DNA from: Marsupella aquatica
Lineage: Eukaryota > Plantae > Marchantiophyta
Assembly (NCBI GenBank): GCA_973895155.1
Contig: OZ316892.1
Span: 572,917-636,916, forward strand
Direction of reading: 5' to 3'
Length of the DNA stretch: 64,000 nucleotides
In this document: positions 1 through 64,000 of the stretch, piece by piece
How positions within the stretch are numbered: the first letter of the stretch is position 1
How the letters are laid out: each line of letters starts with the position of its first letter
Made by a program: the position numbers and the translations under genes
The notes under the pieces: generated by a model
The model's input: only the letters and a program-made list of their open reading frames with translations
Database searches by the model: none
What the model was told of the DNA's origin: nothing

Positions 1-2579
1 CTCCCGTAATGTTGGCCAATTGCACGGAGCCATTGGGGAACATCATGGTTACTCTAAAGGGTCCTAACCAGCGAGTGTAAAGCTTTCCTGGAAACCTACT
101 ATACCTACTGTCATAAAGTAGCACAAGATCACCGGTATGAATACTAACTACTTTTAACCTTTTATCATACTGCTGCTTCATGATATTCTGTCTATATTCT
201 ACTCTCTCGGCTGAAATCATTCTCGCTTCCTCTAAAGCTTCTAACCTATATTCTCGCTCCTTTAGGCTCTCCTCCGCTGAGGCTCTTTCCTCAATTGTAA
301 CTTGAAATGTCGGTATCTCAAGTTGCATGGGTACCAGGGCTTCTTGTCCAAAGGTTAAGAAGAAGGGTGTATGACCGGTAGTGGATTTATAGGCAAGATT
401 GTAAGCAAAAACAGCAGCAAACAATTTATCATCCCAATCGAGTTTGTTCTGAGCTACTGTCTTGTTCAATATCTTTCCTATGATTCCGTTTGCTCGTTCT
501 GTCAACCCGTTTGCCTTTGGATGGTAGGGAGTAGTAGGCCTATGTTTAACTAAATACTGCTCATTTAAACGACTAATTATATCATTCAAAAAATGGGTTC
601 CTCTATCACTAACTAATTCTAGGGGTGCTCCATACCTGGTGAAGATCTGCTCATACATGAATCTAGCCGTAGTAATTGCATCATCCTTCGTTGTTGGTCT
701 GGCCTCTACCCATTTAGTTGCATAATCCGTAGCCAGGATTATGTACTTGTTCCATCGAGGGTGGGTCAGTGGTTTCAGAGGTCCAATGTAATCAATACCC
801 CACTTCTCGAATGGTGCCAGAGGTAGAATAGGGTGCAGTGGATGCCTGGTGGACGCCCTTGGTCCTCCCGCTCGTTGACAAGGATCGCATTGTTTGATAA
901 ACTGATAGACATCTTTGTGCAAGGTGGGCCACCAGTAACCGGCATTTAATATCTTCTTAGACGTGGTTACTGGGGCAAAATGTCCTCCGGCCTCCTCTCC
1001 ATGCATGGCCCGTAGGACTCGTTTTACCTCTCTCTTTTCCAAACACCTTTGAATCGTGCCGTTGATTCCATGCTTGTGCAGTATGCCTTTAATGCACTGA
1101 TACTGTCTGACCTTCCGCACAAAGAATGCGGCTTGCTCTCGGCTTAATCCTGGCTGTAATCTGGAAGTGCTGAGAAATTGTAAAATCTCAGGGTACCATG
1201 TACCAGCTATCTCCACAACGAATAGCTCCTCGTCGGGGAATCGATCATCGATGCAATCCGTGGCAGGTTTACCTGTGATCCTTGAAAAGAAGTCGGCATT
1301 GGCATGTAACTTTCCCGGCTTGATCCTTAGCTCATAGTCAAACTCCTGTAATAGCAAAATCCATCTTGCTACTCTGCCTGTAAGGTCCGGCTTATTGACT
1401 AGGTACTTCAAACTTTCATGATCAGTATGAAAGATTACCTTGTACCCTAGTAAATAATGCCTAAACTTTTTACAAGAATAAATGACTCCTAATGCTTCTC
1501 TTTCCGTGGTAGAGTAGTTCCGTTCGGCATCGGCAAGCTGACGGCTTGCGAAGTATATGGGATGGTCCCTTCCTTTCTCATCCAACTGACTTAGTACTGA
1601 GCCAATAGAGAAGCCCGAGACATCTACAAAAACATGAAAATCTTTGTTCCAGTCCGGTGCTATCATGACTGGGGCCTCTACTAACATCTGCTTCAATTCT
1701 ACCACCGCTGTGACTCGTTCGGGTGTGGGTTCGAAGTCTGCTCCTGCCTTGAGCATGTTGGTTAATGGTAAAGCCAGCTTGGCAAAATCCTTGATGAACC
1801 GGCGATAGTAACCAATGCATCCCAAGAAGGATCTTACATCCTTTATGTTCTTAGGTTGCATGATATCTAGCCATACTGCTAGCTTACCTTTGTCAATCTC
1901 AATGCCCTTCCTTGATACCTTGTGACCTAGTAGCACCCCCTCGGTTACTGCAAAAAAACATTTATCTGGGTGTAACTTGAGACCCACCTCTCTACATCTC
2001 ATGAAGGTTTTCCTGAGGTATTTAGCATGTTTGGTGACTCCATGCAAACACATCCTGAAATTCAATCAATAAGTCACTGATCTCTTTCTCGAGCTCAGGT
2101 GCTAGGTTTCTCCCTAAGTTCAGTTCTCTTCCCTCTCCTAAGTCGAGCTTCCGATATTGCCGTGCTTGGATCATATTAATCTGCTTCTTCAAATTCGGGT
2201 CCAGTTCGGCTTCCAGTCTCTCTAATCTCATACCTCCATAAACTGGGATCTCGGCTGGACTAGCCGAGTCGGTCCCTTCCTTGGTGTCCATAGATTGTCC
2301 CCTTACCGGTCTATTTGGTTTTGAATTAGTGGTCGGCTCCCCTTCCTGCCTTGGCTCTAGATCGTGTCTGTCCATCTCATCCACCTCTTGCTCCTGAGAG
2401 TTAGGCCGCTGTGCTCTCTCGGCTTCTAATAGGGCCTCAATTTGTTCTGCCCTCGTAATCGGCTTGTATGCCGATCCCTTGGTATTTAATTCCTTGCCGA
2501 TGATCGATGGCGTTGTGGACCCCGTCAGCTCTGCCACAACGCCTGCAGAAAATCCACTGTCCCTGCTACTGCTCCCCAC
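1..2579 (-). pseudogene. pol remnant: RT with core deleted, RNase H, integrase
   Basis: RNase H reads HPIYFASRQLADAERNYSTTEREALGVIYSCKKFRHYLLG. Integrase reads KWGIDYIGP and GPF. RT jumps from EFQDVFAWSH directly to ..KLHPDKCFF near 2035, so the YxDD region is missing. Confidence 0.88.
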
Positions 2580-5479
2580 TTAGCCGTTTCATCCAATTGG
2601 TCTACATCCTTTACTTCCTCCGGAATTGCAGCTAAAAAGGTGGATTCTATTGTAAAGCAGTCCTCGACCTCTTCGTCTTCTTCTTCCAAGTCACCTTCCA
2701 TTGGTTCTTGCCATAATCCGCTGGGGGGTACCTTTGGTCCAAAGACGCCTTCTTCGGTTAGGTTAGTGAGGCATTCTAACCAACGTACTTCATCGGCTGA
2801 CTCCAGTCCACTATCGTACCCATCTACTTCCCTTATGCTTTTCCTACGGTCATCCTTAGTGTCCCGGGATACCGTGATAGAGGGGGTCCCGAAAGTGAAC
2901 TGCTTTTTACCCCAATCTTCTATTACCTCGGCTAGGTACAGCCATGGCCTACCAATCAATAGCCGGAATGACGTAGGATTTACCGGCTTCATTACTACAT
3001 AGTTAATGCTAAAGAAGATACCTCCTATCTCTGTCTTGATGCCGGTTAACACTCCCGTCGGAATGACCTGATATCCATTGGCCATGTTCAACACTCTTCC
3101 AGTCATCTCCGGTGTTAGACCCCACCCTTTTGCTGTTGAATCAATCATAATACATACCCCTGATCCTCCATCGATGGGTACCCGTAGTAATAATTCTCCT
3201 TGAATCATTAATGGTAATGCTGGAGCTCCTTGATCTTCTTCTATCATTAGTACGTCGGATCTGGTTGCTACCTTGGGTAATCTCGGCTTGCCGAGAATAG
3301 CCTTCCTTAATTGCTTCCGGAAGTACGGGCTATTTTTCAATAGTTGACCTACTGTTGCCGAGACTCTAGATTCTAGTACATCTTTAGCCAGGTCATAGGG
3401 AACAATCGGCTTCTCCTCTGGTGGTGTTTCCGTCTTGGATTCGGCCAGTTTTGCCACGCTAGTCTCCACAGCTGTTTGGTCTTCCGAAGCAAACAATGCT
3501 TTTGCTCGTTTTACATCTTTGGCAATGGCTTCGGTATTCTCCAGGGTTTCTAATTCTCTTAGTTGTTCCTTAACACTAGCCGTAACAGAGGGGTAGAACA
3601 ACTTAGGATGATCTCGATTGAAGTCGCTATCTTGTGAAGGATTGGTTTCACTGGTGGGCTCATGGCTTACCTGTATTGCCGGAGCCCTCCCTTCTCCTTC
3701 TGTTGATGTTGACGAAGAGTCGATCCTTTCCTCCGTAACCTTCCCTTTATTTTTGGCCAGCCCATCCCACCTTTCCTTCCTTCTGGTAGATCGAGTAGAG
3801 ACCCGGTAGCAATCATGATCTAAATCCTCCTCTGAGAAGGTTGATAGGGCTTCGGCCTCATCATCAGATGGTACGAACTCTGCCTCGGCATCCTCTTGCC
3901 ATCCTATTTCGATGTGGTTGATTTGAACTCCTCCGGGGGTAGTACCTGGCGGTAAGATCTTGATCGGCAAAAGCTTATGATTTGCGGCCAGGCCTGCCAA
4001 CCAAGTAGGACATTGCCCTAGCATATGACCTTCCTGTCGGCATCCCATACATAGCTGAGCTGGTTGTCCATCACCCTGTTTGCGTGCATTCGGGCATTCT
4101 CTAGCAAAATGGCCAGGTTGACCACAATTATAGCACGCCGCAAATCTTTGCACATTCGGCCTAGGAGGTACTGACGGGTTCTGAATAATCCAAGGATACA
4201 TCTCTCCTGGATTGTTCCTTAATCCTGACCACAGAGATGCAGGTTTGTTGGATAGGTCTCGTGCTCCAGTCTCACTGATGCCGAAAACACTATCAGCGGC
4301 ATCTCCCCAAAAGTACTCTACTTCTCCCTGACATGGTCTGATCTCTGCCACATGCCGAACATGATTAGTATTAAGCTTAGGACACGCATCTTTATGGTGT
4401 CCGGTTTTATAACATAAGGCACACCATACAGAGCTATCCTCCTGTACTACCTTCTTCTTTGGTTTTACCTCTGCAATGATAGCCTTAAGTTGCTCGGTAA
4501 GGGCTACGATGTTATCTGGTGGCTTAGCCTCCATCTTGACTTTCGTCTTCCCTCTCCTTCTGCCCTTCCTTTTCCTAGTTTTTTCTTCTTCAGAACTAGA
4601 AGATGACTCACTCTTGCTACTCCCACTATCCGAGCTTGACTTATCACTTCTAGACTTCTTGGGATGTTTCTTCTTCTTATCTTTTTTCTTATGGGGTGAT
4701 CCCTCCTCTGATGAGGAACTCTCAGACTTAAGCTGTTTCTTCCGGCTTGTGATATCTGCATTAATGTATAATTGAATATCCTTAATTGCTTCGGCTAAAG
4801 TCTCCGGGTTCTCCTTCCTAATTGCAAAACTCATCTTCTATGGCAAAGCATTCACCAACCATTGAAGTTGCATACCTTCAGATGCATTGGTCTTTGTACG
4901 TCTTACCAGTTTCTGAAAGCGTTGCAAGAACTTCCTGAAGGATTTGTTCTCCTTGAACCGAAGTTGTCCCAACTTCAGCACTGCTAGTTCTGAAGTTCCA
5001 ATGGGTCAAAACTCCTTAACAAAGAGTGTTTTGAAGATATCCCAGATGGCTTGATCTTCCACATCTAATGCTCTGTACCAAGGCCTAGCCTCACCCTTGA
5101 ACAGGCCGGGAAGAATCTGCATCTTTATGGCCGATTCTCCATTTGCTGCAGCGGTTCCCTCGAAATCATCCAACCATTCGTCCGGATCCTCATCTCCTCT
5201 CCCATGAAATGCTTTGTAATGTATGCGCGACCGCTGGCTCAATCTGGTCCCTGGCCTCTCGTCTGGCCGTGCCTCTGGTTCCCCCATGTCGGTTGGAGAC
5301 TCACTTCTCCTTACCGACTCTTCTTCTGGTATGTCTTCTTCGACGCCACTTCCAGTTTCGGAGCTACCAGCTCTTTCTGCCCCTCTCAGTCGCTGTGTAT
5401 CATGCCACCCGGCGAGCTGCTGTAGTCGAGCTCTCTCCCGTTGAATCACTCTTTCTTCCCTCGGCGTAAGGTCAGTCAT
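2525..5479 (-). pseudogene. gag-protease with premature stops
   Basis: ORFs 5006-5479 and 2525-4834 are in one frame separated by stops. Capsid-like FHGRGDEDPDEWL, three CX2CX4HX4C knuckles, aspartic protease IDGGSG...LLIGRPWL. Confidence 0.88.
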
Positions 5480-5526
5480 TACCTACGCTTCCGTTCTAAC
5501 TTCATATCTCACGGCTTAAGAAATGC

Positions 5527-5544
5527 CCCCTCCATCTAGCGCCA
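5527..5544 (-). promoter_or_regulatory. Primer-binding site, probably tRNA-Asn(GUU)
   Basis: TGGCGCTAGATGGAGGGG lies 4 nt after the LTR's terminal CA. It matches the complement of the plant tRNA-Asn 3' end (recalled as CCCCTCCTTCTAGCG-CCA) with one mismatch. Confidence 0.75.
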
Positions 5545-5548
5545 AAAA

Positions 5549-8500
5549 TGTGGTGCGTCCCATGGCTCCCTAAACCCAAGAAACCCCCCAGCTCAAGCCG
5601 ATTCCCGCAGGTTTCGTGCTTGGCGAGGCCGTTTCCGCGGCTTAGCGGCATGGGACGCTGCTAACCTTCTACTACTACTATTAACATTTTACACACATAT
5701 ACTGGACAGATCCTTCATCGGGTCATGAGATACATAGCCGGCCTAATATAGGCCTTCCCCTGTCTTCCCCTGTCTTCCTGTTAGGTATGTTTGGATTCCG
5801 CCGCCGGAATGATCCCCAATAGGCTTGGTTAAGCCGCTAAGACCTCTCTCAGCTCGACACATCCAACTCTCACTCCCCTGCTTACTTTCCTTCCTTCTGT
5901 TGATGTGGGCACTCTTCACACAAGTTAATGCGACACACAAATAGCAAAATGACTCATTCTGACTGAGTCATACCATGCACTTGCCATACAAACAGTACAT
6001 CTCATACACAAGTTCTGCGAACTAAGCCGTGAGGCCAACTCTATTCAGCTCTTAGGCATGAGGAAACATGAATATACACAAGGGTCACTGTATGACTAAC
6101 CGAGAGCTTCTCGTACTACTTGATCCCAGCCCGGCTGGTGCAAACTAAAAACTTGCTAAAGAAGAGGCCCTGAGCTCCCCGCTGCCCAGGTACTTATCCT
6201 GGTAGTGGATCCGCCATTCTTTGCATCGTAAGCCTAATCTACTTAACAGTAATCTACTTGCCCGAATCTACCTATGTACAGCAAGGCAGGAGCACAAGTG
6301 TTGCTCCTACCAGTGGGACCGCAATCCCACTAAGCTAAGTGTCAGGGCCGCTCCTGGTTCTGATCCTAATCCTAAACGTGGAGATCCGCGCCCGCCCTGC
6401 CCACTCACGCCTCCTCCCTCCACGTCCGCCTTCCCTAAAAGGAACGACGCCCTTGCACCGTCACGACACCGGTGGTGGATCCTCAATGGACGCCCCCAAC
6501 ACTTCCTCCTCAGCCACTGCCGTTGGCCCGCCTACTGACAGATTACCTGCCCTTGACCGAGTCAACTCTCCATCGGCCTGACTGGGTCCACCTTCGGCTT
6601 CAGCCTCGACATCGGCCTCGGCAATACCCACGGCTTCGGCCTCAGCCACTCCCACGGCTTCGGCTTCAGCCACTCCCTCGGCTTCAGCCTCCCCTTCCCC
6701 TAGGGTAGTTGGATCCTTAGCCGTGACCCTGTCTGGGGTCGGTGCTGGGTCTACCTCCTTGATCACCACGGCCTGTGAAGTCGTATTACTCCTTGACCCT
6801 GGAGGTTTCCGCTTCTTCTTCGTTGGTGGCTCGGCAGCTGGTCCCTTCCCCTTCCCACTTACTTCCGGCACTGGTGCAGTTGACGCGGCTTGTCCTTCGG
6901 CAATTACCACCCCTGGTAACTGGTTTGTCCCAACGGGAGATGGACCTACTGCAGCTAAGCATTTAAATACTGCGGCTTGTTTCTTCAGCCGCTCTGTTTG
7001 GTTGTCAGCCCGCCGCTGTAGGTTCTCCATCTTCCTCGTGATTTCCTCCAACTCCTCTTGGGTTTCATCCAGGTCCTTACGTGCCCCCTCCAGCTCGTTT
7101 TTGGCCTCCTCCTACTCCCTGTGGGCTTCCTCCAATTCCTTCTTCAAGGTAGCCCTCTCCTCCTGGGTTGCTCTTAGCTCCTTGTCGAGCTCTGCAATGA
7201 TGACAGACTCCATCTGGTTCATCTTGGCGTAAGTCTGTTCGAGCATCTCGTCCTTCTCCCTTAGGTCGGCCTTGAAGCTGGCCGTCAGGGACGCAAGCTC
7301 CTGCTGCAGCGCCATAATCCCTTGATAGGATTTCCCTAACTCGACCTCCTTCTGCTCAAGGGCTCCGCGGATTTTCTCGAGCTCCCCTTTCAACGCCCAT
7401 TCCTTTCTTTGGGTCTCCGCCATGGCCCGGCTGTTGGCTGTTATGTGGGCCTCCTCTGTATTCTTCAGCTCTTGCTTCCACTTCTCCCTCTCTTTGATCG
7501 TGTCGGCCAACTCTTCCTGCGTCTGAGTCAGTTTATCCTTGATATTCTGATTATCAGCCTGCACGGCGTCCAATTGCCCCTGCATGATGTTCAGCTCATG
7601 TCGTTTAATCCGCAGTTCATCTTGGGCTTTCTTGGCCGCCCTTAGATCTTCAATCTCGGCTCCCATCCTCCTAAGCCGCCGAATGACCTCGTCCTTCTTG
7701 CTTCTCTCTAAAGCCACCGCTTCTTCTAATTGGTGCTTCTCCAACTGCTCCCTATGGAAAAAGGGTCCTACCTCCAACTCCTCTCCAAAGATGCCGAGCG
7801 CAAGTTCCCCACACATCTCACCATACTCCATGGCTCTATTCTTAGCGTAGGTGGAGTAAGTAGAAGTGATCGGCATCGCCCATCGTGGCCTCTGCTCCCA
7901 CGCCGTCCTGCGGATCTCTTCAATCGTGGCTAGAGGTTTGCTTCCTTTTTCGGCTAGCCGCCTGATGTCCTCCGGCCAATCTCCTCCTGGTAAATCCTTT
8001 TCCTTAGCCAGGGCGGCCTCTTCCTCCTGCTTGATTCGCTCCTGAAATTCCTGCACCGTCTGTTTTATGCCGTCGAAGCTCGGGGGAGCAACATCTGGTG
8101 GGGGAGACTCAGGGCTACTCTGCTGGTTGGGGTCCCCTCGCACTACCCTTGGAAGTGTGGGGACAAACCAGCCACAGGTCCTTACTCCTGGAACGTGATG
8201 GTCCGACCCATAGCCGGAATTATCATGGCTGCAGTCCTCCACTGCCTCCTCTACTTCTTGGACGTCCGGCTTCTCCCTCTCCTCTTCGTCGGTAGGAGCT
8301 TCAGGCAATTCTGCCTCAGATTCGGAGCTTGAGGTTCCCACGTACATTCGAACACCTGGCTTGGATTCCGGCCTGATTCTCTCCTTGTCTCCAGCAAAGG
8401 GGTTTTCTCTTGTGAGCCGGTGTAGGCCTACCTCTGTAGTAGTGTCCTGCATTGTTGCCGTTGCCGTTGTTGTTGTTGTTGCCGATGCCGATTTCTTTTC

Positions 8501-10205
8501 TTTCTCCAGTAGTTTCAGCAGACTCTGCATGCCTGGTTGCTGCATCGGCAAGTCTTCCTTCCTGGGCCTAAACACCTGCTCGATCGTAGGACTAACAGGT
8601 GGTGGAGGCTTCTCAGCCAACGGCCTCGGTGTTGGAGCTTCCTCGGGTGCCCTTACCTGCAGGGGAAGTACCGGGGCAAAAGTCTGACCTCTGGCATACC
8701 GGCACAACAGCGGCATGTGATAGCCAAGCCGCGACACGCTCCCCATGCCGATTACCTGCTGCTCCTCCTTTAAGATCTTCTTCAATTGGTTGAGGAGGTA
8801 CCCGTTGTAGTCCCGGCTTGGGTCTGGCCTTTCTGCCAGATAGACCTGTGCCTTGCCGATCTCTGCCCTCGGCAAGTTACAATGCATGGTCACCTGCAAG
8901 AAGTCGATCATCTCTCCTATGTGCGGGTTGGTGCAGGTGTTCCGGAAGAAGCCATTCTTCGTTGATGGCCCGGGGAACGACCGGAACTCCTTGTCAGGCA
9001 AGGTCTTCCTGGTATCAACTTTGGTCTTATTGCCCATCGGCAAGCCAAACACTTCGGCAATTACCTTGGGAGTAAGATAGAAATCCTTCCCATATATCCT
9101 CGTGCAATTGGTCTCGGGTTCCCATGACCCCACGAATTCTAATAGGTCTGACTCCGGTACCTCCGGCTTCAGCCATGGTAATCTTACAAAGGCCTCCAAG
9201 CCGGATCCGGCCATGAAGCCTTGGTACTTCTTGGTCTGCATGGCCGTAAAGCATGCATCCTCCTCCCGTGCAAAATGTAGTTGCACCTCCACCGGTAGGG
9301 TTGCCGCCCAGCCCTTCCAGGTGTCATCCCTGGTTGGAATGGCCTTGATGGGATCGACCTCCTCCTCTTCGGCTTCTCCCTGCCTCCTGCTCTGCTGCTC
9401 GGCTGGCTTCTTTGGTGCCGCCGACCTCGTTCTTTTTGCCGGGGTGGCTTCATCATTGACGGCTCCCTTCCTCTTCATCTCTGCTGCCGTGGAGGTTTCT
9501 CCTAGCACCGTTGCCCGGGTCCACCTTTCCGTGCTACCCTTTAATTCCCAGTGTATGTCGTTGCAATTCTTGATGGCCTCTCGGATGCCGACGACGCTGT
9601 CTTTGCAAAACAGAAGATCGTCGAGTTGATTGGAAGTAGGCGTCCACAGGAACTCGTCCTTGATGAGTTCGCCTCCTAAGAAAGCCGTCTTCTGCAGCTC
9701 CCACAATCGAGCGAGCTCCTGCCGTTCTCGAGCTGCCCTTTCTGACTCCTCGTCCTCGTAAGTCTTGATGTACTCAGTTGCCCGTTCGAACAGGCATCCC
9801 CAGAAATGTGCCGCTTGATTGACGTTGCTCATACCCTCCTTAGGTCGATCGTCGGTATCTACTCTCTCCCCGAGTGCTTGCCTAAGCAGCTGACAGTAGT
9901 TGGCCTCCCGTAGTCGTCTGCCTAGTTCATGCTCGCAAATGAGCCACCATCTCCTGCAAGCGCTCCTTACCCCTCTCCTCTGCCGGTCCTTCTTCCCGTT
10001 GATCCTTCCTAGCCGCCGACGCTTAACGCGCCCTAACCCTAATTGGGTTTTCACCCTCAGCCTTACCTCCGGCCTCTACCCGGGTTCCATGGTTGCCCCT
10101 AATTGTTTATATTTTCCTTGTTTTGTCACTATACTAAGGTGTTCCTAGGGTGCCTTCCTGCTTTACCCACTTAACCGGTCGAGTGATTCCTGTCTAGGCA
10201 TCACA
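5549..10205 (-). repeat. Giant LTR copy 1 (4657 bp), 5' LTR of the gypsy element
   Basis: Ends TGTGATGC...GCACCACA, directly followed by the PBS and gag. Colinear with the copies at 24395, 31871 and 41378. Confidence 0.92.
6461..10090 (-). pseudogene. LTR-encoded ORF, copy 1 (two CAG>TAG stops relative to copy 2)
   Basis: ORFs 7112-10054 and 6461-7051 are nearly identical to the 1207-aa ORF at 24510-28133. Confidence 0.9.
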
Positions 10206-13200
10206 AGGACCCCAGATGCATATATGAGGGGACTACTAATCGCGAGGCAATTTTGGATGACGATGGGACTTTGGATGACGATGGGATTGGTGCCCACAGC
10301 CTATGGGTGGCCCTCACAGCAATTTGAATACTTTTTGGAAATGTGATGCGGGATGGGTGACCAGGGGAGTGGATGGTGGGTACTTGCGATGCTATGTGCA
10401 ATGGGCAACCAGGGGAGTTTGATGGTGGCCACACCCCATGGGGTGACCCATAATAAAATCTAACACTATGTTAGTTGCGATTCGGGATGGGTGACCACTG
10501 GAATGAAGGGTGGTCGAGGCTCCAAAAGTGGATACCGTAGGGGCAAGAGACATTCTAGAAGGAGGATGATCGCCACCAAGGTTGGGGGGTGGGACGAGGG
10601 ATTGTGGTAAGTAGTATCCTCGATGGATATTGGGTCTCCTCACATGTCTCGGGTCTCTTGCAAAGGTGTGGCCCAACCGGCGTTCAAGATACTTAGGGGT
10701 CTGTCGAGCTTGATTGGGGGTGCGTAAAAACTTATCATTTGTTTTGTGGGTTGGATGGAGATGATGGACGGGTTTTGAGAGTTTTTGCACCATGAGAACC
10801 CCAAGGGAGAGGCTGGAAGCTGATCGTGAGCGTCATGCCCAAAATAAGGAAGCAATAAATGCAAGGCGTCGGCAACAATATGCTCAACGACGATTGCAAA
10901 AGGGGGCTCGAGTCTGTGCAGTGCCACAACCAAGTGCCACACCAACTATGGGTTCCCCGGTGCTGGAACCAAGTGTGGCACTCTTGGCACCACAAGTGGT
11001 TCAGGTGTGGTGCCAAGTGTGCCACCTGCCCACAGAATTAGTGGTCGACAACTACGGCGCGAAGCAAGGGCACCACGACAAACTCCAACAACACCGTTGG
11101 CGAGACCGTTGCTCTCCCTTGCGGGGGCAAGTTTAGAATCAACCGGGGAATCAACTCTGGCATCTGGCCGCGCAAATAGTGGAAGGGAGCTTTGCCGTGA
11201 AGCCAAGGCTACTCAACAAGCCTTGGCCAGATCCATTGCTATCAATAACAGTCGAGAGGTTGCCCCAAGTGCAATATCCAGCCATGCAATGACGCCCGTG
11301 AGCGTTGCATCTGACCCTCCCATGTTCGATGAAGGATGGCTCATTGATGGTGCCTTGGACGCATGTAGGGTTGACCAGCCTGAGCCAGAGGAATTTGCCA
11401 TCCCCCCACCGTGCGAGCCCATGACCAACATTGTGCCACAACATGTAGATGTCTTTGATGAGGGATGGCTTATTCATGGCGCTTTACAAGATGGGGTTGC
11501 CCCTTTGGCCGTCCCCCATGCCCTATGAATCCATACCAAACAATGAACGGTCTAACCATGACATCTTTGATGAAGATTGGCTCATTGACGATGCTCTGCA
11601 CGAGGGGGAAAATCCTATCCTCGATGACAGAGGAGGTCAATTTGACACATTTATTGAGGGCACCTTGGATTTGCCAAATGAATATGAGGAGGACGAGATT
11701 GAGAATATCCTCCAAGAGGAAATGGGAGGCACAAACCTAGCACCAGTTACCCTAGCTCAACTCAATCCTGATGACGTGTTGCGGGAGCGTCAAAGATTGG
11801 AAGAGATCCAACGGTTGCCAAAGGCAAGGCAGCCTTTGGACCCTGCAATGGGTAGACATCTTTTGGGGCGAATGAACATCGAGTGCCCACAATGCAAAGC
11901 GCTTCATTGGATGGAAGAGTGCAAGTCAAGAACACAACGCAACCCGTGCTTCACCATGTGTTGTGCCGACGGGAAAGTGGGATTACCGCCTCTTGGTGCT
12001 CCTCCTGAACCACTTCGAGGCTTGCTGATTGGTACCAATGCCGCAGCTGTAGCATTCCGGAAAAACATTCGTGGCTACAACAATGCACTAGCATTTACGT
12101 CCCTAGGTGTTAAAATTGATGAAAGGGGCGGAAATCGTGGCCCATACTCCTTTCGTATCCAAGGAGCATTATATCCTCGTGTCGGTAGCCTCTTGCCGCC
12201 TGATGGAGCGGGGCCAAAGTTTTCTCAACTCTATATTCATGACACAGGGAATGAGTTGGGGAATAAATAATTAACATGTACAACTTTTTGCCTCAATTTC
12301 CTTTCATATTACATGATCTTTGGAATAAGCTGTCTTATGGATTTTTTTTGGGTTCCAGGATGAATAGGATGCCACAATTGGATCAGGCGGTGTTGGCTTC
12401 CTTGCAAGAGATGCTCCATACGTACAATCCATATGTGAGGGTCTTTAAAAATGCAGGGAGCCGCATTGACAACACCGAGGTGCCAGACGTATTGCTACGT
12501 ATTGTAGCGGAGCGGGACACAGACCCTAGGCGCTACAATAAGCCGACGGCAGATGAAATTGGCGTGATAATGGTCGGAGATGAGGATATTGAAACATGTG
12601 AGAGGGATATAATCCTAAGGAAGAGGAATGGTGGCCTACAACGGATTTCCGAGTGGCATAGGTCCTATGCACCGCTCCATTATGTTTTACTCTTATGACA
12701 TGGTCTTATGACATCCCGTTGGCGGGGCACGAATTCCAGGATGGGGTCATTGTGGCTGTTAAACCAGGGGCCAGGGGTGGACGAAATGGTTCTAAGAAGG
12801 TGACCCAACTTCAATACTATGCGTATATGTTACATGCAAGGCGGGAAGATGATTGGCTGCTTCGTGGAGGAAGATTGCTAAAGCAATTTATTGTGGATGC
12901 ATATGCGTGTATAGACCAGACACGCCTCACATATATTCGGAACAATTAGAAAAAGCTTAGGACCGAGTTATATCAAGGGCTACAAGATGCAATTCAAGAC
13001 GGGGATGCACAAGCAAGCAATGTGGGTAGGACCTACATTTTACCATCCACATATGGGGGTAGTGCACGACATATGATGCAGGCCTATCAGGATGCCATGG
13101 CGGTTGTTCGAACATATGGGCCTCCTGACCTTTTCACAACTTTTACGTGCAATCTTGAATGGCCTAAAATCAAAGTGGAGTGCTTCCCCTACCAGACCCC

Positions 13201-14427
13201 GGCCGACCGCAATGATATTGTGGCGAGAGTCTTCAAACTTAAGTTGAAGGCCCTGTTGGCGGATATTCGGGCAGGGGTATTGGGTAGACCTATTGCCTCT
13301 ATGTATGTCATTGAATTTCAAAAGAGGGGTCTGCCGCACGCCCACATTCTGATAATATTGGTGGAACGACATAAGTTACGCACTCCAGAGTTGGTTGATC
13401 AATTGGTGTCGGCGGAGATACCGGACGCACGAGTACATCCACAATTATATGAAACTATTATGAAGTCCATGGTCCATGGTCCATGTGGTCGTGTATATCC
13501 AAACTCACCTTGCATGGTTGACGGGCAGTGCAGCAAGGGCTATCCACGATCATTCTCAACCGAAACAGTTTTTGGAGATGATGGGTATCCTATGTATCAC
13601 TAGTACATTTTTGGGCCTTTATTCGATAGGATTTACATCGGATCCCTTCAGGAAAATTGACGCAAAAATTTCTATCATTTGATGCAATTCCCAACACACT
13701 TTGCGATGCGTAAACCATCGCATATCGACCATCGGACTTTCTGATATTTTGGACAACGGACGTTCTGTTGTAATGTGTTACGGATATTTTATGTTCGATG
13801 TAAAATGAATCGGATAACTAACACGCGACGGCACACAACGATTTCCTATGTCCGATACTATTTAAATTGGGATGTCCGATATATTTGATATGGCAATTTG
13901 CGAAGTAAATTTTATCGGACATTGCGTTATTTATAATAACGGAAAGTGCGTTAGTTTTTGTATCGGACTATCCGATATGGGAACCTTGAAGGAGGGGTCC
14001 GATGCGTTGGGGATGGGAAAGTTTGAAGGCAACAGCATCGGACACTGCTATATTACCGATACGGATGGTAACGGACTTGCAACGGATTATCAAATGTTCT
14101 GGGGGTGGAATACAGGGTTTCATGGGTGGTTTTTTGGGGGTTTGGGTATTGGTTTAGGGTTGAAGGTGACATACACCAATTAGGAACCAAAGATAATGCT
14201 ATAAACACGAGGTCAAAATATCATATTCAAAAAGGGGATCACTCCAATATGTACAAAATGGATTAGGCCTACTGGGTAGACCCATCCTGGTCGTGATGGC
14301 ACGATAGAAGATGTAAAGAGAGCTTTGACTAGAGACTACACTGAGCTATATACAAGGTACCTCCTAGTGAGTGTCTAATCAAAGCTGTCTAGCACTAGAT
14401 ACCTGGCCACCTAAATGCAACTAACCT

Positions 14428-16962
14428 CTAAAAAGGTGTGTTGCGTCCCTTCTTCTTCTTTGGGCGAGAACAAAGGGTGGGTACAGGTCTAGCATCATGA
14501 GAGCCCTCCTCCCTCTGGCTGCCCACAACCGTGGCAGCCACCTGCTCACCAGATGGCATGGGTTGGCCTGATGCAGGCCTAGACCCTGACCCACTAGATG
14601 CACCGCTAGGGTGGTCAGGCAAGGTAGATGTCCCACCAACCCCCGACACGGCAGAGTGAAAGGACGCCTCAGCTCCTCCCGCAGACCTGCTAGAGTGATG
14701 GGATGGTGCGCCGACAGATCCTGTGGGTGGCCCATGTCGTGCTGTACTCCCACCAGACTCACGAGATGGTGCGTGCCCTCTAGATCCACCATCCGACACG
14801 TCGCCACTACCTCGTCGGGAAGGGCCACCTGCACCAGATACTCCTACGCGATCGCCTCGTCCCATGCCATCACCTCTACTACCCCCTGAGTGCCTGGGCC
14901 CCGCACCCCGTGATGCTCCAGAGCGATGGGAGCCCACACCATCAGCAGCATGTGACCCACCCCTCCCTGCTGATGGGGCAACGGCACCAGATGGGGCAAC
15001 AACACCTTGGACCTGAGGAGTAGGGATGACTGTGGGCACCTCCCCAACCCTGCCTCAGCATCCTGCTCAGAATCTGAGTCCAACTCCTCCGACCTAGACC
15101 CCTCCTCATCCTGTGCAATAGGGTTTAATTGCAGTTAGAATGAATGGTCCCAACCATAACTCTAACAAATTCATGACAACCTTAAACATTATATCACCCT
15201 AGTGTGAACACTTACCTCTCCCAACTCATCCTCAAGGTGGCACTTTAGAGCGCGGGGTCCATCCGTCTTTGCCAAATTCCTCTCCAACGGCGCAATAGGG
15301 CGACCATACTCCCGCTCCTGAAATTTAAAGATCCAAACCATAGAGGCCAGGTTAATATCAAATCTAGTATTAGCGTGCCTACCCTAAACCAAGCCACCCT
15401 ACATAGCCGTAATGTAACCTTAAACCATAGTTCACCCTAACTTTATACTCTACCCTAGTAAAAAATTAACGTTAAGTACGTTCATTCAAAAATTTAAATG
15501 TTTTGCCGAGGGGTCCGATGCAAAGTCCGATACATCCTGCATCGGACGTCTATCGGATGCATAACAAGAAAAATGGCATGACACGGTGTCCGATTCTGCT
15601 TCCAATGCAAAACCTATCGGATGAGTATTGGAAAGTACAGGCCCGAGAGCAAAAATGAGTTTTGCAAAGGGTTTAAACAAAAGACATAAGGCACAAACAA
15701 CTCATTCTTCGTGCGAGGAGTCAGGTGATCAGGGAGTCGAGGTGGGGAGGAGAGGGAGGGCACTTACAAACTCAGCCTTCAATCGATTGGAGCCGCCTTG
15801 CCCCATCCGGTGAGTGATGGTTGGCCTCCCCTGCACTCTCTCCAATGCTGCTATGATGTGCCTTGGTGGTTTGGGGAGTCTTGCTGCCTGAGCTCCATTG
15901 TTGCAGGTTCTGTTGAAGGGGGAGGATATCAACGTTCTCCCCAGCCTTTCACTTCTCCTCTGCCAGCCTAATTTTGTTGTCCCAATGTCTTCTTTTCAGC
16001 CAGGCACGGACTGAGAGTTCCTCCTCAAGCCAAGCCGCCCACTCATCCGGGGAAACATTGTCTGGACAACCCTCCTCCCTGATCACCTCTGCATCCACTG
16101 CCATATCTCCAAGGTACTTTCTGAATTTCTCTCGCTGATGATTGCGCATGTATGAGAGTGATGCTGAAATTCGTTTGTTTAGGAACCTGTCATCAATGTA
16201 GGCCCCGTTCCTGAACCGTTCCTTCACCTGCTCTCTGATTCTCAATCTCTCTTCCTCCTTCTTCTTGCCCCAGTAATCCAGTGGCCCCAAATTGGCCCTC
16301 AGCACCTGCTTGAATTGGCTTCGGAATAGATGGTAGCTCTTAGGCAATGGACCACCACCCGAATTGAGAGCTAGCTCAGGCCTGAGAGCTCTCTCTGCCT
16401 CCTTTTGCCTATGCTCCTCCAATCGCACCTTCTCAATTTCCCTAGCTACTTTTCGAAGCTTTTTGTCTCGTTTTCTTGGAGACAGTGTCTCCTCTGCATC
16501 CCCCTTGCCTCTCTTTGCCTCTTTCTTCCTCTTCTTTGCCTCCTTCTCACTTGCAATGCTTGTAGTAGCAGTCTTCTCTGCCTCACGCCGAGAGGCATCA
16601 ATCAGCGTTTGGAGGAGTGGGACTACTCTCTCTGCATCCTCCACACTCAGCCCTGCCTTGGCCACAAAAATGTCCCTCATAACTTCATTGTATGGTTGGG
16701 ATGGTCCCCCTTGCTCTCCACCACCACCTGATCCCCCTTCGTCTCCCCCACCACCTGATCCCCCGCCCCCCTCCATCTCTCCTCCTCCTTCAAGCTCTCC
16801 TCCTTGATCCAGCTTCAAAAATTTTGAAAAACACCAAGTGCAAAACGGGGCCTGACGCGCGGGTCTTCGCACCTGCATCGGTTCTTTTTTCCGAAACAAA
16901 ACCTGCTGCTTCCGATTCTTTCTGTTTTGGACTTTGCGAAACCAAAGGTATCGGACACGCAA
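14428..16962 (-). pseudogene. TnpA/Ptta-like (Transposase_24-like) second gene of the CACTA element, multi-exon, divergent from the transposase
   Basis: CPDNVSPDEWAAWLEE and ITHRMGQGGSNRLKAEF resemble Ptta/En-Spm ORF2 motifs. Gly/Ser-rich tail. Stop at 15949; the true start is uncertain. Confidence 0.55.
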
Positions 16963-17433
16963 TCGGACTTTCCGAAACTATCTGCTTTGGACCCCTCGTC
17001 CTTTTCTTGTGGCCGTGTATGTACCAAGTGTGGCACGTTTCCTATTGCATCGGACCCCTCATGAAGTTATATCGGATACCTCTTGGCTTTCCCAAAGGGG
17101 GTCCAATATAATGTTTTGAATTTGGGTTGGGTATGGGATTGGAGGGTTTAGAGTATAATTTAGGATATTTAGGTTTTGTATGGGGTAAGGGCACATGGTT
17201 GGAGTTATTATTTGCTTTCATATTTGAATCCGCGTTTTGTAGGGCTCTACATATGTGAACGGGACAGTGAACGTGTCATGCATGTAGAGAGACCTCTTGC
17301 AAGTTTCTTTGTTGCGGAGAACAAATTTTGGGGTTTGTACCGGACTATGTAATTGTTTTGATAAGCTATGGTCTTGCATGCTTAATATATTGGGCTCTAA
17401 TTAATGATGCAATTGTGTATAGAGTCTTGGTGT

Positions 17434-18141
17434 TTTAGGGGTGGTTGTGGTGATGGGAACTCAATACTATGATATGTAATATAGGATCAAGAAAATACTA
17501 CAAGAAGTTTTTGTATGAACCATTTTCGGGTGAAAGCCTTTTGTTTCATTTCTTTATAGGGGATTATGGGTGTACGTAGAGGTTTTATTAGTATAACATT
17601 ATACCTTTTGTTAGGATAATATTAAACCCCTTCATTAGGCTAATCTTTGTGTTTGGATTTGATGTGTAGTACCTTGCTTTTGGAGGGGTGGTTAACTTTT
17701 TTTGAGGGGATAGGGAGGTTTCGATTTTGGACAATGCACTATGCATGAAACTGTGCATCCAGGAGGTACGATGTTCTCTTGCAAGTTCCTTGCAAGTTTA
17801 GGGATGGTTGTGGTGATGGGAACTCAATACTATGATATATGATAGACAAAATACTACAAGAAGTTTTTGTACGAACCATTTCTTGGTGAAAGCTATTTGG
17901 ATCATTTCTTTGGAGGGGTTTATGGGCTTAGGGTTATGGGGTTTTACTAGGATAAGGTTACACCTTTTCTTAGGATAAGGTTCAACCTCCATATATTAGC
18001 TAGGCTAATGGTTGTGTTGGATTTGATGCACAGTACCTTGCGTTTGGAGGGGTGGTTCAATGTTTGTGAGGGGGTAGATAGGTTTTGTTTTGGACAATGC
18101 ACTATGCATAGTGTGAGACCGCGCATCCAGGAGGTATGATG
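17434..18141. repeat. Diverged tandem duplication of about 350 bp between the CACTA element's divergent genes
   Basis: Units start TTTAGGG.TGGTTGTGGTGATGGGAACTCAATACTATGATAT at 17434 and 17797. Both end GCATCCAGGAGGTA.GATG. Confidence 0.8.
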
Positions 18142-18462
18142 CCCCCGCTTCACGAGCCGCATCATTTACACTTAATTTGTATGTTGGAATTTTTTTATAT
18201 GTGGTGTGTTCTTCCTACACTCTTTCGCACTTACAGATTATGTATGCTCATTAGCAAATGCTCACCCATATATGCAGAGATTTTGGATGTCCCACACCTT
18301 GTGTTTAGAAAATACGACACAGTAGGCTGGCAAAGCGCGGGTATCATTGAGGTACAACAGGACTTTTGTATCTCATGCATTAATTAATTCTATTTTGATA
18401 CTCCAACACTTGTCTTCTTTTATGCAGCTTACATGAATTCAGAGTGTACTTCATGCATGCAG

Positions 18463-21400
18463 ATGTCTACTTCTGATAGGTCCACGTCAGATCCAGACTC
18501 AGACACAAGCTCGTCTGAGGGGGAGGTTCCTCCACCCCCTCCTCCAGATCGTCCTCGTGCTCCACTAGGACCCATACCTTGCTGGTGTGTGAGATGTAAG
18601 GGACTTGTGATTCGACATGCGTGGGAGACTTGTGAGCACATCGAGAACTATGGCCGCCACAAGGGTGATATGCCAGGGTATTTGCCTAGCCAGGTACAGA
18701 TATGTTTATGTCCCCTATTCATTCCATATATGCATTACAATTTACGGTATTGCTTAATTATCTTGCATTTATATCCTGGCACTACTTAATTTATTGATTT
18801 GTGTAAAACCATTGTACGTGTGTTGAAATAGGTGCCTCGTAGGCCCCCACCTCCTTTGGTTCCTGAAGCTGTGTGGTTGGAAGGGTTTCTAGCAAGGGCC
18901 AGGGAGTTGCTTGCAGTTCCTCCTGCCCAGATGCCTCTTAGCCCACCTGCTCCTATCCCCACTCACGTGCCCACACATGAGCATGTAGAGGGGGAACCGG
19001 TCTCTCGGCCCGAGGTTGTGCCTACTAGGGTCCTACGTACACGACCACGATCTGGTAGACGTAGACGGCAGTATGGACCACTGGACCAGGTAGACAGACG
19101 AGAGGAGGTGTTAGGTACTAGTGATCGACCAGCCGGTAACGTAGATTATATTTGCGTTGAGGGCAGGTTTGGACTATCCTATCTCACTGGTAGGGTTGCC
19201 GAAGTTTTGAAGGACTTTTCTCCAAGTCTCTTCAAATTTCCAGATTTTATTCCTACAGATGAACCAGTTCAGATATGGGGTCGCCCTTGGATAGTGAAGG
19301 CATCCTCTATTGGTCCTGATATAGGATATGGTATTTTTGCTTTGGAGGATATTGTGGTCCCTCCAAAGCCATGGAGACGTGGTTATGATGGAGAGCACCT
19401 CTTTCCTTACATTGGGGCTGTATATAACTCCAAGAGTTGGAATATTTTGTTGCGTCAACACCCAAGTTGGGGGGTGTATGCATTGAGGATGGACTCAGAC
19501 CCGGATGAGGTCTTCACTAGGCCGTGGCATTGCCGGATGATTGATGGTGACCCTATTCGGAACGGTAATTTAGCAGGGTACATCAATAGTACCACAAGTA
19601 GAGATAGAGGTTTGGAGGCTAATGTAGAGTGGATTCAAATGTTTGGTCCACCTAGACATCCATATTTTGTGAAACATATGGACGACCATATCATGACAGT
19701 AGCTGTTAGTGTAGTATTGCACTAAGGACATAAATCAACATTTAATGCCCAAAACTCGGTATTCGATCCCATGGAAGAACAAGAAAGGAATGATTTTCTA
19801 TCATTTAACACTTATGAATGACTAAGGTAACAAAAACACAGGTTTGAGCCTTTTACTATGATTGCCCAGCAAGGCATAGATTTGAATGTTTGCTTAACAT
19901 TGTAAATGCAATTAATAAAATGGAAACAAATAACAAAACACAATAAAATCTTGAGGTATGATGAGAGAGTCTGGAAAACACCAAGGTAACTTCTCATCAA
20001 TACTTCATTTGATGTGATTTTGGTGGTATATCCGTAAGAACATTTCTGGAATGGATTACTGTACTAGGATGATTACTAAAATGCCGTCAACACGTCTCAA
20101 CTTTTCCTTCCAAAGGTACTAAGAAGAAACTAGTAATCAATCACTTCGATATCCAGTCGGTACTCTGAGTCACGAATAATAAACACCATCATGATCAAAT
20201 TGAAGTCACAGGTAATTGGTGAGTAACAATCTTTACATCCCATGCACAAGCAATGTCACGCCAAAAACTATGCATCAAGAACTCAAGAAGATGGGTTGTC
20301 ACCACTTAAGGAATCTATTCTCTCATACTTCTGAGATTCAACTTCATACAAGTAATTTTACTTCAATGATCTAAACTCTCAATCATTCAGACCAAGGAAG
20401 GGAGAAGAATTCCTTTTGCATTTGCAAGCAAAGGTGATTCCAGTGCTGCAGCACATGCCACATGCACTACTTTATTTCTTCACACTTGAAAATGACACAA
20501 ATTCTACTTCATATAGGCTAGCAGAAACCCAAGGAGACTGAGATACTGAAAAGACATGCCCTTTCATATCTAAAGGGTCTTGAATAAACTTGATGACGGT
20601 CATCCTTGAAAAGTGAATGGACACTGCTGAAAGTGTCAAAAATGCAGGAGACGCTTCTCAAAGCGTCGAGGTTTGAGCGGACGCTTTGCAAAGCGTCGGT
20701 GTTTTTTCGGTAAAACTAATAAACAGTGATCTTAATCTAATTTTAACTTCTAAACTAAAAATCGGAATGAGTTGAAACTTTTCTAGGGTACTCTACTACA
20801 TATAATCTCTATGCTGACAAAGTTTCAGACTTTTCTGAGATCTCTAAGTGCCTCAAATAAATCGGTAAAAGTGGCGCGGTGTTATAAAAGTGCGAAAACT
20901 GAAAATTTTTCCAAGTGTCGGGAACATAGTGGACGCTTCAGAAAGCGTCCAAAACTACAAAGGACTTTTGTGGACGCTTTAGAAAGCGTCGGCTGAATTT
21001 CGAGGTTTTGGTCGCAGCGTCCGTCTTCTGGTCTTCGGGCGGGACGCTTCAGTGGGCGTCGCAGTGTCGATGTCGCCTTCGGGGTAGCAGATGCTTCTGT
21101 GGGCGTCGCTCCTCATGTGGATTGCAGAGCGTCGGAGTACAATTGGTTGGGTGGCGGACGCTCCAGAAAGTGTCGTGGTCTTGGGTGGACGCTTTTCAAA
21201 GCGTCCAAAAATACAAAGGACTTTTCTCAAAGCGTCGGCGAAGTCACGGCTATGTAAAAAATACCTAAACTAAAATAATTTTAACTTTCAAACCACATGT
21301 AGGTTTGAGATGAAACTTTCAGGGATGATTCTACTACGTAACTACTAACTCTTGAAAAAGTATGAGACTTTTCTGACCACTTTAGCTATTTAACTAAAAT

Positions 21401-21808
21401 AGCAGAGATCGGCTGATTGTGATAATTGCACAGAGAGCTCATTCTTGCTGAAGAAGTGTTTTGGAGTCCGGTTCTTGAATCTTCTAGTCTGCATTGCTTC
21501 TCCAATGATGTCCAGTCTTCTTTCTTGGTAGCATGTAAAGAGCAAGGATTTATATTGGCGATCCTTGTCCAATATAGGCAATAGCCTCCGATGAAGCATA
21601 ACATTAGGTAAAGTGTTCAGTTGATCTAAATTGCTACAAAAGGTAACTAGAATGCACCTTTGAGTTAGAAAAAGTTTAAAATTTCTAAAATTTCCATCAT
21701 TTCTAACTAATGTACAGCATTACAGTTAGGACCATTAGAGCTGGTGAGGAGTTATTCTGTGAGTATGAGTGGGATGCACCAAAATTGTCCTTGCGTTGTC
21801 GTCCATGA
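18463..21808 (+). pseudogene. SET-domain protein inside the CACTA element (exon 18463-18693; exon 18832-19709 + 21730-21808, split by a solo LTR)
   Basis: IVKASSIG..GYGIFALEDI...DGDPIRNGNLAGYINS...ANVEW. After removing the LTR it continues MTVAVRTIRAGEELFCEY, the canonical SET motif order. Confidence 0.8.
19710..21724. mobile_element. Solo LTR (2015 bp), second family
   Basis: TGTAGT...ATTACA ends and TSD GTTAG (19705-19709, 21725-21729). No credible ORF. Its removal restores the SET frame. Confidence 0.88.
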
Positions 21809-24394
21809 TAGTTTCTTGGACTTACATACATGTATATATATATGTCAGTTTATTTTACATGTTTACATGAGAATGATGTTGTTCAGCAGTGCATGTGTTG
21901 ATGAGATTAATTAATTGATGTTGTATGATAGAATCAATATGTAACGCCTGATATTGGGGTAATATCACGAGCTATGCGACAATACCTTGTTGAGGCCATG
22001 GTGGCCAACCGTGGGCATGAACCGCAAAGGCAAGAGGATGGGGTACGACATGATGGTGATGATCCTATCCAAGACCATCTTGATGAGGAGAGGGCCATGG
22101 ATGAGCTCATGGACCAATTCTATGATGATCACGATGACATTGGTTTGGAGGACATTGGTTCAACCCATGAAAGGACTAGTCATCCACATCCTTCTAGGGG
22201 GTCCCAAGACAAGCAATGGGAGGAGGCGCAACGTCATGCCCGTACTCGCATATTCGAGGGGAGTAGGTTATCTCGGCTCTCATCAATAATGTTGTTGCTC
22301 AACTTGCGGCAAAGACATGGGGCAAGCAATCTACTTTTGGATGATGTTTTCCGTACCTTGCATGATCATATTTTGCCAGTAGGCAATGCATTGCCAGCCT
22401 CTTGGAAAGAGGCTAAACAGGTGTTGAGGTCCATTGGCCTGAAGTATGAGGTGATACATGCATGTGTGGATGATTGCATTCTTTTTAGGGGTGAGCATGA
22501 AAATGCCACTACATGTCCTAAATGTCAGAAGCCACGGTACCGTGATGACATGTTGACGGGGAAGGTACCGCAAAAGGTTATGAGGTACTTTCCTCTTATC
22601 CCTCGATTGCGACATCAATTCCGATGTGCAGAGTTGGCTGAGATGATGGTATGGCACTCACAAAATCGTTCTGATATGGTTGTACCCTCTAGTGCCATGC
22701 GGATGATGGTTGACTCTCCTGCCAATCGATTTGTAGAGGATAGATGGGGAGAGTTCAAAATTGACCCACGACATGTTCGACTAGGCTTGGCAGCAGACGG
22801 TATCAGCCCTTTTGCATTGACAGGAAAAGCCAAACCATATTTGGTGTGGCCAGTAGTGTTGACAAACTACAACATCCCTCCTTGGATGGCCATGAAGAAA
22901 GGTCACCTACTAGTCTCCATGATTATTCCGGGTCCTAAGCAAGTTAAAAAGATTGATGTGTACTTGCAGCCATTGATTGATGAGTTGATACAACTGTGGA
23001 GAGGAGTGGATTCTTGTGATGGACGTCACAACACAGGAGGTTTATCCCGCGTATTTACTCTAAAGGCCATCCTTATGTGGACCATGCATGATTTACCAGG
23101 TATGGTAAACCCTTATTTCCTCTAGTACCTAAACCTTGTATTTAATTGCAATTATGCAGATTTTTGCCTTGATGAACCTTATTTTATGAATGTGTTTTCT
23201 ATGCACTGGGCAGGGTTTGGATATGTTTCTGGATTGCAAACATCAGGCTATCGAGCTTGCTCTACATGTGGACCCGATTTGGAGGGGGTGGCCAGGCCCA
23301 AGTCAAGTACTTTGCAAAAAATTCTTTACATTGGTCATACTAAATATCTTCCACCAGACCATCCTTGGAGGAGTGATCCATTCCTTTATGATACTGATGA
23401 GGGCCAACCTGATATTCGTCCTCAACCTCAGCGGAAGGATCCAGCATATTGGAGAGAGGTATGGGGGAGAGTTCAGGATCCGAGTGATCCATTACCATTA
23501 TTCAGATGTGGCATGACCCGTTTGTTTGCATTGTCACAATTGCCATATTGGTTAGATATGCCCATTAATCACTTGTTAGACCCTATGCACATTGAGGGGA
23601 ATGTGGGGAAATCATTGATTCGCAATCTATATGGGGAGAAAAATAACAATTGGAGAGAAAGTTGTGAGGAGATGGGGATGCATGGTCTTTTGGGTTTTTG
23701 GCCATCTTTGGACCCCCTTGGTGCTCCCCCTAGCATCCATCCTCCTTGGGTTTTGACAAGGGCAGAGCGCATTGAGTTTCGCAGACGTATTGGGTTGATG
23801 AGGTTTCCCACAGGTTATGGTACCAATCTTCGGAAGGCATTTGGGGGGGAGGATTCTCCAAAATGGCCATCTTTCTTGAAGACACATGATTATCATCGGT
23901 TGCTTGAACATGTTCTTCCAGTTGCTATTATTGGATTGGGTAGTGAGGAACTTCGTGATGCCCTTTGGTCATTGGGTAAGCTCTTAAGATGGGTATGTCA
24001 AAAGGAGGTACAAGAGGATGACATTGCTGCTATGGAGATATTTGGAGTAGAGGTTGTCTGCAAGTTGGAGAAGGCACTCCCTCCCTCATTCTTTGATGGT
24101 CAGGTTCATTTCCTCATACATTTAGTGCGCGAGGTTGCAATTGCAGGCCCAGTACATTGTCGATGGATGTATTGGGTAGAGCGTTATATGGGGGTGATGA
24201 AGTCATATGTCTTTAATCGCGCTAGGGTGGAAGGTAGCATTGCGGAGTGTCATCTTGGAGCAGAGAGTATGTTTTACTGTACAAACATAGTTGCCACACT
24301 AGATCCTAGTGCTCCTAGGGGATGGATAGATGAGGCGGCACGAGAGGCTGACTACGAGGATGATAGACTCACTGGGGCATCTGGAGAGCGTCTC

Positions 24395-27300
24395 TGTGAT
24401 GCCTAGACAGGAATCACTCGGCCGGTTAAGTGGGTAAAGCAGGAAGGCACCCTAGGAACACCTTAGTATAGGGACAAAACAAGGAAAATATAAACAATTA
24501 GGGGCAACCATGGAACCCGGGCAGAGGCCGGAGGTAAGGCTGAGGGTGAAAACCCGATTAGGGTTAGGGCGCGTTAAGCGTCGGCGGCTAGGAAGGATCA
24601 ACGGGAAGAAGGACCGGCAGAGGAGAGGGGTAAGGAGCGCTTGCAGGAGATGGTGGCTCATTTGCGAGCACGAACTAGGCAGACGACTACGGGAGGCCAA
24701 CTACTGTCAGTTGCTTAGGCAAGCACTCGGGGAGAGAATAGATACCGACGATCGACCTAAGGAGGGTATGAGCAATGTCAATCAAGCGGCACATTTCTGG
24801 GGATGCCTGTTCGAACGGGCAACTGAGTACATCAAGACTTACGAGGACGAGGAGTCAGAAAGGGCAGCTCGAGAACGGCAGGAGCTCGCTCGATTGTGGG
24901 AGCTGCAGAAGACGGCTTTCTTAGGAGGCGAACTCATCAAGGACGAGTTCCTGTGGACGCCTACTTCCAATCAACTCGACGATCTTCTGTTTTGCAAAGA
25001 CAGCGTCGTCGGCATCCGAGAGGCCATCAAGAACTGCAACGACATACACTGGGAATTAAAGGGTAGCACGAAAAGGTGGACCCAGGCAACGGTGCTAGGA
25101 GAAACCTCCACGGCAGCAGAGATGAAGAGGAAGGGGGCCGTCAACGATGAAGCCACCCCGGCAAAAAGAACGAGGTCGGTGGCACCAAAGAGGCCAGCCG
25201 AGCAGCAGAGCAGGAGGCAGGGAGAAGCCGAAGAGGAGGAGGTCGATCCCATCAAGGCCATTCCAACCAGGGATGACACCTGGAAGGGCTGGGCGGCAAC
25301 CCTACCGGTGGAGGTGCAACTACATTTTGCACGGGAGGAGGATGCATGCTTTACGGCCATGCAGACCAAGAAGTACCAAGGCTTCATGGCCGGATCCGGC
25401 TTGGAGGCCTTTGTAAGATTACCATGGCTGAAGCCGGAGGTACCGGAGTCAGACCTATTAGAATTCGTGGGGTCATGGGAACCCGAGACCAATTGCACGA
25501 GGATATATGGGAAGGATTTCTATCTTACTCCCAAGGTAATTGCCGAAGTGTTTGGCTTGCCGATAGGCAATAAGACCAAAGTTGATACCAGGAAGACCCT
25601 GCCTGACAAGGAGTTCCGGTCGTTCCCCGGGCCATCAACGAAGAATGGCTTCTTCCGGAACACCTGCACCAACCCGCACATAGGAGAGATGATCGACTTC
25701 TTGCGGGTGACCATGCATTGTAACTTGCCGAGGGCAGAGATCGGCAAGGCACAGGTCTATCTGGCAGAAAGGCCAGACCCAAGCCGGGACTACAACGGGT
25801 ACCTCCTCAACCAATTGAAGAAGATCTTAAAGGAGGAGCAGCAGGTAATCGGCATGGGGAGCGTGTTGCAGCTTGGCTATCACATGCCGCTGTTGTGCCG
25901 GTATGCCAGAGGTCAGACTTTTGCCCCGGTACTTCCCCTGCAGGTAAGGGCACCCGAGGAAGCTCCAACGCCGAGGCCGTTGGCTGAGAAGCCTCAACCA
26001 CCTGTTAGTCCTACGATCGAGCAGGTGTTTAGGCCCAGGAAGGAAGACTTGCCGATGCAGCAACCAGGCATGCAGAGTCTGCTGAAACTACTGGAGAAAG
26101 AAAAGAAATCGGCATCGGCAACAACAACGGCAACGGCAACAATGCAGGACACTACTACAGAGGTAGGCCTACACCGGCTCACAAGAGAAAACCCCTTTGC
26201 TGGAGACAAGGAGAGAATCAGGCCGGAATCCAAGCCAGGTGTTCGAATGTACGTGGGAACCTCAAGCTCCGAATCTGAGGCAGAATTGCCTGAAGCTCCT
26301 ACCGACGAAGAGGAGAGGGAGAAGCCGGACATCCAAGAGGTAGAGGAGGCAGTGGAGGACTGCAGCCATGATAATTCCGGCTATGGGTCGGACCATCACG
26401 TTCCAGGAGTAAGGACCTGTGGCCGGTTTGTCCCCACACTTCCAAGGGTAGTGCGAGGGGACCCCAACCAGCAGAGTAGCCCTGAGTCTCCCCCACCAGA
26501 TGTTGCTCCCCCGAGCTTCGACGGCATAAAACAGACGGTGCAGGAATTTCAGGAGCGAATCAAGCAGGAGGAAGAGGCCGCCCTGGCTAAGGAAAAGGAT
26601 TTACCAGGAGGAGATTGGCCGGAGGACATCAGGCGGCTAGCCAAAAAAGGAAGCAAACCTCTAGCCACGATTGAAGAGATCCGCAGGACGGCTTGGGAGC
26701 AGAGGCCACAATGGGCGATGCCGATCACTTCTACTTACTCCACCTACGCTAAGAATAGAGCCATGGAGTATGGTGAGATGTGTGGGGAACTTGCGCTCGG
26801 CATCTTTGGAGAGGAGTTGGAGGTAGGACCCTTTTTCCATAGGGAGCAGTTGGAGAAGCACCAATTAGAAGAAGCGGTGGCTTTAGAGAGAAGCAAGAAG
26901 GACGAGGTCATTCGGCGGCTTAGGAGGATGGAAGCCGAGATTGAAGATCTAAGGGCGGCCAAGAAAGCCCAAGATGAACTGCGGATTAAACGACATGAGC
27001 TGAACATCATGCAGGGGCAGTTGGACATCGCGCAGGCTGATAATCAGAATATCAAGGATAAACTAACTCAGACGCAGGGAGAGTTGGCCGACACGATCAA
27101 AGAGAGGGAGAAGTGGAAGCAAGAGCTGAAGAATACAGAGGAGGCCCACATAACAGCCAACAGCCGGGCCATGGCGGAGACCCAAAGAAAGGAATGGGCG
27201 TTGAAAGGGGAGCTCGAGAAAATCCGCGGAGCCCTTGAGCAGAAGGAGGTCGAGTTAGGGAAATCCTATCAAGGGATTATGGCGCTGCAGCAGGAGCTTG

Positions 27301-29054
27301 CGTCCCTGACGGCCAGCTTCAAGGCCGACCTAAGGGAGAAGGACGAGATGCTCGAACAGACTTACGCCAAGATGAACCAGATGGAGTCTGTCATCATTGC
27401 AGAGCTCGACAAGGAGCTAAGAGCAAACCAGGAGGAGAGGGCTACCTTGAAGAAGGAATTGGAGGAAGCCCACAGGGAGCAGGAGGAGGCCAAAAACGAG
27501 CTGGAGGGGGCACGTAAGGACCTGGATGAAACCCAAGAGGAGTTGGAGGAAATCACGAGGAAGATGGAGAACCTACAGCGGCGGGCCGACAACCAAACAG
27601 AGCGGCTGAAGAAACAAGCCGCAGTATTTAAATGCTTAGCTGCAGCAGGTCCATCTCCTGTTGGGACAAACCAGTTACCAGGGGTGGTAATTGCCGAAGG
27701 ACAAGCCGCGCCAACTGCACCAGTGCCAGAAGTAAGTGGGAAGGGGAAGGGACCAGCTGCCGAGCCACCAACAAAGAAGAAGCGGAAACCTTCAGGGTCA
27801 AGGAGTAATACGACTTCACAGGCCGTGGTGATCAAGGAGGTAGACCCAGCACCAACCCCAGACAGGGTCACGGCTAAGGATCCAACTACCCTAGGGGAAG
27901 GGGAGGCCGAAGCCGAGGGAGTGGCTGAAGCCGAAGCCGTGGGAGTGGCTGAGGCCAAAGCCGTGGGTATTGCCGAGGCCGGTGTCGAGGCTGAAGCCGA
28001 AGGTGGACCCAGTCAGGCCGATGGAGAGTTGACTCAGTCAAGGGCAGGTAATCTGTCAGAGAATGAACCTACGGCAGTGGCTGAGGAGGAAGTGTTGGGG
28101 GCGTCCATTGAGGATCCACCACCGGTGTCGTGACGGTGCAAGGGCGCCGTTCCTTTTAGGGAGGGCGGACGTGGAGGGAGGAGGCGTGAGTGGGCAGGGC
28201 GGGCGCGGATCTCCACGTTTAGGATTAGGATCAGAACCAGGAGCGGCCCTGACACTTAGCTTAGTGGGATTGCGGTCCCACTGGTAGGAGCAACACTTGT
28301 GCTCCTGCCTTGCTGTACATGGGTAGATTCGGGCAAGTAGATTACTGTTAGGTAGATTAGGCTTACGATGCAAAGAATGGCGGATCCACTACCAGGATAA
28401 GTACCTGGGCAGCGGGGAGCTCAGGGCCTCTTCTTTAGCAAGTTTTTAGTTTGCACCAGCCGGGCTGGGATCAAGTAGTACGAGAAGCTCTCGGTTAGTC
28501 ATACAGTGACCCTTGTGTATATTCATGTTTCCTCATGCCTAAGAGCTGAATAGAGTTGGCCTCACGGCTTAGTTCGCAGAACTTGTGTATGAGATGTACT
28601 GTTTGTATGGCAAGTGCATGGTATGACTCAGTCAGAATGAGTCATTTTGCTATTTGTGTGTCGCATTAACTTGTGTGAAGAGTGCCCACATCAACAGAAG
28701 GAAGGAAAGTAAGCAGGGGAGTGAGAGTTGGATGTGTCGAGCTGAGAGAGGTCTTAGCGGCTTAACCAAGCCTATTGGGGATCATTCCGGCGGCGGAATC
28801 CAAACATACCTAACAAAACGGAGGGGAAGACAGGGGAAGACAGGGGAAGGCCTATATTAGGCCGGCTACGTATCTCATGACCCGATGAAGGATCTGTCCA
28901 GTATATGTGTGTAAAATGTTAATAGTAGTAGTAGAAGGTTAGCAGCGTCCCATGCCGCTAAGCCGCGGAAACGGCCTCGCCAAGCACGAAACCTGCGGGA
29001 ATCGGCTTGAGCTGGGGGGTTTCTTGGGTTTAGGGAGCCATGGGACGCACCACA
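24395..29054 (+). mobile_element. Giant solo LTR, copy 2 (4660 bp)
   Basis: TGTGATGC...GCACCACA with TSD GTCTC (24390-24394, 29055-29059). Confidence 0.95.
24510..28133 (+). CDS. Intact 1207-aa LTR-encoded protein: plant-mobile-domain/Athila-ORF-like segment, long coiled coil, basic NLS-like motif
   Basis: Uninterrupted 3.6-kb ORF conserved in four copies. LLEFVGSWEPETNCTRIYGKDFYLTPKVIAEVFGLP resembles PMD-type motifs by eye. E/K/Q/L-rich heptad region and TKKKRK. The true start may be the ATG at 24768. Confidence 0.8.
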   Translation: MEPGQRPEVRLRVKTRLGLGRVKRRRLGRINGKKDRQRRGVRSACRRWWLICEHELGRRLREANYCQLLRQALGERIDTDDRPKEGMSNVNQAAHFWGCLFERATEYIKTYEDEESERAARERQELARLWELQKTAFLGGELIKDEFLWTPTSNQLDDLLFCKDSVVGIREAIKNCNDIHWELKGSTKRWTQATVLGETSTAAEMKRKGAVNDEATPAKRTRSVAPKRPAEQQSRRQGEAEEEEVDPIKAIPTRDDTWKGWAATLPVEVQLHFAREEDACFTAMQTKKYQGFMAGSGLEAFVRLPWLKPEVPESDLLEFVGSWEPETNCTRIYGKDFYLTPKVIAEVFGLPIGNKTKVDTRKTLPDKEFRSFPGPSTKNGFFRNTCTNPHIGEMIDFLRVTMHCNLPRAEIGKAQVYLAERPDPSRDYNGYLLNQLKKILKEEQQVIGMGSVLQLGYHMPLLCRYARGQTFAPVLPLQVRAPEEAPTPRPLAEKPQPPVSPTIEQVFRPRKEDLPMQQPGMQSLLKLLEKEKKSASATTTATATMQDTTTEVGLHRLTRENPFAGDKERIRPESKPGVRMYVGTSSSESEAELPEAPTDEEEREKPDIQEVEEAVEDCSHDNSGYGSDHHVPGVRTCGRFVPTLPRVVRGDPNQQSSPESPPPDVAPPSFDGIKQTVQEFQERIKQEEEAALAKEKDLPGGDWPEDIRRLAKKGSKPLATIEEIRRTAWEQRPQWAMPITSTYSTYAKNRAMEYGEMCGELALGIFGEELEVGPFFHREQLEKHQLEEAVALERSKKDEVIRRLRRMEAEIEDLRAAKKAQDELRIKRHELNIMQGQLDIAQADNQNIKDKLTQTQGELADTIKEREKWKQELKNTEEAHITANSRAMAETQRKEWALKGELEKIRGALEQKEVELGKSYQGIMALQQELASLTASFKADLREKDEMLEQTYAKMNQMESVIIAELDKELRANQEERATLKKELEEAHREQEEAKNELEGARKDLDETQEELEEITRKMENLQRRADNQTERLKKQAAVFKCLAAAGPSPVGTNQLPGVVIAEGQAAPTAPVPEVSGKGKGPAAEPPTKKKRKPSGSRSNTTSQAVVIKEVDPAPTPDRVTAKDPTTLGEGEAEAEGVAEAEAVGVAEAKAVGIAEAGVEAEAEGGPSQADGELTQSRAGNLSENEPTAVAEEEVLGASIEDPPPVS

Positions 29055-31870
29055 GTCTCATAGGCTCAGCAGAGCGTTTACAGCTCATAACATTTATGTT
29101 GTATAACTCACCCGAGGTTGTCGGGGAGCGGACAACATTTTATGAGGAGGAGAAGCAAAACAGTCGACGCCCACAGTTATTTCCCAAGTTTCACCCATAC
29201 ATGAAGGAGAAGTTGTTAGAAGTGGATGCCCTGGTGGGTACCGGGGAGAGTGTATTACACTACCCAAACGTGACAGATAAACTTCGTACCTTGGTTCATG
29301 GTCCACTACTTATAGTCACGACTCGGACTGCCATGTGGTCAAAGGGGAGACATTTTTGTGTGGAACGACTTGATGAGAAGAGGGCAGCTACACAGGATTG
29401 TGGGGTGATGGGTTGGTTCACCCAAGATTCCCAGAGTAGCATGTCAGACATGAATCCCATTCGCTCCACCGTGGCCCATTATGGGAAGATTGAGGAGATC
29501 CTAACAGTGAAGTACCATGCACATACTACTTTGGAGGAAGTGGTATTCAAGTGCAAATGGTTCAAGATGAATCTTGTAGGCCACAATCGTACTTGTGAAG
29601 ATGATGCATGCGGTTTTACTCGTTTGAAGACATCCGCAAATAGTGTCATCAGTTCCAACTGGAGGTCCTCAGATCCCTTTGCCTTCCCACATCACCTTGA
29701 GCAATGCTTTTACCTACCCTATATCCCAATGACCCCGAGTGGTCCATTGTCATACCGTATATTCCCAGATCACGGTCCATAGTCCAAGAGAGACCCAACG
29801 TAGTTGTAGTGGAAGATAGAGACATACCCCCCACGAGTTAGTATAAATTGTAGACCCCACCATCTTCATGTATATTTTTACCGGCACTATCTTTTTATCG
29901 GCATTCTACGATTTTTCTCATTGTCCATAATTTCATGCAGTATACATATCTATTGCGTAAAGTATGCCCCATGTCTGAATCCATTAATTCCATGCAACCT
30001 ATACATTGTAAAACACTAAAGTCCCATATGTCCCATTCAAATACCATCGGAAACATATCGGACACACATCAGTACTGCCAAAGCAAAAAACCCCTTCCCA
30101 TCCTCAAAGTATCGGATTTTCCGATACTATAACAATCGGAAGCCACTATCCGATACTCCACAGATTGGACGCTTAAGCCCGCAGCCGAGGAGGGGTTCGA
30201 TAGAAATTTCAACGGATAGTAACTGATACCTCAGCCTTCGCAAATGATTTCCGTTGTAGCTAGTATCGCAAAAATATGTCCGATACCATTTGTATCGGTA
30301 AATGTCCGAAACCAAACCTATCGGAATTAGCTTTCGATACTATTATTATCGGACGTCTGAAAAACATGTCGGCTCTCAATTTGCGATACAGGATGTTTCG
30401 GACATTGTCTGATATGATGGGTATTGGATAAAGTTTTTGATACAAAACATATCGGATAATAATGTCCGATTTTGGTAGTATCGGAAGTTCCGTAGCTGGG
30501 AGTATCGGAAGTTTTCCGTTGTGTTTAGTATCGGGAGCGTTGAGAAATGCGTGTTTTTAGTATCGGAAAAGTGCCTAAAATGTACTAGTGTATCGACGTT
30601 GGGATGATGGCCGCAATTTCTCAAAAGACCGAAGTGGGTTTAAGTTTGACAATAGGTGGGTTGTTCCTCATAGTCCATATTTGAGCATGAGATTCAATGC
30701 CCATATTAATGTGGAGATTTGTTGCTCTATTAAAGCAATCAAGTATTTATACAAGTACTGTTATAAAGGGCATGATAAGGCAACGGTTGAGGTGGAGCAA
30801 CGAGATGAAGTGAAGGAGCACTTAGATGCCAGATATGTGTTTGCTGCTGAGGGAGTATGGCGCATTAACCAGTTTTAAATGTCTGAGAGTACTACTTCGG
30901 TGCAACGGCTGCAAGTTCATTGTGAGGGGGAACAATCTATAATGTTCAATGAGGATTCTAACATCAGTGATGTGGTTCAACAAGAATCTCATAGGGACAC
31001 AACTCTCACAGGGTGGTTCAGAGCTAACACTTTGCATGAACAGGCAAAACAACTTCTCTACAGCAATTTCCCCCATGAGTTTGTATGGGATACGTCCTCC
31101 TGTGCATGGAACCCACGAAGAAGAGGGTTTAGCATTGGTAGGATGTATTTTGTGCCACCAGCCGCGGGTGAACGGTACTATTTGAGGGCGCTTCTTCTTC
31201 ACATCAAAGGTGCAACATCATTCATCGACCTTTGCACTTTTGAGGGCACTGTATACCCCATCTTTCAAGCAGCGGCTCTTGCTCGGGGTTTGTATGAGAA
31301 CGATGAGGAGTGGGATAGATGCCTTCAAGAAGCGGCAAGCATGCACACCGGTGCGCAAATACGACAACTATTTATTACAATATTGTTGTTTGGAGGTGTT
31401 GCCAAACCATGCGACCTATGGGCACAATATGCATCCAATTTGAGTGATGATTGTAGGTATCGTTTGCAATTGATGGGCTTCTTAGATTCTACAGAGCAGC
31501 AACAACAAAGCTTTGCTCTACATTTGATGGATGAGGCTTTGAAAAGTGTGGATAAAACCTTGTTGGAGTTTGGTCTTCCGGAACCAGGTATGGATTTTTT
31601 CCAAGAGGAAGAAAATAGAAACCGGTTGATAAGAGAGGAGACATGTTATCCAATGGATGTACTTCTACAACAACTTGCAGAGCAAGAGCCGTTGTTGAAC
31701 GAGGGTCAAAGGGCAATGTACACTGCAATACTTGCAGCCGTGAGGGCTCGAGATGGAGCGACATTCTTTATTGATGGACCAGAGGGGACGGGCAAAACAT
31801 TTGTGGAGAATGTTCTACTTCGGAGAGTCCGTGTAGATGGGGATGTCGCATTGGCCGTAGCTTCCTCGGG

Positions 31871-34800
31871 TGTGGTGCGTCCCATGGCTCCCTAAACCCA
31901 AGAAACCCCCCGGCTCAAGCCGATTCCCGCAGGTTTCGTGCTTGGCGAGGCCGTTTCCGCGGCTTAGCGGCATGGGACGCTGCTAACCTTCTACTACTAC
32001 TATTAACATTTTACACACATATACTGGACAGATCCTTCATCGGGTCATGAGATACGTAGCCGGCCTAATCTAGGCCTTCCCCTGTCTTCCCCTCCGTCTT
32101 GTTAGGTATGTTTGGATTCCGCCGCCGGAATGATCCCCAATAGGCTTGGTTAAGCCGCTAAGACCTCTCTCAGCTCGACACATCCAACTCTCACTCCCCT
32201 GCTTACTTTCCTTCCTTTTGGTTGATGTGGGCACTCTTCACACAAGTTAATGCGACACACAAATAGCAAAATGACTCATTCTGACTGAGTCATACCATGC
32301 ACTTGCCATACAAACAGTACATCTCATACACAAGTTCTGCGAACTAAGCCGTGAGGCCAACTCTATTCAGCTCTTAGGCATGAGGAAACATGAATATACA
32401 CAAGGGTCACTGTATGACTAACCGAGAGTTTCTCGTACTACTTGATCCCAGCCCGGCTGGTGCAAACTAAAAACTTGCTAAAGAAGAGGCCATGAGCTCC
32501 CCGCTGCCCAGGTACTTATCCTGGTAGTGGATCCGCCATTCTTTGCATCGTAAGCCTAATCTACCTAACAGTAATCTACTTGCCCGAATCTACCCATGTA
32601 CAGCAAGGCAGGAGCACAAGTGTTGCTCCTACCAGTGGGACCGCAATCCCACTAAGCTAAGTGTCAGGGCCGCTCCTGGTTCTGATCCTAATCCTAAACG
32701 TGGAGATCCGCGCCCGCCCTGCCCACTCACGCCTCCTCCCTCCACGTCCGCCCTCCCTAAAAGGAACGGCGCCCTTGCACCGTCACGACACCGGTGGTGG
32801 ATCCTTAATGGACGCCCCCAATGCTTCCTCCTCAGCCACTGCCGTAGGCTCATTCCCTGACAGATTACCTGCCCTTGACTGAGTCAATTCTCCCTCGGCC
32901 TGACTGGGTCCACCATCGGCGTCGGCATCGGCTTGGGAATCGGTTACGGCCTCAGCCTCGGCTACGGTCTCCCCGGCCTGCTCAAGAGGCGGATCTGGAA
33001 TACCGGCCTCATTACTGAGTAGTTCGGCTTGGGCCGCACCACCCCCACCTGTGATGATAGCGGGATCCATTGCCGTATTCATGCCGGAGGATGGTGCTGG
33101 TTCTACCTCTTTGGTCACCACGGCTTGTGGAGTCAGATTACTCCTTGACCCTGAAGGTTTCCGCTTTTTCTTCTTTTCTGGTTCGGCAGCTGGTCCCTTC
33201 CCCTTCCCACTTACTTCCGGCACTGGTGCAGTTGGCGCGGCTTTTTCTTTGGCCAGTACCACTCCTGGTAACTTGGTTGCCCCAATTGGAGTTGGGCCTG
33301 ATGAAGACAAGCACTTAAATACTGCGGCTTGTTTCTTCAGCCGCTCCGTTTGGTTGTCGGCCCGCCGCTGGAGGTTCTCCATCTTCCTCGTGATTTCCTC
33401 CAACTCCTCCTGGGTCTCATCCAGGTCCTTGCGTGCCTCCTCTAGTTCCTTCTGGGCTTCCTCCCGTTCTTGTTTCAAGGTAGTCCTCTCCTCCTGGGTT
33501 GCTCTTAGCTCCTTGTCGAGCTCTACAATGATGACAGACTCCATCTGGTTCATCTTGGCGTAAGTCTGTTCGAGCATCTCGTCCTTCTCCCTTAGGTCGG
33601 CCTTGAAGCTGGCCGTCAGGGACGCAAGCTCCTGCTGCAGCGCCATAATCCCTTGATAGGATTTCCCTAACTCGGCCTCCTTCTGCTCAAGGGCTCCGCG
33701 GATTTTCTCGAGCTCCCCCTTCAACGCCCATTCCTTTCTTTGGGTCTCCGCCATGGCCCGGCTGTTGGCTGTTATGTGGGCCTCCTCTGTATTCTTCAGC
33801 TCTTGCTTCCATTTCTCCCTCTCTTTGATCGTGTCGGCCAACTCTCCCTGTGTCTGAGTCAGTTTATCCTTGATATTCTGATTATCAGCCTGCGCGGTGT
33901 CCAACTGCCCCTGCATGATGTTCAGCTCATGTCGTTTAATCCGCAGTTCATCTTGGGCTTTCTTGGCCGCCCTTAGATCTTCAATCTCGGCTTCCATCCT
34001 CCTAAGCCGCCGAATGACCTCGTCCTTCTTGCTTCTCTCTAAAGCCACCGCTTCTTCTAATTGATGCTTCTCCAACTGCTCCCTATGGAAAAAGGGTCCT
34101 ACCTCCAACTCCTCTCCAAAGATGCCGAGCGCAAGTTCCCCACACATCTCACCATACTCCATGGCTCTATTCTTAGCGTAGGTGGAGTAAGTAGAAGTGA
34201 TCGGCATCGCCCATCGCGGCCTCTGCTCCCAAGCCGTCTTGCGGATCTCTTCAATCGTGGCTAGAGGTTTGCTTCCTTTTTTGGCTAGCCGGCTGATGTC
34301 CTCCGACCAATCTCCTCCTGGTAAATCCTTTTCCCTAGCCAGGGCTGCCTCGCTTGATTCGCTCCTGAAATTCCTGCACCGTCTGTTTTATGTCGTCGAA
34401 GCTCGGGGGAGCAACATCTGGTGGGGGAGACTCAGGGCTACTCTGCTGGTTGGGGTCCCCTCGCACTACCCTTGGAAGTGTGGGGACAAACCGGCCACAG
34501 GTCCTTACTCCTGGGACGTGATGGTCCGACCCATAGCCGGAATTATCATGGCTGCAGTCCTCCACTGCCTCCTCTACTTCTTGGCCGTCCGGCTTCTCCC
34601 TCTCCTCTTCGTCGGTAGGAGCTTCAGGCAATTCTGCCTCAGATTCGGAGCTTCAGATTCCCACATACATTCGAACACCTGGCTTGGATTCAGGCCTGAT
34701 TCTCTCCTTGTCTCCAGCAAAGGGGTTTTCTCTTGTGAGCCGGTGTAGGCCTACCTCTGTAGTAGTGTCCTGCATTGTTGCCGTTGCCGTTGTTGTTGCC

Positions 34801-36525
34801 GATGCTGATTTCTTTTCTTTCTCCAGTAGTTTCAGCAGACTCTGCATGCCTGGTTGCTGCATCGGCAAGTCCTCCTTCCTGGGCCTAAACACCTGCTCGA
34901 TCGTAGGGCTAACAGGTGGTTGAGGCTTCTCAGCCAACGGCCTCGGCGTTGGAGCTTCCTCGGGTGCCCTTACCTGCAGGGGAAGTACCGGGGCAAAAGT
35001 CTGACCTCTGGCATACCGGCACAACAGCGGCATGTGATAGCCAAGCCGCGACACGCTCCCCATGCCGATTACCTGCTGCTCCTCCTTTAAGATCTTCTTC
35101 AATTGGTTGAGGAGGTATCCGTTGTAGTCCCGGCTTGGGTCTGGCCTTTCTGCCAGATAGACCTGTGCCTTGCCGATCTCTGCCCTCGGCAAGTTACAAT
35201 GCATGGTCACCCGCAAGAAGTCGATCATCTCTCCTATGTGCGGGTTGGTGCAGGTGTTCCGGAAGAAGCCATTCTTCGTTGATGGCCCGGGGAACGACCG
35301 GAACTCCTTGTCAGGCAAGGTCTTCCTGGTATCAACTTTGGTCTTATTGCCTATCGGCAAGCCAAACACTTCGGCAATTACCTTGGGAGTAAGATAGAAA
35401 TCCTTCCCATATATCCTCGTGCAATTGGTCTCGGGTTCCCATGACCCCACGAATTCTAATAGGTCTGACTCCGGTACCTCCGGCTTCAGCCATGGTAATC
35501 TTACAAAGGCCTCTAAGCCGGATCCGGCCATGAAGCCTTGGTACTTCTTGGTCTGCATGGCCGTGAAGCATGCATCCTCCTCCCGTGCAAAATGTAGTTG
35601 CACCTCCACCGGTAGGGTTGCCGCCCAGCCCTTCCAGGTGTCATCCCTGGTTGGAATGGCCTTGATGGGATCGACCTCCTCCTCTTCGGCTTCTCCCTGC
35701 CTCCTGCTCTGCTGCTCAGCTGGCTTCTTTGGTGCCGCCGACCTCGTTCTTTTTGTCGGGGTGGCTTCATCGTTGACGGCTCCCTTCCTCTTCATCTCTG
35801 TTGCCGTGGAGGTTTCTCCTAGCACCATTGCCTGGGTCCACCTTTCCGTGCTACCCTTTAATTCCCAGTGTATGTCGTTGCAGTTCTTGATGGCCTCTCG
35901 GATGCCGACGACGCTGTCTTTGCAAAACAGAAGATCGTCGAGTTGATTGGAAGTAGGCGTCCACAGGAACTCGTCCTTGATGAGTTCGCCTCCTAAGAAA
36001 GCCGTCTTCTGCAGCTCCCACAATCGAGCGAGCTCCTGCCGTTCTCGAGCTGCCCTTTCTGATTCCTCGTCCTCGTAAGTCTTGATGTACTAAGTTGCCC
36101 GTTCGAATAGGCATCCCCAGAAATGTGCCACTTGATTGACGTTGCTCATACCCTCCTTAGGTCGATCGTCGGTATCTACTCTCTCCCCGAGTGCTTGCCT
36201 AAGCAACTAACAGTAGTTGGCCTCCCGTAGTCGTCTACCTAGTTCGTGCTCGCAAATGAGCCACCATCTCCTGCAAGCGCTCCTTACCCCTCTCCTCTGC
36301 CGGTCCTTCTTCCCGTTGATCCTTCCTAGCCGCCGATGCTTAACGCGCCCTAACCCTAATCGAGTTTTCACCCTCAGCGTCCTTACCTCCGGCCTCGGCC
36401 CGGGTTCCATGGTTGCCCCTAATGGTTTATATTTTCCTTGTTTTGTCCCTATACTAAGGTGTTCCTAGGGTGCCTTCCTGCTTTACCCACTTAACTGGCC
36501 GAGTGATTCCTGTCTAGGCATCACA
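31871..36525 (-). mobile_element. Giant solo LTR, copy 3 (4655 bp), ORF disrupted
   Basis: Same termini, TSD TCGGG (31866-31870, 36526-36530). Interrupts the Helitron helicase at VASSG|IAS. Confidence 0.95.
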
Positions 36526-37849
36526 TCGGGTATTGCAAGTCTTTTGTTAGATGGAGGTCGCACCGCACACTCAAGATTCAAGCTACCATTGAAACCAATC
36601 TCGACATCGACATGCAGCATCCAAAAACAATCTGACCTTGCTGGATTATTGCGGAGGGCAACTTTTATTTTGTGGGATGAAGCACCCATGATCCATCGGC
36701 ATGGAGTGGAGGCATTGGATAGAACTTTACGCGACATACGAGATAATGACCGAATCTTTGGAGGGGTTGTAGTTGTATTTGCAGGTGATTTTTGACAAGT
36801 GCTTCCAGTGAAGGCAAGGGCAAGTCGTCCAGAGATTGTGGGGTCATGTTTGAAGAAGTCTTATGTGTGGAATAGTATACGGACTTTGAAGCTAACTGAA
36901 AATATGCGGGCAAGAGGAACTAACGCATCTCCTGAATTTGGTAATGTTACATTTGTGGAGTGGCTACTACAATTGGGAGATGATAAACTCCCAAAACGAG
37001 GGCCTTCAAATAATCTTATTACTTGCCCTGAGTCTATGGTGGTGGATGGAGGACGTGTGGAATCATTGATTCAGGCAATATACCCGACTCTTGCTAATGT
37101 GGACGATAGGTTCTTAAGTGAGAGAACTATTCTCGCGCCGACAAATGACAAGGCACTAAAAATTAACGACTCTATCTTAGAAGGACTTCCTGGGGAATCA
37201 AGTGAGTTTTTTAGCATTGATCGTCCAGATCAGCTCGAAGGGGAAAATTTCTACCCTACGGAGTTCTTGAATACACTCACACCGAGTGGTCTGCCGCCCC
37301 ATAAGTTGGTATTGAAGGTTGGATGCCCTATCATTTTACTTAGGAATATAGATCACTCTTTGGGGTTGTGTAATGGTACTCGGTTAATTGTGAGAGCAAT
37401 GAATCGTCGTGTCATTGAGGCACGTGTTCTTGCAGGAAAATATGCAGGAACCCTTACATTTATCCCACGGATACCGTTGACTTCTGACGAGTCACTTCCT
37501 TTCTTATTACGTAGGGTCCAATTTCCAATTCGAGTGGCATATGCAATGACCATAAACAAGGCTCAAGGTCAGGTCAGACTTTAGAACATGTAAGGTTGCA
37601 GCTTTCAAAGCCTGTATTTAGTCATGGACAGTTGTATGTAGCATTCTCAAGGGCAACATCACCTACAACTATCAAGGTTTTACTTTCAGATTCCGAGGAG
37701 GGTCAAGCAAAGTTGACAAAAAATGTTGTATATGATGAGGTTCTTTATTGAACACTTGAATAAATATTGTATCACTTTTGTATTAATCTCTTTGACTTTT
37801 TGCCTGAATTATATGTTTGCAATGCACAACCATGTTTGCCTCCCCTCAA

Positions 37850-38197
37850 AATCTTACCCTCACCTAAACATCTAACTTGCTCTCATCTCAACATGTTGGC
37901 CTCACCTCAACATCTAACTTGCTCTCATCTCAACATCTTGCCCTCACTTTGACATCTTGCCCTCACTTTGACATCTTGCTCTCACCTCCAAATCTTGCAC
38001 TCACCTCAACATCTTGCCCTCACTTACAAATCTCGCCCTCAACTCAACATCTTGCCCTCACCTCCAAATCTTGCACTCACCTCAACATCTTGCCCTCACC
38101 TTGACATCTTGCCCTCACTCGAAATCTTGCTCTCACCTCGACATCTTGCCCTCACCTCGACATCTTGCCCTCACTCAAAATCTTGCCCTCACTCAAA
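37850..38197. repeat. Minisatellite of about 19-bp units in the Helitron 3' region
   Basis: Head-to-tail variants of ACATCTTGCCCTCACCTCA. Confidence 0.9.
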
Positions 38198-38323
38198 GTC
38201 TTTCGTGCAACGCACAGGCATGGGGCTAGTATTTAATAAATTCAATAGCGCCCGGCGCTAACAAAAACCAAGGGCATACTCGTACAGTGTGGAGGAAGTT
38301 TGACCTAATAGAGGAGAAAATTG

Positions 38324-41300
38324 CTACCCTTCAGTGTCATATTTTGAGCTCTCATTCTGGGAGCTATGACATCTGTCGGTCGACTCTGCCTCATCATCAA
38401 TATACTTGCTTCTAGAAACATCATCTACGTAGGGGTTCCTCATGAACTTCTTGTCTACTCCCCTAAGAAGCCTAAGTCCTTTTGTTTCCCAGCAGAGTGT
38501 TCTAAATTTCTCTACCTTCCTCGCGATGTTCTCAGCGTATGATGGCAACACAAACGGCTTCTTGGGAGTGATGATTACATTTTGAGCCACTTTCCTCCGG
38601 AGTTGAAACCGTTTTCTTTGGTTCCATTCTGACCTGCTCAAAAGAGAAGTGGAAGAGAAAGAGGAAGTAAGTACTTAACCGATAGAACCGGTGGAATTGA
38701 TGGTTAGCCAACAATTGAAAGGATAAAGGAGCTTACGAGAGACGAAAATTACTCGGAAGACTCTTCGTTGTCCTCCGTTGACCCATCATGTCGGGTTTCC
38801 TCTTTCCCGCTGTCATTGACATCCTCAGGAACATCATCTTCTGGCGTCCCATCATCTTCGTCCGAATTAAAGTTGAGGACAGATCTAAGTCTATCTTTCT
38901 TTTTTCGTCTGGTTATTTGAGGAGGGGGAGGTTGTGTCTCCAAAGGTTTGGGAGAAATGAGATCCAAAAAAATCCTCGAAGCGGTCTCAACAAACTCTCG
39001 ATGATTTTCTAACCCAATGACAAAACGGCCCGAGTAATCCCCAGCAATGAACGTACTACCTGAGCCAACGGTCCAATCAATTACAATATCCTTAGGTATC
39101 GTAAAGAGTTCAAGGACAGTTTGCATAAAACCAACCGGTAGTCGGGAATTCCCAGTAAAATGGAGTTCAGGACAATGATCTTCCTTCAAAGATTGTAGCC
39201 CAATAAGGTTTGAGATTGAAGGATCTTCAGCGCTAGATAACGGCTTGAATCTTGGATCCTTTGGGACCTTTCCTTTAAAAGAAACTCGACAAAATATATC
39301 CAGTCTAAGAGTGAAGACCTGCAAAAGTTGACAAACCAACTGGATTTTAAAAATCTCTTATTCATGAGAGAAGACATCCTAAGAAAGAAAGAGTAGCGTC
39401 GGGCGCTAGTATAGCTCTACTCAGAGAGAACATTTACCTGGACATCTGTCTTGGATCTGTACATTGGGACAGACATGAAAACATTGTGCGTATTGATGCA
39501 CATGAACTTCTTGGATTGTTGACATGCAGAAATGACCTATGAAATCTGATCGTGGTCATCCGAGTATAAGATAGCGAGCATGCCGTCATCGGAAAGGAAA
39601 GGGTCCATCGCCCGAAAAAATGATTCGGCTGCTGTGTGATCTGTGACATTCCATTTTGGGACCCGACGGTCAACAATTGTGGGTTTCAAACCAGTTGGGA
39701 GATAGATGAAACCTACATTCACCCCAAATGATCGTTCCTTCCCACCTTGAATGATTCCTTTATCTCTACACCCCGATTTGATCAAATCCTTACCCCACTT
39801 CTCAGCATCTGAGACCCAATCTGGCTTCTCTTCCTTACTAAATGCACTATCAATGAATTCTGCCAAGCTTGATTCGACCATACAGTGTCTTCCGAGTTTG
39901 GTCTTGAAAGTCCCCACATCCCGTTGGATACCGGCCCCAGAAGCATTATCTCGCGATGATTCCCAGGCATCGATGGTCCTTTTCTTCTTCTTCTTTGTGC
40001 TTGTAGCATCCACAGGAACTATAACCTTCCCCTTCTCAACGGGGGTGATGGGGTCTGGATTGGCACCAGTGTTGGCTTCAGAGACTTCTGGTGTTGCATC
40101 GACTTTTGTGTCATCCGTGGCGGCATCAGATTTTCGACCACCTACCAAAAAATGGTGTCAAGCACAGAAAGAGTGTTAGCGCCAGGCGCTGACCAAACAC
40201 CCACATTAATTTTGGGAAATAAGACACATTAAACTTACGACACATGATAGCGCCAGGCGCTACCAAAGAAGGAAGTCGGAAGAAGGAGGTGTAGCTTACG
40301 TTTTTTCGCAGACTTGGCACTAGCACTTGCCACAGGGGCATCCGCCTTGGCTTTGGCTCTTGGTTTTTGGCTTTGATCAACATGAACCATTGTGGTTTCA
40401 CATTTTTTTTGCAACTCAGTCGTCGACGAGTTGACATCCCCCTCAATTCCTGGCTTCATGTCAGAGACAAGTTGTCTCGGAACTTGGGATTTAGACAGTT
40501 TATGGAAAGCATCCTTCTCAGTGTCGTCAAAAGGAGAATCCCATCTGTCGGTGTCAAGATACCAAGGGCAATGAATTCTCTCCCACTCGGACAATTTCCT
40601 CGGTGGAAGTATACCCTCAACGGGATACATTGAATACAGTTTGGCCAAAATATCTCCATCTGCGCAGATGACCCAATTCTGGAAAGCAGCTGGGTAAGCC
40701 CAAAAATAGTCAGGCTTCACAATCTCCATGTGCATGAAGAAACGATAGACATATCGTTTTGCTCGCTTTTGATTCTTGAGTGTGTAGTCTTCCTTGTCCG
40801 GGTACTTGGACATCCACATCGTATTGAAAAACTTACCTTTCACTGCATCCCCAAATTTTTTGAAATCATTCACTATTTCAATGAGTGAATCATAAGACTC
40901 ACACTTCCATTCCTCCAATCGATTGGAAGGAATTATTTCACTGATTTGCTGGAGGGCAGTCTGTAGCATACCAATGGCAATTCCCTCCACGCTATTCCAA
41001 GTTTGCCAAGTGTGGCACCACTGCTTCACAGGGTCATCGCTAATGCTTTGCGGATGAAAGAACTGCTTCCTGAGCTCTGGCATGCAATGCGCTACTAACA
41101 AAGTGCTCCTCAATTTGGGGTCGAGGGTAGAGACTGCTGTAAATAACCTGGCACGATCCATGGTATAGACAACCGCATCCGGTTTCTTCTCGCGTTTGTT
41201 CACCTCTGTCATCAGATACATCTCAGCACAGGTTGTCATGAAGTCTTCAAACTCAGGACTCAACAAGGGAGTGATCTTTGAGACCTTGATCACCCAATCC

Positions 41301-44300
41301 TTCGTTGCTTCTTTCATCATGACCGCATGTCGTTTGGATGTCTCTTCCTGAGACCAAGGATTTCCCTGAGTGGTAGCTGTGGTGCGTCCCATGGCTCCCT
41401 AAACCCAAGAAACCCCCCCAGCGCAAGCCGATTCCCGCAGGTTTCGCGCTTGGCGAGGCCGTTTCTGTGGCTTAGCGGCATGGGACGCTGCTAACCTCCT
41501 TCTACTACTACTATTAACATTTTACACACATATATTGGACAGATCCTTCATCGGGTCATGAGATACGTAGCCGGCCTAATCTAGGCCTTTCCTTGTCTTC
41601 CCCTCCGTCTTGTTAGGTATGTTTGGATTCCGCCGCTGGAATGATCCCCAATAGGCTTGGTTAAGCCGCTAAGACCTCTCTCAGCTCGACACATCCAACT
41701 CTCACTCCCCTGCTTACTTTCCTTCCTCTGTTAGTTGATGTGGGCACTCTTCACACAAGTTAATGCGACACACAAATAGCAAAATGACTCCTTCTGACTG
41801 AGTCATACCATGCACTTGTCATACAAACAGTACATCTCATACACAAGCATTTAAATACTGCGGCTTGTTTCTTCAGCCACTCTGTTTGGTTGTCGGCCCG
41901 CCGCTGTAGGTTCTCCATCTTCCTCGTGATTTCCTCCAACTCCTCTTGGGTCTCATCCAGGTCCTTACGTGCCTCCTCCAGCTCGTTTTTGGCTTCCTCC
42001 AATTCCCTGTGGGCTTCCTCCAATTCCTTCTTGGTGGTAGCCCTCTCCTCCTGGGTTGCTCTTAGCTCCTTGTCGAGCTCCGCTACGACCTCAGACTCCA
42101 TGTTATTCATCTTGGCATAAGTCTGGTCGAGCTGGGCGTCCTTCTCCCGCAGGTCGGCCTTGAAGCTGGCCGTTAGGGACGCAAGCTCCTGCTGTAGCGC
42201 AATAATCCCTTGATAGGATTTCCCTAACTCGGCCTCCTTCTGCTCAAGGGTTCTACGGATGACCTCGAGCTCTTCCTTCAACGCCCTCTCCCTTCTCTAA
42301 GTCTCCATCGTGACCCGGTTGTTGACTGCTATATGGGCCTCCTCTGCGTCTCTCAGCTCCTTCTTCCATTTCTCCCTATCCTTGATTGCGTCGGCCAATT
42401 CTCCCTGGGTCTGAGTCAGTTTATCCTTGATAGTCTGATTATCAGCCTGCGCGGTGTCCAACTGCCCCTGCATGATGTTCAGCTCATGCCGCTTAATCCG
42501 CAGTTCATCCTAGGCTTTCTTGGCCGCCCTTAGATCTTCAATCTCGGCTTCCATCCTCCTAAGCCGCCGGATGACCTCGTCCTTCTTGCTTCTCTCTAAA
42601 GCCACCGCTTCTTCTAATTGGTGCTTCTCCAACTGCTCCCTATGGAAAAAGGGTCCTACCTCCAACTCCTCCCCAAAGATGCCAAGCGCAAGTTCCCCAC
42701 ATATCTCACCATACTCCATGGCTCTATTCTTAGCGTAGGTGGAGTAAGTAGAAGTGATCGGCATCGCCCAACGCGGCCTCTGCTCCCAAGCCGTCTTGCG
42801 GACCTCTTCAATCGTGGCTAGAGGTTTGCTTCCTTTTTTGGCTAGCCGCCTGATGTCCTCCGGCCAATCTCCTCCTGGAAAATCCTTTTCCCTAGCCAGG
42901 GCTGCCTCCTCTGCTTCCCTAAGTCGCTCCTGAAATTCCTGTGCCGTCTGCTTTATGCCGTCAAAGCTCGGGGGAGCAACATCTGGTGGGGGAGACTCGG
43001 GGCTACTCTGCTGGTTGGGGTCCCCTCGAACTACCCTTGGAAGTGTGGGGATAAACCGGCCACAGGTCCTTACTCCTGGAACGTGATGGTCCGACCCATA
43101 GCCGGAGTTATCATGGCTGCAGTCCTCCACTGCCTCCTCCACCTCTTGGACTTCCGGCTTCTCCCTCTCCTCTTCGTCGGTAGGAGCTTCAGGCAATTCT
43201 GCCTCAGATTCAGAGCTTGAGACTCCCACGTACATTCGAACACCCGGCTTGGATTCTGGCCTGATTCTCTCCTATTTCCGGTAAAGGGGTTTTCCCTTCT
43301 AAGTCTGCTTAGGTTGACCTCTGGGGCAGTGTCCTGTATTGGTGCCGCTGCCGAAGCTGGTGCCAGTGCCGTCTTTTCCTTCTCCAGCATCTTCAGCAGA
43401 TTCTGCATGCTTGGTTGCTGCATTGGCAAGTCTTCCTTCCTTGGCCTAAACACCTGCTCAATCGTAGGGCTAACAGGTGGTTGAGGCTTCTCTGCTACCG
43501 GCCTCGGTGCTGGAGCTTCCTCGGGTGCCCTTACCTGCAGGGGAAGTACTGGGGCAAAGGTCTGACCTCTGGCATACCGGCACAACAGCGGCATGTGATA
43601 GCCAAGCCGCGACACGCTCCCCACGCCGATTACCTGCTGCTCCTCCTTTAAGATCTTCTTCAATTGGTTGAGGAGGTACCCGTTGTAGTCCCGGCTTGGG
43701 TCTGGCCTCTCTGCCAGATAGACCTGTGCCTTGTCGATCTCTGCCCTCGGCAAGTTACAATGCATGGTCACCCGCAAGAAGTCGATCATCTCTCCTATGT
43801 GCGTGTTGGTGCAGGTGTTCCGGAAGAAGCCATTCTTCATTGATGGCCCGGGGAACGACCAGAACTCCTTGTCAGGCAAGGTCTTCCTGGTATCAACTTT
43901 GGTCTTATTGCCTATCGGCAAGCCAAACACTTTGGCAATCACCTTGGGAGTAAGATAGAAATCCTTCCCATATATCCTCATGGAATTGGTCTCGGGTTCC
44001 CATGACCCCACGAATTCTAATAGGTCTGAATCCGGCACCTCCAGCTTCAGCCATGGTAATCTTACAAAGGCCTCTAAGCCGGATCCGGCCTTGAAGCCTT
44101 GGTACTTCTTGGTCTGCATGGCCGTAAAGCATGCATCCTCCTCTCGTGCAAAATGTAGTTGCACCTCCTCTTGTAGGGTTGCCGCCCAGCCCTTCCAGGT
44201 GTCATCCCTGGTTGGAATGGCATTGATGGGATCGTCCTCCTCTTCGGCTTCTCCCTGCCTCCTACTCTGCTGCTCGGCTGGCTTCTTTGGTACCGCCGAC

Positions 44301-46280
44301 CTCGTTCTTTTTGCCGAGGTGGCTTCATCGTTGACGGCTCACTTCCTCTTCATTTCGGCTGCCGTGGAGGTTTCTCCTAGCACGGTTGCCTTTGTCCACC
44401 CCTCCGTGCTACCCTTCAACTCCCAGTGTATGTTATTGCAGTGTTTGATGGCTTCTCGGATGCCGACGACTCTATCTTCGCAAAATAGAAGATCGTCGAG
44501 CTGATTGGAAGTAGGAGTCCACAAGAACTCGGCCTTGATGAGTTTGCCTCCTAAGAAAGCCGTCTTTTGCAGCTCCCACAATCGAGCGAGCTCCTGCCGT
44601 TCTCGAGTTGTCCTTTCTGATTCTTCGTCCTTGTAAGTCTTGATGTACTCAGTTGCCCGTTCGAACAGGCATCCCCAGAAATGTGCCGCTTGATTGACGT
44701 TGCTCATACCCTCCTTAGGTCAATCGTCGGTATCTACTCTCTCCCCGAGTGCTTGCCTAAGCAGCTGACAGTAGTTGGCCTCTCGTAGTCGTCTGCCTAG
44801 TTCGTGCTCGCAAATGAGCCACCATTCCCTGCAAGCGCTCCTTACCCCTCTCCTCTTCCGGTCCTTCCTCCCGTTGATCCTTCCTAGCCGCCGACGCTTA
44901 GCGCGCCCTAACCCTAATCTTGTTTTCACCCCCAGCGTCCTTACCTCCGGCCTCGGTCCGGGTTCCATAGTCACCCCTAATTGTTTATATTTTCCTTGTT
45001 TTGTCCCTATACTAAGGTGTTTCTAGGGTGTACTCCTACTTTACCCACTTAACTGGCCGAGTGATTCCTGGCTAGGCATCACAGTAGCCGACTCCATGTC
45101 CATCTTGAATTGTCGAGAATAGGATTTAATCTTATTCTCGCATAAGATATACATAAGTGCTCCTTGAGGCATTTTCTTGGAATACCACGATCCTTTTCGA
45201 GTCTTCTGCATCACCTGCCCAAACTTCTTGAAGTTTGCCCCATCGATGATTGATTTGTAGTATTCTAGATCGTTGGACAAAATCCTCTTAATTTGGTCTG
45301 CATCAAGTATCCAGGAAGGTTCCACCACGGCCTATCCAAGTCTACAAAAGAATTGTTCAGTCAAAAGCGCCAGGCGCTAGTAAAAACTACACTATAAAAG
45401 ATAAGGATAGGTGAAATTCAAAGAGAGACTTACTGGTTCACAGTATGCATAGCCGCCTCAATCTCAATCAAAGATCCCTTTTCACCCTTGAAGATAGTAC
45501 ATTGCACACGCGGGTGATACTTGCTATCTTCCGGATTTTCTTTTGTAACGATCAACCATGCGTAAAGTCGATGGTTACCGTCAAAAACGTAAAACATCTT
45601 ATCTTATAACACCATGAAGTCTGGATCGGCCGCACATTCAGCTTCTAACTTCTCATTCTTGGCCACCCACACCGGGTCTCAGGTTGCTCGAATTTCTGGA
45701 GTACAGGTCTGGACATTCCCATTCGAATCTGCCGGCTGGACATAGAACAACATTCCGATTTTTGAGTTGTATCCTGTGCTACGAAAAGAGTCCTTCAACT
45801 TTTCAATTGAAGGACTTCCCTTCTGTAAGGTGCGGACAACTTCCAAGTGAACCAAGCGGCATTGGAATCCTTGGGGGGTCTTTGTCGTGCCCTCGAAAAT
45901 CCTTGCCAAACACCATAACGTGCTTGGAGATAATGTCGGACATCGTCAGTGACATTTCTCCTCGATCTTCCACAACGTATGTGTTGAGATCGTCCATCTT
46001 CGCTCTCCTGCTCTTCAGAAATGTGACTACCGTGACTGTTTCGGGATCTTGGGATGCTGTAGACCGTGTCACACGACGACTGTCTACAGTTCCAGAAAAC
46101 GAGCACTCGGATGTCTGGGAATGGATCTGCTCTCTCTACCCGTTAGCACTATACCCATGCGAGGTGGTGGGGAGGGTCCATGTTTTGCATACACGAAGTG
46201 CTTCACGATCGTGATGAGTACCTCATTCGTACCGTACTTCTTCTAGAGAATTCTTTCACGAAGAACCTCCAAAACGGAAC
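38324..46280 (-). pseudogene. Spliced gene: ParB/Srx-like N-terminal domain + beta-class N4/N6 DNA methyltransferase-like C-terminal domain; disrupted by stops, a frameshift and solo LTR copy 4
   Basis: IEKLKDSFRSTGY...MFYVFDGNHRLYAW (DGNHR at 45568-45582). VGFIYLPTG...FFRAMDPFLSDDGMLAI, then RLPVGFMQTVLELFTIPKDIVIDWTVGSGSTFIAGDYSGRFVIGLE (39052-39078). Frame-preserving GT-AG introns at 45433-45342, 40299-40142 and 39437-39319. Start codon uncertain. Confidence 0.72.
41378..45083 (-). mobile_element. Giant solo LTR, copy 4 (3706 bp; about 0.95-kb internal deletion near 41847; most diverged)
   Basis: Same termini, TSD GTAGC (41373-41377, 45084-45088). Confidence 0.95.
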
Positions 46281-47088
46281 CTAAATACAGCGGACAAGGG
46301 AGGTGGGGAGAGTATCATCTCTAAACTATCCCCTCGATACATTGATATCTATTTACGACATTCTCCTGAGCACCACTTGTCAATTCTGGATTAGTTGTTC
46401 GAATACCGTTGGCATATCTTCAACGTTACGCGACCTAACGTTACCGTTGAATATGACCGTTAAAGAATAGTTCGGTGATTTTAATCTATATTCCTAGGTC
46501 AAATCTGATATTGGTCAATATAGTGCCTGGCGCTACCCAAAACGATCAATATTTAAACCCTAAATTTTCCCTAGGTTAGGACAACATTGACCCCGAAGTA
46601 TAAAATAAAAAACAAAATGAATACAATTTTTGAATAGTTGTCCTTAAATGAATGTCATGATTACGGTTTCAGATTAGCGCCCGGCGCTAATATTAAATGG
46701 GCACATTTTGGTAAAATTTAGGGTTTAGATAATATTTGGAAAATAGCTGCAAACATTAGGATCTATTCTGAAACCCCGGATAAAATATTCCAGTTTAATA
46801 CCACAATTTAGGGTGTGGGTTTGAGTAGCGCCTGGCGGTAAACATATATTGCACCATTTTGGGTCCATGTTGGAGTGAGGATGTTTGAGTAGCGCCCGAT
46901 GCTACTCAATTAAGATGATTTAATAAACATGATTATGCTCTTTGGAAATGGACATCTTAGGCTCATTAGTGTAAATGTCATTGACATAATGACAAAAAAA
47001 AATTATTGTGTCAGATGTGCTTTCGACCGGTAGTGATTCTGTCGTATTCTAACGGCTCTGACAAACGGATTATTCACTATGAATACCA

Positions 47089-50000
47089 TTGTGTGCATTC
47101 AAAGACATCATTCATTATTGTGAACTGAGTGTTTTTGGGTTGGATGATCTTACAATGTCGAGGTCAATCATTCTGACGCGTCCGTCTACCGGTGACCTTG
47201 TATCCATTCCATTGTCGGCCAATGACGTATACAAGCAAGTTAGTGAGAATTATCTCTGTGGGCGCTTTGGTTTGGATTTGAACGACATTGAGGACATTTT
47301 GGAGGAGGGAAACGGCGATGAAACCTCTAATTTCACTGCTTCTTTTGATGTTGATGACGGGATTCATTTTTGGCACCTGAATGCAGGAATTCGGTATTCT
47401 ATTGTCATTCGAAAACCAGTCGCATCCGATCTCCCATCTTCATCCAAACCCTTTGTTGATGTTGTCTTGCTTTCAGATAGCGACGATGATGGACCTTCTG
47501 GTTTGCCTAAGCGTAGTGCTAAACCCCCTCACACAGTTGTTAAACAGGAGGTTACCCCTGTTAAACAGGAGGTTACAGCAATTTTTACCAAAAATTCCAT
47601 TGTGTATCAGAGAAGTGCAATGGATACCATTCTCAAGTCAACTGGTTCCAGTGAAATCTCGAGGTTCATCGCGGCTGGGGACTTCTGCCATGAACAAGTT
47701 GGCTGTTTGCCAAAGAAATACAATGGAAATATTGTATTCGAGTTGCCTCCTGCGGGAGCTCTTTCAAAGGGGTCACGTCTACGCAACATGGACCGGTCAA
47801 AGGATTGCTACATTTGGACCAGAATATTTCCTACATCAGCTAATGTTCATCCCAAGAAATATTGGGAATTTGGTAAAGTAACATGCACTGGTTCCATTGA
47901 GTGTAGGAATAATACTTGCGACTATTTTCGACGGAAGCAAAGGAGGAACCAGAAGGCCTGGGGTGGAACCCCCAAACTTGGCGGGCAACATCGTGTTGGC
48001 TCCTTCATTGACGAAGGTGGAGTTGTTTGCCAATTTTGTGATCAAGTTCCGTTTTGTGTCCAATCCTGTCCAACAAGGTTATTTTACATGTACCCTCAGG
48101 TTCTAGTTGACTCAGAAACCTGTACTCACATGTCCCGCTTGGCAATTCATATGGGGATCCACAACCATCCTTCAAGAAAGGTGTTTTCTCGGAGCGCAGA
48201 GAAGATTGTTGAGGAGGTTATCAAAAAGAAATTGGAAGGAAATCCAATTTTCACCCCTGCTGGTGTAAAAAATGTGGCGACAGGGTCCTTTGTAAAGTCC
48301 TTGTGTGAAAGTGTGGAAGATATTCAAGATATTGAAGAAACAGAGATATTTGAGTCGCTCATGGTAGTTTCCACACCCCAGAAGTTTGCGTCCCTCTTTC
48401 GTAGTGTTAGACAGGACCAGAAAGGTCGAGGTGAACTTGATTTTCTTGTTCGGTATCAAAGAAAGAAATATCAACATGCCATTTCTCCAAAGGTACCTCC
48501 TACCAGGTCAAGGATCTCAAGAAGACCGTCCTCACATATTCAAGATGACTTCGGTCGGCCATGGATCAGGCGTCGATCTTTTGAGACAAATGCAACCTGG
48601 TGGAAGTCTCGAAGGTGCTTGGGTAAGTTTTGATGTGATGAAACAACTCACAAAAGACTGGGTTACTTTTAGTGCGCATATTTATGATCACAACTATCGC
48701 ACTTTGTGTACCTTATTTACCTGCGAACTAAAAGCAGAGGATACAGAGTCGTTCGAGAAGGCTTGGAGACTAATGATTGAGGTGTCCAAGGAGAATGGAT
48801 TAGAAAATCCGATTATTCATGGATTCATGGCGGACAATGCTCAAGCTGGTTGGTTGGCAATCCGAAATGTCTTTTTTGGAGGGCATCCAAACCCAAAGCG
48901 TGAGCGAACTGACGCATTCCATTTCTACCAAGCCTTCCATCGCCATTCAGTTGAAGGAGTGATTGAAGAGAGTCAAGCAGAGCATCGTAGGCTTTGGGAT
49001 AAGATGCGAAATGCCCCCACGTTTGTAGAGGCTTACAGAATTTCAAGGGAGATTGCTTTGTGGTGGCAGTCGAGTAACTGTGTCCCGGGGAAGCTCCGGA
49101 TGCTCCAAAGTTGGATTTCACGGTGGGTCGTCAGGTGGAGGCAATGGGGAAATTTTATTCGTTTGGTAAGTTAGTTTACTTTGCTTTCCGCTCTTTAGGT
49201 ATTGTTGTGCTATATTCTCATTACAAAATGTTTGTATCCATATTCAAATATTACAATACCATAGCATCCTTTAATACTAGCGCCTAGTGCTATCATTTAT
49301 TCAAACTGTCATATGACACAATACGACGCAATAAGTTGTTCCTTAATGGACAGTGCCAATTTTTACTTCTAGGTACGTACAGACTCCACTTCACTAGCGC
49401 CCGACGCTAGTGTTTTCTTGTTGCGTAACAGACAATTTATTCTATGTAATTGCAGAACAAGAGTGTCGAAGAAGGGGCTAAGATTCCTAATTGTACAGGA
49501 TCAGAGTTCGTGCACGCAAGTATGAAAGCATGGGTAATGAAGAAAAAGGTTGGCCTCTTTGAGGCATGTGAAATGGACCAAAATTAAGCTATTTCTCAGG
49601 TTGCTACTTACACTGCGTATTGGAAAGGGTTGCATAGAGGAAAAGGTCCCACAATTTGGGAACTCGCTTTCCGATCAGCGGACCAGGCAGGCTCCCCCAA
49701 GTTGTATGAAGATGCAATGATTATGCTACTGTCCAATGCTGTCGAGTTTGACTTGGAGAGACGTGCACCTCTCAATGGAGACGTTGTCACCAAATCTTTG
49801 AAGAGGAAAGGACATGCATCTGGGAATATCTCGCCACAAGACTCCCATAGGCATGATAAAATCCTTGTCACCTCGCCCAATACTAGATCGATGAAAAGGA
49901 AGAATCTTAATCGCACGACGTTTGATGCTATCCCTGGCCCCACGCCTCAAGTTAATCCTGTTGTTAATCTGTCTGGAAGTGACATTTTGGGCGGTGGAGA

Positions 50001-53000
50001 AGATGTCGATTTCAATACCCCTCCTGCTCGAGACCGAATGCGTTCAACGAGGCTTCCCCAGACTGCTCCCTCCGTGCTTCAGCATCCGTTACAAGAGTGT
50101 CCTGTCCGTGAGACTGAGGTTGCTCCAGCTACATGGCAATTACGTCAAACTTCAAAATTTGGCGCTGGTCCTCAGTGCAACGGATCATTTTCCCATAATT
50201 CTGAAAGAGACGAGTGTCGCAATCACATGAAAAAAGTTGGATTTCCCTCACCACATGGTGTTATCGGCGTTGTTGTCAAAGGACAACGCATTTTCAAGGG
50301 GGAACCCATAACCGAAATGATTTGGTTTTGCCCAAACAATACATGTTACAGAAGCCGCCCGCGTCGAGGTGTATTGAACCTGCCCCCTGTGGACTAGCTC
50401 AAAATAGGGTATGTAAGAAACTCATCATTTTTTTGCTTTTTGTACAAGGATAGTAAGAAATACATTTTAGCATTAGTAAAGTACTTAGGGTTTGCAACCC
50501 TAAGTCATTAAGGAAGGATAGTAGGGAATCATGGAAGAGAAAAATATGTTGTTCTAAGAAGATGTAAAGGGATAAGTGAGGTCTTTATGGTAGGGCAGCA
50601 AATATTCTTTCCTTAGTTAGGATAGGCGACTAAGTCGGGACCGGAAAATGACCCAACACCTGACATCTCATTTTTGGCTAATATTTCTCCCATGGGTGCG
50701 GGGAGGTCCCTAGGGAACCCTGAAAAATTATGAAGTGAAGTAGGGTCTCAACCTAGGAATTGTGAGTATTTTGGCTGAACTTAAAATAACCATCTAGCGG
50801 GTCCCGGAGAAATTAGCCAAGGGGTAGATATTTTTGGTTCGAGGTTAAAATTGGGTATAGTATAGCCCATAATATCCCTTGAAAGTCTAAGAAGTAGTTT
50901 ATCAACTTTGGTTAGTTTTTGGGAGCACCTCAAAGATTGGGAAAAGTAATGCAACCTATAGATATGGGCAAACTTAGGTATTTTTAGAAAAGTCAGTGCG
51001 GGGTATTTAGTGCGTTTGACAAATTCAGGAGGGAGTCCTATGTCCAAGGATCCCATAACTATGCTCAGAAGTTCTTTTAGACCTATGAGTGATTTTTGGC
51101 ATGGCTTTAAAAAGGGCTAGTACAAAGTTTTCTCCCGCGAGAGAACCAAATTGTTTCTAAGTGTGGAAACGCGACGACGCGGCTGCGACGAGGCTAGCAC
51201 GAGGCAGGAAGGAGTCTAAGCACGAGGGCGGCTGCGAGTTGAGTGATTAGACTATGAAATCACATGGTGGAAAATCTATGGTGGGCTATTGTTGCTCCAG
51301 CACGAGATCGGTTAACTTAGGCAATGTGAAATTGATGCAGCAGCTATCTAGTAAACGTGATCTCTGCCTGGATGCTAACAAATTGAGAAAGGGCAGGCAC
51401 TACATAGGCTATAGAGCTTGCTGCCAAGGAAATGTGGATGTTGCTGGCTGATTCACTCTACTGGCTGATTCAATGTGCTGGCTGATTCAATCTGCGGGTA
51501 GGTAAGCTTGTGCTGAGTAAATTCAAAAGAGAATGGCTGGCAATTGAGAATCCATGTGTTGAGCATTGATCAGCTGCTGCAATTTACAGTAGTTGTGAGC
51601 TATGGCTACTCCTGAGAAAATCAATCACAATCCAGCCCAACAATTAGAAGAGACTCAGTCATAAATCAGAGGAGAAGCTACTGCAAAAATCAGTCAAGCA
51701 ATTAGTCAAGGAATCATCCTCAAATCAGCTGCACAATCAGGCACGATGCTAAGCTCTATAGCTTCTGGAAAGACTGGACCTTATGAGGAACTCTCTCAGG
51801 TCGACACCTGGTATACACATAAGTGTAAACCGGGACCTATGACAGTGTAATTCGGAGCCCTTTTGCACACAAGGGATTGAGAGAAGGAAAATGCCATAAC
51901 TTGAGCTAGGGGCATCCGTTGGGGCCCATATTTTTTGTGCCGATTCAAGGGAAGGTAAAGCATCGTTGAGTGAAGGTAGAAACCCAGGAAAAGAAATACC
52001 CAGAGATGTTTTAAACCGTCGCCATGGGGGGTCCCACTAGCTTGCAAACAGGAGCTGCCAAGGGGGAATGAATACCAGATGTAGGGCCAAACACTTTGGG
52101 TACCCATACCACTTTAGTAAGGCTCTAGGGAAGGGTACTTACCTTTGGTCGAAGGTGCAAGGCCATCAAGTTAATAGAAGTGAGTATAGAGGGTAGTTTG
52201 CTTAGGGTAGTATAAGGGGTACAAGTCAAATAAGGCCAACTTTGACTAGGCATAACTTTGGACTCAAGTACTCTTTTTGCGAGCTTTCAAGTGCGTTGGA
52301 AAGCTGATGAAGAGGACCATAAGTGGGAGCAGGTTTGGAGGTCAAAGCATGCAACTCATGTGTGGCATATTCCAGGGCTTGGAAGGAGTCAAGCAATAGG
52401 TTGTAGAGTGAGCTATGAACTATAGTTTGGACTTGGTGTGTTAGGAGGACTTGGGGGAGGTATAGTTGGACCCCAGGTCAAGCTTGGTGTGGTGTGAAAG
52501 GAGAAGAGTATATAAGGTGGAAGATTTCATTTGTTGAGGACCAGAAGTCTCATTCTTAAGTGTAAGCTCTACCTTGCAAGTTGGGGCTAAGATTGAGAAG
52601 GGGAAGGAGGTCCATGCTTAGTGTGGAGAGTGTGTAGTGACCTTTTATGTAAGGATTGAGTATACAATAAAAGGATTCTTCCAATCTTCATTGTGACCAC
52701 TAAGTGTGACTAAATGTGAAGTGTTTGAGAGCAAGAGAAGAGTCCATGCTAGGATGCAATCTTGGTCTAATCGTGAAGGGAATGTGCTGGTACACAACCA
52801 AGGCCAGGGAGGCAAGGTTAAGGTGGAGCACTACTTTGGGGTTTAGAGATGATTGTATCTTGAGGGTGGAAAGTACCTTGCTTTGTGTGAGAACCAAGAG
52901 GAAGAGTTCTTTGCAAGAAGAGTTTTTCTAGAGCTCAAGGGGGTGTGTGGACCCAAACCAAGGCCAGGGGGGCAAGGTTAAGGGGTAACACTACCTTGAG

Positions 53001-53933
53001 GATCTTGAGGGGACTTAAGCTTGAAGAGAAAAGTACTTGGGGTTCTTGGGTGTTTGTTTTAGGGTCTACTCTAAGGTGACAGCTTGGAGTGGATATCCCC
53101 CTTGCTAATCCTTGGAGTAGAGGAGAGAGAAAGAGTGGGAGTGCAAAAGTAGTCAAGGTGACTACCTCTCTAGAAGTGGAGAGTTGAAACTACTTGTGTA
53201 TGGTGTACTTAGACCTTGCATGCACATTTCAGAAGTTTTGTCAATCCTTTGTGACCCTGGTATGACATGGAGCAAGTATTAGGTAGTTTTTTAGGGGAAA
53301 AGATGCTTAAGCTCCTTGACAAGTGTTTGACACCCCCTTTCCCTGATGTGCTTTCCGTTTTGAAAGGGACAAATGTTTCGGAAGACGAGCTGCAATATCT
53401 TCTTGACAACGGAATCTCCCTAGTGCGCGGAAATGAACATACAACTAGACCCCCATCAGATTTTGATCTTCGAATCAATGTCAATATCTTTCCAGAACAT
53501 GTGAATCTTCTCGAACCCAATGTTCGTCTCCGAAGCCGGAATGGGAGGAATACGGTTCCTTGGTCAAATCTTACCCAGGTGTCACATGAACATAATTGCT
53601 TCTGCAAAAAAAGAGACGATGTCCATTCAGGAAGAGTGGGATGTTGTGATTGGGAATGCATGGGGAAAGCAGTTTAAGGTGCAAACGCACGAAAATATGC
53701 GGACGCCAAATTGTTACTTTGTTCAAATTTGCATTTTCCCCACTTGCTCGTGTGAGGATTTCTACCGGCGGCATTCTCGGAAACATCCATATATGCCTTG
53801 CAAAAATTTGTATTGGATTTTCCTTACCGTTTTCAAACTAGACGTTGAGGAATCTACATTGACCAGCCAACCAATTCTCACTGTTGGAGAGGTTCGGCTC
53901 ATATTAGAGAGGCAAAATGCTCATGGTTTATAG
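47089..53933 (+). pseudogene. MULE-like transposase (GCM/WRKY-like Zn region, DDE core, C-terminal SWIM), frameshifted and LTR-interrupted
   Basis: CTGSIECRNNTC...CQFC...C...GIHNHP; WVSFDVMK...GFMADNAQAGWLAIRNVF...DAFHFYQA; PTCSCEDF...PCKNLYWIF. Intron at 49166-49455. Confidence 0.72.
50388..53332. mobile_element. Solo LTR (2945 bp), third family
   Basis: TG...CA ends and TSD CCCCC (50383-50387, 53333-53337). Removal restores NLPPFPDVLSV in the transposase. No credible ORF. Confidence 0.87.
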
Positions 53934-54549
53934 CATGAATCATGATGATGTAGGTTGTATTATTGGTCCAAACGGTTATATTGATTTTGTCATATGTCAA
54001 CGGTATAGTGTTATTTATGTCGCGTCATGTTTTGTTAGCGCCAGGCGCTGATAATTTTGTCGTTTAGGCTACACCGTTAAATATCATCGTGTTGTGCTTG
54101 ATGTTCTCAATGCCAACTATTTGTTTCCTAAAATACCAATAAGATAGCGCCAGATGCTAGTCAAGACGTTCGCTTTTATTACCATATAATACCATAAAGT
54201 TTTGGGCTGCGTTCATTTCGTATTATTTTTATATATTTTGTTGCCGATTGTGGTGGGACCTACCATTTTTGTGCGCATTCCTTGACATTTTTATGTATGC
54301 TCGCCCTTGTTTGTGTTGGGATATGAGGTTCAATTATTATGTGGTTCAGCGATTCATGACAAGGTATCCTCCCTCACCGCAATGGACTAACTCCAACTTA
54401 AACAATTCTAAACTCCTGATTGTGTGTTCTTTCCCATGGTACAAGATGTTTTTTCCTGGTAACAGCATAAGGCAAACAGGAAAAGTATTTGTTGTTTGCC
54501 TGTTTGCTGTCTCAGTCGCTATACCTAGACATATGAAGAAGACACTGAC

Positions 54550-56871
54550 CAGTGTAAAGGAAAAGGATTTTCCTTTGGTCACAAATAACTTGCGTGTTAA
54601 TCGAGTACCGACACTTTCTATCGTAGTAGCACTCTCCAGAATCCTCTGGCCGTTGGGAAAGTGGAATGAGAGTCCCATCAATGAGGCCCACACACCTTGG
54701 GAAGCCTCGCTTTGAAAACTCCTCTCATATCTTTTGTCTTTTAGTACGATGAGGCCATCTCAACTGGTCCTTCAATGCAGTTTCCATGGCAGTAAAACAA
54801 CGAGTTGTGAAATTACAGAGAGATCCTGCACTAACTCCCCAAGTTGGAATGAGACAATTTAGACAAGCTCCATTGCCTTCATGTCCCAAACGATCCAAGG
54901 TAACAACTAGCTGCCATTCCACTGGAGCCTGTTCATATGGTGAATCATTGACAAAAACTGGATGATCCTCAATTAGGTGTACTAAAGCAAAGAAAGAGGC
55001 TTTGTCCATTCAAGTCACGAAACTCGACTACCTTAACACTTAGCTCCGGCGTCGTTGACTCCGACGCCCAGCTCCCTTATGGTCCAGGCCCGGATAGGCC
55101 ATCCGGGGAGGGCTTAGCATGGGGAGACTTGTGGGCAATGAGACGTGGCACTAGCGAGGCAAGGAGCCAAGCTGGGGACACACACTAAGGACTTGAACTA
55201 GCGGATAGTTGGTCGGGTCAAGGAGAAAGGGGCTGGGCTCAAGGATGACCGTCTGGACCTCTGGATGGACTTTGAATTCTAAGGGCTTGAGTGTGAGCTC
55301 CTCTTGGGCCCAAGGCCAATGGAGTTGACACCATGGGCAACGGACGCTGGGGGCACAAGTTAAAACCTGATCTGGGTTGGGCCGGTCGGGGGCCCCAAGC
55401 GGAAATGTGACCAGAGGGCCTAGGCATGAGCATTGGGTCGGCCCGATCACAACGGGCTAAGGCACTCCGCTTGTAGACGCCTAACGAGAAAGTTATGGAC
55501 GTTGCTAGTTGGTGGCGTGCCCATTATGCGCGATAGGATCCGGTTGGGGGCCAAATGTTTAGGGACCAAAGCTGGTCCGGGGGTGGTAGGTCTCCAGAAG
55601 CATATATGAGGGGAGTGGTGTCTCCCTAGGGGCTAAGGGCGAGCCAAAGTCGTGAGCCGCAGCTAAACCCTAAAGGAAACCGCCAAACGGAAATGACAAT
55701 ATCTTCCCAATGGGAAGTCCATTGGAGGACTTCTTGGGTGCGTTGGAAAGCTCTTGAGGAGGGCTCGCCCTCCTCAGCTCAGCTGGGTCTGGGGGTACCT
55801 TGGGTTCTCGGGGTTTGCGGGTGTTAACTCGTCTGCTTGCCAAATCCCGCCGAACAGCAGCCAAGCCGCGTTCAGTCTCTCAAGGGAGCTTGCGTTGGGG
55901 AGGCAAGGCCAAGTAGGTGCAGAGGTTGAGTTCCAAGAGTGTTTGGCCCCTAGGCCATCAGTGGCCAGGGGCAAACCGGGAGTTGGATGCTAGAGTCGGG
56001 GCCATTCTAGTCCCGGCGTGTTGGGACAAGCTTAGGACAAGCTTTAGGACAAGCTACTAATGCTATTTTGGGCCATGAGCATGTCTTGGGGTCAGGGTGG
56101 ACAGTTAGTGATGGATAGGTACAAGGGGGAACCCGGGCCGCACCCAAGGAAGGAGCTATTCTAGACGAATAGTGGACGTGGGTTCTGGTTCCGGCTTATG
56201 GCATCGGGAGGACCTATCGTTGACCTATTTACCAACGTCTGTTGAGCTTGAGTTAAGATGCTAGACTTGGCGAGTTCTAGATCCTGAAGGGTTACTTACC
56301 GAGGTGCTTGGTTGCTTGTGCAGATAGTGAGGACCGTTGAGTAGCGGTAGTGTTAGAGAGCAAATATGACTTTGTATGGGAGGGGTCGCTGGCGGTGCAA
56401 GGGGGCACTAGGGTGCTTGCTCGAGATATTCCATGGAGGCGTTTGGGCACCAAAGGCACTTAGGCGCGAGTGTTGGGATTGGTGAGGGCGCTGGGTGGCA
56501 AGGTCCACCACTATTCGGGTCATCTGCCTGAATAACAGATGTGGAAGTTTATAAAAAAACTGCAAGACAAACTCCCAAGATTTGATGGTGATAGTCTTCT
56601 CAACAAAATATCTGGTGTTTTCCATCACATTGTACAACTCAAGAAGGTCATCTGAATTGCCCTCAAGGTCATACATGTCTGCTGTAGCCTCGGAGTCAGA
56701 TGATGAATAAAAATCTTTGTTAGACGCACAGTTGACTGAGGGTGTTGTAGCATCACTCCAATCGCCTTCACTCCCGGTATGTAGTTCATCTTCACTAGAA
56801 TTGTGCAATATTGTATTTAACATCAACATCACAGGCCACATTGCCCTTTGGCGATTAGACATTCGAGGCAT
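54550..56871 (-). pseudogene. PIF/Harbinger (HARBI1-like) transposase, truncated and interrupted
   Basis: FRQMTR|MDKASFFALV...QLVVTLDRLG...GFPRCVGLIDGTLIPL..P....YYDRK.RYSINTQVICD. Confidence 0.85.
55013..56512. mobile_element. 1500-bp solo-LTR-like insertion with AGT...ACT termini
   Basis: Flanks are ATTCA (55008-55012) and ATTCG (56513-56517). Removal restores the Harbinger frame. No credible ORF. Confidence 0.7.
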
Positions 56872-57115
56872 ATTTCTCCTTCATGCACAGACAATGGACA
56901 TGAGAAATTCAGACAATAGAGGTAACATTTACAGTGCATACATGTCACTGCATCTAAACATTTATTACACGTGAGAAAACTCAGTTGGGATGTACAAAAT
57001 TCTGGATTACTGAACCCTACACTGCTAGGGTACGTATGCTACATTCACTGACAAATGCAATGCGGGTTGGTACAGAAAAACTGGTGATGCACAACATGGT
57101 AATGTGGGAATTGCA

Positions 57116-57755
57116 CTACACATCCTGGTCATTCAAATCCTGCAGGTTTAGTGCTTTAACAAGGTTACAATCAATTGCTTCTCTAACTGGCTTAACAGGA
57201 GTCTTCCCTTGGCTCGTGGAGGGTTCCTGTTGGGTATGAGCAAAGGACTTTGGAGTACCGTGCCCAGGATTGGATCTTTGTAGAGCCACATGGGGACGAG
57301 CATCCATAAAACATAGATGCTCAACCTTTATTTCATATTCAGCAACCGATAGCCAGATCTTCACTCTCGGACATGGTTGAGTGAGAGCCAGGAGGTATTG
57401 AAGCTGTTCAATCTCGTCCTGGCCTGAAAATTCTTGGGGAGTGCACCCCCATGAATATTGAGGCAACTTCCCACATCATGGCATGGACAGCATCACAAAT
57501 GCGGATATGAAATCTATAACTCATGCTAGGTGACAGATTGTGGTCACACTTTGGACCCTGATCAAGGGACTTCTTGCATGTCCCCCCACTCTTCAGCCTT
57601 CCAGGGCACAAGGCATACACAAAGTTTTGTGGATAAGGATTCTCAACTTCAAAATTCACTACCCAGGCTAGGCATGGATCAAAAGATACATTTTGACCAC
57701 TGGCCCTACTCTCCTCCAACTCAGCAAGGGATGTCCAAAGACCCATCTTTTGCAA
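57116..57755 (-). pseudogene. RPA1 C-terminal OB-fold/Zn-finger-like fragment, frameshifted
   Basis: FVYALCP...CKKSL...C...SYRFHIRICD...MMWEVASIFMG(CTPQEF) resembles Rep_fac-A_C by eye. Confidence 0.5.
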
Positions 57756-59244
57756 TCTACATACAGAAAGAACTGATTCTGGAAGTAATAACAGAGTTGG
57801 AATATAGTGTCAATTAATTTTACAAAGAGTTGAAGCTGAACAACAACTGAAAGCACTCACCTCGGTGCTAGTTGTTGGAAGGAAGAAGCTCAAAACTTGT
57901 GTGTAAAACACAATGTGATGAAGATGCAAATTGAATCCTGAAGCCATGTAAACACATTTGATTTCACAACAATAATTTTTCCTGAATTCCGGAAAAATTG
58001 CATACAATTTACGCAATCTGTATCGCAACCAAACAACTCACTCTGTTGCTAAAAAATGTAAGAGGTTCAGCACAAGCTTGTGTAATCCACGATGTGATGT
58101 CGATGCGCATGCTAATCCCATAACACAAGCCATACAACGACAATGTCAAGATGAAGATTTTTCCGGAATCCCGGAAGATCTGCAAACCTCAAGCAAAACC
58201 AAACTACTGACCTGCTGCTCAAAAGTAGAAGAGATTCAGCTCTACACTTGGGTGCTCCACACCTTTAGTCGCTAGGCAAGTTGCGACCATACACAAGCCA
58301 TACGCAAGACAATGTCACGACTTCATAAATAAAAAATTCTGTGAAATTTTCATACACACGCAACTTGAATTGCATTTGCAAAAACTGACTTATTGCTTGA
58401 AAAGAGGGCGCTATCGAGCTCACGATGTGCAGGTTGGAGCTTGCGGATTGCAGGTTGTAGCTCATGAAATGCAGGTGCGCTAGATTCACCACTCCTCTAT
58501 TGCGATCGCCATGGCACAGTTTTCTCCTCTCCGTCTTTGATGAGAAAGAGAGAGCGAGTTCAAAGTTTGGTCCTAGCTACCTCACGACGTTGGCACTACA
58601 GTCCAACAAAGGCACACAGTACTTGCGCCAATGTTAACGGACTGTGGTTAAAGTTATGACTTAAGGCAAATGCCCACGGTGGGGTTTCCTTACGGGAGCC
58701 AAATATCGGCTCCCGTAATTTTGACGGGAGGTCCTGTAACATTTGGCTTATGGGAAGGCCATAATGAGTTACGGCGTGGGTTTGAGACAACTATTGGACC
58801 CGACTTTTTGGGTTTTGCTCATTGAGTTTCTTCAACCAGTCCGAGTAACGAAACCCTCTTGGGTTGAAGATGCTCTAAGTGTTGCGACGTGTCCGAAACC
58901 CTCTTGGATTGAATTTTGCTCCGAAGTTGAGTTTGGTTTGCTCCTGAAAGTTGAGTTTCAACCAGGAACGTAAATTTCCCCAAGCATCAAGCCAAAAAAG
59001 AGAATGGAAGGAGTTGGTTTGCGACCCCTAATAATAATAATTGAGAGCGTTTCGACTCATGAGAGGGAAAGGAGGCCGGTCCGTCAGGAGGCCGGTCGCG
59101 ACATGATACACAGCGATGACAGGGTCTCCGCTGCAAATGCATCCGTCGCCCTCCCGAGGCCTGGTTCCAACCTGCCCTGCAGGCGCATCAGTTGCCTTGT
59201 CAAATCGATATCGGTGAACGGAGGGGAATGAAGCAGGAGTAGCT

Positions 59245-60363
59245 ATGGCTTCCATGTGCTCCGTTGCCAAATTGTCATCGAGTCTCGCCTCCCTCTCCAT
59301 CGCCAAAGCTCCGGCGGCAGCGACCTCGACCTGCTCCACATCCTCGTCGGTGGGGCGCCTCCCCCCGTTCCATGGCCTGCGGTGTGGCTCTGCTGCTCTG
59401 CCCCTGAAAGCAGAAGCAAAGTCCTCCTCGGAGGATTTCTGCATGGTCGCGGCTTCCATTGTCCAGGTGGTGGGGGGCAGCAGCAGCTCGGCCTTGAAGG
59501 GAGCTGTGACAATGGCAATGGAGGCAGGTGTGGGCGTCATGGGGACAAAAATGGGGATGATGACCTACTTCACCCCAGAGGGAAACGCAGTGGCGGTGAC
59601 GGTGGTGGGATTTCACGAGGGGAATGTGGTGACGCAGGTGAAGACGCGGGCCACTGATGGGTACTCTGCAGTGCAGGTGGGGTACAGGAGAGTGAGGGAC
59701 ACCAAGCTCACCAAGCCGGAGCTGGGCCATTTGAAGAAGGTGGATGTCATCCCCATGAGGCACCTCCAGGAGTTCAGGTTGATTTCTTCGGAAGGTTATG
59801 AGCCTGGGCAGAAGCTGAAGTTGGACGAGCTCTTCAAGGAAGGTGACTTGGTTGATGTGGCAGGCAATTCGATTGGAAAGGGATTTGCTGGTGCGTGAAG
59901 TTTCACTTTTTCTCTCTCACACATTCTCTCTTCCAGCTGCTGATGCCGAAGCTTACCGGGCGATACTAGAGTGTTACAGGATACAATTGCCATTGGTCCG
60001 TAAAATTTCAATTTCTGATATACTTTTGCTGTTCCCTGGCCTGGGGTCTCTCTCTGCCTTGGCTTGGATGCAGGGGGTATCAAGAGATGGCATTTTGCAA
60101 GAGGACAAAGGACCCATGGATCGAAGAGTTACAGGCAGTTAGGATCTATTGGTGCGGGTACCACCCCTGGACGTGTGTATCCTGGGAAGAAAATGCCTGG
60201 TCGCCTTGGCGGAGGCAGAGCCAAGATAAGGAAACTGGAGATTATTAAAGTAGATGATGAAATGCATGCAGTTCTCATCAGAGGAGCATTGCCTGGGAAA
60301 GCTGGAAACTTGTTACGCATTACCCCAGCTAAGATTGTAGGGAAGAACATTCCCAAAAGTTAG
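59245..60363 (+). CDS. RPL3: Plastid 50S ribosomal protein L3 (uL3c), nuclear-encoded; exons 59245-59890 and 60074-60363
   Basis: Ser/Ala-rich transit peptide, then [31 protein letters not shown]|[23 protein letters not shown]. The phase-1 GT-AG intron preserves the frame. Confidence 0.96.
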
Positions 60364-60466
60364 TTTCCTAGTTAGAATCATTCATTCGAAAATTTGTTTT
60401 CAATTTAATGTAACTTTTGTCTGCTGTTTTGGAATTAACACAGTTTAGAGGATGATATGCATGCAG

Positions 60467-60743
60467 TTCTCACGAGTTTAGGCTGAGTTTGGCTTCTTGC
60501 CAAATCCACAGTGGTATCTAGCAATGCCCTCTTTGAATTCAACTCTGGTGCCATTCTCCTACCTCCTCTCGATCTGCTCACTAAGGTATCTGAGATGATA
60601 GAAAGCCACACGTTTGATCTACCCACACATTTGGACGTGCAATACAGCCGAAACATTCTCACGAGTTTAGGCCGAGTTTGGCTTCTTGCCATATCCACAG
60701 TGGTATCTAGCATGGCCCTCTTGAATTAAACGCTGGTGCCATT
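60467..60743. repeat. Direct repeat of about 88 bp, two copies (60467-60555, 60656-60743)
   Basis: TTCTCACGAGTTTAGGC.GAGTTTGGCTTCTTGCCA.ATCCACAGTGGTATCTAGCA occurs twice. Confidence 0.85.
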
Positions 60744-62090
60744 TTCCTTGCATGTACATGTCCTTCTCCTCCCCAGATTCCTGACCTCGCTGATGACTTC
60801 TTTGCGTCTGCAGCCTAATCCAATCCGTTCTCTACAGCATTGACCTTAGCATCCACCTTTCTTTTCGCGCACATACCTTTCTTTTCGCGCACATATGACC
60901 AAAATCGTTCGATGTCAGCTCCTGCTGAAAATCATGATCAGGGCAAATATATGAATGACCTACGGAAATTTTGATTCGGAGCTGCGAAGCTGTGACATCT
61001 AGTACGGTTCGACATGACAGCAAAGTATGTACTCTGGACTGGGATGTCTGTCGACTGGCTGGCTTCGTCCCGCTTAGCTATGTGTATGAGTTCTACCTTG
61101 AGTTAGCTTCAATCGTGCGTTTCCCAGTATGCTACAGCTGCGAAAGTCTTGAACTCGCTACAGCAGTGGCTCTATGAGAACTACCGTCTAAAAGTGGCGA
61201 CTGTTTGGAGACGTCCATGATAGATCCGTTAAAAGGGAATGCGAGGTGAATCAATGCAGACCAGGATCTAATCTAGCTGAACTTTCAAGGCAACGGACAA
61301 GTCCATGCAGCTGCAACTTCCGAAGAGTCTCGTTAGTGGACATATCCTAATGTGAGCCTTACATGCTATGTTGGAAGCAATGACATGGACACTGAGGATC
61401 TTGTGACGGATAGTTTCGTGTTTACAATGGGACCTTCACTGCGCTTCAATGGCTACGCGGAAAGGTCGCACTTTTACATCTTTTGCTATACATGTGCGTG
61501 AGCTCTATCTCCAATGAAAGGATATCTTAAATGATACCGTTGAATTTTTTCAATGCGAAGACCATGTTGTCTATGTCGAAGTGTCCTGGAAGCTGCAAAT
61601 TATTGGAGGATCAAACCAGGCCTTGTCGAAATTTCCAGTCCGCCAGCTGCACGACACAGTCAGAATCCCTCACCAATTTTCAGCAGTCTAGCATTGGAAG
61701 AGAAAACTTGGGATTTTCACCTCATTTAGTCCATTCCTGGGAATATTGCCTCCGTAAGCAATCAGAGTCGATGGGCTGATCATAGGAAAATTGCAGAACT
61801 AGAAATTGTACGTACCGTTTACTTGTCTAAGCAACAAAAGATAGTTGAGATTTTCGAAGGCATTGGAAAGGAATCAGAATTGGCAATAATGTAGTTCTAA
61901 AATTTATTCTGTGTCTACAGGTGGTGCAGCCAGGCTTTCATACTGTCGTAGCACCACGCCACGAAACAGTGAGCATTCTTCCAGCGGAAACTGCGTAATC
62001 ATCGACTCAAGTGCATCGGGACAACAGAAGGCTACTTTGAAATAGTTTCACACTCACGGACTGTAAGCAACCTCGATCGATCAGGCTACC

Positions 62091-62516
62091 ATGTCGACTG
62101 CCGCTGCTGTCTCCGGATCATCTGATCGTGAGTATATCTATGAGAGCAGTTTACCAGCTTTCAAGTTCCCGGAGAATTTGACTCTTCCCCAGTTGGTTCT
62201 GGAAGCTGTGGACTCATACCTTGACAAAGTCGCCATCGTGGACAGTTCAGATGAACGAAAGTATACTTACGGGCAGGTTCAAACTTTGGTGAAGAATGTC
62301 ATCGCAGGACTGATTGAGCTGCGCACCAGGAAAGGAGACGTGGTTTGCATTGTCCTCCCAAACACGGCGTAGTAGTTCCTTCTGGTCTTTGGCATTATGA
62401 GCGCTGGAGGTGTCTTTTCAGGAGTTAACCCCTACGCTCATCCGAAGGAAATCGCCAAGCAAGTGAGCGATTCGAAAGCGAAGATCATCATTACTGATCC
62501 TGCAACTTGTGTCAAG
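62091..62516 (+). pseudogene. First exon of a 4CL-like acyl-CoA synthetase (ACOS5-like) with two in-frame stops
   Basis: LTLPQLVLE...KGDVVCIVLPNTA**FLLVFGIMSAGGVFSGVNP...EIAKQV..SKAKIIITD, then a GT donor after 62516. TAGTAG at 62370-62375. Confidence 0.8.
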
Positions 62517-63081
62517 GTACGAAGGAGGAGCGCTTCAAGTCTCCCGCTAGATAGAACATGCATACTGACACTTTATATCGAGTGATTGATTCGGAGTAAT
62601 GACAGCTGAAGAGTCAGTTTGTTCACAAGAACAGATTCCTTTGGTATATCTGTACATAGAGCTTTATCTACAATTTTAAGACGTGAGGTTTAGGATTTAT
62701 GGGAACTTCATTCAATTTCTATCTAGATAGGCAGATCGAAGTAAATCTTTAGACAGTACATTTCGAACTTGTCTACAGGTCAAAGTCGTTTTCGAAATCG
62801 AAGGCACTGATCAATTCTCTGTGCTAAAGATGGAATCAATGTGTAAAGTCGTCCGAAGAGATTTAACAAGATGCTATATGTAAATTCTAAATTGCAAGAG
62901 CGTGTTCAAATTCTTTTTCATATGTGTGCTTCAAAGCAGCCATCGGGGGACGACTTTACACCCTAAAATATATAACATTTTGAGTGGCTCCTCAAGTATG
63001 TCCAAACAACAGCGTTCTCATTCAGCTGTAGGAGTTGGGCTCCCTTGGTTACCATCAATACAACCTCTTACACTTACTTAC

Positions 63082-63258
63082 CATGACACTATAAAGTTCC
63101 AAGAGAGTCTTGATAGTGGCTCACATATCATGACACTATAAGTTCCAAGAGGGTCTTGATAGTGGCTCACATATCTTGACACTATAAGTTCCAAGAGGGT
63201 CTTGATAGTGGCTCACATATCATGACACTATAAAGTTCCAAAAGTGTCTTGATAGTGA
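63082..63258. repeat. Tandem repeat, 46-47-bp unit, nearly four copies
   Basis: CATGACACTATAA(A)GTTCCAAGAG.GTCTTGATAGTGGCTCACATAT repeated head to tail. Confidence 0.92.
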
Positions 63259-64000
63259 CTACAGGACTCATTGTGTTCTTGTGTCTGTCCCTCACATTGT
63301 TCAAGTGTTTGAGTCAGTGAATGGCACTACAACAAAAGCAAGTTACACAATCATTGGGGTAAGTCAGGCCATCAATGTAGAGCACACTGATCCCAAGGGA
63401 CCCTGTAATTGACATAAGGGTATCTTGAAACACGACATTTACACCATGATTAAAACATTGTCTGTTGCCACCCTGGTTGTTCCAAGTTTGCCACAGCCCT
63501 GTACCCACCTGTCCTGCCTTGGTATGGCAAATGGCAAGTATAGTATGACCCAATACTGTGTTGCACAGTATTGTCAAGTATAAAAGATGATGAGCAGAAG
63601 TGTTGCAAAGCATTAGTGAGATGGTCAGGTAATTGGACAGTGTGAGGAGTCTTCGGTCTGACAATCGGATTCAAAGAGTGCGTGCTGAAGGGAGAGTGTT
63701 GGGTTGGGTGTGGAAAAGGTAGACAGTACCATTAGGATCATCTCACATGTTAAAGTCTACAAAATGAGTGCTTAGATTCACAAATGGTATTGGACAGAAA
63801 TTATAGGTGGAACGTTCCTGAAACCAACCACAACAAAGCTAAACATTATCAAACAAATTGGGAAAATTGTCATGTGACCTGCCAAAGTGAACAAGGACAC
63901 TCTATATTCAAGAACTGATAACATCCATAACTTTCTCATTAGACATATATTGAATATGAAGCCTACGTTTGCCAAATTGTCTTACTGAATTGTATTGTGG

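Follow-up and report, generated by a model that had tools for sequence, protein, structure and literature searches.

A CACTA transposon of a liverwort carries a SET-domain exon that may be spliced as an alternative to its transposase

The window, a stretch of 64,000 nucleotides from the liverwort Marsupella aquatica (contig OZ316892.1, positions 572,917 to 636,916), contains a CACTA DNA transposon with complete ends. The whole element (13598..30590; 16,993 bp, or about 10.3 kb minus two later insertions) is inserted in a Helitron Rep/helicase gene, which it splits into a left part with Helitron_like_N and a right part with PIF1, and it is flanked on both sides by the 3-bp target-site duplication TAT. 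The left terminal inverted repeat, CACTAGTACATTTT (13598..13611, + strand), directly follows one TAT, and the right repeat (30577..30590, − strand), identical to it at 14/14 positions and likewise beginning CACTA, is followed by the other. Near the ends lie subterminal clusters of ATCGGA/TCCGAT repeats, at 13637..14037 (in both orientations) and at 30046..30562, counted without a chance control. No Rfam match was found in 13500-30700. A divergent second gene occupies 14428..16776 (approximate limits, − strand), with a frameshift near 15950; it matched no Pfam or NCBIfam family and is kept in a family of related elements from metagenomes, where tblastn detected it at 24-32% identity in loci L005, L006, L008, L010, and L016. 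By its position and an H..G.G motif, this gene is a TnpA-like candidate.

The exon at 18463..18693 (+ strand) encodes 77 amino acids, with a Ser/Pro-rich start and a CxCxxC...H domain (C40, C42, C45, H59; IPCWCVRC...EHIENYG), and ends at a phase-0 donor, CCTAGCCAG|GTACAG; its coordinates and translation agree with the original prediction. It had been called the first exon, which needs correcting to first coding exon, since it follows on an acceptor, CATGCAG|ATG, and the sequence before it has blocks with GT ends at 18134 and 18352. These blocks (within 18090..18353, + strand) are candidates for short untranslated 5' exons, and related contigs align over them, skipping the spacers between. Two phase-0 acceptors follow exon 1, as had been proposed. 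One, TTGAAATAG|18832, closes a 138-nt intron (18694..18831, + strand, GC 0.30) and opens the SET exon; the other, GTATGATAG|21932, closes an AT-rich spacer (21809..21931, + strand, 123 nt, GC 0.28; 146-147 nt in the metagenome family) and opens the transposase.

The 5' part of the SET exon (18832..19709, + strand) encodes a Pro-rich linker, an Arg-rich stretch, and the motifs GYG, FPYIG, DGDP, GNLAGYINS, and NVEW, and the 3' part (21730..21808, + strand) encodes GEELFCEY, with the catalytic Tyr position, and a stop. The exon is broken by a 2,015-bp TG...CA insertion (19710..21724) with a 5-bp duplication, GTTAG. Without the insertion, 957 coding nt run in a single frame to a TGA stop at 21806-21808, so that the exon does have its own stop at 21808 and regains its C-terminal motif once the insertion is removed, as claimed. 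Using a SET family profile built without the window sequence, we found that the two halves match adjoining profile positions, 5-260 (E 2.6e-106) and 261-279 (E 5.6e-10). Related contigs skip exactly the 2,015-bp insertion in 4/4 runs examined (19704>21725, 19703>21726), and uninterrupted copies of the SET exon exist. The description of the insertion as a solo LTR is probable: its TG..CA ends, 5-bp duplication, and lack of a long open reading frame fit, but no parent retroelement was identified, and the window contains no second copy.

The transposase begins with an exon at 21932..23099 (+ strand; Transposase_21, E 4.9e-38) and, after an intron at 23100-23213, continues at 23214..24394 (+ strand) with the rest of Transposase_21 and DUF4218. 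It is interrupted by a 4,660-bp TG...CA insertion (24395..29054) with a 5-bp duplication, GTCTC, beyond which the 3' part (29060..29782, + strand) carries DUF4216, below the cut-off, and a probable frameshift near its end. Among Pfam families, PF02992 (E 4.9e-38) and PF13960 (E 2.1e-30) were matched, with PF13952 below the cut-off. The translation carries CSTC and HFLIH, corresponding to the C(2)C and H(3-4)H transposase motif as defined in PMC12730594, and among named proteins its closest relatives are CACTA transposases of plants. Since both the SET gene and the transposase gene are interrupted, the copy in the window is dead.

We found 18 SET loci in metagenomes, 16 from one family, L002 from a second family, and L018 a weak match. 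A homolog of exon 1 lies upstream of SET in 8/18 loci, the transposase start lies downstream in 12/18, and all three parts are present in 6/18, most of the remainder being cut by contig ends or interrupted. The phase-0 donor was located in 8 loci, the phase-0 SET acceptor in 10 (its AG intact in 8), and a phase-0 CATAG|AAT transposase acceptor in 11; the SET exon closes with its own stop. Two other families, at 40-50% protein identity, have the same order and the same phase-0 sites where checked, and gene models from Calypogeia and Riccia fit the exon 1/SET/transposase layout. Absence or poor conservation of the SET exon in relatives had been named beforehand as the outcome that would count against the prediction; instead, the exon is kept in distant families.

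These comparisons give good, if indirect, support to alternative splicing of exon 1 to the SET exon or to the transposase, the junction with the transposase being very likely used and that with the SET exon likely so. The Calypogeia gene model P0001 joins exon 1 and the SET exon at Q|VP, and P0018, a single open reading frame from an assembly, holds the Cys/His and SET domains together; neither proves splicing, the former being a predicted gene model and the latter possibly derived from an intronless copy. The first 26 residues of the SET exon precede its first Met (codon 34 in the window), and 11/26 and 12/26 of them are identical to P0001 and P0002, respectively, a level reached by 0/10,000 shuffles; the SET exon thus appears to be translated from an upstream start. 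Neither 18693>18832 nor 18693>21932 was present among the 15 of 115 joints listed from four runs, all of which behaved as DNA; of the five sequencing runs available for the window, none is recorded as RNA. We do not count the joints 18696>18818, 18696>18821, and 23102>23212 as evidence of splicing, since they lie inside introns, with unknown letters between, in the pattern expected for DNA of diverged copies. A direct fusion of exon 1 with a transposase from the SET-linked clade did not turn up in protein searches, and long transposases of that clade (682-2000 aa) numbered 0 among 448 candidates, a count that is weak evidence.

Exon 1 had been likened to the transposase-associated domain. This likeness is supported by profile homology and comes from relatives, not from the window exon itself: Pfam found no PF13963 match in exon 1 of the window, L002, or L008, and PF13963 matched P0049 at E 0.031. 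In a profile-profile comparison, exon 1 matched the N-terminal Cys/His domain of transposases (probability 94.8%, E 4.9e-8), and 8/9 exon-1 pieces outscored all 1,800 shuffles. The Cys/His motif was present in the first 150 aa of 0/27 of the closest transposase open reading frames vs. 37/93 of more distant ones; both results lean towards agreement, because both sides of the comparison are centered on CxCxxC and the proteins counted were picked by that profile. All 5 SET-adjacent transposases fall within one 33-row clade (SH-aLRT 95) of a tree made by a quick search without bootstrap. In P0185 and P0188, from its sister group, the motif is joined directly to the transposase in one open reading frame. 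Together, these results support homology between exon 1 and the Cys/His domain at the N-terminus of sister transposases. The predicted model of exon 1 is confident at residues 41-60 and matched no known structure (lowest Foldseek E 7.3; no Z reaching 2), a search that is uninformative on the fold because the model is small. Modeled without alignments as a complex with the product of the second open reading frame, exon 1 scored 0.00, a value that speaks neither for nor against an interaction. The dN/dS of exon 1 was 0.58 (interval 0.32-1.08; selection not significant).

By itself, the window SET fragment gave no PF00856 match in Pfam; the SET identity proposed for it is established by Pfam matches and the predicted fold of intact relatives. 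Pfam SET (PF00856) was above the cut-off in 6/9 first matches and in L002 and L003. The P0006 SET model (pLDDT 89.6) had SETD8 as its best Foldseek match (E 1.7e-7) and matched Set1 structurally at up to Z 12.3 (rmsd 2.9, 126 aligned), with PR domains also among the structural matches (PRDM3, Z 11.0; PRDM5, Z 10.8). The SET subfamilies tie in structural score, so these matches point to no particular substrate or origin. Three clusters neighbor the SET domain in the atlas at near-equal scores: one of streptophyte SET sequences, one unnamed, and one of giant-virus SET sequences. In narrow searches, 54 pattern matches in viral contigs gave 0 confirmed relatives, and one degenerate DNA pattern had no exact match in prokaryote genomes; the SET tree, with 70/139 rows kept, holds family sequences only. 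Comparison of L002 with three copies of the other family gave a dN/dS for the SET core of 0.30-0.34 (bootstrap upper bounds 0.48-0.52), and values within one family were 0.49-0.60 (not significant). Between families, the SET core is thus under purifying selection, with dN/dS about 0.3.

The canonical SET N-H motif is Asn-His. We counted motif columns among 136 family proteins, with the proteins covering each column as the denominator: the Asn is present in 91/102 and the His in 0/102, its place being taken by Ser in 94/102, whereas the GxG glycines (91/96 and 93/98) and the final Tyr (73/74) are nearly invariant. The window SET has both GxG and the C-terminal Tyr, which serve in SAM binding and catalysis, respectively (as given in PMC10653858). 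The position two before the final Tyr holds a small or aliphatic residue in the family, and no cysteine-rich post-SET tail follows this Tyr. Single-sequence and 8-sequence PDB searches with the SET domain gave nothing significant; with a 44-sequence profile, the best match was Legionella LegAS4/RomA (E 1.6e-6), an active enzyme that methylates H3K14 and reads N-F-S at the N-H-S motif. The two align at GxG, GN...YIN, and the final Tyr, and both are without the N-H His; identity of the family SET to LegAS4/RomA and to SETD8-type domains is about 20-26%. The original prediction had taken YINST as a reason to doubt activity. The His is indeed absent throughout the family, but the doubt is weakened, since Ser is the family state and an active enzyme also does without the His; the SET protein is probably an active lysine methyltransferase.

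How these parts might work together can be outlined as follows. One bryophyte clade would descend from an element in which a SET exon had landed behind the Cys/His domain and ahead of the transposase body. Splicing of exon 1 to the SET exon would give a predicted 395-aa Cys/His-SET protein, and splicing past it would give the transposase, so that the SET exon would be an alternative last exon whose choice yields the SET protein instead of the transposase. On balance, we lean towards a CACTA transposase gene with an alternatively spliced SET exon encoding a lysine methyltransferase that is likely active and whose target is probably the chromatin of the element itself. It is conceivable, though somewhat doubtful, that both products are led by their common domain to one partner or site and that the mark lets the element evade or adjust silencing. 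More tentative still is the fuller account, in which an old bryophyte CACTA clade captured a minimal, His-less SET as an alternative last exon, the splice choice decides whether DNA is cut or a histone mark is written, and the Cys/His domain directs the writer to the element's own copies, the whole forming a transposon-encoded anti-silencing system of land plants.

Several other readings of the same locus have to be weighed. The splicing may be the same and the SET domain catalytically dead, binding histone tails or a partner like some SET/PR domains; the prevalent Ser for His, the small residue two before the Tyr, the PR domains PRDM3 and PRDM5 among the structural matches, and the lack of a cysteine-rich post-SET tail would fit, but the near invariance of GxG, Asn, and the final Tyr and the activity of the closest solved sequence, likewise without the His, make this unlikely. 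An active methyltransferase might instead modify proteins encoded by the element or a silencing protein of the host. SET domains do methylate non-histone targets (as stated in PMC10653858), and besides the small Cys/His domain the protein carries no module for reading histones or binding DNA; histone methyltransferases nevertheless head both the sequence and the structural matches, although their tied Z-scores name no substrate, and we regard such a target as improbable.

Two further readings concern the transcript. SET could be a nested separate unit, with its own ATG or with untranslated exons spliced straight to the SET acceptor, leaving exon 1 to the transposase only, and an ATG does stand at SET-exon codon 4 in the metagenome family and codon 6 in L002. 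However, the window, P0001, and P0002 keep 26 conserved residues before any Met, donor and acceptor are both phase 0 wherever they could be placed, and P0018 has both domains in one open reading frame, which leaves this reading with little probability. Least likely is one fusion protein, made through a donor inside the SET exon and composed of exon 1, a portion of SET, and the transposase, as suggested by Riccia models that fuse SET pieces to Transposase_21 (P0056, P0075, P0076) or to the transposase start (P0009, P0032, P0089). These models disagree on where the SET exon is left, usually ahead of the final Tyr, whereas this Tyr and the stop after it are conserved, and a crude scan, using different patterns for the window and the loci, found no shared internal donor.

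These elements also matter for annotation. Many liverwort 'SET domain-containing protein' models (e.g., in Riccia sorocarpa) are pieces of such elements and can inflate host SET counts. If the SET protein is active on the chromatin of its element, the case would also reveal a role for the N-terminal Cys/His domain of CACTA transposases. With intact relatives and with liverwort and moss genetics, the element is a directly testable land-plant case in which one splice choice would tie an enzyme to transposase output.

Transposon-borne SET domains are already known, and the nested, shared-exon form in land plants was not found reported. We found no description of a bryophyte CACTA element with a SET exon in the literature, where Repbase Reports or the supplements of the Bostrychia preprint (Table 6) could list such families. 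HarbingerS, Phytophthora (oomycete) MuDR, and Helitron families have captured SET methyltransferase genes, according to PMC12730594 and bioRxiv 10.1101/2025.02.11.637652, which cite Repbase Reports; these belong to other transposase superfamilies and, as described there, carry SET as an accessory gene rather than as an alternative transposase exon. The liverwort element, with a PF02992 transposase and CACTA ends, lacks the Harbinger-type transposase of HarbingerS. PAG2 of the red-algal Plavaka elements (EnSpm superfamily) contains SET (PF00856) and is proposed as a chromatin modulator (bioRxiv 10.1101/2025.02.11.637652). As presented in that preprint, PAG2 is a separate gene in which an N6-adenine methylase (PF01555) is fused to SET, whereas the SET of the liverwort element would have exon 1 in common with the transposase and belongs to a land-plant clade; PF01555 was found in none of the 9 + 66 family proteins scanned, nor in L002 or L003. 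The accounts available list transposon-borne SET genes for several lineages and report no measured activity or target.

Maize En/Spm, with TnpA and TnpD (PMC1636069), and Arabidopsis Spm3 (bioRxiv 10.64898/2026.08.24.746577) are each described as making several proteins from one transcription unit by alternative splicing, and the liverwort element shares with them CACTA ends, the 3-bp duplication, and Transposase_21. The alternative product of En/Spm, as described, is the DNA-binding regulator TnpA, whereas that of the liverwort element would be a captured SET nested in the transposase gene, and its TnpA-like candidate is a separate divergent gene. The role suggested for the SET isoform is modeled on VANC of the VANDAL elements, described (PMC12730594; bioRxiv 10.1101/2025.02.11.637652) as an element-encoded factor, carried by Mutator-type elements, that changes the element's own epigenetic state by inducing hypomethylation; anti-silencing by the SET isoform would be analogous. 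Should the isoform work on the chromatin of its own element, it would be a counterpart of the VANC and TnpA anti-silencing factors that writes histone marks.

The candidate splice unit lies in an element at 13598-30590 of the window, delimited by perfect 14-bp terminal inverted repeats (CACTAGTACATTTT), a flanking TAT duplication and subterminal ATCGGA repeats. Its transposase matched PF02992 and PF13960 (the match to PF13952 fell below the Pfam cut-off), and on the features examined the element is a CACTA. The window copy is dead; a second insertion, 4,660 bp long, breaks its transposase gene. The closest named relatives come from a leafy liverwort, Calypogeia fissa (71% for SET and 71% for the transposase), which makes a liverwort the likely host. 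The element sits inside a Helitron Rep/helicase gene and splits it into 11449-13597 and 30591-31895; the two parts continue one another on either side of the TAT duplication. The window also holds four copies of a 4.66-kb TG...CA element that has a 5-bp duplication (24395-29054, 5549-10205, 31871-36525 and 41378-45083; 92-98% identity). It carries a 1,225-codon stop-free frame rich in coiled coil, lacks any Pfam family above cut-off and any recognizable integrase or reverse transcriptase, and may be a solo LTR of unusual length or else a gene-bearing non-autonomous element. A 19-bp unit forms a tandem array at 37840-38220.

The CACTA element also contains a minus-strand gene (~14428-16776) arranged head-to-head with the SET/transposase unit and kept in five related metagenome loci (L005, L006, L008, L010 and L016). 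This divergent gene has an H..G.GG motif before a donor, and no family match to it was found.

The original prediction was of an exon that could be spliced either to a SET exon or to the transposase, and every coordinate in it was correct. Exon 18463-18693 encodes 77 residues, including CWCVRC and EHIENYG, and ends at a phase-0 donor (CAG|GTACAG), and its two candidate acceptors, at 18832 and 21932, are likewise phase 0. It is the first coding exon but not the first exon: there is an acceptor ahead of its ATG, and upstream of that lie short blocks that terminate in GT. In this upstream region, a tandem duplication of ~350 bp (17434-17773 and 17797-18141; 80% identical) doubles one candidate untranslated exon. 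The SET exon (18832-21808) is split by a 2,015-bp TG...CA insertion (19710-21724) with a GTTAG duplication, and without it comprises 957 coding bases in a single frame with a stop at 21806-21808. Contigs from four of four sequencing runs skip this insertion exactly, so uninterrupted copies of the SET exon exist. These runs, none of them recorded as RNA, also include contigs that span intron 1 gap-free, and no spliced RNA junction turned up.

We then looked at the SET exon across relatives. A profile search for the SET family gave 130 clusters at 50% identity, and the named sources among the 30 clusters looked up were Riccia sorocarpa, C. fissa and, distantly, Ginkgo. More distant members outside the main clade were P0130 (Ginkgo), P0063 (Calypogeia), P0072, P0077, P0090, P0110 and P0111, which may be either transposon-borne or domesticated. 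Four R. sorocarpa models publicly named 'SET domain-containing protein' (P0014, P0017, P0032 and P0056) contain pieces of the exon 1 or transposase of this element, and so are probably copies of the transposon rather than genes of the host. A metagenome scan recovered 18 loci: 16 belong to one family, L002 represents a second (SET region 81-84% alike to the first) and one is a weak match. Their protein identity to the window is 40-50%, and they share the order exon 1/SET/transposase. An exon-1 homolog lay upstream of SET in 8 of the 18 and a transposase start downstream in 12, with all three parts in 6; most of those short of all three reached a contig edge or were interrupted. When splice sites were located by patterns derived from L002 and L016 and then checked by translation, phase-0 sites were found for the donor in 8 loci, the SET acceptor in 10 (its AG is mutated in L010 and L016) and the transposase acceptor, CATAG|AAT, in 11. 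Ten SET exons were full: five open, three with stops and two with frameshifts. For the SET core, L002 against three copies of the other family gave a dN/dS of 0.30-0.34 (bootstrap intervals within 0.18-0.52); the linker gave 0.51-1.05; exon 1 gave 0.58 (0.32-1.08), and within-family values were 0.49-0.60, with 1 not excluded. The SET exon is thus kept in other family members, and a SET-fold exon in a CACTA is real, conserved and under purifying selection. A second near-complete element of ~9.9 kb (L016:4117-14016) has the same gene layout, with ends CACTAC... and ...TAGTAATG and an ACA duplication.

To which product does exon 1 belong? The window exon itself had no match to PF13963. A profile of nine exon-1 pieces matched a second profile, built from 34 N-terminal domains in other CACTA transposases (hhalign 94.8%, E 4.9e-8); eight of the nine pieces scored above all 1,800 shuffles. 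Centring both sets on the Cys motif biases this comparison towards agreement. Among transposase ORFs, the Cys motif was present within the first 150 residues in 0/27 of the closest versus 37/93 of the further ones. In a tree of 74 transposases, from a quick search with no bootstrap, the five known to adjoin SET fell in one 33-row clade (SH-aLRT 95), whose sister group includes P0185 and a fern model, P0188, in which the Cys motif is joined directly to the transposase; P0185 is a single ORF from assembly and matches PF13963 (E 3e-4). A [P/S]RR-like motif ~10 residues behind the transposase acceptor and ahead of the first Met is found in the window and in the related transposases P0168 and P0180, not in locus L001. 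On these sequence comparisons exon 1 belongs to the transposase, and the most economical interpretation places an insertion of the SET exon between the Cys/His domain and the transposase body; the two would therefore have to be rejoined by splicing. Branching of the SET and transposase trees was compatible for the few pairs available, too few for a test of co-descent.

The SET product probably uses exon 1 as well. In the window the first Met of the SET exon is at codon 34, and its first 26 residues, which precede any Met, are identical to those of the relatives P0001 and P0002 at 11/26 and 12/26 positions (0/10,000 shuffles as good). The Calypogeia gene model P0001 joins the same two exons at Q|VP, in five Riccia models the Cys motif region comes before SET, and P0018, from an assembly, encodes Cys/His and SET within a single ORF of 423 aa, as either an mRNA or an intronless copy would. 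In the metagenome family the fourth codon of the SET exon is an ATG, which speaks against exon 1 feeding SET. Together, the sequence evidence gives good support to a predicted splice switch from exon 1 to SET or transposase.

Intact relatives exceeded the Pfam SET cut-off. The predicted structure of one, P0006 (pLDDT 89.6; 44-sequence alignment), matched SETD8, LegAS4, G9a, MLL1, Set1, PRC2, PR domains and viral SET proteins, the scores being tied and so pointing to no particular subfamily. Across 136 family proteins, rows chosen by the SET profile itself, the GxG glycines, motif Asn and final Tyr hardly vary; at the His position 94 of 102 have Ser and none has His. Activity had been doubted because the motif reads YINST. 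His is indeed absent, but Ser is the family state, and the closest solved sequence, Legionella LegAS4/RomA, has N-F-S there. Since LegAS4/RomA methylates H3K14 (bioRxiv 10.64898/2026.05.29.728679; PMC10653858), loss of the His is compatible with activity. An Arg-rich stretch precedes the SET domain in the window, P0001, P0002 and P0014; our guess is nuclear import or nucleic-acid binding.

We propose that the SET exon is most likely an alternative last exon. Use of the near acceptor would yield a 395-aa Cys/His-SET protein, stopping before the transposase; use of the far acceptor would skip SET and give a transposase with a normal N-terminus. Through their common Cys/His domain the two products would reach one and the same partner or site, and the SET product would mark chromatin at the element. 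From the sequence, we are highly confident of the junction from exon 1 to 21932 and regard that to 18832 as probable; catalytic activity of the SET protein is somewhat favoured, and an effect on chromatin at cognate elements is a tentative suggestion.

Among the papers and preprints that our literature search reached, none describes a CACTA of land plants in which a SET exon lies inside the transposase gene and the two share an exon. The terms 'SET domain', 'moss' and 'liverwort' do not occur in bioRxiv 10.64898/2026.08.24.746577. SET cargo is described in HarbingerS and Phytophthora MuDR (PMC12730594), in Helitrons and, as the gene PAG2, in Plavaka of red algae, an EnSpm lineage (bioRxiv 10.1101/2025.02.11.637652). 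Alternative splicing itself is established for En/Spm (PMC1636069; bioRxiv 10.64898/2026.08.24.746577).

Follow-up and report, generated by a model that had tools for sequence, protein, structure and literature searches.

Vertebrate retroviruses have accessory coding sequence that lies within U3 or overlaps it. Examples are MMTV sag, of about 320 codons, HIV nef and foamy-virus bel/bet, the last two of which overlap the LTR without lying wholly inside it. The proteins that these genes encode are unrelated to, and much shorter than, the product of the liverwort gene described here. Closer relatives are the non-chromovirus Ty3 retrotransposons of the OTA group, whose additional ORFs include Ogre PMD (PF10536), Athila ORF-1 (PF03078), Retand TRP28 (PF04195) and Gypsy PMD-A. 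In the excerpts of PMC6317226, PMC5418596, PMC11963269 and PMC7264820 on which we draw, the LTRs of such elements reach about 5 kb and the extra ORFs are placed in the internal region, either 5' of gag or 3' of pol; the role of these ORFs is presented as still open in the sections used of the last two. Sequence-specific anti-silencing proteins have been demonstrated for Mutator-like DNA transposons (VANC; PMC5735166, in extract). VANC is described as dicot-specific (PMC13547354), and the available parts of PMC13547354 and 10.1101/2024.09.27.615353 present VANC and PMD as structurally homologous and predict coiled-coil oligomers for VANC and Athila. The angiosperm host genes MAIN, MAIL1 and MAIL2 (PMD-C) encode proteins that are found on chromatin at DNA motifs and counteract Polycomb silencing, according to excerpts of 10.1101/2024.09.27.615353 and PMC5418596.

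The Marsupella aquatica element resembles the OTA elements in being of non-chromovirus Ty3 type, in its 5-bp target-site duplication (TSD), very long LTRs and conserved extra ORF, and probably in the fold superfamily of the encoded protein. It differs from them in that the LTR contains the whole gene, which persists in solo LTRs, in the lack of a Pfam match and in a pol that groups with Riccia, apart from angiosperms. With VANC21 of the Arabidopsis Mutator-like DNA transposon VANDAL21 it shares a transposon-encoded accessory protein with the same predicted fold over 209 residues and, as reported for VANC, the combination of a globular domain, a coiled coil (predicted for VANC, PMC13547354) and variable tandem-repeat regions (PMC5735166, in extract). 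Unlike VANC21, the gene belongs to a Ty3 retrotransposon, sits inside the LTR and lies outside the dicots; its anti-silencing role is putative, and no tandem target array was found with it. The likeness to host PMD-C proteins, which are linked structurally to VANC, is indirect and runs through VANC21. Literature searches, at the level of titles and abstract openings, listed no paper on a whole gene inside a plant LTR.

Results

Self-BLAST of the window, that is, the whole stretch of 64,000 nt analysed, identified a 4.66-kb unit in four copies that are 92-98% alike (Table 1). All four start with TGTGATG and end with CACCACA, and the three solo copies are each flanked by a perfect 5-bp TSD, a match for which the chance expectation is about 1 in 1000. 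Copies 2 and 3 interrupt genes of other transposons cleanly; the gene hosting copy 2 has a continuous reading frame once the LTR and one TSD are removed, and the empty site of copy 2 is present in public contigs (runs X3 and X2). Copy 1 has no TSD, and its end is followed by four T, then by TGGCGCTAG... and by gag, which starts 70 bp past the LTR. The sequence-only reading had taken the unit for an LTR from its TG..CA ends, the TSDs of copies 2-4 and the PBS and gag beside copy 1; all of this is borne out, and the gene very probably sits inside a true LTR.

Table 1. Features of the LTR unit, its copies and the adjoining gag-pol (window coordinates)
Feature	Position	Strand	Description
Defective gag-pol	1..5479	-	gag (CCHC knuckle), protease-like, RNase H, integrase; window edge cuts integrase
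PBS-like site	5527..5544	-	begins TGG, 4 nt past LTR end of copy 1; presumably tRNA-Asn type
LTR copy 1	5549..10205	-	5' LTR of defective full element; ORF with 2 stops
5' TSD of copy 2	24390..24394	+	GTCTC
LTR copy 2	24395..29054	+	solo LTR, 4660 bp, TG..CA, inside CACTA TnpD-like gene
3' TSD of copy 2	29055..29059	+	GTCTC
TATAAA	24489..24494	+	candidate ORF promoter; sole canonical TATA box in LTR; kept in 4/4 copies
1207-codon ORF	24510..28133	+	starts at ATG 24510; alternative start ATG 24768 (M87)
Conserved globular domain	25272..25943	+	VANC/PMD-like fold predicted for residues 255-478; Calypogeia fissa has homologues
Coiled-coil-like stretch	26850..27644	+	about residues 781-1045, E/K/Q/R/L/A-rich; by composition
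24-bp in-frame tandem repeats	27903..27981	+	within fast-changing C-terminal tail of ORF
Non-coding LTR tail	28134..29054	+	more conserved than synonymous sites
U/G-rich block	about 28500-28690	+	in LTR tail
Purine run, then TG	28696-28721	+	in LTR tail
10-bp tandem repeats	28822-28849	+	2-3 copies, in LTR tail
CCT(A/G)TATT	28851	+	in LTR tail
LTR copy 3	31871..36525	-	solo, TSD CCCGA, inside Helitron PIF1 helicase gene; ORF broken
LTR copy 4	41378..45083	-	solo, TSD GCTAC, most diverged, 947-bp internal deletion; ORF broken

Read joints also occur at the exact ends of the unit (three of the 15 joints listed, plus one table, fall on 5549 or 10205), and its summed contig depth is 2.5-3.5 times that of gag-pol in three runs, a depth ratio that is not a copy number. 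Two of the three runs with ends at the LTR start, X3 (one contig, depth 72.8) and X6, have purine-rich, PPT-like loose ends before it, although the picture is mixed, as the four ends in X2 agree at 0.54 and a second pair in X3 at 0.57. The PPT-like 13-mer from the reads is absent from the window with up to two mismatches allowed, and an Rfam search of the LTR gave no match.

The gag-pol beside copy 1 has stops in gag and lacks most of RT; in most relatives some 17-50 residues follow the point at which the left edge of the window cuts the integrase. RNase H precedes integrase, as in Ty3/gypsy, and a pol tree places the element in a 24-row clade with Riccia elements (SH-aLRT 100), separate from angiosperm hits; the tree was built without REXdb references and without 44 of 120 pol hits that were too short, including all three Calypogeia hits. 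The archaeal RNase H of the Tat clade (TatI-III, Ogre, Retand) had no Pfam match in the visible gag-pol, where RT is deleted and the part after integrase lies beyond the window, or among the 120 relatives listed. Phygy and Selgy are short elements with a 4-bp TSD and no extra ORF, from which the 5-bp TSDs and large extra ORF seen here depart; the 5-bp TSD and the absence of an extra polyprotein domain, judged on the part of gag-pol in the window, agree with Athila. The element is best read as a non-chromovirus Ty3 retrotransposon, likely of a liverwort.

As the sequence-only reading had it, the ORF makes up about 78% of the unit (3624 of 4660 bp) and is intact in copy 2. It is open in that copy only: in the same frame copy 1 carries two stops, copy 3 three stops and an 8-bp deletion, and copy 4 four stops and a 1-bp deletion besides its 947-bp deletion. 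The idea that every solo LTR leaves a full gene behind is sound structurally, but two of the three solo copies here are broken. The TATAAA at 24489 was recovered as described; the preference for translation from ATG 24768 gained little (p ~0.06). The proposed comparison of dN/dS among copies gave 0.29-0.30 in all three pairs with copy 4, against a median of 0.69 and a minimum of 0.49 in 200 neutral simulations with the same transition bias; the value of 0.43 for copies 2 and 1 is within the neutral range (2.5% quantile 0.32). Seven of nine small indels in the ORF keep the frame (p 0.008). The ORF is thus a real gene that evolved under purifying selection. Selection on solo copy 2 after its insertion was considered but not supported, since an intact young copy is unremarkable beside sister copies with two to six lesions.

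Most of the encoded protein is of low complexity. Basic clusters resembling an NLS were read by eye near residues 206-222 and 1088-1094, no transmembrane stretch was detected (maximum Kyte-Doolittle 19-mer 1.0), and a Pfam search found no transposase domain. The coiled-coil-like stretch, predicted to oligomerise, goes with a weak ATG16 coiled-coil match under the cut-off.

The domain at residues 255-478, its homologues and its fold match are new here. It is conserved in 19 other proteins, and its Calypogeia fissa homologues include CAM6090539.1, CAM6082161.1, CAM6122807.1 and CAM6101870.1; two of the 21 representative hits were dropped as spurious (P0128, Ig-like; P0142, HA-domain), and P0139 was dropped from the alignment. 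Pfam returned no match to residues 255-478, nor did PMD (PF10536), ATHILA (PF03078) or Transposase_32 (PF20167) match the ORF or any of the 21 alignment members. Sequence searches of the PDB matched no meaningful chain, and nothing in a viral fold library matched at E <= 0.001. Word-based searches with the ORF recovered no homologue, which says little because their coverage was just 663-2113 aa and 1379-3935 aa.

One of five models of the domain reached pLDDT 80 (pLDDT 81.5, pTM 0.80; the other four, 59-69). Its top structural match among 48,161 chains was VANC21, with its DUF1985-type fold, from the VANC21-DNA crystal structure (PDB 9LNK/9LNJ), with 209 of 224 residues aligned at rmsd 4.1 and a Z of 8.6 (next, 2.3), which barely exceeds the 7-8 typical without a clear match, the domain being largely helical. 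VANC21 was also the top Foldseek match (TM 0.41; E 0.73, not significant), at 8-12% identity. A single-sequence model of the Calypogeia homologue P0138 had a pLDDT of 43, and the fold match is unreplicated and rests on one model. Atlas scores of 0.83-0.89 (Transposase_32 0.89, ATHILA 0.87) are, being under 0.9, leads only. The domain probably belongs to the VANC/PMD-fold superfamily, judging from the model. The earlier PMD lead accordingly stands at the level of fold, through a model similar to VANC21, which published work links to PMD, but not as a match to PF10536 or ATHILA, which Pfam HMMs did not return.

The non-coding tail of the LTR differs between copies 2 and 1 at 5 of 912 positions and between copies 2 and 3 at 6 of 911. 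To judge by its motifs, it is the likely site of poly(A) signals and of the gag-pol promoter, although the downstream TATA-like site varies (G in copies 3 and 4). In a search for tandem arrays of a target motif, as known for VANC, TTAGG was the top k-mer in non-coding sequence, with 14 occurrences against 3.7 expected. This is borderline after multiple testing, being level with the 95th percentile for top k-mers in shuffled sequence.

Discussion

The account that we favour is that a Ty3 LTR holds an accessory gene with a predicted VANC/PMD-fold domain, the protein of which would counter host silencing of the element. We give it about an even chance (roughly 0.5). From the fold, the protein is likely a DNA-binding factor that would act against silencing. 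However, this fold also occurs in angiosperm PMD proteins that promote silencing (PMC5418596, in excerpt), so that the fold does not fix the direction of the effect, and anti-silencing or transactivation is as probable as all other roles together. We slightly favour a position of the gene in U3 over one in R/U5. A sense accessory gene would have lain between pol and the 3' LTR and entered U3 when plus-strand priming shifted upstream of its promoter. Transcription of the ORF would be driven by the TATA box at 24489, its transcript ending in the U/G-rich block, while genomic RNA would start within the final 300-900 bp of the LTR. A full element would then carry two copies of the gene, one of which each LTR-LTR recombination would leave.

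It is possible, though somewhat unlikely, that the gene lies in R/U5 instead, with the TATA box at 24489 starting genomic RNA after a short U3, the ORF as first cistron and gag-pol expressed by splicing or from a second start. The only canonical TATA box, fully conserved, is indeed 95 bp from the 5' end of the LTR, GTAAG donor-like sites occur at 24533 and 24629, and in Ogre and TatII extra ORFs lie 5' in forward orientation (PMC6317226, supplementary file 3, in part). Yet such an arrangement requires a minus-strand strong-stop DNA of 4.5 kb, and transcription in the 5' LTR would have to pass through the U/G-rich block, which resembles a 3' end; moreover, the strongly conserved tail with tandem repeats of variable copy number looks typical of a promoter region. 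Perhaps, but with a lower probability still, the gene is a real LTR resident that has no chromatin role and serves particle assembly, nuclear import, integration targeting or 'env-like' cell-to-cell movement, its likeness to VANC coming from an old fold that both share or from helices that match by chance. The long coiled-coil-like stretch and the weak fold statistics are compatible with this, and functions of plant additional ORFs are given as unknown in the part of PMC7264820 used; against it, the protein has no transmembrane segment, VANC21 outscores every other chain by far and aligns over the whole domain, and separate atlas leads indicate Transposase_32 and ATHILA.

That the unit is an element in its own right, a DNA transposon or else a non-autonomous element with one gene, which landed before gag by chance, is very improbable. 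Three of four copies do stand alone and the second LTR lies beyond the window, but the PBS-like TGG 4 nt past CA, the missing TSD of copy 1 and the nearby gag argue otherwise, as do terminal inverted repeats of just 6/7 bp, the absence of an internal short LTR pair and the lack of a transposase domain. A mini-element with short internal LTRs was likewise rejected, as no repeat joins the two ends of the unit. Least credible of all is that the ORF is a neutral passenger or a frame open by composition: three of four copies are broken and the protein is mostly of low complexity, but a dN/dS of 0.3, frame-keeping indels and the conservation of the domain refute such a reading for the history of the family. 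For solo copies after insertion it may hold.

In its boldest form, which we consider quite doubtful, the favoured account would make the LTR a self-contained anti-silencing cassette: a single repeat that combines a promoter, the VANC-fold gene, a poly(A) site and target motifs. If so, solo-LTR formation, by which hosts normally remove retrotransposons, would leave in place genes whose products lift silencing from the entire family in trans. Liverworts would have a retrotransposon-encoded VANC/PMD-fold protein, which would suggest that transposon use of the fold predates flowering plants and that VANC and the host PMD genes may both derive from Ty3 elements. Ikeda et al. 2017 (PMC5418596), in the sections used, regard the ancestry of Gypsy PMD-A relative to host PMD as 'fully open', and in the 2026 atlas (PMC13547354) VANC is traced to host MAIN; a Ty3 homologue from a liverwort would inform both questions. 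An intact, selected gene with a predicted VANC fold in a retrotransposon also offers a direct test of the role of extra ORFs. Solo-LTR formation would not remove LTR-resident genes, and since LTRs count as non-coding in annotation tools, these genes would be overlooked or labelled host genes.

A scan of viral sequences for related loci gave no match, and one of metagenomes gave one 1-kb contig. Among the copies in the window, C-to-T changes are about 6-7 times commoner at CG and CHG than at CHH, indicating that the copies were likely methylated.

The repeat unit as a long terminal repeat

The window holds four copies (c1-c4) of a 4.66-kb unit, 92-98% identical to one another in self-comparison, and all four start with TGTGATG and end with CACCACA. 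Perfect 5-bp target-site duplications (TSDs) flank c2, c3 and c4, and c1 is adjoined by TTTT and then by a primer-binding-site (PBS)-like site beginning TGG, with gag 70 bp further on; this confirms the TG..CA ends, gag and TSDs described in the sequence-only reading, with a PBS-like site where it placed the PBS. c2 interrupts a CACTA gene, separating its DUF4218 part from its DUF4216 part, and c3 interrupts a Helitron PIF1 helicase gene. At both sites the host frame is unbroken after omitting the unit and one TSD, and the empty CACTA site is present in contigs of two public runs.

Coordinates of the unit copies and of the accessory open reading frame (ORF)
Feature	Position	Strand	Basis
Unit copy c1	5549-10205	-	self-comparison of the window
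Unit copy c2	24395-29054	+	self-comparison of the window
Unit copy c3	31871-36525	-	self-comparison of the window
Unit copy c4	41378-45083	-	self-comparison of the window
ORF	24510-28133	+	ATG 24510, 1207 codons, 78% of unit

The evidence that the unit is an LTR is indirect but consistent: the partner repeat of c1 would fall past the left edge of the window, which truncates the integrase close to its end. Read joints coincide with the exact unit ends 5549 and 10205. In the public runs X1, X2 and X3 the entire unit, with its ORF, has 3.3x, 3.5x and 2.5x the summed contig depth of gag-pol, a ratio that, as the tool itself warns, does not equal copy number. Purine-rich loose ends lie ahead of the LTR start in X3, where two contigs that agree at 0.83 end in GAAGCGGGGAGCGA (one of them has depth 72.8), and in X6, where a single contig ends in AAGGGGGAT; four X2 loose ends and a second X3 pair are discordant among themselves, as expected of mixed random flanks. 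It is conceivable that the unit is itself a mini-element with short LTRs, but a search within it found no repeat connecting its two ends, which rules this out.

The nest that received the LTR copies comprises two Helitron segments, 10848-13603 and 30879-37584 (+), and a CACTA element, 21932-29782 (+). The unit was matched at 60-79% of sampled words in runs under four organism labels (among X1-X14), which indicates a family common to close species or labels.

The internal part adjoining c1 codes for a gag of CCHC type, followed by a protease-like stretch, RNase H and integrase. It is defective: stops interrupt gag, and the reverse transcriptase (RT) is largely absent. Among the matches listed, its best named relatives are from two liverworts, Calypogeia fissa (55-64%, partial matches) and Riccia sorocarpa. 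In a tree of the query and 76 of the 120 matches listed, it groups with two Riccia proteins in a clade of 24 rows (SH-aLRT 100), separate from the angiosperm matches. These relationships make a liverwort the likely host. The element is Athila-like by its features, not by phylogenetic placement. By the lineage criteria for Ty3 elements in the table of Neumann et al. (PMC6317226, including supplementary file 3), as far as the portions used here extend, Phygy and Selgy membership is excluded because of the 5-bp TSDs and the extra ORF. No archaeal RNase H was seen in the part of the element within the window, where most of the RT is missing.

Selection and decay of the ORF

The ORF is a real gene. 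It had been described as a sense frame filling about 78% of the unit and intact in copy 2, which holds, and it is open in c2 only. From the alternative start M87 (ATG 24768) onward, dN/dS is 0.29-0.30 in the three c4 pairs; the remaining pairs have 0.40-0.43. When the c4 distance was simulated under neutrality, with the same transition bias as the copies, the median was 0.69 and the minimum 0.49 in 200; the close pair c1-c2 alone is not significant against simulation. Seven of nine small indels preserve the frame (p 0.008). This purifying selection operated on the replicating lineage, and the stops and frameshifts in three copies are ordinary post-insertion decay. Private C-to-T changes (CG 1.65%, CHG 1.34%, CHH 0.23%) have a profile that, judged from sequence, is the pattern of methylated copies.

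TATAAA at 24489 had been taken to favour a start at ATG 24768. The direction stands, weakly: the motif is conserved, its predicted cap site would come 3' of ATG 24510, and three of nine stops lie within the first 86 codons (p 0.057).

Within 25251-25950 (+), the region of the domain described below, synonymous divergence is also low (dS 0.006-0.058 vs 0.20-0.24 in the flanks, c4 pairs) and contig depth is highest, which may reflect either added constraint on the nucleotide sequence or recombination among subfamilies. A frame of 182 codons on the antisense strand (24971-25519) overlaps part of it. At 27795-27995 (+), c3 differs from c2 at 67/200 sites, with far fewer differences in adjacent windows; this repeat tail is either swapped or fast-evolving.

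The encoded protein

An exhaustive homologue search with the ORF protein gave 21 matches, of which 19 (best E 6e-49) share a domain at residues 255-478; Calypogeia fissa accounts for four of these 19, the only named ones (E 5e-6 to 7e-4). The best of five models of this domain, built from a 21-row alignment, reached pLDDT 81.5 and pTM 0.80 (the other four, pLDDT 59-69). Of 48,161 PDB representatives compared with it, just one chain scored higher than Z 2.3: DNA-bound VANC21, the accessory protein of an Arabidopsis Mutator-like transposon (Z 8.6, rmsd 4.1, 209 aligned, 8% identity); a sister VANC21 entry scored Z 8.4. VANC21 was also the top Foldseek match, at a non-significant E of 0.73 (TM 0.41). 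The likeness is a modest one, predicted from a single unreplicated model. A language-model atlas gave Transposase_32 (0.89) and ATHILA (0.87), both recurring for a Calypogeia homologue (0.83-0.84), as leads only.

The plant mobile domain (PMD) suggested earlier is supported at the level of fold only: Pfam had no match above cut-off in the ORF protein, and the predicted fold leads to VANC21, whose domain modelling has tied to the PMD of MAIN/MAIL1 (PMC13547354; 10.1101/2024.09.27.615353, in the sections drawn on). The same sections predict that VANC and the Athila domain oligomerise through coiled coils. Outside its domain the ORF protein fits the published plan of domain plus coiled coil: its linkers are of low complexity, ~260 residues form a coiled-coil-like stretch, basic clusters occur, the repeat tail changes fast, and membrane segments are absent.

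Origin, expression and possible function

How did a gene come to lie within an LTR? A sense extra ORF with its own promoter may originally have stood 3' of pol, and an upstream shift of plus-strand priming would then have taken it into U3. The order within the unit (TATA, ORF, U/G-rich 3'-end-like block, a 26-nt purine run at 28696-28721 with 24 purines, TG) suits such a capture. The purine run and TG would mark an older 333-bp LTR, a weak indication since the run was spotted post hoc on a strand that is purine-rich throughout. The non-coding tail (5/912 and 6/911 differences) is more conserved than synonymous sites, as would be expected of cis-elements. Alternatively, the genomic RNA would begin at the 5' TATA, in which case the ORF falls in R/U5 instead of U3.

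Non-chromovirus Ty3 elements are known to have LTRs of up to 5 kb and additional ORFs that encode a PMD, Athila ORF-1 or TRP28 domain, described, in the parts of these sources used here, from the internal region (PMC6317226; PMC7264820; PMC11963269), whereas here the whole gene lies within the LTR. A literature search of partial coverage found no report of a whole gene within a plant LTR. Gypsy PMD-A is described from angiosperms, its ancestry being 'fully open' in the relevant passage of PMC5418596.

According to the part of PMC5735166 consulted, VANC recognises a short motif and brings about loss of methylation. By analogy, the ORF protein would bind its element and counter silencing, and plausibly works like a VANC. 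However, it does not itself qualify as a VANC, because its host element is the wrong one and its VANC-like role is a proposed one. The non-coding parts of the unit contain no clear target array: TTAGG occurs 14 times vs 3.7 expected, a count that only equals the 95th percentile reached by the top k-mer in shuffles. Telomere-like TTAGG(G) motifs, borderline in enrichment, lie at 24557-24570, 28218-28230 and 29028-29036.

Other features of the window

An ORF fragment at 38752-39357 (-) matches the C-terminal part of the Pfam N6_N4_Mtase model above cut-off (E 1e-8), a bacterial-type amino-methyltransferase among the nested transposons of what is probably a liverwort, presumably reminiscent of the Marchantia 4mC methyltransferase. 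Together with 39540-41398 (-) it belongs to a broken element that received c4. Broken ORFs at 47083-50397 (+), in which Pfam found no match, show Cys/His clusters and transposase-like stretches and, by eye, are a Mutator-like element.

Follow-up and report, generated by a model that had tools for sequence, protein, structure and literature searches.

A decayed Mutator-like transposon of a liverwort with a spliced accessory gene, a likely ParB-type and methylase-like product, and 13 non-coding palindromes

The window analyzed here, a 64-kb stretch of liverwort DNA, contains a long, interrupted gene next to a transposase gene, which raises the question whether the two belong to a single mobile element and what the product of the long gene could do for it. 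One locus of the window is a degenerate member of a repeated family of Mutator-like DNA transposons. Its spliced accessory gene is on the minus strand and its Mutator/IS256-like transposase gene on the plus strand, the two pointing away from each other. The arrangement proposed in a previous sequence-only reading of this DNA, a spliced gene head to head with a MULE-type transposase, largely holds, with the gene now rebuilt and the transposase read as Mutator/IS256-like. The features of the locus are as follows.

38231..54200, no strand: Mutator-like element, approximate extent, based on the span of the 13 palindromes and both genes
38246..54159, no strand: 15-bp palindrome TAGCGCCNGGCGCTA, 13 copies (13 of the 14 matches in the window), starting at 38246, 39394, 40177, 40248, 45365, 46521, 46675, 46826, 46890, 49278, 49395, 54036 and 54145
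38324..38633, minus: exon 5, ends in the stop codon; placed by GT-AG and phase of intron 4 only
38634-38752, minus: intron 4, without palindrome; GT-AG and phase only
38753..39318, minus: exon 4, PF01555 SAM-binding half, then an acidic tail; DWTVGSGST at 39078, IGLE at 39018
39319..39437, minus: intron 3, 119 nt, one palindrome; GT-AG, in phase
39438..40141, minus: exon 3, linker and putative catalytic half of a beta-class methylase; YLPT at 39693-39704
40142..40299, minus: intron 2, 158 nt, two palindromes; GT-AG, in phase
40300..45341, minus: exon 2, ~400-aa all-helical central domain, split by the solo LTR; 87 phmmer matches
41378-45083, minus: solo LTR in the accessory gene, 3706 bp, TG..CA ends, duplication GTAGC on both sides
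45342..45433, minus: intron 1, 92 nt, one palindrome; bridged by Riccia P0046
45434..45990, minus: exon 1, ParB-like domain, DGNHR at 45582; 5' start undefined; Riccia matches
46136..47154, no strand: divergent-promoter spacer with four palindromes (46521, 46675, 46826, 46890)
47155..53933, plus: Mutator/IS256-like transposase pseudogene; 4 relatives at 50-63% identity
49166-49455, plus: transposase intron, two palindromes
50388..53332, no strand: second solo LTR-type insertion, in the transposase gene, 2945 bp, TG..CA, duplication CCCCC

Removal of the solo LTR and four GT-AG introns yields an accessory pseudogene of ~1140 codons. The frame-preserving introns proposed previously stand, but four are required instead of three, all GT-AG and in phase; the fourth (38634-38752) is invoked because it is needed to reach position 38324, where the sequence-only reading had begun the feature. 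The alignment of the Riccia protein P0046 is unbroken from exon 1 through exon 2, the LTR site included, and Riccia P0043 extends weakly (E 0.07) into the exon that contains motif IV; no homolog bridges intron 3 or intron 4, both joins being made from splice signals and phase. That this copy is a pseudogene, as had been cautioned, is borne out by four in-frame stops (45681 and 45606 in exon 1, 45334 in exon 2 and 39539 in exon 3), the last of which is private to this copy, and by a frameshift, which comparison by eye with P0063 and P0057 puts near 45866. The 3.7-kb insert in exon 2, which is internally deleted relative to 4.66-kb copies of this LTR, was rejected as a part of the element itself given the GTAGC duplication, the frame preserved upon excision (joining MESAT to TQGNPW) and the empty site, across which contigs are joined in 2 of 4 runs. 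The empty site of the second insertion (50388-53332) is seen in one of the 4 runs (run X1). Once the two LTR insertions are subtracted, the element is ~9.3 kb long, with coding DNA accounting for 77%.

The transposase appears to combine a ubiquitin-like N-terminus, a GCM-like zinc region, a DDE core and a SWIM-like tail. The weak model of P0097 (pLDDT 55) best matches the ISCth4 transposase (Z 8.7, rmsd 8.9, 103 aligned), with Foldseek hits to a transposase (E 6e-3) and to the GCM domain 1odh (E 0.027, prob 0.84). Pfam searches gave no MULE match for the transposase and no SWIM match for its CxC..CKN tail; a putative D..D..DxxH..E pattern was picked out by eye. The gene is disrupted by frameshifts near 48460 and, as inferred, about 53550, a stop at 49585 and the LTR-type insertion.

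The element is repeated: many contigs in 4 of 4 public runs match both genes and the spacer at 80-99% identity, and homologs of the accessory gene are dispersed in Riccia (five) and present in Calypogeia (two). Neither a contig spanning both genes nor a second full locus was detected in the public-run contigs, two metagenome scans and one viral scan. Word-based protein search revealed no longer relatives of the central domain or the methylase half, and none of the 29 central-domain matches that were looked up carries an algal name. Base composition does not single out the element, with CpG values of 0.51-0.91 against 0.30-0.68 in neighboring repeats and CpG/CHG ratios that likewise fail to separate it from its neighbors. 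The 3' end of a Helitron, with a contig depth similar to that of the element, adjoins its left side.

The N-terminus of the accessory protein is probably of the ParB type, an assignment made from sequence because the protein shares a DGNHR box with Riccia P0046 and a language-model lead from this homolog points in the same direction. Specifically, the Atlas clusters closest to residues 95-230 of P0046 are those of eukaryotic hypothetical proteins, DUF3723 and ParB_N; for the N-terminal half of the Riccia homolog, the cluster scores are 0.94 for DUF3723 and 0.91 for ParB_N, with the DndB and Noc models below the naming bar. Compared with a 17-kb subject, Riccia P0046 (E 5e-18) and P0063 (E 9e-10) both match exon 1 itself. 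The box and the cluster lead agree with the ParB-like N-terminus suggested previously; curated profiles lend no support, as the ParB-like part has no match in Pfam, PHROGs, NCBIfam or PDB sequences. Its predicted model is poor (pLDDT <50). No match was obtained for P0063 among PDB sequences or for P0046 among phages, and PF02195 was found in none of four phage records. Two candidates were discarded: a phage gene intended as a ParB reference proved to be DUF4317, and P0040, considered as a homolog, is a repetitive nematode protein. The central domain is modeled much better in the P0046 homolog (pLDDT mostly 80-97 over residues 201-500, and 58-94 up to residue 620). The 806-residue model, searched whole, produced no fold match for this domain in PDB, VIA-wide or BFVD, a result that does not by itself imply a new fold, and no HTH or known fold was matched, the best Z of 7.3 being to unrelated helical proteins.

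The 15-bp palindrome was first read off the sequence and counted afterwards: with up to three mismatches allowed, there are 14 matches in the 64-kb window, against 1.13 expected, and 13 of these are inside the element. The remaining match, at 3940, was rejected, having three mismatches, a score of 14.8 compared to 18.9-26.1 for the others, and a location inside a retroelement ORF. None of the 13 copies is in coding DNA; all are in introns, spacer or flanks (p about 6e-9). Of 13 palindrome mismatches, 9 are C>T or G>A changes, the pattern that decay of an inactivated element should leave. In P0006, a close relative, the corresponding exon is followed directly by LAPGA, which is the same palindrome in translation. 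None of 12 tandem-repeat rows covers a palindrome. The sequence-only reading had overlooked these sites.

For a model of self-recognition, the palindromes provide the required candidate target. The reading we favor, tentatively and with slightly less than even confidence, is that the accessory protein loads on its own palindromes as a ParB-type dimer and shields the element, with the methylase domain acting as a pseudo-methylase that does not write in the standard way. Under this scheme, the protein, with a presumed ParB fold and CTP clamp, would likely load on the 13 palindromes in the non-coding DNA of the element, bind them and spread along it, and, by analogy with VANC21, would likely shield it from host silencing. 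The methylase domain would likely retain SAM binding but no longer write 4mC or 6mA in the standard manner. Precedents are described for both halves of the scheme: VANC21 binds motifs in the introns, spacers and ends of VANDAL elements (PMC5735166), and 16-bp palindromes are loading sites of ParB proteins (PMC9178275). The self-marking or anti-silencing role suggested previously gains a candidate target for self-recognition, but active self-methylation is not supported, motif IV being non-canonical.

It is unlikely, albeit a serious alternative, that the palindromes and the ParB-like protein instead serve transposition, such that the clamp or the transposase bridges TIR-poor ends and chromatin is not the target. 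Palindromes are located near both ends of the element, where a search around the approximate ends detected neither TIR nor TSD; no long TIR was found, and the outermost palindromes face each other, with flanks matching over 29 bp (38238-38266 versus 54030-54057). Furthermore, Mutators without TIRs exist (PMC6446971), and the transposase has its own predicted GCM-like DNA-binding region. Such a role, however, does not readily account for the 9 of 13 sites that are intronic or at a distance of >5 kb from both approximate ends, as described for VANC motifs (PMC5735166), nor for a conserved methylase-fold domain without an obvious role in synapsis.

The beta-class PF01555 C-terminus recognized previously is confirmed by a profile match (E 1e-8, 35.8 bits versus a cut-off of 26.7) that covers only profile positions 163-219 of 221, that is, the SAM-binding half, which matches DpnA, MboIIA and CcrM in PDB, has PF01555 proteins as all 10 of its best 10 family matches in the Atlas, and matched 136 phage records. 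SAM-binding motifs I-II are present, with motif I intact along with the acidic residue that follows, and the domain probably still binds SAM. Exon 3 shows no significant profile match to known methylases, and the hhalign score for YLPT/DLPT on DPPY, 12.4, falls inside the range of 20 shuffles (8.6-20.2; four phage methylases). The motif-IV position reads YLPT here, DLPT in Riccia P0043 and SVGT in Calypogeia P0059, the only two homologs that reach this region; the canonical (D/S/N)PP(Y/F) is absent from all three versions, each with Thr in place of the aromatic residue. Private decay was rejected as the origin of YLPT: other copies read the same, no variant reaching a 20% share in any of 4 runs. 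Of 25 variants in the motif-IV exon, which are non-independent events, 18 are synonymous, compared to a neutral fraction of 0.29. Given the YLPT in other copies and the mostly synonymous variation, the domain appears to be conserved while canonical 4mC or 6mA writing has likely been lost. By analogy with the bdelloid N4CMT, the activity of which is abolished when SPPY is changed to APPA (PMC8885841), catalysis was probably lost. Binding without methylation, previously a caveat, thus becomes the likely main case.

Slightly less likely than a role in transposition is that the accessory protein is an active self-marking methylase that writes 4mC or 6mA, or methylates another substrate, at or near the palindromes with an atypical motif IV; this is how the sequence-only reading and the algal papers interpret such genes. 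The intact motif I with its following acidic residue, the constraint on the motif-IV exon and the catalytic Asp retained in Riccia P0043 would all fit, as would the palindrome core, which contains CCWGG and GCGC, sites of known bacterial methylases. Against this possibility, Thr replaces the motif-IV aromatic residue in all three versions and the first residue is Tyr in the family of the element itself, and alteration of these two positions kills N4CMT (PMC8885841). Doubtful to a marginally greater extent is a far-reaching version of the shielding model, in which liverwort Mutators would possess a full bacterial-style ParB/parS self-recognition system: a CTP-gated clamp would load on intronic palindromes and slide along the element together with a novel helical fold and a pseudo-methylase, the latter reading or blocking cytosine methylation of the host rather than writing a mark, and the same mobile methylase pool might have given rise to the sperm 4mC enzyme of Marchantia. 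Finally, it is very improbable that the accessory gene of another element landed beside a Mutator by chance in a nest of insertions: the search located neither the ends and a target duplication nor another locus with both genes, but the same palindrome occurs in the introns of both genes, the spacer and both flanks and almost nowhere else in the 64 kb, and the spacer recurs in several divergent contigs at a depth similar to that of both genes.

The ParB plus methylase design has already been published for algae, with the liverwort element a new land-plant variant, and the idea is less new than first supposed. The brown-algal Sola1-1_Ec32 of Ectocarpus encodes, opposite its transposase, a 1104-aa ParB plus N4/N6 methylase protein, for which binding and modification of the element that carries it have been proposed (PMC12477816). 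The liverwort element similarly has one ~1100-aa gene for a ParB-like (here at the level of a lead) and N4/N6 methylase protein opposite a DDE transposase, a likeness at the level of architecture. Sola1-1_Ec32 differs in its Sola transposase, 282-bp TIR and 4-bp TSD, in contrast to the Mutator/IS256-like transposase here, and the description in that paper mentions neither dispersed palindromes nor a degenerate catalytic motif. Red-algal Plavaka elements carry PAG2 (PF01555 plus SET) and PAG3 (ParB-like plus 2OG oxygenase), with PAG homologs also on Mutator elements of Chondrus (10.1101/2025.02.11.637652). As described there, these elements share transposon-borne ParB-like and PF01555 domains and inverted repeats as proposed binding sites. 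The two domains, however, are in separate genes with other partners, whereas the liverwort gene joins them on either side of a helical domain that has no match, and the Plavaka repeats form tandem arrays beside PAG3, in contrast to single palindromes scattered through every large non-coding part.

Both algal genome papers, from 2025, put forward the idea that accessory genes bearing ParB and methylase domains enable a transposon to bind its own DNA and to modify it; their relevant passages report no test of this, and one names VANDAL as the only demonstrated case. No land-plant report of such a transposon was found in the literature searched, which consisted mostly of papers outside subscription. 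The 13 non-coding palindromes and the YLPT state common to other copies are new here. The design is extended to a land-plant lineage with tractable models (Riccia, Marchantia), the 15-bp palindrome is an exact candidate site for the accessory protein, and the methylase is predicted to be a pseudo-enzyme under constraint; a single protein and a single oligonucleotide would suffice for direct tests of binding, CTP dependence and anti-silencing.

Arabidopsis VANDAL21 with VANC21 resembles the liverwort element in being a Mutator with an accessory gene, a family motif in introns, spacer and termini, and no clear TIR (PMC5735166); the VANDAL/VANC-type confinement of the motif to non-coding parts applies to 13 of 13 palindromes. 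VANC motifs, as described, are asymmetric words of 8-9 bp amplified as tandem repeats, unlike the 15-bp palindromes, which are outside tandem arrays; no VANC-related Pfam family matches the accessory protein, and anti-silencing, demonstrated for VANC (PMC5735166), is a presumed outcome in the liverwort element. Marchantia DN4MT1 and bdelloid N4CMT likewise contain a bacterial-type beta-class amino-methylase domain in a eukaryotic gene with introns; these, however, are host genes with intact SPPY and 4mC activity according to their reports (10.1101/2021.02.12.428880, PMC8885841), whereas the liverwort gene belongs to a transposon, has a ParB-like domain in the same protein and lacks the SPPY motif. 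As in bacterial ParB/parS, as described in PMC9178275, there is a GxxR-type box along with several 15-16-bp palindromes in cis, here candidate sites; unlike that system, there is no ParA, no recognizable HTH and no curated profile match, and the box reads GNHR, not GERR. DUF3723, clusters of which are among the nearest Atlas matches of the Riccia homolog, is also described as Starship cargo (PMC9156397).

The minus-strand ORFs from 38324 to approximately 45990 constitute a single interrupted accessory gene, as the sequence-only reading proposed: the insert at 41378-45083, with TG..CA ends and a GTAGC duplication, leaves the frame preserved once excised, and the empty site is joined in contigs of X1 and X2, two of the four public sequencing runs with contigs matching the element. 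Four in-phase GT-AG introns (92, 158, 119 and 119 nt), rather than the three frame-preserving ones originally counted, yield 1140 codons, with the start counted at 45945. The Riccia homolog P0046 is a single chain that spans the first two exons and the LTR site, and another, P0043, extends weakly into the motif-IV exon; introns 3 and 4 are bridged by no homolog found. The window copy was correctly recognized as a pseudogene, with in-frame stops at 45681, 45606, 45334 and 39539 and a frameshift near 45866 (position set by eye against the Riccia homologs). At 39539, essentially the whole contig depth of all four runs has a Gln codon in place of the stop; thus, the family is intact at that codon, and the window copy has decayed.

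The assignment of the C-terminal part to PF01555 is borne out in Pfam (exon 4, 35.8 bits against a cut-off of 26.7 bits, profile positions 163-219 of 221), by PDB sequence matches to DpnA, MboIIA, CcrM and PvuII, and in the Atlas protein clusters, where the 10 best family matches are all PF01555; exon 4 also matches 136 phage records. The catalytic half is assigned less securely: alignment of the window sequence with P0043 and the Calypogeia homolog P0059 sets YLPT/DLPT on the DPPY of phage methylases, with a score within the range of 20 shuffles, and in that register motif IV comes in three versions, YLPT, DLPT and SVGT. The YLPT noted earlier in place of the expected motif stands, its Tyr codon showing no variant at a 20% share in the four runs; in the motif-IV exon, 18 of the 25 listed differences are synonymous against an expected fraction of 0.29 (p 1e-5, the differences not being independent events). 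Because the differences are mostly synonymous and the Tyr codon shows no variant at that share, the methylase domain is, judging from these sequences, under constraint yet without the canonical motif IV. The reported abolition of the bdelloid enzyme by an SPPY to APPA change (PMC8885841) suggests by analogy that standard methylase catalysis has likely been lost here; inactive transposon methylases have a described precedent in DIRS1 methylase domains (PMC4738411). Unlike Marchantia DN4MT1, reported with TSPPY intact (10.1101/2021.02.12.428880), the window copy reads YLPT.

The proposed ParB-like N-terminus stands at the level of a lead: it fits the DGNHR box, but no profile agrees in curated profile searches. 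Exon 1 has matches in two Riccia homologs, P0046 and P0063; P0046 residues 95-230 lie closest in the Atlas to unnamed eukaryotic (0.95), DUF3723 (0.94) and ParB_N (0.91) clusters, with the DndB and Noc models below the naming bar. P0046 contains only part of the domain, and that part is modelled poorly. The nearest clusters comprise fungal DUF3723, described as core Starship cargo (PMC9156397), and sponge-rich unnamed ones, hinting that DUF3723 proteins may begin with a ParB-like domain; no paper pairing the two was found in the searchable literature. For the central domain, 87 relatives were identified; the 29 examined include five from Riccia sorocarpa, two from Calypogeia fissa and 21 without an assigned organism, and one was rejected as a spurious nematode repeat. 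All seven named proteins thus come from liverworts, which makes a liverwort the likely host. In a tree of 24 chosen rows, the Calypogeia members lie on either side of a 100/99 split, a pattern that old transposon subfamilies would be expected to give. The confidently predicted fold (approximately 400 helical residues) matches no known fold in the structure databases searched.

The transposase gene (47155-53933) has four relatives at 50-63% identity and contains:

near 48460, frameshift
49166-49455, intron
49585, stop
50388-53332, second solo LTR, within the transposase

The stop is absent from most other contigs. The transposase has no Pfam match; a weak model of a relative best matches ISCth4 (Z 8.7), of the IS256/Mutator family, and weakly matches a GCM domain, Mutator-like being the best, if tentative, reading. 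The family N-terminus (window 47155-47400; residues 1-86 of the relative P0097) is predicted to adopt a ubiquitin/PB1/CIDE-like fold (Z 5-6). No contig covers both genes, and metagenome and viral scans recovered no second locus.

A palindrome, TAGCGCCNGGCGCTA, read off the sequence before counting, has 14 matches in the window at up to three mismatches, 13 of them inside 38246-54159, compared to 1.13 expected by chance and no more than 4 in any of 100 shuffles. Introns, spacer and flanks account for 23% of the element and contain all 13 copies (p about 6e-9), none of which is part of a tandem array. Of 13 mismatches, 9 are C>T or G>A, and 7 of the 13 copies have CAAA within 7 bases to one side (background 0.08, post hoc). 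The sole inverted match between the element ends, 29 bp, is built on this palindrome. In P0006, the nearest tree neighbor, LAPGA beyond the same exon is the palindrome in translation (protein only). The C-terminal tails of P0017 and P0018, from intron read-through, read LASALA and LALALA, possibly encoding a shorter, 14-bp variant in sister subfamilies, although the codons are ambiguous. The palindrome common to the introns of both genes is the best evidence for one element and makes it very improbable that the two are chance neighbors.

In the reading that we tentatively favor, every functional step of which we infer, the accessory protein would load on the palindromes as a ParB-type dimer, spread and shield the element from silencing, with the methylase part acting as a SAM-binding pseudo-methylase. 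The candidate sites resemble parS in their palindromic form, as described for that system (PMC9178275), and, like the reported VANC21 motifs (PMC5735166), lie in introns, spacers and termini. That the palindromes and accessory protein serve end synapsis instead appears unlikely; ranking next, and likewise doubtful, is active self-marking with an atypical motif.

In Ectocarpus, Sola1-1_Ec32 is reported to encode a 1104-aa ParB-like and N4/N6 methylase protein opposite the transposase; the authors put forward self-modifying accessory proteins as a class and cite green and red algae (PMC12477816). The feature described here is real and is a variant of this recently proposed kind, itself a proposal so far; it has a Mutator-like carrier, an exact candidate site and a constrained but non-canonical methylase. 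The green-algal source cited by those authors is reportedly Iyer et al. 2011. Bostrychia Plavaka elements are described with PAG2 (PF01555 and SET), PAG3 (ParB-like and oxygenase) and inverted-repeat arrays (10.1101/2025.02.11.637652). A Mutator review lists accessory ORFs, with 'methyltransferase' absent from its main text (PMC6446971). No land-plant report of such an element was found in the searchable literature, where this is likely the first such case.

The element lies among other repeats and gene remains:

5549-10205, 24395-29054, 31871-36525 and 41378-45083, copies of a 4.66-kb LTR
10848-38230, nested Helitron, with Rep/helicase pieces at 10848-13603, 30879-31895 and 36526-37751
37839-38196, Helitron 19-bp tandem array
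38230, Helitron hairpin-CTAG 3' end, adjoining the left side of the element
54346-55009 and 56353-56880, minus strand, PIF/Harbinger-like nuclease remains next to the element's right end
59218-59898, exon 1 of a probable gene for plastid ribosomal protein L3 (weak Pfam match)

Three of the four LTR copies are solo LTRs, each with its own 5-bp duplication, and the fourth adjoins a primer-binding-like site and gag; the contig depth of this LTR far exceeds that of the Mutator. Unusually for an LTR, it contains a long ORF, which in copy 2 runs for 1225 aa between stops, has a coiled-coil tail and matches no Pfam family above the cut-off. A CACTA-like element and two solo LTRs break up the Helitron, the element labels being taken from ORF motifs, and the PIF/Harbinger-like nuclease is marked by a GLIDGTLI motif. 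The nearest apparent host gene is that for the likely plastid ribosomal protein L3.
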